A stretch of DNA of 41,679 nucleotides from Actinomycetota bacterium. GTDB taxonomy: Bacteria; Acidobacteriota; Terriglobia; Terriglobales; Acidobacteriaceae. Under the pieces are notes generated by a model that was not told the origin of the DNA, did not search any database, and saw only the letters and a list, made by a program, of their open reading frames with translations. The translations under genes and the position numbers were made by a program. How positions within the stretch are numbered: position 1 is the first letter of the stretch; each line of letters begins with the position of its first letter. The DNA is taken from assembly GCA_050258305.1 (NCBI GenBank), contig JBLMYN010000552.1, positions 1 through 41,679 of the forward strand. The letters run 5' to 3'. This document shows, piece by piece, positions 1 through 41,679 of the stretch.

Positions 1-21
1 ATCGAGCTTCCTAAGTAATCA

Positions 22-55
22 AGCCCGCGAGGCCGACTTGCGTGCCGAGCGGGCT
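22..55 (-). terminator. Candidate stem-loop downstream of hpf
   Basis: 7-bp GC-rich inverted repeat (22-28 pairs with 49-55) around a loop of about 20 nt. On the minus strand it is followed by TTGATTACTT, which is only a weak U-tract. Confidence 0.25.
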
Positions 56-122
56 CTTTCAGGTGCAGTTAAAATCTTGTCACGAGGACAACGTCAAGCG
101 GTTTGGAGCGCAGCGACAGAAA

Positions 123-725
123 TCAAAGAGGCGCTTCAATCAACTCGATCTTGCCGTCCTTTTTGCGGTGCAAGACCTTCACCTGGCCCTCCAGATCGCG
201 AAAGACGAACACGTCCCGGTCGCGGAATTCACATTCCTTCACGGCCTCTTCCAGCGTCAGCGGCTTGTGAGAAACCGAGTTGGAGCTCCTGACAATATGC
301 GTTTCAGTGAAGCGAACATTGTTAGGGAACGAATGTACTTTCACGGGAACAGCCGTCTTGATATCGCCGCCCACGGCGATTGCCGGCGAAACCTCTTCGG
401 GAACTGACGCAACCTGGCGTTTACGGGCTTTCTGCTTTTTGCTCTTCCACCGGGTCTTATACTTCACTGCCTGGCGTTCAATCTTGTCGAGGGCAGTGCC
501 GATGGCGATCGTCATGTCATTCGCCTGATGGAGCCCCACAATGGGTGCGTGATTTCGCACCGCGACAGTGATCTCCGCAATGGAACGGTGCTTTTCCACG
601 GACAGGACCACATGCGTCTGGAAATTGCTGCCTAAATGTTTTTTGAGTTTTTCCAGCCCGCTTTGGACCTGCTTGCGGGCTGCGGGAGTGACTTCAAATT
701 GCCGGCCAGTATATTCCACGTTCAT
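123..725 (-). CDS. hpf: Ribosome hibernation promoting factor, long form (S30AE / sigma-54 modulation protein)
   Basis: Translation MNVEYTGRQFEVTPAARKQV... has an N-terminal S30AE fold and a C-terminal dimerisation domain (KPLTLEEAVKE...FVFRD). The ATG at 725 is preceded by GGAGGGGAG, so the longer track ORF starting at 788 is probably an over-extension. It lies directly downstream of rpoN, the classical synteny. Confidence 0.9.
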   Translation of the reverse strand: MNVEYTGRQFEVTPAARKQVQSGLEKLKKHLGSNFQTHVVLSVEKHRSIAEITVAVRNHAPIVGLHQANDMTIAIGTALDKIERQAVKYKTRWKSKKQKARKRQVASVPEEVSPAIAVGGDIKTAVPVKVHSFPNNVRFTETHIVRSSNSVSHKPLTLEEAVKECEFRDRDVFVFRDLEGQVKVLHRKKDGKIELIEAPL

Positions 726-858
726 TTGACTCCCCTCCTGGTAGACATCCTTCTGGAGTCGTCTGAGTGGTGCCCGGAAGAATGGCACACATACAGGCGC
801 CTTGCCGTGTTTTTTTCGGGGAAACGCTCGCTCTCGCGCAGCGGGTCTCCCTCTGCAG

Positions 859-2550
859 CTAGTTTTTTAACCTCCTTTGGTGCGTGCTGGGAATTTTCAT
901 GTCTTCGCGATATTTTGCCACCGTACGCCGCGTCACCTGGATTCCCTGCGACTGCAGGATTTTCGTAATCTGCTCATCAGTGAGCGGGTGCGCATGGTCT
1001 TCTTCTTCAATAAGTTTTTTGACCCGGCGCTTCAGGATCAGTAACGACGTGCCGGCGCCTTCCGGTCCCTGTACGCTTTCTGAAAAGAAGAAGCGCAGTT
1101 CATATACGCCCTGTTGTGTATGCACGTACTTATTGGCGACGGCCCGGCTCACCGTGGAAGGATGCACGCCGATCTCTTCCGCCACTTCCTTGATCATCAT
1201 GGGCTTGAGCAGATCAATGCCGTGGTCCAGAAAGTCGCGTTGCCGGCCTATGATCGCCTGGCAGACTTTCAGGATCGTTTGCCGCCGCTGTTCAATGTTT
1301 TTGATCAACTGCACGGCGGATTTATACCGCTCTTTTACGTATGACTTGACGTCCTTTTCCACGCCCTGGTTCTGGTGAAGCATCCTGCGGTAGGTGGGAC
1401 TCACACGGAGCTGGGGCAGGTCTTCATCGTTCATCAGTACAAGAAATTCATCGCCGTGCTTTACGAATGCCACATCCGGCTCTATCAGCCTTGGTTCAAC
1501 CTTGTTGTAGCGCAGGCCTGGCTTGGGATCGAGCGTGCGAATAAATTCGTGCGCCTGGATCACGGACTCCACCGTCCGTCCGATCGCTCGCGCAATCTCT
1601 TTGTACTGCTTGTTCTGCAGGAAGTGGAGTTGTCCATCCACGATCTTCAGCGCGTCTTCCACAACCTGGTCGTTTTCCGGGTCTTCAGAACCTTCCATTT
1701 CGCGCGTCTCGCGCAGGTGCTCAAGCTGCGCCAGCAGACACTCGCGCAGATCCCGCGCAGCCACGCCCACCGGGTCAAAATGCCGGATAAGCTGGATTGC
1801 CTGGCGCAGATCGTCACGCGTGAACTGCAGTACTGGCGACAGGTGAGAATTCTGCGCCGGAGCTTGTCCTGCCGGCGGTGGAGTGTGCGACACCACCAGC
1901 TCAAGGTGTGAGGGATCGTCTCTGCCGGCGAGTGATTCGTCAGCCGGAACGGCAGAGGCCTCGCCGTTTCCAGTGTCCGGCCGCTGATCCGGCGGCGCAG
2001 CTACGATTCCAAGAAGCTCATCTTCTGACGCCGTCAGATAACCTTCTTCATTCAGATTGCCGATGACCAGTTCAGCCGCTGCCTGCACCTGCGTGCTTAC
2101 ATTGAGCGATCCGAGCTGCCACATCAGGTGGTCAGTGAGATTCGATGGTTTGGAAAGAAAATTTTCGAAGGAGGGACGTTCGATTTCTTCAAGATCGCTT
2201 GAACTGCGATATCCCGGATCCAGATAGTCCCGGAAGAAAGAGCCAAAATCGATTTCATCGAATGGATCCTTCTTCACGCCGTCAGGGGCCGGCTCCTGGA
2301 CCTGGTTTGCATCCTGCCTTTCCTGCGCCGTTTCGCGCTCGCGCGCTTCTTCGCGGCCCGCCACTTCATCCAGCAGAGGAACAGAAGAATCCAATTCCTC
2401 CAGGACCGGGTTCTCCACCATTTCAGTATTGATCATCTCCCGGAGTTCAAGCTTGTTGAGCGCCAGAACGCTCACCATCTGGACCAGCCCCGGCGTCAGG
2501 ATCTGCTTTTGAGAAACCTTCAGGTTCAGCTTGTTCTGGAGTAATACCAT
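859..2550 (-). CDS. rpoN: RNA polymerase sigma-54 factor
   Basis: N-terminal region I (LKVSQKQILTPGLVQMVSVLALNKLEL), an acidic region II, a core-binding region and the C-terminal RpoN box (RRTVAKYRE). Confidence 0.95.
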   Translation of the reverse strand: MVLLQNKLNLKVSQKQILTPGLVQMVSVLALNKLELREMINTEMVENPVLEELDSSVPLLDEVAGREEARERETAQERQDANQVQEPAPDGVKKDPFDEIDFGSFFRDYLDPGYRSSSDLEEIERPSFENFLSKPSNLTDHLMWQLGSLNVSTQVQAAAELVIGNLNEEGYLTASEDELLGIVAAPPDQRPDTGNGEASAVPADESLAGRDDPSHLELVVSHTPPPAGQAPAQNSHLSPVLQFTRDDLRQAIQLIRHFDPVGVAARDLRECLLAQLEHLRETREMEGSEDPENDQVVEDALKIVDGQLHFLQNKQYKEIARAIGRTVESVIQAHEFIRTLDPKPGLRYNKVEPRLIEPDVAFVKHGDEFLVLMNDEDLPQLRVSPTYRRMLHQNQGVEKDVKSYVKERYKSAVQLIKNIEQRRQTILKVCQAIIGRQRDFLDHGIDLLKPMMIKEVAEEIGVHPSTVSRAVANKYVHTQQGVYELRFFFSESVQGPEGAGTSLLILKRRVKKLIEEEDHAHPLTDEQITKILQSQGIQVTRRTVAKYREDMKIPSTHQRRLKN

Positions 2551-2683
2551 TCTTCCCTGATTTGTCCCTGTTCCCTGTTTTCTAGCTTCTTATATTTTGG
2601 CACCGTACAGTCGTCGGCAAAAGGGTACGCCCGTAATTTTCGCGCTACAGTTGGCGCTTCCCTTTCGCAATCATCGTCTCCCG

Positions 2684-3412
2684 CTATACGAATGAGAAAC
2701 TCTCTCCCAGATACACCCTTTTCACCTCGGGGTCGTTCCCAAGCTGCTCAGGAGTGCCCGTCCGGAAAATCCGTCCTTCGTTGATGATGTAAGCCCGGTC
2801 AGTTACGGAAAGTGTTTCCCGCACGTTATGGTCAGTGATCAAGACCCCGATTCCGCTTCCCTTTAAGTCAAAGATTATCTTCTGCAAATCCAGCACGGCA
2901 ATCGGGTCGATGCCCGAGAAGGGCTCGTCCAGCAAAATGAATTTCGGAGCAATGCACAGGGCGCGCGCAATTTCCACGCGTCTCCGTTCTCCGCCCGATA
3001 AAGCGTAACCCATGTTGTTGCGAATGTGGCCAAGGCCAAGCTCGTCAATCAACTGGTCGCGCTTTTTCCGCCGTTCCTGCCATGACAGGCGCTGCACTTC
3101 CAGCACCGCCATGATGTTTTCCTCCACCGTCAGCTTGCGAAAGACCGACGGCTCCTGAGGCAGATAACTGATTCCGTAGTCACGCGCCCGCAAATACATG
3201 GGAACGTCAGTGATGTCCTCACCATCCACCAGGATCCGACCGCTGTCGGGCGGCACCAACCCCACTGTCATATAGAACGTTGTTGTCTTGCCGGCGCCAT
3301 TGGGACCGAGAAGGCCGACTACCTCGGCCTGGTTGATGCGGAGAGTGACGCCGTTCACCACCCTGCGACCGCGGTACGATTTCGCGATGTCGTCCGTCGC
3401 CAGGGTCTGCAT
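2684..3412 (-). CDS. lptB: LPS export ABC transporter ATP-binding protein
   Basis: Walker [10 protein letters not shown], signature LSGGERRR, Walker B ILLDEP. About 240 aa. Its start overlaps the upstream Lpt gene stop in a TAATG junction, and it lies upstream of rpoN. Confidence 0.9.
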
Positions 3413-5643
3413 TACTTCATGCTCGCGTCTCGAATCCTAGTTGGGGTTAGGCTCTGTGAAGTTTGTCTGCCTATCAGCACCCTACCATCGTGGGTATAGA
3501 AAGTCAACGAATCACCCGAGATCTGGCCGTGTTCGGCATCAAAAATGCTAGGCCTTTTGCCCGCTCCCCCCGTCAAGACGAACTTCTGGTCCTGGGCGGT
3601 ATACACCAACCGGCTGCCGGTGGCCTTGCGTCCGGGTTGTTGAATCGCGATATCTCCTTGCGCCACAATATGATCCAACTGATTGCCTGCTTTATTGCCG
3701 GTCTGTTCGCGAGAGGCGAGAAGTACCTGAATTGTCCTGGCGCTCATGGTAAAGTCCTCTCCCCGAAGCTGGACGTTCCCGCTGAACACGGCCTTTCGGT
3801 CAGAATCCATGTAAGAGAGCCGGTCAGAAGTGACGTTCACGGGGGTCGACCGGCCGGTTTTTTCCGGGGCTACGAATACTGAGCTCACCCGGCCACCCGG
3901 GCCTGCCTGAGCGAGGAGGCTGCGACGCGATTTGTCGAAAGTCAGGCTGGGGGCTTCGACAATATTTTGCCCCTGCCAGAGCCGGGCGGCTGTGTAATGC
4001 GCCACTCCTCCGCCTTCACTGGCTGTGACCGTGGTACCGGTCACATGGACAGGCTCCCCCGACGCCAGCATGGCTCCATTCGCCTGCGGCTTCAGATCGT
4101 TGTAGGTGGTCTTTACGTTGCCACGGGCAATGGCGCTGCCGGTCTTGCGGCTCAGCACAACGGTATCAGCGGTCAGCGCAAAGCCGGCATCAACGATCCT
4201 TGGAGACCCGGTCAGAGTAAAACTCTCATTGGCCGCGGTATAGTGGGCCCGGTCAGCAGTGGCTGTCCTGGAGCCTTCCTGGTAATGGAACGCGCCTATC
4301 AGATCGGCTCCAGTGATCTGGCCTCTGCTGTTAAAGCTTGCGCTGATCTCATTGCCGATTGCCGTACGCTCCGGACGGCCGGCCGTAGAGGAAATGATCC
4401 TGGCGTTGGGGCTCCCGACAACCGAGCTCAAACGGTTCTCACTGTTGAATTTCGCTTGAAATTGATCAGCGCTGATTGTGGTTACAGATGTCTTTTGAGC
4501 AGTTTCCGTGACTACCAGTTGTGCCGGGCCGTTCGAGGTGACGGCCTTCTCCAGGCGCTTCCCGGGCTTCACATAAATATCAAGAGCTTCAGCCTTGATC
4601 TGCTGAGACTTGGCGGCGGTGCTCTGCGTGATATCGACGGCATCCTCAAGGCGCGCCTTGTTGACGCGACCTTTGGGACCAAAGGACACCAGAAGCCGGC
4701 CCGCCCGCCCCTGAGCCGGCGCCGAGCCGCGTGCTACAAAAGATACCCCGCCTGATGCCATTCCGGAACGAGGCTGGTTGTTCTTGGCCATCAGGATCTC
4801 TCCCTGTGGCGCATTTACTTCAAACCCGCGCTGGCCGGTTCCGGATGCGTGAAGATTCCCCTGGCCAATGATTCGGTCGATAGAGTTGTCATCGCGCAAA
4901 ACGATTGAAAGCCTGTCAGCGCTCAAATTGTCCGGCGGCTCATGAACCTGCGCATCGTAGAGCACAATCTGTCTTGGATTTCTGCTGATCGTGCCCTTGT
5001 CAGCAACGAGGCTCGAGCCCTGCTTCTCCAGGCTCAAGATTCTTACCGACGATTTCAGGGTCAGCACCCCTTTGTGGGAGTCATAGATCGCTCCCTGAGC
5101 CGAACCGCTGGCCGTCGGTATGCGAAATTCAATCGCCTGGTCCGTGCTCGCCACTCCGCTGTTTTTATTGAAGGTGAGTCCGCTGGTTTTTACGTGGACA
5201 ACATTCCTTGTTTCCTGGGCTGGAGCCTGGTTCGCCTCAGGGCTGCCGGCTGAATTCACATCCAGATCAATGCGAACTTCGCCTTGAGCGGTGATATCTC
5301 CGGTTTTCTGATCATAGGAGAACCGCGACCCGTAAATCTCGTCGGAGCGGTCCTGGTCACGTCCATAAACAATAATGCTTACGTCCCAGAGCTCCGCCTT
5401 GCCTCCTTCCCTGTACTGCTGGAAACTGGCGGCACGGATTGTGAACAGCGTCTTGCCGCCTTCCGACTGGGAAAAGGTAAACCCTTTGCCGCTTTTCTCT
5501 ACATTGCCCGGTATGCTCCTGGGCAGTTGAGCGACAGGCACGCTTTTCAAAATGCCGCGGAGATAAAAAAACGCCGCCACCAGCACCGCAAGGATGGCTC
5601 CTGCGGCAAACAATCTCCTGAGGCGCTTCGTATCGAGAGGCAT
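3412..5643 (-). CDS. Membrane-anchored LptC/LptA (OstA-like) multi-domain protein
   Basis: N-terminal TM helix ([18 protein letters not shown]). Repeated OstA/LptA-like segments follow along 743 aa (ADRLSIV..., [17 protein letters not shown]..., [21 protein letters not shown]..., [16 protein letters not shown]...). It sits immediately 5' of lptB. Confidence 0.7.
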
Positions 5644-5780
5644 CTGCTTTAATCATACCTTCTCGTCCCGAGATGCTGGTGAAAACGCGCGAAGATCCCG
5701 TCACGCAGGCAAGGTCGTTCTTTAACGAGTGGCTCAGAGATGCCAGGCGCGTGTAGTCCCGCCCTCAAAGAACAGAATTC

Positions 5781-5804
5781 CTGGTCCAAGGGAGACTGGA
5801 CCAG
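5781..5804 (-). terminator. Candidate hairpin after the RDD gene
   Basis: CTGGTCC (5781-5787) pairs with GGACCAG (5798-5804) around a 10-nt loop. On the minus strand it is followed by GAATTCTGTTCTTTG, a moderate U-tract. Confidence 0.35.
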
Positions 5805-5825
5805 CCGACGCGACGAAACAAGGCG

Positions 5826-6470
5826 CTAATATCGCAACACCTGCGTGCTGCAGATGATGTCGTGGAGCCCGCGCTTTCGTTCCATGAAGGCGACCATGAT
5901 AAAGCCCACGTACATCACCCAACCAGACAGGATTTTGGCGAAGAAGCGGGCAGTGGAGCGGCCGAAGCTGATCTTATTGCCGAAATCATCAGTCACTTTG
6001 AGGCCCAGAATGCGCTTACCCACCGTGCCCTGCCACGAAGAACTGGTCAGCAATGCTTCATACAGCCAACTGCCGCAGAAAACGATGATAAAGAACAAGC
6101 TCGTCGATGCCAATATCGAGAAAACAATCTCAGGTCCGGGAGGTTGCTGGCTGGACTGTGCTTCGTGGATCACTCGTAAGATTGACGGGAAAACCAGAAG
6201 CAAAAAGAAAGGCAATGTCGCCGCGCTGAGCAACAACTGGTCCACCAGATACGCTGCAACGCGTATCCAGAACCCGCCGTAATCTCGTTCAGGCAGCACC
6301 GCTATGGCGGCAGACGCAGGAGCAGCCGCTGCAGGATAGCTACCTGATGTCAAAGAACCGGACGCTGCAACTGCCTCCGTCCTGAGCCCTGCCCCGCATT
6401 TTTGGCAAAAGATGGCGCCCACGGCGCTCTGCGCGCCGCACTGAGAACAGAAAAGAAGATTATTTGCCAT
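5826..6470 (-). CDS. RDD family membrane protein with N-terminal zinc ribbon
   Basis: CSQCG...CQKCG double CxxC, followed by an RDD-type multi-TM domain (WIRVAAYLVDQLLL..., GLHDIICSTQVLR). The start is placed at MANNLLF (6470). The track ORF extends to 6512, inside recJ. Confidence 0.75.
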   Translation of the reverse strand: MANNLLFCSQCGAQSAVGAIFCQKCGAGLRTEAVAASGSLTSGSYPAAAAPASAAIAVLPERDYGGFWIRVAAYLVDQLLLSAATLPFFLLLVFPSILRVIHEAQSSQQPPGPEIVFSILASTSLFFIIVFCGSWLYEALLTSSSWQGTVGKRILGLKVTDDFGNKISFGRSTARFFAKILSGWVMYVGFIMVAFMERKRGLHDIICSTQVLRY

Positions 6471-8259
6471 CAAGCGGAATATAAACAGGGCTTCGTTCGC
6501 TGTAAACAGCAATTGCTGCAGATTTCCTGAAGTCTTCCAGCATCAGTTCCAGGCCTCCAAAGTCAGGGTGAAAGTTCATGGCCACTTTAAACGCGAGATC
6601 CAGACGGTCCCCTGCCTGCAGATTCGCCTCGCCAAGCCGCTCCGCCATGCGCCATCCCACCGCCTCATAGTTAAAGCTTTGCTTTAAGCCATCGCGCTTC
6701 TGGTTTACCCGCAATTTGATGTGTTTATCCTTGATGATCCTGGGGGGCAGGAGCAGGTTCACAGATCCGGCGGAAAAAACCGGCTCTGGGTTTCCCTGAC
6801 CGAACGGTTCCATGCGGGCGAGCGTTTGCATCAGTCCTGGGGTGACTTCACTGAGGGGCAATTCCGCGTCAATGGACAGTTCTGGTTCAAGATCTTCCAG
6901 TTTAAGTCGAGACTGCGCAAATTGGTTCAAGCGATACTTTAACTCTGATACCTGCGCACTGGGTAACGCAAAGCCAACCGCATGAGAGTGGCCGCCGAAG
7001 CGGGTGAAAAGTTCGTGGCAGCACTCGAGCGCATCCAGAAGGTGAAGCGCTGAGATTGATCTTCCTGAGCCATGCGCCTCTTCTCCCTCTACGGCGATCA
7101 CCAACGCGGGACGTCCGGTCTTCTCAACCACGCGCGAGGCCACAATGCCAACCACCCCCCTGTGCCAGCCTTCGCCATCGAAAACCATACAGAATCTTTC
7201 CTTGAGATCCGGGTCGGCGGCCAGTTGCGACTCTATCTCCGCTACAATCCGCGCTTCTTCGTTCTGGCGTTCCGCGTTGAGCTGGTCCAGCTTCTGGGCA
7301 ATTTCCCGGCAACGCTGCAGATCCTTGCAGGTAAATAGCTCAATCACATCTCTGGCCACGTCCATGCGCCCGGCGGCGTTGATGCGCGGCCCCAGACGAA
7401 AGCCCACGTCACTGGCAGAGAGCGCCCGCCCAAGTCCTGCCAGCCCGGAAACTTCCATCAAGGCTTTCAGGCCGCCGTTCACCGGTTTGCGCAGCCCCTC
7501 AAGACCGAGGCGTGCAATCGCCCGGTTTTCGTCGATGAGCGGCACAGCATCCGCGATGGTCGCCATCGCCACCATTTTTAGAAAGGACGGGATCAGTTTT
7601 GCCTGGTCCGCCGAGTCTTTGAACCTGGCAAACAGCGCCTGGGCGATTTTGAATGCGACGCCCGCGCCGCACAGCGCCTTGCAGGGGTAATGGCAACCCT
7701 GCTGGTTGGGGTTGAGCACGGCCAACGCGTTCGGTACGCCATGACTCGCTTCCGGCAGGTGATGATCGGTAACAATCAGGTCGACGCCAACTCGCTGGGC
7801 TGTTTCGGCAGCCTGAAATGCGCGAATGCCCGTATCGACGCTGATTACCAGCTTCACGCCTGCAGCGGCGGCACGTTCGATTACATCATCCTTGATTCCG
7901 TAGCCTTCCTTGATGCGGTGCGGCACGTGGAAATCGGCCGTCCCTCCGCAAAGTTCGATCGCCGTCTTTAGAATGACTACTGCCGTGGTGCCATCCACGT
8001 CGTAGTCGCCGTAGATCAGCGTCAGCTCATGGCGGGCGATGGCGGCAGAGATGCGCTCAATCGCTTCCCGCATCCCCAGCATGAGGTAGGGCGAATGCAA
8101 CTGCTCAAGGGAAGGAGACAGGAACGCGTCTGCCTGCGAGACGCCGGTGATCCCGCGCAAGATAAGAAGGCGAGCCAGCAGGGGCGGGAGTGCCGCTTCC
8201 TGTGCGAGCCGTTGAACTGCGGCAGGATCAGGGTTCAGATATGTCCAGCGCATTGGCAC
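6460..8259 (-). CDS. recJ: Single-stranded-DNA-specific exonuclease RecJ
   Basis: DHH motifs (YGDYDVDGTT, VSVDTG, VTDHH), DHHA1 motif (FGGHSHAVG) and a C-terminal OB-like region. 599 aa. Confidence 0.9.
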   Translation of the reverse strand: MPMRWTYLNPDPAAVQRLAQEAALPPLLARLLILRGITGVSQADAFLSPSLEQLHSPYLMLGMREAIERISAAIARHELTLIYGDYDVDGTTAVVILKTAIELCGGTADFHVPHRIKEGYGIKDDVIERAAAAGVKLVISVDTGIRAFQAAETAQRVGVDLIVTDHHLPEASHGVPNALAVLNPNQQGCHYPCKALCGAGVAFKIAQALFARFKDSADQAKLIPSFLKMVAMATIADAVPLIDENRAIARLGLEGLRKPVNGGLKALMEVSGLAGLGRALSASDVGFRLGPRINAAGRMDVARDVIELFTCKDLQRCREIAQKLDQLNAERQNEEARIVAEIESQLAADPDLKERFCMVFDGEGWHRGVVGIVASRVVEKTGRPALVIAVEGEEAHGSGRSISALHLLDALECCHELFTRFGGHSHAVGFALPSAQVSELKYRLNQFAQSRLKLEDLEPELSIDAELPLSEVTPGLMQTLARMEPFGQGNPEPVFSAGSVNLLLPPRIIKDKHIKLRVNQKRDGLKQSFNYEAVGWRMAERLGEANLQAGDRLDLAFKVAMNFHPDFGGLELMLEDFRKSAAIAVYSERSPVYIPLDGK

Positions 8260-8268
8260 CAGCCGGAC

Positions 8269-8733
8269 CTAGTCTTCTTCCGGGTCTGAATCGTCAATCA
8301 GGATACCGTCGTAATCGTCCGCGGCGTCTTCCAGTCGTTGAAAAGATTCGTACCACTCCGTGGAGATTTCGTACGTGAAGATGACTCCCTGGCAGGGAAA
8401 GCCGAGCTGAATCAGCCCGACCTTGCCGACAAAGTCACGCAGCCAGCGGGCCTCTTCCACATCTTCCTCGCTCATGTACTCGATTTCCTGCAGCCGGTTG
8501 AGGAGCAGATCAACGTCTTCCTTCTCGAGTTCCACAAAACTCATGGTGACAAAGCTAACGCCGGAGGCTTTGGCCAGTTCGACAAAGTCCTTCCATCCGT
8601 CAGGATGGTCTTCATCGATCGCCCATGCCACTGTGGGAACATCCTCGCCTACGTACGCATTGAACCTGCGCAGGCCGTGGCCCTCAATAAAGGCGATCAT
8701 GTCATCTCTTACACTGTGAAGGTCGTGTTCCAT
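8269..8733 (-). CDS. Hypothetical, strongly acidic cytoplasmic protein
   Basis: 154-aa ORF packed between the kinase gene and recJ, with a 9-nt gap to recJ. No family recognised. By my count it has about 40 D/E against about 11 K/R. The tail reads DDYDGILIDDSDPEED. Confidence 0.6.
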   Translation of the reverse strand: MEHDLHSVRDDMIAFIEGHGLRRFNAYVGEDVPTVAWAIDEDHPDGWKDFVELAKASGVSFVTMSFVELEKEDVDLLLNRLQEIEYMSEEDVEEARWLRDFVGKVGLIQLGFPCQGVIFTYEISTEWYESFQRLEDAADDYDGILIDDSDPEED

Positions 8734-8773
8734 TCTGTGATAGAGACATCATATCGCGTTCCAGCGCCGGGGA

Positions 8774-9787
8774 TTAAACAAACGGCATGTCGTAGGAGAG
8801 GGGCAAGGCGACTACAGCCTCACATCCGCTGCGGTCAGTACGGTTGGAAAGCTGCAGTACTCCCCCGTGCCCTTCGGCAATTTGACGGCTGAGAATCAGC
8901 CCTATGCCGCTTCCGCCGTGCTTGGTAGTGAAGAAAGGCACAAAAAGATTGTCACTGTTGAGAAGGCCTGGCCCCTCATCACGGATGAAGATCTCCACAC
9001 TGCGCGCGTTGGTCCGCCAGCCCACTTCCACCGAACCAGCCTGCTTGAGCGAGGGATCCAGCGACGCGTCAACGGCATTGCGGATCACGTTAATCAGCAA
9101 CTGCTCAAGCTGATCAGGATCAGCTTCAATCGAAACCCGCGGCCCCTCAAGCGTGCGCACGACGAGCCGCCGCTCAAGCGATGCGACCCGGTGGACCAGC
9201 GGGCCAACGTCAATTCTTGTGCGTGACGGCGCCGGCATGCGCGCCAGTTGTGTATACGCCTGCATGAACCGGCTGAGCGATTCCACACGATTCTCAATCA
9301 CGCGCAGGCCCTGCCGCATGTCCTGAGTCACGTCTTCCGGCAGCTCAGCCCGGGAAGTCAGTGACGCCAGGGTTCCGGCGATTGACTTGATGGGCGCCAG
9401 CGAATTGTTGAGTTCGTGCCCGAGCACGCGAATCAGCCGCTGCCATGCCTGGCGCTCCTCTTCCCGGAGCGCGCGACTCAGGTCAGAAATGATGAGCAGT
9501 TGGTGCGGGATGCCGTTTTCCCTGAAGCTGGTCTGGCTGATGGCCCAGCGTCCATGCTTTCCCGGAAACGTCATCTGTACCGTCTGCGGCTCCGTCGATT
9601 GCAGAAATTCCTGCAGCCCCAGCTCCTGTGCGGTGAGGCCCAGCATCCGCGGAGCGATGCGCCCCATGAGCTGCTCGCCGGCGCGGTTGACAATGCTCAG
9701 GCGCTGTTGCTGATCGAACGTAAACACCGCCACATCGATTTCCATCAGCACTTTTTTGAGCAGCGCTGTGGCCTCAAGGGCGCTCAC
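8774..9787 (-). CDS. Sensor histidine kinase, PAS-HisKA-HATPase portion (C-terminal fragment)
   Basis: PAS-like segment, H-box HELNNSLAPI, N-box VIRNAVDAS, G-boxes DEGPGL and GGSGIGL. The track start is a GTG. It is in the same frame as the upstream 127-aa ORF, and one TAA separates the two. Confidence 0.8.
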   Translation of the reverse strand: MSALEATALLKKVLMEIDVAVFTFDQQQRLSIVNRAGEQLMGRIAPRMLGLTAQELGLQEFLQSTEPQTVQMTFPGKHGRWAISQTSFRENGIPHQLLIISDLSRALREEERQAWQRLIRVLGHELNNSLAPIKSIAGTLASLTSRAELPEDVTQDMRQGLRVIENRVESLSRFMQAYTQLARMPAPSRTRIDVGPLVHRVASLERRLVVRTLEGPRVSIEADPDQLEQLLINVIRNAVDASLDPSLKQAGSVEVGWRTNARSVEIFIRDEGPGLLNSDNLFVPFFTTKHGGSGIGLILSRQIAEGHGGVLQLSNRTDRSGCEAVVALPLSYDMPFV

Positions 9788-9796
9788 CTTCTGCTG

Positions 9797-10180
9797 TTAA
9801 AGTCGCGTAGCAAGAGCGTTGATTTCGTAAATGAGATCGGCCAGGGAATCTTCCCTGCCGCCGCCGCGCAGGCGAAATGAAAAATCATCTTCCCGAATTG
9901 CCGCCACCATGTTGGAAAGGGTCTGGAGTGGGCGGATGAGCTGGCTGTGCAAAGCTGACGATCCGATCATCCACGCCAGGGCAATAAACAGCGTGATGGT
10001 CCACTTGAATTCCACGGAGTGACCGCTCAGCCAGAGGAGAATTTCGGCCACCAGAATGCCCGGGGCGCTGATCAGCAGTGTCATCAGCGTGATGCGAGCA
10101 TCAAAGTTCAGCCGGCTTCGTCTCGGCGGTCCGTGAGACAGTGAGACGGAGCTGAACGGATGCAGCGGGTCAGAGGCCAT
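9797..10180 (-). CDS. Sensor histidine kinase, TM-HAMP portion (N-terminal fragment)
   Basis: Two TM helices followed by a HAMP-like segment (LIRPLQTLSNMVAAIREDDFSFRL...LADLIYEINALATRL). It ends at a TAA. Its ATG overlaps the regulator stop by 11 nt. Confidence 0.7.
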   Translation of the reverse strand: MASDPLHPFSSVSLSHGPPRRSRLNFDARITLMTLLISAPGILVAEILLWLSGHSVEFKWTITLFIALAWMIGSSALHSQLIRPLQTLSNMVAAIREDDFSFRLRGGGREDSLADLIYEINALATRL

Positions 10181-11576
10181 ACTTTTGCATGCGGCGGTAA
10201 AGGGCGCTGCGGCTCAGTCCGAGCGCGTCCGCGGCATGACTGATATTACCCGAGTGGCGCTTCAGCGCCTTTTTGATCAGCAGGCTTTCCACTTCCTCCA
10301 GGCTCATCTCATCGATCTGTGCGGACACCGCGCGCTCGGCCTCAAGTCCCAGATCGGCGGCCTGGATTTGCTCACTGGTGGTAATCAGCACCGCGCGCTC
10401 CGTGGCATGGTCCAGTTCGCGCACATTGCCCGGCCACGGATGTTCAAGCATCTTCTGCATGGCTGACGGTTCAAAGCCTTTCACCGGCTTTCGATACCGT
10501 TCGGCGTAGGCCTTCAGGAAGTGAGAGGCCAGGAGCGGGATATCTTCTTTTCTCTCGCGCAGCGGAGGAATATGCAACTCGACTGTATTCAGGCGGAACA
10601 ATAGATCAGAACGGAAACGGCCTTCCGCGCTTTCCACCTTCAGGTCGGCATTGGTGGCCGAAAGCACGCGCACGTCGACCTTGTGCGTCCGTGATGAGCC
10701 TACGCGCTCCATTTCGCCGGTTTCAAGAACACGCAGCAGCTTGGCCTGCTGTTTGAGAGGCACGTTCGCGATCTCGTCAAGGAAAAGCGTGCCATGATCC
10801 GCAAGCTCAAACCGCCCCACGCGATCTGCGCGAGCATCTGTGAATGCTCCTTTGACATGGCCGAAAAGTTCGCTCTCAAAGGTTCCTTCCGGGAGTCCGC
10901 CTGTGTTGACCGTGATCATGGGACGGTGGCTGCGCGATGACATGGCGTGCAGCGTCTGCGCGACCACCTCCTTGCCCGTTCCGTGTTCCCCGGTGATGAG
11001 GACATTGGCGTCGCTTGGACCGATCCGGCTGATCAATGTGAGGAGCGGTTGCATCGCTTTAGACTCGGCGATGAAAATTGGGCGGTTTTGCGTACGCAAA
11101 AGACTGTTTTCAGCCTCCAGCCGTTCCGCGCGCCGCATGGTGCGGTATAGATCCACCTGCGTGCGTACGATGGAAAGCAGGCGGGCATTGTCCCACGGCT
11201 TCTGGATGAAGTCACGGGCGCCCCGGCGCATGGCTTCCACCGCCAGCTCCACGCTTCCCCACGCCGTCATCACCACGATGGGCACGCGGCTGTCGATCGA
11301 CTGCACGCGGGAAAGCATATCGATGCCCTCCTGGCCTGACGTGGTATCGCGCTGATAGTTGAGGTCCATCAGGACGATGTCGAATTCGCCGCCCTGGATC
11401 GCTTCCAGGGCCGCGCTCGGACTGGCGACAGTTTCAGTTACATAACCTTCAGCCTTGAGCAAGAGCCGTAGCGCTTCGCGCACATCGGCCTGATCATCTG
11501 CAACGAGTATCCTCACCCGCTCAGTTTTCGCTGCCGCTGTTGCCGTGTTTTCGAGTTCCTGGACCCTGGTAGGCAC
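10170..11576 (-). CDS. Sigma-54-dependent response regulator (REC-AAA+-Fis HTH, NtrC family)
   Basis: REC domain (ILVADDQ...MDLNY), Walker A GEHGTGKE, Walker B LFLDEI, sigma-54 contact loop present as GAFTDA, and a C-terminal Fis-type HTH (LGLSRSALYRRMQKYGL). Confidence 0.9.
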   Translation of the reverse strand: MPTRVQELENTATAAAKTERVRILVADDQADVREALRLLLKAEGYVTETVASPSAALEAIQGGEFDIVLMDLNYQRDTTSGQEGIDMLSRVQSIDSRVPIVVMTAWGSVELAVEAMRRGARDFIQKPWDNARLLSIVRTQVDLYRTMRRAERLEAENSLLRTQNRPIFIAESKAMQPLLTLISRIGPSDANVLITGEHGTGKEVVAQTLHAMSSRSHRPMITVNTGGLPEGTFESELFGHVKGAFTDARADRVGRFELADHGTLFLDEIANVPLKQQAKLLRVLETGEMERVGSSRTHKVDVRVLSATNADLKVESAEGRFRSDLLFRLNTVELHIPPLRERKEDIPLLASHFLKAYAERYRKPVKGFEPSAMQKMLEHPWPGNVRELDHATERAVLITTSEQIQAADLGLEAERAVSAQIDEMSLEEVESLLIKKALKRHSGNISHAADALGLSRSALYRRMQKYGL

Positions 11577-11598
11577 CTGCGTCTCTCCATCAGTTTCT

Positions 11599-12294
11599 TC
11601 AGGCGGTGGCGCTGCCGGGCGTCGCTGCCGTGTCTTCCACGATCCAGCCGTCTTTGAGCTGGATCACCCGGTTTCCGTAGGCTGCATTGGTTTCAGAGTG
11701 CGTAACCTGAATAATCGTTGTGCCCTGATCATTCAACCTGCGGAACAGTTCCATGATCTCTTTGGCCTGCGCCGAATGCAGATTGCCCGTGGGCTCGTCC
11801 GCCAGGATCAGCTTGGGATTGCCGGCGACCGCCCGCGCCACGCCTACGAGCTGCTGCTGTCCCCCGGAAAGCTGATTGGGATACAGATCCTTCTTTCCCA
11901 CGATCTGGAAGCGGTCAAGGATATCGGCGACCATCGAAGCGCGCTGAGCGCGAGGAATGTCTCGATAGCTCAAAGGCACGTCAATGTTTTCCTGCACGGT
12001 GAGGTTGTCGAGCAGATGGTAGCTCTGAAAAACAAATCCGATGTAGCGCCGGTTCAAGTCCGCGCGTTTCTTGCGGTCCAGCTTGTGCACAGGCTGCTCG
12101 GCAAAAACATATTCGCCGGCCCAGCCGTCATCGAGCATGCCGACGATGCTGAGCAGGGTGGTCTTCCCCGCCCCGGAAGGACCCATGACGGTCACAAACT
12201 CTCCCTCCCGGATGTTCAGATTGATGCGGCGCAGCAGCCATGCCGTGCCCGCCGGGCTTTTCACGGTCTTCTCTACATTGCGAAGTTGAATCAA
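11599..12294 (-). CDS. ABC transporter ATP-binding protein, MacB/LolD/FtsE type
   Basis: Walker A GPSGAGKTT, Q-loop, signature LSGGQQQ, Walker B ILADEPTGNL. 231 aa. Confidence 0.9.
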   Translation of the reverse strand: MIQLRNVEKTVKSPAGTAWLLRRINLNIREGEFVTVMGPSGAGKTTLLSIVGMLDDGWAGEYVFAEQPVHKLDRKKRADLNRRYIGFVFQSYHLLDNLTVQENIDVPLSYRDIPRAQRASMVADILDRFQIVGKKDLYPNQLSGGQQQLVGVARAVAGNPKLILADEPTGNLHSAQAKEIMELFRRLNDQGTTIIQVTHSETNAAYGNRVIQLKDGWIVEDTAATPGSATA

Positions 12295-12487
12295 GGCGTT
12301 TCCTTTTAGACAAGTTTAGCCAGCGTCTCCCCTGGCCTCACGACCATTATCGCGGATCGGTCAAATCCTGAGACCCGGCAACTGCCATGTGAACAGTCAA
12401 AACCCGGCACTCAAGCCGTAGCGGGCCGAGGGGCCTCTATGCTTACAAAGTATCAGATTACGCAGTTCTGCAGCCCACTTCATTTTC

Positions 12488-14929
12488 TCATTCGCAGCGC
12501 AACGCTACCATCGGATCCACTCTAGCCGCCCTGCGCGCAGGAATGTAGCATGCACACACAGCAACTCCGATCAGAACCGCTGCAGTGATGGCATATGTGA
12601 GAGGATCCACGGTCTTTACTCCAAACACGAAACTTTTCATCAGGCGTGACAGCGCCGCAGCCGCTCCCAACCCAATCACCACACCAAATCCAGCCAGAGC
12701 CAATCCCTGCCGGATAATCATATGCAATACATCTGCGACCTGCGCGCCCAAGGCCATACGAATGCCGATTTCGCGGGTCCGCGCGCTCACCGTGTATGCG
12801 AGGACCCCATACTGCCCGATCGCAGCAAGCCCGAGCGCCAATGCGGAAAAAACGACGAACAGCCACATGTGAAACCGACGATCCTGGAACGTGCTCTCGA
12901 CCACCTGCTGCATAGGACGAATCTCACTTACCGGAACGTCTTCATCCACTGCAGCAACCTGTTCCCGCAGTGGTTTCATAAGCAGCTTGAGATCTCCGGC
13001 TGTACGCACGATCAAGAACAGATTTTGCGGCGCGCCAATGCGATACACAGTCGCTGTAGGAGGCGCGTCCAGACCCAAGTCGTGCGTATCCTGAGCGATG
13101 CCGATGACCGTGTAAGCACCGTCACCTGTTGTACCTGTGATAATTTTCTTTCCCAGGGGATCCTTCCGCGGCCAGAGCGCCTTTGCCATCATTTCACTCA
13201 TCACGATGACCCGGCTCTTTGGTCCCAGGTCCTGCCGGCGAAAACCACGTCCTTTCACAATTGGAATACCCATCGTTCTAAAGTAGTCATCACGCACGCT
13301 GGTCATGTCAGCGCTACGTTGGTCCGCGTCCGATTGTCCTTCCAGATGAAACGTTGATAATTCAATCGTGCGCATCGGCAGGGAGCCTGAAATAGTTGCC
13401 GACTCTACGCCCGGCAGAGCGCGTACGCGCGCCAGCAGCTCATTCGAGAAGCTGGAAAGCTTCCCGTCATCGCCATTCTTCGGGTCAATTCTGTATTTAT
13501 CCGGAGGGAGTTGAATAACCGCGGTCAGCAGATGTTGCGGCTGAAAACCCGGATCGACGCCATGCACCGCCCGCAGAGTTCTGATGAGCAGGCCCGCTCC
13601 CACCAGTAACACCAGCGCAAGAGACAACTCGGCAATCACAAGAGCGGACCGCGTCCTGTTCCCCTGCCCGCTTACTGATCTTCCCGTCTGAGCCAGCGCA
13701 TCCTGGATTTTTTGCCGTAAACTGTGCAGGGCCGGAGCCAGGCCGAACAAGATGCTCGTAATGATTGTGGCTGCTATGGTGAAAACAAGGACACGGGGAT
13801 CGATCGACGGCCGGTGCCCTTCAAGAAAATCTCCCGGCGCAATAGCAATGACCAGGACGACGAACCATTGAGCCAGCAGCAGGCCGGCAATGCTGCCGAG
13901 GGTGCCGAGTGTCAGGCTTTCAGCCAGCATCTGGGCCAGGATGCGAGCCCGTGAGGCGCCAAGCGCCAGCCGCACCGCCAGCTCCTTTCTTCTTTCTGTG
14001 GCACGGGCCAGCAGCAGATTGGCTATGTTCACGCACGCAATCAACAAAATGAAGCCAACGGCTACCTGGAAAATCAACAACCGCCTGATTGAATCCGGGT
14101 TCCGATCTTCTGATCGTAACGCGAGAACAGCGACTCCGGTTACAGGAGTCAAACCCGGCATATCCTCTTTTTCAAATTGCCGGGCGATCACGGCAACATC
14201 GGAGCGAGCCTGATCCAAAGTGAAGTCCGGCTTGAGGCGGGCTAAAACATTTACAAATGACCCGGGCTTGCCCGCGGCTGCAGCAGAGGTATCAAGGGGC
14301 AGCAACAGCTCAGGGTTGAGCCGCATTTCTCCCGACATGAGGTTGGGCATGCGGAAGTCCTGCGGCAGAACTCCCACCACCACATGAGCTACTCCATCTA
14401 AAGTGAGTGACTTGCCGACGGCAGCTCTCACAGAACCAAAATGTTCTACTGCGTAACCAGCGGTAAGGACGGTGACATTGTTCCGCCCCGGGGTGGTTTC
14501 ATCAGCCGAAAAATTACGCCCTGCGGCTACTCTGAAACCGAGCAAATCGAGAAGGTTCGCGCTGCATTTGAGTGCCTTAATTTTCGTGGTCCCTGATGGA
14601 CCGGCCAGACGTGGCCCATACGCGTGAAAAGCAGCCACCTGTTGAAGTGTGTGGGACTGTTCCAGGATCGCCCGATAGTGCGTCAGGGGGGGAAAAAACA
14701 TACCGCCCACGTTCACCCCCATCCCCGGCCGTTTATCCCATACCGCAACAATCCTGTCAGGGTCGCGAAACGGTAAAGGCTTCAGAACGAATGCGCTGAA
14801 CACCGCGAACATGGCGGCATTGGCGCCAATGCCCAGGGCGAGGGTGATGACCGCGACCGCAGTGAACGTGGGCGCTTTGCGCAGCACGCGCATCCCGTAT
14901 CTGACATCCTGTATTAAATTCGAGAGCAA
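12488..14929 (-). CDS. ADOP family duplicated FtsX/MacB-like permease
   Basis: N-terminus LIQDVRYGMRVLRKAPTFT, two FtsX modules each preceded by a large periplasmic domain, and the C-terminal RVDPMVALRCE signature. 813 aa. Confidence 0.9.
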   Translation of the reverse strand: MLSNLIQDVRYGMRVLRKAPTFTAVAVITLALGIGANAAMFAVFSAFVLKPLPFRDPDRIVAVWDKRPGMGVNVGGMFFPPLTHYRAILEQSHTLQQVAAFHAYGPRLAGPSGTTKIKALKCSANLLDLLGFRVAAGRNFSADETTPGRNNVTVLTAGYAVEHFGSVRAAVGKSLTLDGVAHVVVGVLPQDFRMPNLMSGEMRLNPELLLPLDTSAAAAGKPGSFVNVLARLKPDFTLDQARSDVAVIARQFEKEDMPGLTPVTGVAVLALRSEDRNPDSIRRLLIFQVAVGFILLIACVNIANLLLARATERRKELAVRLALGASRARILAQMLAESLTLGTLGSIAGLLLAQWFVVLVIAIAPGDFLEGHRPSIDPRVLVFTIAATIITSILFGLAPALHSLRQKIQDALAQTGRSVSGQGNRTRSALVIAELSLALVLLVGAGLLIRTLRAVHGVDPGFQPQHLLTAVIQLPPDKYRIDPKNGDDGKLSSFSNELLARVRALPGVESATISGSLPMRTIELSTFHLEGQSDADQRSADMTSVRDDYFRTMGIPIVKGRGFRRQDLGPKSRVIVMSEMMAKALWPRKDPLGKKIITGTTGDGAYTVIGIAQDTHDLGLDAPPTATVYRIGAPQNLFLIVRTAGDLKLLMKPLREQVAAVDEDVPVSEIRPMQQVVESTFQDRRFHMWLFVVFSALALGLAAIGQYGVLAYTVSARTREIGIRMALGAQVADVLHMIIRQGLALAGFGVVIGLGAAAALSRLMKSFVFGVKTVDPLTYAITAAVLIGVAVCACYIPARRAARVDPMVALRCE

Positions 14930-14947
14930 GTTGTCTTTCCTCCAGGC

Positions 14948-17458
14948 TTACTCATACCTTAGGGCCACCATCGGGTCCACCTTCGTTGCGCGCCTGGCGG
15001 GAACAAGCCCGGCCAGTGTAGCGATGCCGCCCAGCACCGCGATCACCGTAAGCATCGAGAGCGGGTCCGCCGGGCTCAGGCCAAAAAGCATGGAACTGAA
15101 TATGCGGCTGGACAGAAGAGCCACTGGAACGCCAACCGCAATCCCAATGAGCACTAGTTTCAACGCCTCGTGCAGAACCATCCCGAGGACCTGGTTTCGT
15201 TGCGCCCCCAACGCCATGCGAACGCCGATCTCACGGGTGCGGCGACTGACCGTGTAGGACATGACGCCGTAGAGGCCGACGCACGCCAGTGCCAGCGCCA
15301 GGAACCCAAACAAGGTAGAGAGACGCGCCACCAGAATATCCCTGGAAATAGAGGAATTAACCAGCTCGTCCAGCGTCCGGACCCGGCTCACCGGCACATT
15401 CGCGTCCAGTGCAGCAATCGTTTTCCGCACCGGCTCGATAAGATCCTGAGGCCTGCCGGCGGTCTGAATCTCAAAGTTGATCGCGTAGAGGGAGTCCAGC
15501 GCCTGCGCTGCGGGAATGTAAAAGCGCCGCCGCACAGGTCCTCGCAAACTATGATCACGCACGTCGCGCGCGACTCCGACAATCTCAATCGGCTTCTCCT
15601 TGTTCCCCTGATCATCCATCCACATCTTGCGGCCAATCGGATTGGAGTTCCCGAAATAGAATTTCGCCATGCTCTCATTCACCACGGCAACTTTCGCAGA
15701 CGTGGCGGTATCCTGCGGGCCAAATTCACGCCCCACCAGAACCGGAATACCAAGAGCGTGAAAGTAATTTTCGCCGACCTGGTCCCAATACACCACCCGG
15801 TCCCGGTCACGCGCGGCCGTGTAACCCTCAATCTTCATGGTGTCTGCCGACTCGGTACCGCTGAACAGGCCATTCTCAGACGCGGTTACACTGCGCACGC
15901 CAGGAAGAGACGCCAGCCGCGCGCGCATCTCGCGTTCATAGCCGGCCAGTTGAGCGGGCTTGTATCCGGCGGCCACAGGGTCAACCCGGGCCATCAGAAT
16001 GCGGTCCCGGCTGTACCCGAGATCAAGGTTTTTCAGGTTTGCAAGACTGCGTACGAGCAACCCGGCCGCAAATAAGACCAGGAGGCAGACTGCAACCTGC
16101 GCCGCGACCAGAATCTTGCCCAGGGGAAACCGTCCAGGGCCGGCTTGCGATGTAGTGCTCTCCTTAAGGGTGGGTGCAACCGCCACGTTCGCGGAACGCA
16201 AAGCCGGAACCAACCCAAAGAGCAATCCGGTCAAAACGCACACGCAAGCGGTGAAGGCCAGAACGCGCCAATCCGGCGTGACCGGCAATCCCTCAGCGAC
16301 ACGAGCACTCACACTCAACCTCAACAGCCCGACCGCCCCCCAACGCGCCACGAGCAGTCCGGCGAGACCGCCCGCAATGGCAAGTAACAGGCTTTCGGTA
16401 AGCAGTTGCCGGATCAATCGTGCTGGGCTGGCGCCAATGGCCAGTCGAACCGCGATCTCACGCTGGCGCGAACTGGCCCTCGCCAGCAGCAGGTTGGCCA
16501 CATTCACGCATGCGATCAGCAAGACGAGCCCGACAATGGCCATCAACAGAACCAGCGGGTGGGAGAATTCTGCTCTCAACCCGGAGATGCCCTGCCCCCC
16601 GGCTGCAATGGATATCTTTTGTTGCTTGAGCTCCCGGAGATCACCCGGATCAATGGAGCGTCCCTGTGGCCCCTGCAGCCACTGCTGAAACAGGAGGTTC
16701 AGGTTCGCCTCCGCCTGAGGCCTGCTGATACCGGGTTTGAGCCGAGCCATCACTCGCAACCATGACGCTTGAATGTCGTCCAGCCAGGGCCTTCCGGGCA
16801 TCATCTGCGGCTGCATGGTGATGGGGATCCAGAAATCCTGCTTTTCTCCCACCGTGTCACCGAAGAATCCCGGTGCGGCGATTCCAACAATCGTGTAAGG
16901 GTACTTGTTGAGCCGGACCGTCTGGCCCACAACGGAGGGATCCTCAGCCAGCTTCCGCATCCAAAACTCGTAACTGACGACCGCGATGGGATTCCGGGAT
17001 TTGGCTGCGTCATCCTCTGCCAGTAAGGTGCGTCCGCGAAACGGCGACACTCCAAGCACGGAAAAATAGTTGCCGGTCACCAGATTGATGGTCGCATCGT
17101 CGGTTACCGCGCCAAAGGCCGGGGTTTCGACGGTAACGCGGTGTTGCTGGCCGGAGGCGATCATCCCGGAAAAGACATGATTCTTGTCGCGCAATTCGCG
17201 GTATAGCGGATAAGAATAAACATCGGTCCGTGGAGAGCCAATATTCCTGCTGTTGGCCATGGACGGGTCGCTTACAATCACCAACTGCTGCGGATCCCGA
17301 ACGGCGAGAGATTTCAGTAGAACGGCGTTAATCAGGCTGAAGATTGCGCTATTGGCTCCTATGCCCAGAGCCAGCGTGAGGACGGCCACAAGAGCAAAAC
17401 CCGGGTTCCTGAGCAGCATGCGAAAGCCGTATTGAACATCCTGTAAAAGACCCTGCAT
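14948..17458 (-). CDS. ADOP family duplicated FtsX/MacB-like permease (paralog)
   Basis: Same architecture as 12488-14929 (LLQDVQYGFRMLLRNPGF...KVDPMVALRYE). The start is placed at the ATG at 17458, preceded by GAGGAG and an 8-nt spacer. The track's GTG at 17488 is an alternative. Confidence 0.9.
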   Translation of the reverse strand: MQGLLQDVQYGFRMLLRNPGFALVAVLTLALGIGANSAIFSLINAVLLKSLAVRDPQQLVIVSDPSMANSRNIGSPRTDVYSYPLYRELRDKNHVFSGMIASGQQHRVTVETPAFGAVTDDATINLVTGNYFSVLGVSPFRGRTLLAEDDAAKSRNPIAVVSYEFWMRKLAEDPSVVGQTVRLNKYPYTIVGIAAPGFFGDTVGEKQDFWIPITMQPQMMPGRPWLDDIQASWLRVMARLKPGISRPQAEANLNLLFQQWLQGPQGRSIDPGDLRELKQQKISIAAGGQGISGLRAEFSHPLVLLMAIVGLVLLIACVNVANLLLARASSRQREIAVRLAIGASPARLIRQLLTESLLLAIAGGLAGLLVARWGAVGLLRLSVSARVAEGLPVTPDWRVLAFTACVCVLTGLLFGLVPALRSANVAVAPTLKESTTSQAGPGRFPLGKILVAAQVAVCLLVLFAAGLLVRSLANLKNLDLGYSRDRILMARVDPVAAGYKPAQLAGYEREMRARLASLPGVRSVTASENGLFSGTESADTMKIEGYTAARDRDRVVYWDQVGENYFHALGIPVLVGREFGPQDTATSAKVAVVNESMAKFYFGNSNPIGRKMWMDDQGNKEKPIEIVGVARDVRDHSLRGPVRRRFYIPAAQALDSLYAINFEIQTAGRPQDLIEPVRKTIAALDANVPVSRVRTLDELVNSSISRDILVARLSTLFGFLALALACVGLYGVMSYTVSRRTREIGVRMALGAQRNQVLGMVLHEALKLVLIGIAVGVPVALLSSRIFSSMLFGLSPADPLSMLTVIAVLGGIATLAGLVPARRATKVDPMVALRYE

Positions 17459-17539
17459 CCCCTTTACTCCTCGCTCTTCAATTGACACGAATCCCTGCCG
17501 CCTTGAGCGGTGACTGGTTTGAAGAATGCCACTATACGA

Positions 17540-18004
17540 CTAAATCTGAGTTGTGGCCCCGGTATCGTGCAGCGCACCCAGTGCCCATGCCGCATTCTTG
17601 CGCGCCTCAGCCAATGGAGATGTCTTCAACACTTTAATGAGGGCATCAATCGAGGGATGGCCTATATTAACCAGGGCAACTGCCGCTTCTTCGCCCAAAG
17701 TCATCTTGAGTAGTGGAACCCTGCTGGAGCGGTACTTGACTGGGTTCACCTCGCTGGTGTCGCCCAGCAATTCGATCAGGGAATCCACAGCGGAGGCTGC
17801 TGCCACGTGCTGCTGTCCCAGCCAATAAGCTGCTGCCGCTTTGTCCTGCGCCTTCCCTGATTTCAGGATGCTGATGTGCCGAGTGATGGACTCAGCCTTA
17901 TTGGATCTGTCCGGCGACGCAGAATTCCACGATGCAAAGGCATTGAGTACGAGCAAGCACAATCCCAGCATCAGGCCCAACCCTGATCTCTTTAGCTCGT
18001 TCAT
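17540..18004 (-). CDS. Secreted or membrane-anchored HEAT-repeat protein
   Basis: Signal/anchor sequence (GLGLMLGLCLLVLNAFA), then PBS-lyase/HEAT-like repeats (AAAYWLGQQ...AVDSLIELL; EEAAVALVNIG...SIDALIKVL; ARKNAAWALGAL). The ATG at 18004 is preceded by AGGAG with a 7-nt spacer. Confidence 0.65.
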   Translation of the reverse strand: MNELKRSGLGLMLGLCLLVLNAFASWNSASPDRSNKAESITRHISILKSGKAQDKAAAAYWLGQQHVAAASAVDSLIELLGDTSEVNPVKYRSSRVPLLKMTLGEEAAVALVNIGHPSIDALIKVLKTSPLAEARKNAAWALGALHDTGATTQI

Positions 18005-18250
18005 AAAGCAGCTCCTGAGCAGCTTTAGATCGCCCTTAACCTTGGGCACAATGCCAGAAAGGCACGTTGTGTGCCGAAACTCACGTCTCGCAACACAAAG
18101 ATACGCAATGACTTACACTGATCTGCAAGAAGGGGGCAGCGGACTCGCTGTTCGCTTGCGCACGCCAGTGTGCGAAAACGAACAGCCATTCAATTAGTTT
18201 TTCCTTAAAGCTGATTCAGCGCTTGTCATCCCGACTCCAACTGCTGTGAA

Positions 18251-19714
18251 ATGATCAACCAATCCAAAATATTCGAGAACGCCGTGCCTTACATACAGTT
18301 TCTAGGTGCCGCCGGCACCGTCACAGGATCGAAACATCTCATCAACACATCGTCCGATACCGCTGGCCGCCGCGGACTGCAAGTGCTGGTCGATTGCGGC
18401 ATGTTTCAGGGGCAAAAGGAATGGCGGCTTAAGAACTGGACTGACATGCCGGTTCCCGCACGGGAGATTGATGCAGTCATCCTCACGCATGCCCATCTGG
18501 ACCATAGCGGATGGATCCCACGGCTGGCCAAAGAGGGATTTAAGGGCAGAATTTACGCAACGCCGCCCACAATCGACCTGTGCGGTGTCGTTCTTCCCGA
18601 CTCCGGCCACCTTCAGGAAGAAGAAGCGCGATATCACAACAAGAAAGGCACCTCGAAACACACGCCTGCGCTGCCGCTCTATACGCTGGAAGAAGCGCAG
18701 AATTGCATGGATCTGTTTGAGCCGGTAAGTTTCGGAGAACAGAGGAGGCTTGGTCCCGACTTCTCTTTCCGTTTTGTGCACGCCGGGCACATCCTTGGGT
18801 CGGCGATGGTTGAAGTTTTTCTTCAGCACGATGGACGGCAGCACAAATACCTTTTCACCGGCGACATCGGACGCGTCCCCTTGAAGGAAGCACCCGGACG
18901 CGTTGTCCAAGCCGGGCCTGCTCCGAACGAAAGTGCTGAGATTCTGGTCATGGAATCCACGTACGGAAATCGGGTTCATCCTCGCGAAGACGTGCGTCCC
19001 CAACTGGCCGATCTGATCAGCGACACGGTGCGCCGCGGGGGCTCGGTTGTAGTCCCGGCGTTTGCCGTGGAACGTACACAGAAGTTCTTGTTCCTGCTGA
19101 AAGAATTGATGGAGAAAAATCAATTTCCACGCGTCCCTGTATTTATCGACAGTCCCATGGGCATCAAGGCCGTGGAGATTTTTCTGAAATACAGTGGTGA
19201 ATTCAACGAGGAAGCGCGTGAGTTGATCCGAAAGTATGGATCACCGCTGCAGTGGCCTGGCTTTACGTTCGCGGCCAGGCAGGAGGAATCCAAGAAAATC
19301 AACGACGTACGCTTTCCCTGCATCATTGTCTCTTCCAGCGGCATGGTCACCGGAGGACGAGTGCTGCATCACCTGATGCTGCGGCTGCCGGATCCGCGCA
19401 CCCAGGTGATCTTCATCGGATTCCAGGCGCCCGGGACGCGCGGCGCCATCACCAAGAGCGGCGCAAAGCAAGTTCGTATTTTCTCCCAGGAAGTGGAGAT
19501 CCGCGCCCAGGTGGCTGCCCTCGAACAGTTCAGCGATCATGCCGATACCCAGGAACTGGTGCACTGGCTGCGAACCTTTTCCTCCCGGCCGGATAGCACG
19601 TACCTGGTACATGGGGAGCCCGTTGCTGCCAGTCTGTTGCAGGACGCGATCACATCAGAGTTGCGCTGGCAAGTCAGGATTGCACGATGGCTTGAGAAAA
19701 TCCCTCTGGCATGA
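18251..19714 (+). CDS. MBL-fold beta-CASP hydrolase (RNA-metabolising metallo-beta-lactamase family)
   Basis: HAHLDHSG motif, beta-CASP insertion and C-terminal RNA-specificity-like region (FSDHAD...LVHGE). 487 aa. Confidence 0.85.
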   Translation: MINQSKIFENAVPYIQFLGAAGTVTGSKHLINTSSDTAGRRGLQVLVDCGMFQGQKEWRLKNWTDMPVPAREIDAVILTHAHLDHSGWIPRLAKEGFKGRIYATPPTIDLCGVVLPDSGHLQEEEARYHNKKGTSKHTPALPLYTLEEAQNCMDLFEPVSFGEQRRLGPDFSFRFVHAGHILGSAMVEVFLQHDGRQHKYLFTGDIGRVPLKEAPGRVVQAGPAPNESAEILVMESTYGNRVHPREDVRPQLADLISDTVRRGGSVVVPAFAVERTQKFLFLLKELMEKNQFPRVPVFIDSPMGIKAVEIFLKYSGEFNEEARELIRKYGSPLQWPGFTFAARQEESKKINDVRFPCIIVSSSGMVTGGRVLHHLMLRLPDPRTQVIFIGFQAPGTRGAITKSGAKQVRIFSQEVEIRAQVAALEQFSDHADTQELVHWLRTFSSRPDSTYLVHGEPVAASLLQDAITSELRWQVRIARWLEKIPLA

Positions 19715-19832
19715 GCCGCGGTTTGAGATATGACGCGGATTGATTGGCAGGCCAAAGCCGTATCTTCAGAGACGTGAGTGACGAGCGTTCCCCAATCTGC
19801 CTGACGCAATCGACGGGCAGCAATCGCAGGAG

Positions 19833-21383
19833 CTAAATTTCATTTTCAAAATGACCGGCAGGGACAGCAGCAGCTTCTTGCGACTGCAGGATTCCGGCAA
19901 GAGGCAACTCACGCAGAAGAGAACGTGCCGTCGCGTTCTCCAGGGCGCGTTCCAGCGCATGTCGAAATGCTCCTTTGAGCAATTCGGTATCGATCAAAAG
20001 AAGCCTGCCGGTACTCTGGTAAATGGAGAAACGACCGATAGGGCGGCCTCTTGAAGTGCAAAGATCAAGTGTAAGAATCAGCCGTTCCCTGCTGGCTCTC
20101 CACTGCAGTTTGATGGATCGGCCCGGGTCAGGATTGTCCAGGAATCCTTCGGGAGCAAACTTTTCGTCGAGGGCAATCTCGAACCCGTCAAAATCGTCGG
20201 CGAGACACTCTTCCAGGATGGCGGCTATTCCCGCCGCGTCATGCGCAGACTCCAGCCCGGCAGCCGCCTTTCGGAGAACGATGTTTCGCGCAAATACTTT
20301 TTTCTGGAGTTTCAGCCGCTGCCCAATGCGCTGGAATTCCCCGAACTCAGGATATTTGAGCTTGCGCAGACCAAAGAAAACCAGCATCAGCATGATCGCC
20401 GCGACGGGAATAAGCGCCAAAACGGAAGGACTGAGCAGAAAAAGGCTCAGTACCGCGCAGAGCGCTGAAATCCCGTAGAGCACCCATACGACCTGCCGCT
20501 GTGTCAGCCCGAGTTCAAGAAGCTTGTGGTGAATATGCTCGCGGTCGGCGCCAAAAATAGAGTGCCCGCTGAGGAAGCGGCGAAGCAGGCTCAGGCAAAC
20601 GTCAGTTAAAGGAAGTGCAAATGACACCACCGGGACAAGAATGCTGTCCATGGTGGAGATCTGGCGTTGCGATTCGGCCAGCACAAACGCGCTGAGAACA
20701 AATCCTACAAACAGGCTCCCGGAATCGCCGAGGAAAATGGAGGCCGGATTAAAGTTGAAGATGAGGAATCCAAAAAGGCTGCCTGCAAGGATCGTAGTTG
20801 CGGTAGCCACCCCGGGCCGGCTTCCGACGGCCAGAGTGAAGATGGTCACCATGGAGAACAATGCAGCGCCTGCGGCCAAGCCATCGAGACCATCAATCAG
20901 GTTGATGGCGTTGCATATCAAAACTACCCAGCATACAGTCAGACCCAGACAAATTGCTCTGGCCCAGAGTGCGCCCGCGTGGGTGGTGCAGAAACCCAGG
21001 TGGATCCCGGACTGGTAGAGTGCGACAGCTCCGGCAACTTCCACCAGCAGCTTAACCCGCGGCTTGATGGTGATTAGGTCATCCACCAGACCTACGAGAA
21101 AAAACACAGCCCCAATGAGCACAATCCGCACGACGCCGTTGTTGTTGGGGGCTGCACCCCATTTGTGGTTCGTGGCGAACAGGTACACGATGAACAGGGA
21201 TACAAACGTGACGAAAACAGCGAATCCGCCGAGGCGCGGGATTGGCGTAGAGTGGATATGCCGCGATGAATCCGGAGGCTTCGCCAGCCCGAAGCGGCTG
21301 GCCGCATCACGTACCAGCCATGTCAGGAGTGCCGAAACGGCGACACTGACCATGAAACTTGCGAGATACTGCAACATATCCAA
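19833..21383 (-). CDS. Glycosyltransferase family 4 polyprenyl-phosphate sugar-1-phosphate transferase (WecA/MraY-like) with C-terminal cytoplasmic extension
   Basis: Multi-TM protein with GT4 motifs (IPRLGGFAVF, VGLVDDL, NLIDGLDGLA, FLGDSGS). An extra soluble tail of about 170 aa follows the last TM helix. Confidence 0.85.
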   Translation of the reverse strand: MDMLQYLASFMVSVAVSALLTWLVRDAASRFGLAKPPDSSRHIHSTPIPRLGGFAVFVTFVSLFIVYLFATNHKWGAAPNNNGVVRIVLIGAVFFLVGLVDDLITIKPRVKLLVEVAGAVALYQSGIHLGFCTTHAGALWARAICLGLTVCWVVLICNAINLIDGLDGLAAGAALFSMVTIFTLAVGSRPGVATATTILAGSLFGFLIFNFNPASIFLGDSGSLFVGFVLSAFVLAESQRQISTMDSILVPVVSFALPLTDVCLSLLRRFLSGHSIFGADREHIHHKLLELGLTQRQVVWVLYGISALCAVLSLFLLSPSVLALIPVAAIMLMLVFFGLRKLKYPEFGEFQRIGQRLKLQKKVFARNIVLRKAAAGLESAHDAAGIAAILEECLADDFDGFEIALDEKFAPEGFLDNPDPGRSIKLQWRASRERLILTLDLCTSRGRPIGRFSIYQSTGRLLLIDTELLKGAFRHALERALENATARSLLRELPLAGILQSQEAAAVPAGHFENEI

Positions 21384-21521
21384 AAGGAACGCTTCTCTCC
21401 CAAACCTTTATGGAAACAACCTTTTGTGCCTGTTCAGAGTTGCTGAGAATGATAACACCGTCTGCAAAACATAGTGGAGCAAAAAACAACCTGAGATCAG
21501 CAGTGCTCTCTCGCCAGCTTT

Positions 21522-21537
21522 AGATTCTTAAGAATCT
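21522..21537. promoter_or_regulatory. Perfect 16-bp palindrome in a divergent promoter region
   Basis: AGATTCTTAAGAATCT, AT-rich within a GC-rich intergenic region. It lies about 100 nt upstream of the BON gene start and about 140 nt upstream of the GT4 gene start. Confidence 0.3.
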
Positions 21538-21638
21538 TCTAATAGTGCTTTTTACTGAGGTGCTGCCCCTCGGCCCGCCAAGCACGCTCCACGCGCATCC
21601 AACGCAATTAGGTTAAAAAAATAAGAGAGGAGACCAGG

Positions 21639-22202
21639 ATGAGAAGGATTCCTTCGAGTTGGTCGATCATTGCCTTGTGCCTGCTGATGATTGCTTCCGG
21701 ATGGGCGCAATCCGCGCCCCTAGATCAGTCTTCAGCAGGAAACCAGCGTATGCAGGAGAGAATCACGCAAGACGTGTACCACCAACTCACCATGCTGCCG
21801 CAGCTTTCGATCTTTGACAATCTTTCCTACAAGGTCAACGGCCATACCGTAACCCTTATGGGACATGTCCGGAACGCCGTCTTGAAAAGCGAGGCAGAAG
21901 ATGCGGTCAAGCACATTGAGGGCGTAACAACGGTCAATAATCAAATTCAGATACTGCCGCCTTCGCCGAACGATGACCTTATTCGCCGCGAGGTGGCGCG
22001 AGCGATTTTCAATGACAACCGCCTGTTTCCGTACGCGATACAAGCGGTTCCCCCGATACACATTATCGTGGACGGTGGTCATGTGACGCTGGATGGAGCA
22101 GTGAACAGTCAGGCTGACAAGAACCAGGCTGGGCTTCGCGCTAATTCGGTCCCGGGAGTGTTCTCCGTGAAGAACAACCTCAAGGTAGAGAGTACGAAAT
22201 AG
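21639..22202 (+). CDS. Secreted BON-domain protein (OsmY-like, two BON domains)
   Basis: Signal peptide (ALCLLMIASGWAQS). Two BON units (FDNLSYKVNGHTVTLMGHV...VTTVNNQIQI; IHIIVDGGHVTLDGAV...VFSVKNNLKV). RBS is GAGAGGAG. Confidence 0.85.
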   Translation: MRRIPSSWSIIALCLLMIASGWAQSAPLDQSSAGNQRMQERITQDVYHQLTMLPQLSIFDNLSYKVNGHTVTLMGHVRNAVLKSEAEDAVKHIEGVTTVNNQIQILPPSPNDDLIRREVARAIFNDNRLFPYAIQAVPPIHIIVDGGHVTLDGAVNSQADKNQAGLRANSVPGVFSVKNNLKVESTK

Positions 22203-22265
22203 GCGGAAAGGTCCGAATGCGCGATGGTGCTGCGACTGGACCCACCCAAGCACGGCAACTGTGAC

Positions 22266-22493
22266 TCAGGCTGCATCCGGCTTGCTCCTTAGAACATGGA
22301 CGGGCTGGGGCGCGGATATCGTCATGAGGGTTCCGCACACGGAACAGTAGACCGATCCGGCATGATCCACCACAGCCGGGACGGTCCTGAAGCCGCGGTT
22401 GCACTTGGGGCATTTCACTTCGATGATTTCGACCAAATGGGAACCCTGATTTCCTTGTTTGGAATCACAGCTTAACACGTTTACGTACCTCAA
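22266..22493 (-). CDS. Small zinc-ribbon protein (hypothetical)
   Basis: CPKCN...CSVCG pair of CxxC motifs, 37 nt downstream of the preceding gene. The start codon is uncertain (TTG in the track, with internal GTG and TTG alternatives). Confidence 0.4.
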   Translation of the reverse strand: MRYVNVLSCDSKQGNQGSHLVEIIEVKCPKCNRGFRTVPAVVDHAGSVYCSVCGTLMTISAPQPVHVLRSKPDAA

Positions 22494-22530
22494 CTGGCGG
22501 AACAGGAAGAAGGGTGGCTTTTACCCGAAC

Positions 22531-23784
22531 TCATTGAGGGGTTATCCCGTTGCTGGCAACCACGCGCGCGACCGCAAGCATCGCGATGGCCTGCGCGGAA
22601 GGATCCCGCAGAGCCTGGGCCCTGGTTAGCGCATCCAGCGAGTTCACCTGGGCAGCAGCTTCTCCCACCTCCTGCACCAGGGCAGAAGTATCCGTCTTGG
22701 GGGTACGCGCGTCCCATGCCTCGTTCACGGCGTCAAATGCCATATCAAAATACCTGGCTGCCTGGGTCTTGTGGCCTGCGGTACCGGCGGCAAAGCCGCT
22801 GGCCGCAGCCTGGCGCGCCCGCTCCACAGGGGGCAGCCCACGTAAGTTCTCAGTCTGGTCAGTTCCTACCTTGTCCATGGCTTCAAGAACTGAGACCGTA
22901 TCCTCGTGCGGACGTTCAATTTCACGGGTCGCCCCCGGGTTTTGCACCACTGAATTTGCAACCACGTCCTGCTGCAGCGCACCTTCGTAGTCTTTTTCAC
23001 CGAGCGCCTGTTGCATTGCCCCGGCTGTGATGTGAATGGCCATGGTTCGCAAAGCGCTGTCCTGCAGCTTGCCCAGCCAATCCAGCAACTCCAGGCCCGT
23101 GCGACTGGCCAGCTCCTTGTCCAGGTTCGGAGCCATCTGTGCATACATCGCGGCAAAATTTTCTGCTTCGCCCGCATAATCGTGCGCGTCGGGGAGAGAA
23201 TTGAACATCTTTTCAAAGTGGACCTGAGACCACTGAGACCGGCTGCCCTGAGCTTCAATGGTGGCCATCAGAGCACGAGACGGAACAATCCCTTTGTCCA
23301 GAGCAGCGTCAAGTTTCCGCGAAACCGCATTGAGGGTCTGTTTTGGACACGACGTCACCGCTCCGATGAGAGACTGCTCGGCTTGAAAAGCAGCATTGTC
23401 AGGAAGGTTCTCCACAAAGCTCAATGCCGCCTGGCAATCCGCCTCACCGCTGGCCATCAATGAGATGGCAGGCCGTTGGCCGACTCGAATCAACTCGGAT
23501 TCTATGCGCACACCCTCGCGCCAGAGTTGCCTGGCCTTCTTGTGGTCGATGGTCGCTACCACATCCGCCGCGCTGGCCAGCACTCGCAGATGGTCCTGCG
23601 GATCGGGCTCAGGCAACGCTACAGCCATGTTTACCGTGTCCAGCACAAACTTCTGCTGCGGCGTGAGACGGGCAGGGGCAGGCTTCTGCTGCTGAGGCGC
23701 CTGGGACTTCAGTTTGGGCGGTTGCTGCGCTATTGTGCTCAAAGACAAGGCCGCCAAAGCGGCACCGGCAATCAGCTTTTTCAT
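22531..23784 (-). CDS. Secreted alpha-helical protein of unknown function
   Basis: The start is placed at MKKLIAGAALAALSLSTIAQQ, a signal peptide. The rest is Ala/Gln-rich and helical, and no family was recognised. Confidence 0.65.
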   Translation of the reverse strand: MKKLIAGAALAALSLSTIAQQPPKLKSQAPQQQKPAPARLTPQQKFVLDTVNMAVALPEPDPQDHLRVLASAADVVATIDHKKARQLWREGVRIESELIRVGQRPAISLMASGEADCQAALSFVENLPDNAAFQAEQSLIGAVTSCPKQTLNAVSRKLDAALDKGIVPSRALMATIEAQGSRSQWSQVHFEKMFNSLPDAHDYAGEAENFAAMYAQMAPNLDKELASRTGLELLDWLGKLQDSALRTMAIHITAGAMQQALGEKDYEGALQQDVVANSVVQNPGATREIERPHEDTVSVLEAMDKVGTDQTENLRGLPPVERARQAAASGFAAGTAGHKTQAARYFDMAFDAVNEAWDARTPKTDTSALVQEVGEAAAQVNSLDALTRAQALRDPSAQAIAMLAVARVVASNGITPQ

Positions 23785-23953
23785 TCGGTACACCTGAATC
23801 TCAGAGTTGACCGGGAACCTCATTTTTGTGAGGACATGACGAGGCTACCGGAGCATCAACTCTGGTTCAACGTTCCCGGCGTTTTTTTCCGAGTAGAGGG
23901 TTAGAGCAGCCTTAGCACGAACCGAACATAGTCACCGAAACCAGATGGGATGG

Positions 23954-24970
23954 CTACGCGGAAGCGCGCAGCTCCTCGACGATTTCGCTGGCTGCCTTGC
24001 GGGCGAGAATGGCCTGGTCCGGAGGGAATGAGATGGCGCCAACACGGGCGTGCCCTCCGCCTCCGTAACGTTCACAAATCTTTGCCAGATTCACCATGTT
24101 CTCTTTCTTCGTCCAGGGATTCGAGCCCACGGAGACTTTCACACGAAAACTGCTGCGGCTGAGCCCGACGCTGTATACAGAATCCTGATGGAGATAGTAA
24201 GGAATGAACTTGTTGTAGCCTTCCAGATCGTAATCACTGATGTCGAAAAAAATAGTCTGCTGCCGGCATTCGGAATGTCGGCGGATGATACCGATAGATT
24301 CGCGGTGACGCTGCATGAGGGCCGGGATCAAAACGGCTACGAATGGCTCATTGATCACGCTCGCGAGCGGTTCTGTAACCATAAAAGGAATCAGACGGGG
24401 GAGAAATTCTGAGTCGTTGGTGGATTCAATGGCCATCGTGAGTTTCATGGCCGGTTCAGCCATTTCCACCGCCTGCTGCGGCGACTCAAACTGTGCGCCG
24501 TCGATGATGTCAGCCCACTCGATCAGCTCGGCGATCGGAGACGGGTCAAACCCGAATTTTTCCTGTGCTACCTGCGCCAGAAACTTGGTGCAGGACTTGA
24601 ATTCCGGATCGTAGAACTTGTGGCTCTTGTCGTGAGTGCGGTAATGTTCAGCGTCCTGAGGCGTGAGAAAGGCGCTCTGGTGATGGTCGAACCACCATGT
24701 GATCTGCGGCGATGCCGAATACTTGAAATCGACGATGACATTCTCGTCGCCGTCAAATTCAGTTTCATCGAAAAGCGCTCCTGCACGATGAACCAGGCCA
24801 GTGAACTGAAATATTGCATCTTCTCGGATGCGCTCGCGATAAAAGCGGGAGAACAGCGCAGCCGAGGAGGCGCCGTCAAAACATTTGCCGTGGAAAAAGA
24901 CCCTTACCTTCACTCGCGCGGTCCCCTTTGCATAATTTGCCGCAAACAATAAAACTACTAGAAATGACAC
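23954..24970 (-). CDS. DHH/DHHA1 family phosphoesterase
   Basis: Motif I-like FFHGKCFDGASS, motif III WWFDHH, DHHA1 motif GGGGHARVGA. 338 aa. The exact start is uncertain. Confidence 0.7.
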   Translation of the reverse strand: MSFLVVLLFAANYAKGTARVKVRVFFHGKCFDGASSAALFSRFYRERIREDAIFQFTGLVHRAGALFDETEFDGDENVIVDFKYSASPQITWWFDHHQSAFLTPQDAEHYRTHDKSHKFYDPEFKSCTKFLAQVAQEKFGFDPSPIAELIEWADIIDGAQFESPQQAVEMAEPAMKLTMAIESTNDSEFLPRLIPFMVTEPLASVINEPFVAVLIPALMQRHRESIGIIRRHSECRQQTIFFDISDYDLEGYNKFIPYYLHQDSVYSVGLSRSSFRVKVSVGSNPWTKKENMVNLAKICERYGGGGHARVGAISFPPDQAILARKAASEIVEELRASA

Positions 24971-25055
24971 TCCGGCACGGGTTCTGTCAAGGTAACCGGC
25001 AACGCAGCCAACTGGTTCGAGGATGGTCTGCGAACTGGCTCTTCAGGCTGTAGGA

Positions 25056-25427
25056 CTATTTGTAAATGGAAAACTGCGGTCGCGGTTTCTGCAATTTGAT
25101 GGTGACTTGCATACTGGGCTTGCTCACCTCAAAATCGTTCCCCCAAGTGCGGAAGCCACGAGCAATCACCTGAATTCTGACCTTGCCATAGGGAACCCCG
25201 TCAGTCCATGTTTTGCCGTCTTCGTGGGTCTTCAATTCCAATCCGTCCTGCTTCTCGTTGCCATCTCTGTCCAGCATGTGCAGGACTACTTCGGCATTTT
25301 TCACCGGCTTGCCGTTGGTTGCCCTCACAACAAGAAGATTCATCGTGGCGGTGGGTGGCTTGTCCTGGGCCATCGCAACAATGCAGAAAAGTAAACCCGA
25401 AACGAGGGCTGGTCGCATGCGAGTCAT
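25056..25427 (-). CDS. Small secreted carboxypeptidase-regulatory-like (Ig-like beta-sandwich) domain protein
   Basis: The start is placed at MTRMRPALVSGLLFCIVAMAQ, a signal peptide. This is followed by LVVRATNGKPVKNAEVVL...DGVPYGKVRIQVIARGF. Confidence 0.6.
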   Translation of the reverse strand: MTRMRPALVSGLLFCIVAMAQDKPPTATMNLLVVRATNGKPVKNAEVVLHMLDRDGNEKQDGLELKTHEDGKTWTDGVPYGKVRIQVIARGFRTWGNDFEVSKPSMQVTIKLQKPRPQFSIYK

Positions 25428-25690
25428 GCCGGTATTGTACCAAGCCGCAGGTCTGAATTCCGAGAATTGGCCTGCAATCAGCGGATGGGTTCCAGAAGAG
25501 TACCTGTGCGACGGAAAAACTTTGGTAAGGTTGCGCAAAATGACTTTGGTAACTTGTTGATGCAGGCTGGCAGAGACACAATCTTTATCACTACGGATTC
25601 CGGGCTGCTGGTTTGGCTCGTATCCACTGCCGCTGATGGTCTACGCGGTGCTGTTACGAAAGCCCTTCCGGGATCTTTAGTTACGGCTCT

Positions 25691-26338
25691 GTGCGTATGA
25701 CAAACGAATATTCAAAAAGCGACCATCGCCCTCCTGTAATCCGGCCGCGCGAAGCCGGGTTCACGCTCATTGAAACCGCTCTTGTTGTTGCAATCATGAT
25801 GATTGCAGCGGCGATATCGCTATTCAGCCTTCCGCCGGCCCTTCGAGCGATGCGGATCAATTCGGCTCTGCAGATGACATTGGACACGCTGGGGCGCGCC
25901 CATGGACTGGCGTCAGCAAACCGGTGCGTCTATCAGGTTGATTTCACGCTGCCCAACCAAATCACGGTTACCCAGACGGCAACAGGAACCGTGGTTCTCC
26001 GGAACCAGTTGCCACCCGGGGTGAGCTTTGATGCCGAACCTGGCATACCATCCACGCCGGCAACAACACCCGACGGCTTCGGGTCCGGAGCCATCACGGG
26101 CGCAGTTGATTTCGATGCCGACTTTGGGTTGGGCGGAGCAACGCGAGTTTTCTTCTTGCCGGATGGAACTGCGAGGGACCAGAACGGCCATATCAACAAT
26201 GGCGTCGTTTATCTCGCACAACCGGGTGACCTGCTGAGCTCGCGCGCCGTGACCTTGTGGGGTCTTACAAGCCACTTGAAGCCTTGGCGTCTGCATTCCA
26301 ATAGCAACACGGGCGTGGCAGTCTGGGGGCAACCATGA
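25691..26338 (+). CDS. Minor pseudopilin, GspH/FimT-like
   Basis: Prepilin cleavage/methylation motif G|FTLIETALVVAIMMIAA. GspH-like body (LQMTLDTLGRAHGLA...VYQVDF). Confidence 0.8.
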   Translation: MRMTNEYSKSDHRPPVIRPREAGFTLIETALVVAIMMIAAAISLFSLPPALRAMRINSALQMTLDTLGRAHGLASANRCVYQVDFTLPNQITVTQTATGTVVLRNQLPPGVSFDAEPGIPSTPATTPDGFGSGAITGAVDFDADFGLGGATRVFFLPDGTARDQNGHINNGVVYLAQPGDLLSSRAVTLWGLTSHLKPWRLHSNSNTGVAVWGQP

Positions 26339-26889
26339 AAGACAATCGTGCACGTCGCCGAAAGTCAGCTGCGGGATTCACTTTAATGGAAGTGTTGATC
26401 GCCATTGTTGTTTTGACGATTGCGCTCATGGGCCTGCTGAGCGCCCTGGGCTTTGCCATGGCGGCCACTCACGGTTCGCAACAAGACCTGATCGCCAAGC
26501 AACTGGCCACAGAGGCGATGGAAAGCATCTTCACCGCCCGCAATACGGCGCAGGTCCAATGGCTTCAGATCCAGAATATCGGCGCGGGAACAAACCCGGA
26601 CGGCATCTTTTTAACCGGCCCACAGGCGATCAATCAGGCCGGACCTGACGGAATTCTCGGCACCGCGGACGACGCCGGTGCCGGCCCCGTGATTCTGGCT
26701 GGACCCGATGGTGTGGTCGGCACGGCGGATGACATTACGCTGAACAATTTCAGCCGTACTATTGCGATCACACCTGTAGCGAACACACCGGCGCTCCGCA
26801 CAATTAGCGTCACGATCACTTACAGTGTCCCTCCCCTTCACACGATCAAGAACTACTCGATGACAGGTTTTATTTCCCAGTACCGTTAA
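26335..26889 (+). CDS. Minor pseudopilin, GspI/PilV-like
   Basis: G|FTLMEVLIAIVVLTIALMGLL N-terminal methylation motif. ATGA overlap with the upstream gene. Confidence 0.8.
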   Translation: MKDNRARRRKSAAGFTLMEVLIAIVVLTIALMGLLSALGFAMAATHGSQQDLIAKQLATEAMESIFTARNTAQVQWLQIQNIGAGTNPDGIFLTGPQAINQAGPDGILGTADDAGAGPVILAGPDGVVGTADDITLNNFSRTIAITPVANTPALRTISVTITYSVPPLHTIKNYSMTGFISQYR

Positions 26890-26899
26890 AGGCGGTTTT

Positions 26900-28006
26900 A
26901 TGCGACTCCGGTCGAAGGCAAGTTCGGGTTTTACCCTGGTCGAATTGCTGGTGGCGATGGCGCTGAGCCTCCTGGTCCTGGGGGCCGGGCTAACCATGTT
27001 TAAGCAGGGCAACGACGTTGCAACAGTGGTTTCCGCACGAGCGCAAATGCAGCAGGACCTTCGCGCCTCTGAAAATCTCATCATTAGAGATATCAGCCTG
27101 GCAGGCGCAGGCCTTCCCAACGGCGGAGTGGGTCTTCCCATCGGAGGAGGACCGAACCCGAAATACGGATGCGATCAGACAGCCGCCTGCTATGTGCCAT
27201 TCGCAGGTGCGGGCGTCTCCAATGGCATCAACGTTCCCAATCGACAATTGACATACATAGTCCCCGGCCCTGGGCTGGGACCGAAATTGAATGGCACCCA
27301 ACCCAACAGCGATGTCGTCACTGTGGTGTATGCAGATACTGCATTCGCTCTTGATCAATACAGCGTTGCATTTAACGCAAATGCAACACAGGTTACCTTT
27401 ACCGCGCCGAACCCCTTGCCAGCACCTCCGCCACAGACGGTCGACGATCCGAGCGTCGGACTGGTTCCCGGCGATCTTGTCTTCTTCCAGAATGGAGCTG
27501 GAAAAGCCGCTATTGCTGAGGTCACAGGCGCGGTGAACCGAGTCAATACGAAGACCTTCACCGTTCCCTTTTTGAGCGGCGATGTCCTCAATTTCAATCA
27601 GCCCGGTACATCCGGAGATCTGGATGACTTCGTCGGAAGCGCCAGCCCGGCGCAGGCACGTCGAATCTGGGTAATTACGTATTACCTTTCCACCTGGACC
27701 GACGGTACCGGGAATGTCATTCCCCGCCTCATGAGACAGGTTAACGGACAACCAGCGGTCCCTGTCGCCGAGAATATCGTTGATTTTCGGCTCAGCTATG
27801 ACACCTACGATGCCAACGGCAATCTCCTGGTCAACTCCAAGGACGCCGGGGCGTCGGTTGGCGTCAGCCCCAACATGATTCGCAAAGTAAACATCCAGCA
27901 CCTTACCGCCAAAAAGCAACTCCCCCGAAGCCTGGGTTTTGAAACCATTGATCTGCAAACCCAGATCAGCGCGCGAAATATGAGTTTCAAAGACCGGTAT
28001 CAATGA
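26900..28006 (+). CDS. Minor pseudopilin, GspJ/PilW-like
   Basis: G|FTLVELLVAMALSLLVLGAGL motif. 368 aa. 4-nt overlap with the next gene. Confidence 0.8.
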   Translation: MRLRSKASSGFTLVELLVAMALSLLVLGAGLTMFKQGNDVATVVSARAQMQQDLRASENLIIRDISLAGAGLPNGGVGLPIGGGPNPKYGCDQTAACYVPFAGAGVSNGINVPNRQLTYIVPGPGLGPKLNGTQPNSDVVTVVYADTAFALDQYSVAFNANATQVTFTAPNPLPAPPPQTVDDPSVGLVPGDLVFFQNGAGKAAIAEVTGAVNRVNTKTFTVPFLSGDVLNFNQPGTSGDLDDFVGSASPAQARRIWVITYYLSTWTDGTGNVIPRLMRQVNGQPAVPVAENIVDFRLSYDTYDANGNLLVNSKDAGASVGVSPNMIRKVNIQHLTAKKQLPRSLGFETIDLQTQISARNMSFKDRYQ

Positions 28007-30807
28007 GGAGAAGTATAGCGATGAGTTGCATAGAGCACAGAAAATTCCCGCGCAAGCTAAAAGGCCTCGCCTACGCAGAACGACCTTCGGATTCCCGCGG
28101 TTACGCGCTGATCATGGTGTTATTGCTCGTTTTACTGTTGTCAGCAGTTACGCTCGGACTCTTCGTGATGGTCCAGACTGAAACTCGCGTCGGAGGCGGC
28201 GATACCCAGAACACCGTCGCATTCCATGCCGCAGAAGGAGCGGTTGAGAAGATGACCGCCGATCTGGCGACACAACTGGCAAACCGGCAGGCGCCCACCG
28301 TTGCTGACATTGCGGGGTTGAATAGCCTCAAGCCGGCAAACACTCCCGGAGTCACTTACAAAAACTATACTTTTACGCCCCAGATTGACCCCGCCACAGG
28401 AGGCCTGGTCTCAAAATTCGGTGTCATCAGCAGCGGGCCGAACGCAGGTTTGTTCGCCCAGCTGATACCCATCCAGCTCTCCGCTACGGTACAGACAGGG
28501 CTCGGGGCAGAAGCAACAGTGATGCGGAATGTTGAAATCGCGATGATTCCTGTCTTCCAGTTTGGTGTGTTTTCACAAAGCGACCTGGGATTCTTCAGCA
28601 GCCCGGACCTGACCTTTGCGGGCAGAGTTCACACCAACGGCGATCTCTATCTCGGTGTATCCAACGCAGCCACAATCGGGTTTGAGGACAAGATCAGTGC
28701 CTACGGCAACATCATCCGCGCGGTGCTTCCGAATGGCTTGTCCTCAGCAGGGAACAACAACAGTGGGCGGGTGTACGTACTTTCAGCAGCAGGAGGCTGC
28801 AATAACTTTAATCCGCTTGCACCTGGGGGGCCGAATTGCAAAACCATAGCTCTGAATGAAGGCAGCGTCGTAGGCGGTCCGAACTCGGCCCAAAATACAA
28901 ATCCTAGCTGGCTCAATACCTCGCAGGTTAAGTTCAACAGCTGGATTATTGACGGGAACAATGGCCAGCCCGGGGGAACTGGCGCCGTACAACTGACGCT
29001 TCCCTTCACCGGCACAGATCCCAACAATCCTGGAGCACAACCCGCCCAGCCGTTTGAAATCATCCGCCGCCCGCCGGCCGGAGAAGACCCAAACGGCCCA
29101 ACCGGACAGGCTCGTCTGGCCAATGAGGCCGCGATCAGGGTCCTGTTGAGCGATACGCCGCAGGAAAACCATCTGGATGGATCAGGGGTCGACGGCGAGG
29201 ACGTGCAGCTTGTGAGCCAGGTTCCTTCCAGCCTGCAAGGCTTATATACACCTCCCGGCGGAGCCACGACGTTGCAAAACGGCGTAGCTGTCGGCAGCAA
29301 TACATACTACTTCGGCGAGGCAAATACTAACTGCGGCGCTGGCAGATGCGATGCTGATTATGTCACGCCCCTGACTTATCACGGGCAAAGCGTCCCCGGA
29401 GGCACGCAGGAATGGCCAATGATCGATGGCTGGCTGCGGGTGGAATACAGGGACGCCGCGGGACTCTGGCATCCCATCACGAATGAGTGGCTGGCCCTGG
29501 GATTTTCTCGCGGAGTGACTCCCCCCGTTACAGCGGGAACGAATCAGGTAAATCCGAATGCGATCCTGGTGTTCCAGCAACAAGCCACCACAGGTCTCGC
29601 CACCAGCGGCAATGGTTCGCAGTACAACTGGCTTCCCATCAACTTCTATGATGCGCGCGAAGGAGAAATTCGAGACGCAGGCTCCTCATCGACAAGCTGC
29701 GCTCCTAATGGCGTAATGAATGCGGTTGAACTGGATGTAGGCAACCTGAGGCGCTGGTTCCAGGACCCTGCCGGTAGCGGCCCTAGCGTAGACTTTCAGA
29801 AAGAGAATGGATATATCCTCTATTTCTCTGATCGTCGCGGCATGCTGCCCAATCCCAACAATGGAAATAAAATCCAAGGTGAGTATGGCTTTGAGGACAC
29901 AATCAATGCCGCCAGCCTATCCGGCACAGTAGACGGCGTGCTGGAGCCACCCACCAGTGTGTGCCCGCCGACAAACCCGTTGTCGCGACCACCATCCCCG
30001 GAAGACGTGAACGGCAATTGTGTCCTGGACAACTATGGGGCGACAAACGTCGGGGATGCTTTTGGCATTAACACGAATACAAATCCACCGAATCCCTATT
30101 CGCCTCGCATCGGCACCTGCTCGAAGACCGGCAGGAAGAATCGGGTAACCGGAGCTCGCCACGTATTGAAGCTGGTGGATGGCACGCTGGGCAATCTTCC
30201 CACGCGTCCTGATGGTACGGGTGGTTTCACGGTCGCCGCGGAAAATCCTGTTTACATCCTTGGCGATTACAACACCAATGCCGCAGATACCACCTGGAAC
30301 AATCCTCCGGTGGAACAGGCACATGCTGCGGCGGCGATCATCGCCGACGCAGTGACGCTCTTGTCGAACAACTGGACCGACCAGAACAGCTTCACGGCGC
30401 CCGCAAGCGCCACATCGCGCCCTGCCGCAACCACGTACTACAGGACTGCGATCGCAGCGGGCAAGAACCTCACCTTCCCTGCCCCGAACTGGATCAGCGG
30501 CAACCAGTTCGCGTACGGCACGGATGGCGGAGTTCACAATTTCTTGCGTTTCCTGGAAAACTGGACAGGTCAGACTTTGAACTACAAGGGCTCAATGGTG
30601 AGTCTCTTCTATTCGACGTATGACACCGGCGTGTTCAAGTGCTGTAACAACGCCGTGTATCACCCGCCAAACCGCGTATACAAGTTCGACACGCTCTTCA
30701 CCACGCCCGAGGGGCTTCCTCCGGGTACCCCGATGTTCCGGGACGTGGATAACCTGAGTTATCGCCAGGACTTCACACCGGATGCTCAGCCGGGGCCAAC
30801 CTTCTAG
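28003..30807 (+). CDS. Very large GspK/PilX_N-like pseudopilin-associated protein
   Basis: N-terminus RGYALIMVLLLVLLLSAVTLGLFVMVQTETRVG is the PilX_N/GspK style, a hydrophobic helix without the Glu5 pilin motif. A Gly/Asn/Pro/Thr-rich extracellular region of about 870 aa follows. It is the last gene of the pseudopilin operon. Confidence 0.75.
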   Translation: MRRSIAMSCIEHRKFPRKLKGLAYAERPSDSRGYALIMVLLLVLLLSAVTLGLFVMVQTETRVGGGDTQNTVAFHAAEGAVEKMTADLATQLANRQAPTVADIAGLNSLKPANTPGVTYKNYTFTPQIDPATGGLVSKFGVISSGPNAGLFAQLIPIQLSATVQTGLGAEATVMRNVEIAMIPVFQFGVFSQSDLGFFSSPDLTFAGRVHTNGDLYLGVSNAATIGFEDKISAYGNIIRAVLPNGLSSAGNNNSGRVYVLSAAGGCNNFNPLAPGGPNCKTIALNEGSVVGGPNSAQNTNPSWLNTSQVKFNSWIIDGNNGQPGGTGAVQLTLPFTGTDPNNPGAQPAQPFEIIRRPPAGEDPNGPTGQARLANEAAIRVLLSDTPQENHLDGSGVDGEDVQLVSQVPSSLQGLYTPPGGATTLQNGVAVGSNTYYFGEANTNCGAGRCDADYVTPLTYHGQSVPGGTQEWPMIDGWLRVEYRDAAGLWHPITNEWLALGFSRGVTPPVTAGTNQVNPNAILVFQQQATTGLATSGNGSQYNWLPINFYDAREGEIRDAGSSSTSCAPNGVMNAVELDVGNLRRWFQDPAGSGPSVDFQKENGYILYFSDRRGMLPNPNNGNKIQGEYGFEDTINAASLSGTVDGVLEPPTSVCPPTNPLSRPPSPEDVNGNCVLDNYGATNVGDAFGINTNTNPPNPYSPRIGTCSKTGRKNRVTGARHVLKLVDGTLGNLPTRPDGTGGFTVAAENPVYILGDYNTNAADTTWNNPPVEQAHAAAAIIADAVTLLSNNWTDQNSFTAPASATSRPAATTYYRTAIAAGKNLTFPAPNWISGNQFAYGTDGGVHNFLRFLENWTGQTLNYKGSMVSLFYSTYDTGVFKCCNNAVYHPPNRVYKFDTLFTTPEGLPPGTPMFRDVDNLSYRQDFTPDAQPGPTF

Positions 30808-30828
30808 GACTCAGTATGGATTTGAGAT

Positions 30829-30875
30829 GGCGGCCGGCAACGGCCGCGGCCGGCAACGGCCGCCTCTCAATTTTT
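30829..30875 (+). terminator. Rho-independent terminator of the pseudopilin operon
   Basis: GGCGGCCG...CGGCCGCC GC-rich stem built from a tandem 16-nt repeat (GGCCGGCAACGGCCGC twice), followed by TCTCAATTTTT. Confidence 0.7.
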
Positions 30876-30887
30876 GGAAGGATTGGA

Positions 30888-31850
30888 TTATTCTGCTGCC
30901 AATGCCGCTCTTGTCTGAACCATGATTGTGGCAGCGAGCACCGCGGCAATGCCGACCACCTGCACCGGGATCAGAACTTCACCCACAAAACTCACCGCAA
31001 ACAGAATCGCAAATACCGGCTCAAGGCAACTGGCGATGATCGCCCGGGTGGGATCCAGATATTTGAGCCCCGTGAAATAGAAGAAATACGGCAACAGCGT
31101 GGAGAGGCACGCGAACAGAAACAGGAAACTCCATTGCGACCCCGTGAAATGCTCGGCAATAAGGCGTCCGGGAGGGTTAAGGATGAGCCATAGCATGGAG
31201 GCTGCCAGCAACGCGTAAAACATGACTTTAAACTGATGATTCCGGCTGACCAGTGCCTGGGCGACAATGTTGTAAAACGCATACGAGAAGGAAGCAATGA
31301 TTCCGGCCAATACGCCAACGGCCTTCAGATTCAGGCCGGAGTGCAAGACATTAATAGCCAGTGCAGTTCCAAACATCGCCAACACAACCGCCGCAACGCG
31401 GCGAACAGTAAACCGATCCCGGCCCCGGAGCACCATGGTGATCAGCACCCAGACAGGAGCTGTGTATTGCAGCGTGATGGCAATTGCTACTGATGCCTTC
31501 TGGATGGATAAGTAATAGAAATAGTTCGAGCCGGCCAGGCCAAGAGTGCCGGTGAGGATGCAAAGCAGGAGATCGCGACGGGAAATACGAAAGAAAGCCG
31601 GTCCGAAGCGAAACAGCATCAGCACGGCAAGCACCGTTACTGCGAATGTTGTACGCGCTTGCGAGAGGACAAGCGGCGAGATGAGAGCGCGTCCGGCAAA
31701 AACCCGGCCGTTGAAGATGGCTTTACCAACGGTTGCGGCTGCGCCCCAACAGAAGGTGGCTGCGGCGATGTAAAAGTACCCCCGCCAGGCATGTGAAAGC
31801 CGATCGCCGCTGCGGGGGCTGGTCTGTTCTTCGGTAGCGCTAGTCGGCAA
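30888..31850 (-). CDS. DMT superfamily (EamA-like) transporter
   Basis: Ten predicted TM helices with the two EamA halves. The TTG start at 31850 overlaps the end of the glutaredoxin-like gene by 11 nt, and no upstream ATG is available. Confidence 0.85.
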   Translation of the reverse strand: MPTSATEEQTSPRSGDRLSHAWRGYFYIAAATFCWGAAATVGKAIFNGRVFAGRALISPLVLSQARTTFAVTVLAVLMLFRFGPAFFRISRRDLLLCILTGTLGLAGSNYFYYLSIQKASVAIAITLQYTAPVWVLITMVLRGRDRFTVRRVAAVVLAMFGTALAINVLHSGLNLKAVGVLAGIIASFSYAFYNIVAQALVSRNHQFKVMFYALLAASMLWLILNPPGRLIAEHFTGSQWSFLFLFACLSTLLPYFFYFTGLKYLDPTRAIIASCLEPVFAILFAVSFVGEVLIPVQVVGIAAVLAATIMVQTRAALAAE

Positions 31851-32079
31851 GCAACTGGTCCAGCCGGTCAGGATCGAATCCGATCATGACCTGGTCGCCA
31901 ACGACAATGGTGGGTGTGGAACGGCTTTTGTAGGTTCGAACCAGTTCGAAGACGGCCTGCTGGTCCATGCTGACGTCCTTTACTTCAAACGGAATCCCTT
32001 TCTCCGAAAGGTAGGCCTTGGCCCAGGAGCATGGCGGTCAACCGGGCGAGCTGTAAACTACCACTTTCTTCCCTGTCAT
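31840..32079 (-). CDS. Glutaredoxin-like (YruB-type) protein with in-frame TGA at the active site; putative selenoprotein (UPPC)
   Basis: Absent from the ORF track because TGA (32038-32040) interrupts it. Manual translation: MTGKKVVVYSSPG-[TGA]-PPCSWAKAYLSEKGIPFEVKDVSMDQQAVFELVRTYKSRSTPTIVVGDQVMIGFDPDRLDQLLAD*. It shows a full thioredoxin-fold pattern (beta1 KVVVYS, CxxC position, cis-Pro TPTIVV, GFD). RBS is AGGGGGAAAG before the ATG at 32079. Confidence 0.65.
31997..32029 (-). promoter_or_regulatory. Candidate bacterial SECIS stem-loop(s) 3' of the UGA
   Basis: The mRNA reads UGA-CCGCCAUG-CUCC-UGGGC[CAAG]GCCUA-CCUUUC-GGAG. This gives a lower stem CUCC/GGAG and an upper stem UGGGC/GCCUA with a tetraloop about 17-20 nt from the UGA. 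An alternative hairpin is CCUUU-CGGAG-AAAGG. These were folded by eye only. Confidence 0.35.
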
Positions 32080-32125
32080 CTTTCCCCCTGTGACATAAGA
32101 TTCCATTCCCCAGGCTCCAGCTTCA

Positions 32126-32569
32126 CTATTTCGCGGGCTCGGGGACGTTCGGAGCCGTGTTTTCCGCGGCCAACAAGCGAATTTCCGTAGTAATCTTCGC
32201 GGTGCTTCTGAGCATGGCCGCCACCCCGCAATATTTCTCTTCAGAAAGACGAACCGCGTCTTCGGCGGCCTTTCGCGATACGGGGCCTGAAATGTTAAAT
32301 ATCAGGTGAATGGAAGTATAGACGGTAGGTGGCTGTTGAGCACGTTCCGCCTCGGCGTATACCTCCACGGCTGTAAAAGGTTCGCGCTTTTTGTGCAGGA
32401 TCGAAACCACGTCGGTCGCGGTGCAGCCGCACAGGCCCATGAGAACGAACTCCATGGGACCGGATGCGGTATTCCGGTCACGATCGGAATCGATGACCGT
32501 TGCATGTCCACTGCTGGCGATGGCCGCAAAGCGCTCCCCGTCAATCCATTTAACTTTGGCTTCAACCAT
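32126..32569 (-). CDS. OsmC family peroxiredoxin/hydroperoxide reductase
   Basis: Conserved OsmC Cys pair (MGLCGCTATD and EKYCGVAAML). 147 aa. Confidence 0.9.
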   Translation of the reverse strand: MVEAKVKWIDGERFAAIASSGHATVIDSDRDRNTASGPMEFVLMGLCGCTATDVVSILHKKREPFTAVEVYAEAERAQQPPTVYTSIHLIFNISGPVSRKAAEDAVRLSEEKYCGVAAMLRSTAKITTEIRLLAAENTAPNVPEPAK

Positions 32570-32772
32570 AGGGCTCCAAAAACGCCATTAGAATAGCAGG
32601 ACGGCGCCGGCTGCTCGAAATCGAGATTACCACTCCCGGCCGCCTTCGTCTGAACCTGTGAACGAGCATTAGACATCGCCCTGGCAGAATTCCCAACCAA
32701 AAAAACGTGGAAGAAATCTTCAAATTCGCGCAATGGAGAATAGGAGCAAAAGCCGGAGCAGCGGGCGATACC

Positions 32773-33345
32773 ATGGCGGAATTCGTGAAGGATGACCAGG
32801 AGTTGCTCCAGCAGCTCGCCAGGGGGAACGAAAAGGCCTTCAAAGCGTTCTATGACCGCTACCAGGGCCCGATCTTCCGGTTCGCCCTGCATATGAGCGG
32901 AAACAGAGCAACAGCCGAGGAGACGACCCAGGAAGTGTTCACCCGGATCATTACAAATTCGAAGGGCTACGACGCGGCCCGGGGCTCGGTAGGCAGTTAC
33001 CTCTTTGGCATTGCGCGAAACATTACGCGGAGGGCGATTCAGGACGTCAGCGGCGAACAGGCGCTCGAAGAAGAGGCGCTGGACCAGGATGAATTTGCGG
33101 TCGCTGCCGGGTTGGACGTCCTTCAGGACCTGACCAACGGCGAACTGGTTGCAACCCTGCGGGCAGCGGTACTACGGTTGCCGCAGCAGTACCGGGAGGC
33201 TGTGGTGCTCTGCGACCTGGAAGAATTGAGTTATCAGCAGGCGGCGGAACTGCTGCAATGTTCGCCGGGAACGGTGGCATCGCGCGTACACCGCGGGCGC
33301 AAACTCCTGAAGAAAAAGCTGAGCTGTGAAAAATGCGTGAAATAG
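32773..33345 (+). CDS. ECF (sigma-70 family group 4) RNA polymerase sigma factor
   Basis: Region 2 (FKAFYDRYQGPIFRFALHMSGNRATAEETTQEVF) and region 4 HTH (LSYQQAAELLQCSPGTVASRVHRGRKLL). The start is placed at MAEFVKDDQELL. The track ORF begins 66 nt earlier. Confidence 0.9.
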   Translation: MAEFVKDDQELLQQLARGNEKAFKAFYDRYQGPIFRFALHMSGNRATAEETTQEVFTRIITNSKGYDAARGSVGSYLFGIARNITRRAIQDVSGEQALEEEALDQDEFAVAAGLDVLQDLTNGELVATLRAAVLRLPQQYREAVVLCDLEELSYQQAAELLQCSPGTVASRVHRGRKLLKKKLSCEKCVK

Positions 33346-33917
33346 ATCCAATTCGTGAGCCGTCGGAAGCTCTGCTCTCAGCCGCGCTGCGCCGCCTGGC
33401 ATCAGCCGGAGACAGCAAGGCACCCGCTGAGGTTGAAAGAGCGCTGCTGGATAGATTCCACCACCACCATCGCCGCAGGCGAGATATGAGACTGATTGCC
33501 GCGACAGCAATTGCCGCCTGCCTGATCGCCGTCGCTTTGCTGCTCAACACGCAGCCTGTCCGGGATGCTCATAAATCAGCGAAAGTGGTGGCTCAGCCGG
33601 GCAAGGGCGCGCCGGCAGAAGTTCTAGGGAGGCCCAGTGTGGCGGCAGGAAAAGCCTTGGTTCATCCCAGCCCGGCCCACCCCTGGGCAGCGCAACACGC
33701 ACGGGTCGTTGGCGAAGCGGATGGATTCGTCCCTCTTCCCAGCTACGATCCCGCCACCTCCAGCGGAGAGCTTCAAGTGGTGAGGGTTGAGCTCCCGGAG
33801 TCAGACTTGCGCATGCTGGGCGCGCCGATTGCCGGATATCTCTCGGACCAGCCTGTGACTGTCGACTTCATTGCCGACCGCGACGGTACGCCGTACGCAG
33901 TGCGGTTGGTTCAGTAA
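33333..33917 (+). CDS. Putative single-pass anti-sigma factor
   Basis: 13-nt overlap with the sigma gene. Short cytoplasmic N-terminus, an HHHHRRRR tract, one TM helix (LIAATAIAACLIAVALLL) and a periplasmic C-domain. No zf-HC2 motif, so the assignment rests on context. Confidence 0.55.
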   Translation: MREIDPIREPSEALLSAALRRLASAGDSKAPAEVERALLDRFHHHHRRRRDMRLIAATAIAACLIAVALLLNTQPVRDAHKSAKVVAQPGKGAPAEVLGRPSVAAGKALVHPSPAHPWAAQHARVVGEADGFVPLPSYDPATSSGELQVVRVELPESDLRMLGAPIAGYLSDQPVTVDFIADRDGTPYAVRLVQ

Positions 33918-33942
33918 AACGATTTGTCAAGGAGAACTGCTT

Positions 33943-34761
33943 ATGAAAATGCTGCATCTTGCCGCCGCCGGGTTCCTGGCATTCACCGGCCTGGCACTCG
34001 CTCAACAATCCCCAGCTCCTGAAGCGGGGGAGCCGGTCATCCTGATGGACGCACCAGCCCGCGGCACGTTCCTTTTTGTCGGGCGGATGGATCGCAAAGT
34101 TGTAAAAGGCGCCCCCTATAGCGCAACAGCGACAACAGAGACCACCCAGGTGCTGGCCGATGGGAACCGAATTGTGCACAAGCAGAGCGGGTTTGTTGCC
34201 CGAGACAGTGAAGGCCGCACCCGTCGCGAACAAGTCCTGGACAGAATGGGACCGCTTCAGGTGAATGGATCCAAAATGGTTTTCATTCATGATCCTGTTG
34301 CCCACGCCACCTACATGCTGAACCCTGAAAAGCAAACGGCGCGCGTGATGAAGTCGGAGGCAAAGTCGGGCATGAATATGACGCGGATGCGCGCAAGAAT
34401 GCAGAAGTTGCGGGAAGGGGTGGCCTCAAAGGAACAAGGCGAAGTAAAAACCGAATCGCTGGGCACCCAGGAAATTAACGGCATAGCCGCAGAAGGCAAG
34501 CGGGTCACACGTACCATCCCGGCCGGCGCAATCGGGAATGAACAGCCCATCCAGATCACGCTCGAAACCTGGACTTCGCCGGATTTGCAAACCGTCGTAC
34601 TGCAGAAACGCAACGATCCGCGGTTGGGCGAGACCGTGTTTCAGTTGACCAACATCAAGCAGGGTGAACCGGGTGCGTCACTCTTTCAGGTGCCGAGCGG
34701 CTACAAGCAGGTTGAAGGGCCCATGCGGATGATGATGAAGATGCACGCCCCGCCGCAGTAG
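33943..34761 (+). CDS. Secreted protein of unknown function with Met-rich motifs
   Basis: AAGGAGAA RBS and signal peptide MKMLHLAAAGFLAFTGLALAQQ. Third gene of the ECF module. It contains GMNMTRMRARM and the C-terminal MRMMMKMH. Confidence 0.7.
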   Translation: MKMLHLAAAGFLAFTGLALAQQSPAPEAGEPVILMDAPARGTFLFVGRMDRKVVKGAPYSATATTETTQVLADGNRIVHKQSGFVARDSEGRTRREQVLDRMGPLQVNGSKMVFIHDPVAHATYMLNPEKQTARVMKSEAKSGMNMTRMRARMQKLREGVASKEQGEVKTESLGTQEINGIAAEGKRVTRTIPAGAIGNEQPIQITLETWTSPDLQTVVLQKRNDPRLGETVFQLTNIKQGEPGASLFQVPSGYKQVEGPMRMMMKMHAPPQ

Positions 34762-34801
34762 AAGGCGCGTTTCTCTTTGCCTGTCCCTGTTTGTGAGACG
34801 A

Positions 34802-34831
34802 CCCATGGCCGGCAGCATTTCCGGCCATGGG
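34802..34831 (+). terminator. Strong hairpin after the ECF module
   Basis: Perfect 11-bp stem CCCATGGCCGG/CCGGCCATGGG with an 8-nt loop, 40 nt after the stop codon. There is no clean U-tract (GTTCGACCTT follows). Confidence 0.5.
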
Positions 34832-34984
34832 GTTCGACCTTAGATGGATAGGGTATCTATCGTAATTCGATCTATCTAATCCTGAGCCAGATGAACTGCC
34901 GCACAATGCACATGTTCGCGCAACTTGGCGTCCACGTTATGGAACGGGGATTGTTAGGATTGGCAGTCAAGTTGAGCGCTGCTG

Positions 34985-35245
34985 ATGTCCGCTGTCACCT
35001 ATCATACCGGCCAGCCAGTCCCCCAGAGTGGTATCTATCGAGTCATCCACGCCGCACACCGTTTGCCGCACGCCGTCACCATCTGCAAGGGTGAGCATTT
35101 CCCACGGTGTGCGCGATGCGCGGATTCAGTCACGTTTCAGTTGATCCGCGCGGCCGAATGCCCATTCAGTTACGAGCCGCTGCATGTTTACGAGTTGCAT
35201 CCCGTTGAGGATGATCAATTGTCAGGTGCAGTTCCCGACTCGTAA
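34985..35245 (+). CDS. Small Cys-containing hypothetical protein
   Basis: 86 aa. GIYRVIHAAHRLPHAVTICKGEHFPRCARCADSVTFQLI carries C-x9-C-x2-C. No strong RBS was seen. Confidence 0.45.
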   Translation: MSAVTYHTGQPVPQSGIYRVIHAAHRLPHAVTICKGEHFPRCARCADSVTFQLIRAAECPFSYEPLHVYELHPVEDDQLSGAVPDS

Positions 35246-35408
35246 CCGACAGCGCCTGCCGCTGATGCTGCCAGGGGAAAGACGCACCGGATGCGAATGG
35301 TGAACGAACCTTTCTTGACAAAAATCCAGGCCACCTGAATCCAGCAGCTCGCATCGCAAAAATGGAATTATCAGCACACAACCATTGTGATGCCCGAGGA
35401 GGACCCTC

Positions 35409-35606
35409 ATGACTCTGCAATGTCCTATCTGCCATGTCGATTTCATTCGCGAGGTGCTGGAGGATTTTGAGGTCCACGCAACGCGAGATCAAAATAACGA
35501 CTCGCGCGTAGGAGGTCTTCAAGTGCTTACCTGCAGCAATGGGCATATATTCTTTATTCGGAAATCAGACCTTTGCGTGCAACGCGGAACTGGAGCGGCG
35601 GCATAG
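35409..35606 (+). CDS. Small zinc-ribbon-like hypothetical protein
   Basis: 65 aa with CPIC...CSNGH. A strong GAGGAGG RBS lies 6 nt upstream of the ATG. Confidence 0.5.
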   Translation: MTLQCPICHVDFIREVLEDFEVHATRDQNNDSRVGGLQVLTCSNGHIFFIRKSDLCVQRGTGAAA

Positions 35607-35635
35607 GCTCCAAATCTGGAACTCTCTGCCTTCCA

Positions 35636-36004
35636 TTACTGCTGGATGACTAGTTTATCCACGATCCTGCGGCTATCGGCGTACGCTCGGGCGATTTGCA
35701 GAGCCATCTCATGCTGCACTATGCCTGTGACTGACCCGGTAAGAGTGATGTCCTGGTCATCCACCGTCGTCTTGATGTCTGATCCACGATACGCAGGATT
35801 TTTATTGTCCAAAGCTTTCTGAATTGCTTCCTGGACGTCTTTACTGGACGATTCGTGCTTGCTGGGCTTCCTGGTATCGGGTGCATTCACATTTCCCGGA
35901 TCATGGCTCCGCGGCGCCTGCCCTGGAATATCCATCGGCTGCTGGCCAAAGACCAGAGCAGAGCAAAGCATTAGTAACATGGGCAGCCTCTTAAACATAA
36001 GCAT
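35636..36004 (-). CDS. Secreted BON-domain protein
   Basis: Signal peptide (LPMLLMLCSALVFGQQ) and one BON domain (IKTTVDDQDITLTGSVTGIVQHEMALQIARAYADSRRIVDKLVI). The second ATG (35998) has better spacing to AAGAGG. Confidence 0.8.
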   Translation of the reverse strand: MLMFKRLPMLLMLCSALVFGQQPMDIPGQAPRSHDPGNVNAPDTRKPSKHESSSKDVQEAIQKALDNKNPAYRGSDIKTTVDDQDITLTGSVTGIVQHEMALQIARAYADSRRIVDKLVIQQ

Positions 36005-36160
36005 CCTCTTACATTTTTTGATGAGCAGAATGGATTTATGGTTTGGCCGGACTGGCGAAGCACGAAGCCGCGCTTTTACCAGCCGCCCAACGGCAAAGGA
36101 AGTGTTGAACAGACTGATTTTCGAGGTCCTTTGCGCGTCAGAGAAACCCTTTTGGGAGGC

Positions 36161-36199
36161 AAAAAAACCAGGACCAAGGGCTTCCAGGTCCTTGGTCCT
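36161..36199 (-). terminator. Canonical rho-independent terminator
   Basis: Minus strand reads AGGACCAAGG-(10-nt loop)-CCTTGGTCCT-GG-TTTTTTT. The 10-bp perfect stem can extend by 2 bp, and a 7-U tract follows. Confidence 0.8.
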
Positions 36200-36253
36200 T
36201 CACATGGGATCGCAACTTGAGCGTGCTTCTGGCCAAGAGGTCATCTCACATCG
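36161..36253 (-). ncRNA. Candidate small RNA between an orphan promoter and the terminator
   Basis: About 90 nt between the promoter-like element (36260-36288) and the terminator. The only reading frame is a 14-codon ATG ORF. It could instead be the 3' UTR of the CDF gene. Confidence 0.3.
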
Positions 36254-36259
36254 TTAAGA

Positions 36260-36288
36260 AATATAGCTCTTTATTATTAAATTTACAA
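36260..36288 (-). promoter_or_regulatory. Sigma-70-like promoter candidate
   Basis: Minus strand reads TTGTAA-N17-TATATT, inside a 40-nt AT-rich island that stands out from the GC-rich surroundings. Confidence 0.35.
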
Positions 36289-36321
36289 ATCCGAAGAGCG
36301 CAAGAACTGTTCTTTATCAAT

Positions 36322-37752
36322 TCAGCGGCGATTGTCCGTCATTGGTTCGGGATGGATCAAGACCTTAAACAATTCGGGTGCGGCCTGTTTGAAGCGAATC
36401 TCTAATTCCGTGGAGACATCGTGTACTTCGGAAAGCGAGAGGTCGTCGGCCATGGTGCAATGGCAGGACATATAAACCCTGCCGCGCACGCGTTTAATCT
36501 CAACCTCATGCATATCAACTATTTCCGGGAATTGTTTAACGATTGGCTTGAGTTTTTGTTCGAGCACGGCGTCTCGATGCACAATGTTGCCCGTCTCGAT
36601 AGTGGATGGTTCGCTTTCGATGTGCGTCAGTATGGTTGAGATTTCCGGGACTTCGTTGCGAATCTCGGACTCAACACGTGTGACCACATCATGGGCCTGC
36701 TTGAGGCTGAGAGTTTCATCCAGTTCCAGGTGCAGTTCCACGTGAAGATTTCCCCCGAGGTCCTGCACGCTAACGTCGTGCACATTGTAGTTGTTGCGTG
36801 ACGCAGTGGCGCGAATGCGGTCAAAGATGCTTTCCCGTCCGGTTTCGCGAGGCACCGAGTGGACCACAACATCACAATCGGGAAGGATGCGATGGACTGC
36901 GGAAGTAATTTCCAGCACTACCTGCTCTGCGCGCTGGAAGGTTACGTTACGGGCGAGGCCCACGTTCAGGTCGGCGAAATAGCGGTTTCCGGCGCGCCGT
37001 ATACGGACTCGCTCTACCTCGAGAACGCCGTTGATCCCGAGTGCGGCATCAATGATGTGGTTGCGCAGTCCGGCTGGCGCAGCGTCCAGCAAAGCGTCAA
37101 TCGTCTGACGCGCCAGCCGCGAACTGACATACACAATCACGCCTGAGACCACCAGGGCCGCAATGGGATCGGCTTTAATCAGCCAGGATACGTGCCAGTG
37201 CTCTCCGGCCCAGACCAGGGCCAGGCCAAACACAACCACGCCGCTTGAGAAAATATCGGTGCTGAAATGAAGGGCATCAGCCTCAAGCGCCTGGCTGTCA
37301 TACTTCACGGCGATGCGCTTCAGCTTGTGGGAGCGCCACCAGTCCACCGCCATGGAGGCGAACAACACGGCAAAGGCCCAACTGGAAGGCTGAATATGAA
37401 CGTGGTAGCCGGCAAGGCGCCTGACCGCTTCCCAGACGATCCATATGCAGGTCAGCAGCAGCAGGCCCGTTTCAATGAACGCGGAAAAATTCTCGACCTT
37501 TCCGTGCCCATATTGATGCTCGGCGTCTGCCGGCTTATCTGAGACTCGTACGGAAATCAGGGTGATGAAGGCCGCAATCAGGTCCAGCCCGGAGTGCGCC
37601 GCCTCAGAGAGGATGCCAAGGCTCATGGTGGTAATGCCCACGACGATCTTGAGCGCCGTGATGGCAACCGCGGCAACCACGGAGTTCAACGCCACCATGC
37701 GCTTTTCCGCGCGCATGCTTTCCAGTACGGGATTGAGCTCTGTAGTGGACAT
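36322..37752 (-). CDS. Cation diffusion facilitator (CDF) family metal efflux transporter with extended cytoplasmic tail
   Basis: Six TM helices with the CDF metal site motifs (EAAHSGLD, HFSTDIFSS). Three consecutive ZT_dimer-like alpha-beta modules follow. 476 aa, compared with about 300 aa for typical members. Confidence 0.9.
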   Translation of the reverse strand: MSTTELNPVLESMRAEKRMVALNSVVAAVAITALKIVVGITTMSLGILSEAAHSGLDLIAAFITLISVRVSDKPADAEHQYGHGKVENFSAFIETGLLLLTCIWIVWEAVRRLAGYHVHIQPSSWAFAVLFASMAVDWWRSHKLKRIAVKYDSQALEADALHFSTDIFSSGVVVFGLALVWAGEHWHVSWLIKADPIAALVVSGVIVYVSSRLARQTIDALLDAAPAGLRNHIIDAALGINGVLEVERVRIRRAGNRYFADLNVGLARNVTFQRAEQVVLEITSAVHRILPDCDVVVHSVPRETGRESIFDRIRATASRNNYNVHDVSVQDLGGNLHVELHLELDETLSLKQAHDVVTRVESEIRNEVPEISTILTHIESEPSTIETGNIVHRDAVLEQKLKPIVKQFPEIVDMHEVEIKRVRGRVYMSCHCTMADDLSLSEVHDVSTELEIRFKQAAPELFKVLIHPEPMTDNRR

Positions 37753-37859
37753 TCAGGCTCATTGTCTCAAGATTTGCAAGGGCATTCCACTAGGAAGCAA
37801 TGCAGTGACGGTCATTCATTTCCCTTTCGGGACGGAGACGGGTCCGGCGTCTTGCCGCC

Positions 37860-38939
37860 TCAGGAGCGCAAGCGCTTCAGGTCTCTTCGGGCTTCTTTGA
37901 GATCGGGATTCATGCGAACAGCTTGTTCGATTTCATGGACGGCATCGGTTTTCCTGCCCTGCCGTTCCAATGCCTGCCCCAAACGCCAGTGAGCTTCTCC
38001 GAGAGTCGGGCTCTCTCCTTCCGGTTCCTGTGTCAGATACTTGCGCAGGTACTGTTCCGCGAGGGCCGGGTTTTTGCCGGCCACGAGCAGACGCTGTCCG
38101 GCATAGAAGTACGGCGCAAAGTCATCCGGGACTTCAGCTTCGGAGCGAGCGAGTAAAACCGCGAGTTTATCGAGTTCGCCCAATCCTGCGTAGCTCTGCG
38201 CCAGCAATGAATAGCCGCGCACTCGCGCCGGGTCAACGGCAATGGCCCTGGCGGCGAATTCGGAGGCGGTGCGGTAATTGAGCCAGCGGTCGCTGAGGTA
38301 GAGGCGGGCCGCGCCAATCAGCGCGTCGTAAGAACGTGGATTCTGCTCAACAGCCTCCAGTTGGAACCGCTTTTGCTCGGCATAGCGCTTTTCATGCGCG
38401 GCGATGGTGGATCGGGCAAAAGCGCCGCGCACAGGATCAAGCGCGGTAATTCGCTCCGCAAGCTCTGAGGCTTTCCCTTTATTGCCGCCGACAATCCCTG
38501 GCGCATCAATATGGAATTCCATGAGTGATTCAAGAGCATCCAGGTTCTTTGGATCAAAGGCAACCGCGCGCTCTGCCTCCTTCCTGATGGTTCTGGCCAT
38601 TCCCAGCTTGTCGAAGACGCCTGCGTGTTGGATCTTCTGGCCGTACGCCTCGGCCAGATACACATGGGCATCGGAATTGGAAGGTTCAAGTTCGACAGCC
38701 TCGCGAAGCAGCTTGAGCGCGCCTTCGTGCTTCTGGTATGCAAGGTCGATGCGCGCACGAAGCACCAGGGCATCCGCATCATTTGGATTCTGGCGCAACT
38801 GCCGGTCCAGAAGACTACGAGCCTGTTTGAAATGGCCATCGTGAATCAAGGCGGCCGGATTTGCATCAGCGGCAAGCAGCGCCGGAGAAGATAGGAGAGT
38901 CAAAAGCAGCACAATTGCTGTACGCCGGATTATGTGCAT
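37860..38939 (-). CDS. Secreted TPR-repeat protein
   Basis: The start is placed at MHIIRRTAIVLLLTLLSSPALLAADA, a signal peptide. Multiple TPR units follow (e.g. AEAYGQK..., GQALERQGRKTDAVHEIEQAVRMNPD). Confidence 0.8.
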   Translation of the reverse strand: MHIIRRTAIVLLLTLLSSPALLAADANPAALIHDGHFKQARSLLDRQLRQNPNDADALVLRARIDLAYQKHEGALKLLREAVELEPSNSDAHVYLAEAYGQKIQHAGVFDKLGMARTIRKEAERAVAFDPKNLDALESLMEFHIDAPGIVGGNKGKASELAERITALDPVRGAFARSTIAAHEKRYAEQKRFQLEAVEQNPRSYDALIGAARLYLSDRWLNYRTASEFAARAIAVDPARVRGYSLLAQSYAGLGELDKLAVLLARSEAEVPDDFAPYFYAGQRLLVAGKNPALAEQYLRKYLTQEPEGESPTLGEAHWRLGQALERQGRKTDAVHEIEQAVRMNPDLKEARRDLKRLRS

Positions 38940-39097
38940 ACAGCTTAGATAAAGTGTGCGCCGCGTTTGTTTCAAAAATCCACTGTGACATATCTGCGAC
39001 CCTGGCGGCGAAAAAGGCCGGGATCGCATCCACGGTCGAGAAATCCAGGCCCCAGCACTTGCATTTGTCGCGGCACAGCAATTATTGTCAAAGAGAG

Positions 39098-39988
39098 ATG
39101 TTGAGCTCTTCTGCAAGGACTACATTCAGGATTTTCCTCTTCGCTGCAACCATCGCACTCATTAGTGGCTGTTCACACCAGACGGAAAAAAGATACTCGC
39201 TAAGCGGGACTGTCATCTCTATCGACAGCGCGCGAGGCGATCTCACGGTGAGCCATGATGCCGTCGCCGGGTTGATGCCGGCCATGACCATGGAATATGC
39301 GGTGAAGGATCCATCGGATCTGAAGCAGGTTCATCTGTACGACAAAATCAGCGCGAACCTCGTCATCTCCGGCGACCATTCACGGCTTGAAAACATACGA
39401 GTGACGGCCAGAGGTCCGGCTCAGCCGGACGAACCGGTGGCCGCGAATGCCTCCTTCCACATGCCGGAGCCGGGCGAGCATGTGCCGGCATTCAAGCTGA
39501 TGGACGAGCATGGGCGTACATTCAGCCTGGCTGATTTGCGAGGACATCCGCTTGCTATCACATTCATCTACTCGCGCTGTCCGCTGCCCGATTACTGCCC
39601 GCGCATGAACCACAATTTTGCGGAACTGTTGAAGAGCCAGAGCAGCAATGAAAGCGCGCGAGACTTGCGGCTGCTCACCATCAGCTTTGACCCGGAGCAC
39701 GATACCCCGAGCGTTCTGCGCCTGATGCACGCGCAATGGGACCACGGTGCAGATGCAAATCACTGGACTTTTGCCGTGGTTCCGAAGAGATCTTTGGCAG
39801 AGACTCTGCACTGGTTCGGACTGACGGCTCTGCCCGAACAGGGCGTGATCACTCATTCATTGAGTACCACGCTGGTTGCGCCGGACGGTAAAGTGATCGA
39901 GTGGTGGCACGGAAATTCATGGACACCACAGGACCTTATGGCAGCGTGGTCACATTATCCCGAGATGAAAGTCGCGTCGAAGCACTAG
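39098..39988 (+). CDS. Lipoprotein fusing a CusF-like Cu(I)-binding domain to an SCO1/SenC thioredoxin-fold domain
   Basis: Lipobox LISGC. CusF-like segment GTVISIDSARGDLTVSHDAVAGLMPAMTMEYAV. SCO-like segment HPLAITFIYSRCPLPDYCPRM...LLTISFDPEHDTP...HSLSTTLVAPDG. The start is placed at MLSSSARTT (39098). Confidence 0.85.
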   Translation: MLSSSARTTFRIFLFAATIALISGCSHQTEKRYSLSGTVISIDSARGDLTVSHDAVAGLMPAMTMEYAVKDPSDLKQVHLYDKISANLVISGDHSRLENIRVTARGPAQPDEPVAANASFHMPEPGEHVPAFKLMDEHGRTFSLADLRGHPLAITFIYSRCPLPDYCPRMNHNFAELLKSQSSNESARDLRLLTISFDPEHDTPSVLRLMHAQWDHGADANHWTFAVVPKRSLAETLHWFGLTALPEQGVITHSLSTTLVAPDGKVIEWWHGNSWTPQDLMAAWSHYPEMKVASKH

Positions 39989-39991
39989 AAG

Positions 39992-40207
39992 TCAGCGTTG
40001 CCCCCAGCGTCCTGGCAGGTCCCAGCATTGCTGGTGAATACAGAGGCTGTCATGGCCTCCCACTTCAAGCGAGACCTCGGTTTGCGTGTGGTCCATGTAG
40101 CCGTAGATGCTGAGCGCGATTGTGGCTGCCAGCAACATGGCAAGGCTGGCAGCAATGCTGAGAATTGCATTGAGATTGATCGTGTTGTCCGTATGCTTCG
40201 GTTCCAT
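39992..40207 (-). CDS. Possible small membrane protein
   Basis: 71 aa from MEPKHTD, with AAGGGG 8 nt upstream and one TM helix (ILSIAASLAMLLAATIALSIYGY). No homology recognised. Confidence 0.3.
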   Translation of the reverse strand: MEPKHTDNTINLNAILSIAASLAMLLAATIALSIYGYMDHTQTEVSLEVGGHDSLCIHQQCWDLPGRWGQR

Positions 40208-40556
40208 GTTTAAACCCCTTGCTGCCTGCATCTACGCAGGCACGCGTTATCGGCCTGGCTGCCGCGTTTCCATCACGTTGCGGTAAAAATCAGTAGGTTT
40301 TTCAGCACTGGTAGCCTGCTCTAAAAGCAGCGGCCTTGTAAGAATGGATGGAGGATTACACCGGGTCTGTTGCCCTCTCATTGATGATCAACGCAGCGAA
40401 CCGGCGGAAAGTGATGGGTCTGGGATCCAGACACAAGGAGGAGGAAAGCCAGGTTGGCGTTGGTGAACCTGGTATTCTGCGCGGGTCTGCGCAGCTTGAG
40501 GGAAACACCACGCCGGCCTTCCCTGGACCCGCGGCTGAGCGCTGCTCTTCGCTAGT

Positions 40557-41420
40557 CTAGTCAGCCAAATAGCTGATTTCCGTCCGGCGAATCTGCAGGC
40601 ACGCACAAACGAGGACAGCGCTGGACAGCAGGATGAGTCCTGTTACCGCAACCGGGGCCGGAACGGGTTCTGCCACAACCGTGAACAATGCCATGATGCC
40701 GGTTGGGGCCACGGAGACCGGGCATAGTTGCTTGAGATAAAAAATCACGCTGAACTTTTGCAGCAATGATGGAAGCACAGCGTGAAAAGTTTCCCACAAC
40801 AGAACCGCGGCTCCGGGGAGGATCGGATTTTTAAACGCCAGGCTTAGCGCAAGAAAGACGGAGCCGTAGCCCAAACACGCCAGCAGCGTCACTCCAAGGT
40901 AAGCGAGCAGATGTCCGAACCCAGGGCCATGAAAAACAAAATCTGCGCCTGCCCGGCCGAAGTGGCCGTACATCAGTGCAAAAGCCAGCAAGACAGAGCC
41001 GCCGAAAATGATGGACGAGCCCGCCAACCCGGCAAGAAACTTCCCTGCCGCAAGCACCTCGCGCCGAACCGGCGAGAGGAGGTAGTAATGCAGGCTCTTT
41101 TCCACGACGTCGCCACGGAACAGCCAGGTGAAAAGGCCCATGCAGCCGAAGAAGATCACGCCGCGCAAATAGAAAATCTGGAAGATGGTGGCAAGAATGT
41201 TCGTATCTTCGCTGATGCTGCAATAGCGGCCAAAGGGGCTGTTCAGCGCGTGAAGGCCGATGACAGCCACAGGTCCCAGGGCGATGAGGTAAATCCAGAC
41301 GCTGCGGCGCATCCAAAGCGCCTTTTTGAGCTCGATGCGCACAATCGCCCAGATTTGCGACATCCACAACTGGCTCGATTCGGCGAACGAGCCTTTGCTC
41401 AGATCAGCCGCAGGGCTCAT
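40557..41420 (-). CDS. ABC-2 type transporter permease
   Basis: Six-TM integral membrane protein of 287 aa. Its start overlaps the stop of the upstream ATPase-like gene in an ATGA junction. Confidence 0.75.
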   Translation of the reverse strand: MSPAADLSKGSFAESSQLWMSQIWAIVRIELKKALWMRRSVWIYLIALGPVAVIGLHALNSPFGRYCSISEDTNILATIFQIFYLRGVIFFGCMGLFTWLFRGDVVEKSLHYYLLSPVRREVLAAGKFLAGLAGSSIIFGGSVLLAFALMYGHFGRAGADFVFHGPGFGHLLAYLGVTLLACLGYGSVFLALSLAFKNPILPGAAVLLWETFHAVLPSLLQKFSVIFYLKQLCPVSVAPTGIMALFTVVAEPVPAPVAVTGLILLSSAVLVCACLQIRRTEISYLAD

Positions 41421-41679
41421 ACGGTTCCTCCACCGCCGCCAATCAGGTATTGATAGACGGAGTTCACATCGTCATCTGCCGGGGCCACCGCCTGAAGATC
41501 AATCTGTTCTTCCACGATCACCTTGTTCAGCAGCAGGTAAAACTGTTCCGCGTCGCGTGTTCGCACCAGCACGCCGCGGCCATCCTGGTTGAGCTTGGCT
41601 TCTACCACGTGGTCCTGTGAAAAGAGCCGCGAAGCCAGCAGGTTCGGCGCTGTGCAGCGGACAAGGATCTGCATGGGAT
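41417..41679 (-). CDS. ABC transporter ATP-binding protein, C-terminal part only (runs off the window)
   Basis: The frame is open to the window edge. Only the non-catalytic C-terminal domain is visible (...VLVRTRDAEQFYLLLNKVIVEEQIDLQAV...). The identity is assigned mainly from coupling to the ABC-2 permease. Confidence 0.55.
   Translation of the reverse strand, partial: PMQILVRCTAPNLLASRLFSQDHVVEAKLNQDGRGVLVRTRDAEQFYLLLNKVIVEEQIDLQAVAPADDDVNSVYQYLIGGGGGTV

Follow-up and report, generated by a model that had tools for sequence, protein, structure and literature searches.

A probable selenocysteine-containing glutaredoxin-like protein encoded through an in-frame TGA in soil Acidobacteriota

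The window, by which we mean the whole 41.7-kb stretch of DNA that was analysed, carries on its minus strand a frame of 79 codons that lies between the genes for an OsmC-family peroxidase and an EamA/DMT transporter, and that contains an in-frame TGA. The frame reads MTGKKVVVYSSPG up to the TGA (32040-32038), continues with PPCSWAKAYLSEKGIPFEVKDV...DQLLAD and ends at a TAG. The coordinates of this gene, which we call the redoxin gene, along with those of its neighbours and of the RNA elements described below, are listed in Table 1.

Table 1. Features of the redoxin locus (positions in the window).
Feature	Position	Strand	Basis
YruB-family glutaredoxin-like redoxin CDS, 79 residues	31840..32079	minus	sequence, translation, HMMs, 3ZIT/3ZIJ alignment, orthologs, selection
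Redoxin start (ATG) and stop (TAG)	32079-32077 (ATG); 31842-31840 (TAG)	minus	sequence
In-frame TGA, predicted Sec codon, residue 14, first position of UxxC	32038..32040	minus	ortholog column
TGC, resolving Cys C17 of U-P-P-C	32029..32031	minus	sequence; Cys in 74/74 orthologs (codon +3)
Shine-Dalgarno-like AGGGGGA, 4-10 nt 5' of ATG	32083..32089	minus	sequence; ortholog comparison
Hairpin CCUUUC-GGA-GAAAGG, 6-bp stem, putative SECIS core	31997..32011	minus	covariation, RNAalifold, bSECIS rules
Proximal helix UGGGC-CAAG-GCCUA, possible accessory SECIS part	32012..32025	minus	85% of cells paired
OsmC-family peroxidase, PF02566, 63 bits	32126..32569	minus	46 nt upstream of redoxin
EamA/DMT transporter, PF00892, 115.7 bits	30888..31850	minus	directly downstream of redoxin
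Cation-diffusion-facilitator (CDF), PF01545 + PF16916	36322..37752	minus	ancestral upstream neighbour of OsmC/redoxin

For HMM searches with the 79-aa product the TGA was scored as Cys. The product matched the Glutaredoxin model PF00462 with 59.2 bits (cutoff 22.9, E 4.5e-16) over profile positions 1-59 of 60, and the NCBIfam model TIGR02196 (GlrX_YruB) with 89.2 bits over positions 1-73 of 74, a margin of just 0.65 bits over the cutoff of 88.55. It also aligned end to end with the 78-aa CPPC redoxins 3ZIT and 3ZIJ (E 3e-14), with the TGA placed on their first Cys. It can be seen that VVVYSSPG-U-PPC of the redoxin pairs with IEVYAQPD-C-PPC of 3ZIT, that is, with an N-terminal CxxC site following strand beta-1. 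The active site reads G-U-P-P-C, the TGA sitting where homologs carry the first Cys of CPPC, and the cis-Pro region T55-P56-T57 is invariant in the ortholog alignment. As the PDB and HMM alignments run over the full length of the protein we regard its fold as settled and, on these alignments, the redoxin is a YruB-family glutaredoxin-like protein with a thioredoxin fold. The preliminary description of this DNA had recognised a glutaredoxin-like frame of 79 codons here, with TGA in place of the first active-site Cys, and both statements are borne out by these matches. It had also stated that the list of open reading frames was empty between the transporter and OsmC genes; the full-length gene is indeed missing from that list, but a 42-aa frame at 31840-31968 is entered in it.

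Two other family assignments were rejected. The NrdH redoxin model (TIGR02194) gave 47.9 bits, below its cutoff of 85.75, and there are no adjacent nrd genes. With the UXX-star selenoproteins (NF041212, NF041114 and NF041211) the redoxin shares a small Grx-like fold and a weak HMM similarity, the scores lying below the cutoffs in each case (56 bits against 66, 34.8 against 72 and 42.5 against 100, respectively). In NF041212 and its subfamilies Sec presumably stands three residues from the C-terminus, whereas that of the redoxin would be residue 14 of 79, in an N-terminal CxxC.

The arrangement of genes around the redoxin is conserved. The next gene upstream is OsmC, in the same orientation, in 60 of 70 loci, and the next one downstream is EamA in all 74 loci. 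In the window the redoxin stop and the mechanically assigned TTG start of EamA share 11 nt, and a start/stop overlap is common to all relatives. The CDF gene lies directly upstream of OsmC or of the redoxin in many relatives; in the window an ECF sigma cluster stands between them. The redoxin is probably a selenol/thiol redox partner within this conserved CDF-OsmC-redoxin-EamA cluster and, judged by gene adjacency, the most plausible role for it would be to re-reduce the adjacent OsmC peroxidase.

Orthologs were compared across the 80 closest species-level genomes, which belong to the Terriglobia and are mostly Ca. Angelobacter. We found that the codon in question is TGA in 77 of the 80, as it is in the window itself, and TGC in the remaining three, with no instance of TAA or TAG, and that TGA is kept in orthologs down to 64% protein identity. 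That so many independent species-level genomes share the in-frame TGA is far more than chance would give. Among the assemblies that carry the gene (for example CAVROV01, CAVYOH01 and CAWEDQ01), DASTAS01 contains an ortholog of 97% identity. No other disruptions are seen in the orthologs, in which the reading frame and the 13-codon spacing from ATG to TGA are conserved, and a Shine-Dalgarno-like motif stands ahead of the homologous ATG in 68 of 76 cases. Purifying selection acts on both flanks, pN/pS being 0.234 for the 12 codons 5' of the TGA and 0.237 for the 65 codons 3' of it. The preliminary description had tied its proposal to the codons that relatives carry in this column and to selection on either side, and on both counts the orthologs side with it. 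Homologs of the Cys form (P0003-P0021 and L086-L091) have CPPC at the active site.

These comparisons bear directly on whether the gene is a nonsense pseudogene, of which only the short downstream frames (42-62 aa) would matter, if any. In favour of a pseudogene, truncated products are what NCBI and the gene callers give, with 94 of the best 120 database homologs being fragments of 44-62 aa. However, a column that holds only TGA or TGC in genes that are otherwise undisrupted, together with equal pN/pS on both sides, makes this explanation untenable; the ribosome-binding site before the upstream ATG is conserved, and the downstream fragment, which has neither strand beta-1 nor any of the CxxC motif, could not form the fold. 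We attach practically no credence to it. Gene finders miss the redoxin because they take the codon of its active site for a 'stop', as the preliminary description had expected of standard callers. In one database protein (P0002) the 'W' comes from the TGA, which the source pipeline had read with a different code. A reassigned code, with TGA read as Trp or Gly, was rejected: the true terminators vary across 74 orthologs (TGA 38, TAA 19, TAG 17), and the 38 that end on TGA do so at the conserved C-terminus.

The mRNA downstream of the UGA contains a hairpin that starts 27 nt after it, with a loop (G32005 G32004 A32003) lying 32 nt from it. The GGA loop is invariant, as are G36 and G37 in the ortholog alignment, and the stem positions pair in 384 of 384 cells, compared with 43-69% in slid controls; none of 500 shuffles reached this score. 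Two stem pairs show compensatory double changes, from U-A to C-G in 23 distinct sequences and from U-A to G-C in 8. Most of the covariation cells derive from few clades, and parsimony gives about 5 independent double substitutions on a tree that leaves out the hairpin columns and is based on 189 nt only. RNAalifold recovers the identical helix (32011-31997). Searching 2.3 Mb for the hairpin motif returned 82 matches, all of which were inside these redoxin genes.

It could be argued that the hairpin is not a SECIS but an intrinsic terminator, or an attenuator, inside the gene, or that it is kept only by the amino acids encoded there, since it overlaps the conserved peptide L-S-E-K-G and since a terminator scan flags 32011-31997 plus the tail GATTCCGTTT as terminator-like. 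The same scan, however, counted 4 such sites where shuffles gave 2.9 +/- 2.1, and therefore no enrichment, and the tail is variable coding sequence with no conserved U-run, after which a further 45 codons follow under purifying selection. Likewise, an amino-acid constraint fails to explain why synonymous third positions are nearly frozen at codons +8 to +13 (variability 0.01-0.11 vs about 0.4 elsewhere), or why the compensatory changes in the stem need coupled Ser-to-Ala and Lys-to-Arg codon changes. One Cys form (L086) likewise encodes F-L-S-E-K-G, but through the non-pairing codons UUG UCU GAA AAG, and is unable to fold the hairpin. The presence of the hairpin follows TGA, being found in 78 of 78 TGA genes, and not TGC (1 of 7 distinct genes). 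We consider it very improbable that the hairpin serves another purpose than Sec insertion.

The rules for bacterial SECIS elements (bSECIS; PMC13188914, Fig. 2) specify an apical loop of 3-9 nt, a stem of 4-16 bp, a distance of 16-37 nt from UGA to loop, G in the first two loop positions, the loop pattern N1-G-[G/U]-N-N2 and an MFE <= -7.5 kcal/mol. The geometry of the hairpin, with its 6-bp stem, C-GGA-G loop and 32-nt spacing, agrees with these rules. In the window's lineage the hairpin alone is worth -4.2 kcal/mol, -5.8 with dangling ends and -7.6 in a 36-nt context, and variants that contain CG pairs reach -6.0 to -8.2 kcal/mol; the minimal hairpin of the window's lineage is weak and, without the proximal helix, its energy is marginal against the limit in this rule. 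This second helix lies directly 5' of the hairpin and has moderate support, with a closing pair that partly covaries (UA 48, GU 6, AU 4); together the two have an energy of -12.5 kcal/mol in the window.

The preliminary description had placed the start of its candidate hairpins 9-13 nt downstream of the UGA. These correspond to the proximal helix, whereas the strictly conserved hairpin starts further downstream. The folding of the single sequence that it had suggested lent no support, as the fold after the UGA is no better than that of shuffles (z = +0.9), but its expectation of a stem-loop close behind the UGA was sound, there being a covarying one within 44 nt 3' of the UGA that matches the loop, stem and spacing rules. 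The MFE helix, which pairs columns 12-15 with 36-39, was rejected as a SECIS, for its pairing in the orthologs is only 68% and is incompatible with that of the conserved hairpin.

We infer that the hairpin at 32011-31997 is a SECIS that would bind SelB, and the residue at the UGA is, from these comparisons of sequence, almost certainly Sec. Translation would start at the ATG at 32079, behind the Shine-Dalgarno site; at the UGA the hairpin, through its GGA loop, would recruit a SelB-type elongation factor carrying Sec-tRNA(Sec), and Sec would be inserted in place of termination, with the weaker proximal helix perhaps helping to position the hairpin. With TGA and TGC as the only codons in the column, equal selection on both sides and a covarying SECIS-like hairpin, the earlier proposal of a probable selenoprotein is upheld. 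We put the probability at about 0.9 that the gene is functional and that its product is a small disulfide oxidoreductase of the thioredoxin fold, with Sec, inserted by means of a hairpin in the coding sequence, as its active-site nucleophile.

Searches of the window and of 1.1 Mb of flanking DNA from its relatives, at about 20 kb for each genome, turned up no selA, selB, selD or tRNA-Sec gene, and tblastn with E. coli SelA, SelB and SelD gave no match against the window or the related loci. The window has no tRNA and matched no Rfam family, and in the 1.1 Mb of related loci ARAGORN found no tRNAs other than tRNA-Glu, tRNA-Arg and tRNA-Leu. As the searched DNA covers just 41.7 kb of the source genome and some 20 kb of each related one, the lack of sel genes in it is uninformative. 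The Terriglobia are documented users of Sec (PMC12013277; PMC1794560), and the cultured member Occallatibacter riparius has FdhA, AhpD-like and deiodinase-like selenoproteins (PMC12013277). In one acidobacterial fdhA we found that the frame contains a TGA followed by a classic SECIS, the GGUCU loop of which is 18 nt from the UGA; no sel genes are near fdh on contig L092. An FdhA search returned many acidobacterial fragments that end at the Sec codon, in clusters named only 'Acidobacteria bacterium AB60' or Occallatibacter, none of which led to Ca. Angelobacter. Scanning the window and the loci for further selenoprotein genes by motif and GC3 was noisy, and most of the 393 candidates were antisense frames.

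A potential explanation that would dispense with Sec, and that the failure to find Sec machinery in the window and related flanks would suit, is that a suppressor tRNA (for example, one of the acidobacterial allo-tRNAs, or a tRNA(Cys) that resembles tRNA(Sec)) decodes the UGA as Ser, Cys or some other residue, the hairpin acting as a read-through stimulator. Against this, TGA exchanges only with TGC (Cys) at the CxxC nucleophile, which is the classic Sec/Cys signature, and the loop and spacing of the hairpin fit the consensus for SelB-type SECIS elements. The window and the related loci yielded no allo-tRNA, and Mukai et al. report that they found no selC* genes in Acidobacteria. If plain Cys were inserted, the upkeep of a costly UGA and a hairpin across 77 species would be hard to explain. 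We judge recoding as a residue other than Sec to be quite unlikely. It is also unlikely that the UGA is decoded outside the standard SelA/SelB/tRNA(Sec) route (for example, by an acidobacterial allo-tRNA with the hairpin as stimulator), or that Sec decoding serves as a selenium-dependent switch, in which translation of EamA would be coupled, through the overlap of its start with the redoxin stop, to successful recoding of the UGA.

If the redoxin is a selenoprotein, as we favour, a systematic annotation error is corrected, the gene being either absent from databases or entered at 44-62 aa as 'glutaredoxin domain-containing protein, partial'. It would add a glutaredoxin-like selenoprotein to the Acidobacteriota, for which the literature that we found names FdhA, AhpD-like, deiodinase-like and [NiFeSe]-hydrogenase selenoproteins. 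Since the Sec codon is retained in so many of the closest species-level genomes, mostly of soil Ca. Angelobacter, a selenium requirement in this uncultured soil lineage would follow. The locus would also be a clean case, in nature, of a SECIS within coding sequence in which covariation of the stem runs through coupled amino-acid changes, and could help to train selenoprotein predictors and to extend the TIGR02196 rule so that Sec is allowed, while the understanding of selenocysteine decoding itself is unchanged.

Canonical bacterial SECIS elements are of the E. coli fdhF type and are described by the consensus model of Zhang and Gladyshev, as summarised in PMC13188914. The hairpin resembles them in being a stem-loop that lies 3' of the UGA within the coding region, with an apical loop that starts with GG and is closed by a C-G pair. 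It departs from them in its 32-nt spacing, which is near the upper limit (18 nt in the fdhA gene above), in its very small GGA loop, in the AU-rich stem seen in the window's lineage, and in the second, less conserved helix between the UGA and the hairpin.

At the level of the protein, the redoxin is like the TIGR02196 family and 3ZIT/3ZIJ ('thioredoxin', 78 aa) in that the lengths are similar, residues 4-77 are aligned, and xPPC and the TP(T) cis-Pro are conserved; they differ at the first position of the active site, which is Cys in those proteins and UGA in this clade. A glutaredoxin selenoprotein with UxxC has been verified experimentally in Clostridium sp. OhILAs / Alkaliphilus oremlandii (Kim et al. 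2011, as cited in PMC13188914), and others are catalogued from Geobacter sulfurreducens (WP_010943784.1, UPYC) and Cloacibacillus porcorum (UPWC, 81 aa) (PMC12013277 Data S1). The redoxin shares with these bacterial selenoproteins a PF00462 match, a small thioredoxin fold, a predicted Sec at the first position of UxxC and a putative SECIS in the coding sequence just downstream. It is 33% identical to each of the G. sulfurreducens and C. porcorum proteins, with U in the same alignment column, although its motif, U-P-P-C, is distinct from UPYC and UPWC. The HMMs place it in the YruB branch, and it is closer to the NrdH/BC3987 type than to GSH-dependent Grx3 (E 3e-14 with 3ZIT vs 3e-5 with the C. 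oremlandii Grx 4TR0). It differs from the known glutaredoxin selenoproteins in its occurrence in Acidobacteriota (Terriglobia), in its conserved CDF-OsmC-Grx-EamA context and in that public records do not annotate it as a selenoprotein. UxxC glutaredoxin selenoproteins are thus already known; the one described here is conserved across a group of soil acidobacteria, where it is routinely mis-annotated.

On the minus strand of the window, the frame of the redoxin, a YruB-family glutaredoxin-like gene, opens with an ATG at 32079, reads MTGKKVVVYSSPG up to a TGA (32040-32038) and then continues as PPCSWAKAYLSEKGIPFEVKDV...LDQLLAD to a TAG at 31842-31840. For this interval, which is flanked by an OsmC gene and an EamA/DMT gene, the mechanical ORF list has a single entry, an ORF of 42 aa. 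When the TGA was taken as Cys, the 79-residue product scored 59.2 bits against Pfam Glutaredoxin PF00462 (cutoff 22.9) and 89.2 bits against NCBIfam TIGR02196 (YruB family), barely above the cutoff of 88.55; it fell below the cutoffs of the NrdH and 'UXX-star' selenoprotein models. It aligned end to end with the solved 78-aa CPPC redoxins 3ZIT/3ZIJ (E 3e-14), the TGA occupying the column of their first active-site Cys. The preliminary description had proposed just such a hidden gene, with TGA at the first Cys of CPPC and missed by standard gene callers, and both points are borne out. A protein search gave 255 relatives, and the best 120 of these include 94 calls of 44-62 aa that start past the CxxC, the pattern expected if gene callers halt at an in-frame TGA; the full-length calls among the 120 are CPPC.

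It might be supposed that the gene is a nonsense pseudogene, or that only a short ORF is translated. A scan with one genome per species gave 80 orthologous loci, nearly all from Terriglobia and the majority labelled Candidatus Angelobacter. Down to 64% protein identity, the critical codon is TGA in 77 and TGC in three, and never TAA or TAG. The true terminators of the orthologues vary freely (TGA 38, TAA 19, TAG 17), so that in these genomes TGA serves as a normal stop and is recoded at the redoxin site only. Purifying selection on the flanks, which the preliminary description had proposed as a check, was found on both sides: the pooled Nei-Gojobori pN/pS came to 0.234 over the 12 codons before the TGA and to 0.237 over the 65 after it. 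Of 76 orthologues, 68 have a Shine-Dalgarno-like motif ahead of the upstream ATG. Together these observations indicate that a single protein is translated from both halves, and they exclude the pseudogene and the short ORF alike. Two database proteins differ at the Sec column. P0002 (locus L083, 650-889, JGI 3300005179) has Trp there while its DNA has TGA, the source pipeline having used another genetic code on the stop and masked the selenoprotein with a wrong residue. P0001 (locus L082, 2253-2492, GCA_037024395.1) has TTA (Leu), one base off TGA, and retains a perfect hairpin (CCUCGCGGAGCGAGG); the change reflects either an inactivating mutation of very recent date or an error in the assembly.

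Downstream of the TGA, the third bases of codons +8 to +13 are nearly frozen, with a variability of 0.01-0.11 against about 0.4 elsewhere. When 71 genes with the TGA were aligned, columns 30-35 proved to be paired with columns 39-44, the loop between them being an invariant G-G-A; lineages other than the window's carry CCUCUC-GGA-GAGAGG or CCUCGC-GGA-GCGAGG. All 384 of 384 cells form standard pairs (43-69% with slid partners), RNAalifold returned the same helix, and the covariation score was reached by none of 500 shuffles. Compensatory double changes occur at two of the pairs: U-A is replaced by C-G in 23 distinct sequences and by G-C in eight. Such changes need two codons to switch together, Ser UCG becoming Ala GCG and Lys AAA becoming Arg CGA or AGA. 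Parsimony over the TGA genes, on a neighbour-joining tree with the hairpin columns left out, gave about five independent double substitutions, a rough count as the tree comes from 189 nt only. A proximal helix starting 13 nt past the UGA, roughly at the place of the hairpins in the preliminary description (9-13 nt), has moderate support (85% of cells paired, some covariation). The window sequence folded alone does no better than shuffles, and its single-sequence MFE helix, 68% paired, is unsupported.

The conserved hairpin goes with the UGA rather than with the protein. It is present in 78 of 78 TGA genes and cannot form in six of the seven distinct Cys-form genes read (L068, L070, L072, L086, L087/88, L089 and L090/91). 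L086 encodes the same F-L-S-E-K-G via UUG UCU GAA AAG, and the hairpin forced upon it has +4.2 kcal/mol; L087 is without it despite nesting inside the window's own clade. The sole Cys-form (TGC) orthologue with an intact hairpin, L070 (3675-3734, CCUUUCGGAGAAAGG), suggests a recent Sec-to-Cys replacement. Across 2.3 Mb searched on both strands, all 82 of 82 matches to the motif lie in redoxin orthologues at the same offset. A terminator scan also flags the hairpin; terminator-like sites are no more numerous than in shuffles, and the tail that follows is variable coding sequence.

A published model of the bacterial SECIS (PMC13188914, Fig. 2) has an apical loop of 3-9 nt with G at loop positions one and two, an upper stem of 4-16 bp, 16-37 nt from UGA to loop and an MFE of <= -7.5 kcal/mol. 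With its GGA loop, whose two G are invariant, its 6-bp stem and 32 nt from UGA to loop, the redoxin hairpin agrees with the model in loop, stem and spacing. Its stability is marginal: -4.2 kcal/mol for the isolated hairpin of the window's lineage, -6.0 to -8.2 for the variants that contain CG, -7.6 within 36 nt of context and -12.5 with the adjacent proximal helix.

The window holds no tRNA and no Rfam match; SelA, SelB, SelD and tRNA-Sec were found neither there nor in 1.1 Mb of related flanks, and a search for acidobacterial SelB via fdh neighbourhoods reached none. A 2006 survey credited Acidobacteria with three selenoprotein families (PMC1794560), and Occallatibacter riparius, a cultured member of the Terriglobia, is documented to use Sec, its selenoproteins being FdhA, an AhpD-like and a deiodinase-like protein (PMC12013277). 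An acidobacterial contig, L092, encodes an FdhA (7677-10931) whose N-terminus is 87% identical to that of Occallatibacter; it reads ...ENQARI-TGA-HSASVPG... (TGA at 8244-8246), with a 7-bp stem and GGUCU loop 18 nt downstream of the TGA. These three records lend indirect support to Sec use in the lineage. Acidobacterial fdhA is likewise split at its Sec codon in public databases, into about 180 aa and about 890 aa (P0180, P0193-P0240), including the O. riparius 'hypothetical protein MOP44_01260'. An unlikely alternative is that the redoxin UGA is read by an allo-tRNA. Mukai et al. suggested that acidobacterial allo-tRNAs may serve as nonsense suppressors (PMC5389517); the strict alternation of TGA and TGC at the CxxC nucleophile and the SECIS-type loop both argue against this. 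We conclude, with a probability of about 0.9, that the redoxin is a SelB/SECIS-decoded selenoprotein, the preliminary reading of a probable selenoprotein being supported by the TGA/TGC column, selection on both sides and the covarying hairpin.

Features around the redoxin gene (forward-strand numbering)
Feature	Position	Strand	Remark
EamA/DMT gene	30888-31850	minus	flanks redoxin interval
Conserved hairpin	32011-31997	minus	CCUUUC-GGA-GAAAGG
Proximal helix	32025-32012	minus	
OsmC gene	32126-32569	minus	flanks redoxin interval
ECF sigma factor	32707-33345	+	
Probable anti-sigma	33333-33917	+	
296-aa protein	within 32707-34761	+	no Pfam match

In all 74 of 74 loci, the EamA gene lies directly 3' of the redoxin and shares its strand. 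With the mechanical TTG start at 31850, EamA overlaps the redoxin stop by 11 nt (31840-31850, minus strand), and in most relatives tblastn alignments to EamA open at this offset (6-120 nt further downstream in 19 of 76 loci), which suggests that the transporter is translationally coupled to the selenoprotein gene. OsmC is directly upstream in 60 of 70 loci, an adjacency suggesting that the UxxC redoxin would recycle the adjoining two-Cys OsmC peroxidase. A cation-diffusion-facilitator (CDF) gene precedes OsmC or the redoxin itself in many loci, directly so in many relatives, and the ECF sigma cluster (32707-34761, + strand) that separates it from OsmC in the window therefore looks like an insertion or rearrangement in this lineage. 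Contigs L016, L053, L060 and L078 bear the labels Limnocylindrales, Saccharimonadales, Verrucomicrobiia and Clostridia, yet each has an OsmC/CDF-redoxin-EamA locus of the Terriglobia type, with protein identities of 64-87%, so that mis-binning in those MAGs is probable. Beside EamA, three consecutive genes with prepilin-type N-termini GFTLIE, GFTLME and GFTLVE (25691-28006, + strand) and a following 934-aa protein with a PilX_N domain (28003-30807, + strand) have the appearance of an operon for pseudopilins or for minor pilins of a type IV pilus (25691-30807). A pair of neighbouring genes, each for about 815-845 aa and with similar N-termini (12488-17488, minus strand; ...LLQDVQYGFRMLLRNPGF / ...LIQDVRYGMRVLRKAPTF), resembles the duplicated MacB/FtsX-type permeases beside the fdhA locus of L092.

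Public records of these redoxin genes are truncated products, and the finding is useful as an annotation correction; the hairpin is a clean case of covariation in a probable SECIS within coding sequence. Understanding of selenocysteine decoding is left unchanged. Glutaredoxin selenoproteins are already known: Glutaredoxin (PF00462, UxxC) is among the experimentally verified bacterial selenoproteins (Kim et al., 2011, as cited in PMC13188914), and UxxC forms have been catalogued in Geobacter, Moorella, Alkaliphilus and Cloacibacillus. The one acidobacterium of the deep-Sep set has no Grx selenoprotein listed. The Geobacter and Cloacibacillus proteins share 33% identity with the window's redoxin and have Sec in the same column; the redoxin differs from the known UxxC glutaredoxin selenoproteins in belonging to the YruB/CPPC branch, in coming from Terriglobia, in its distal, small-loop probable SECIS and in its place in a conserved gene cluster.
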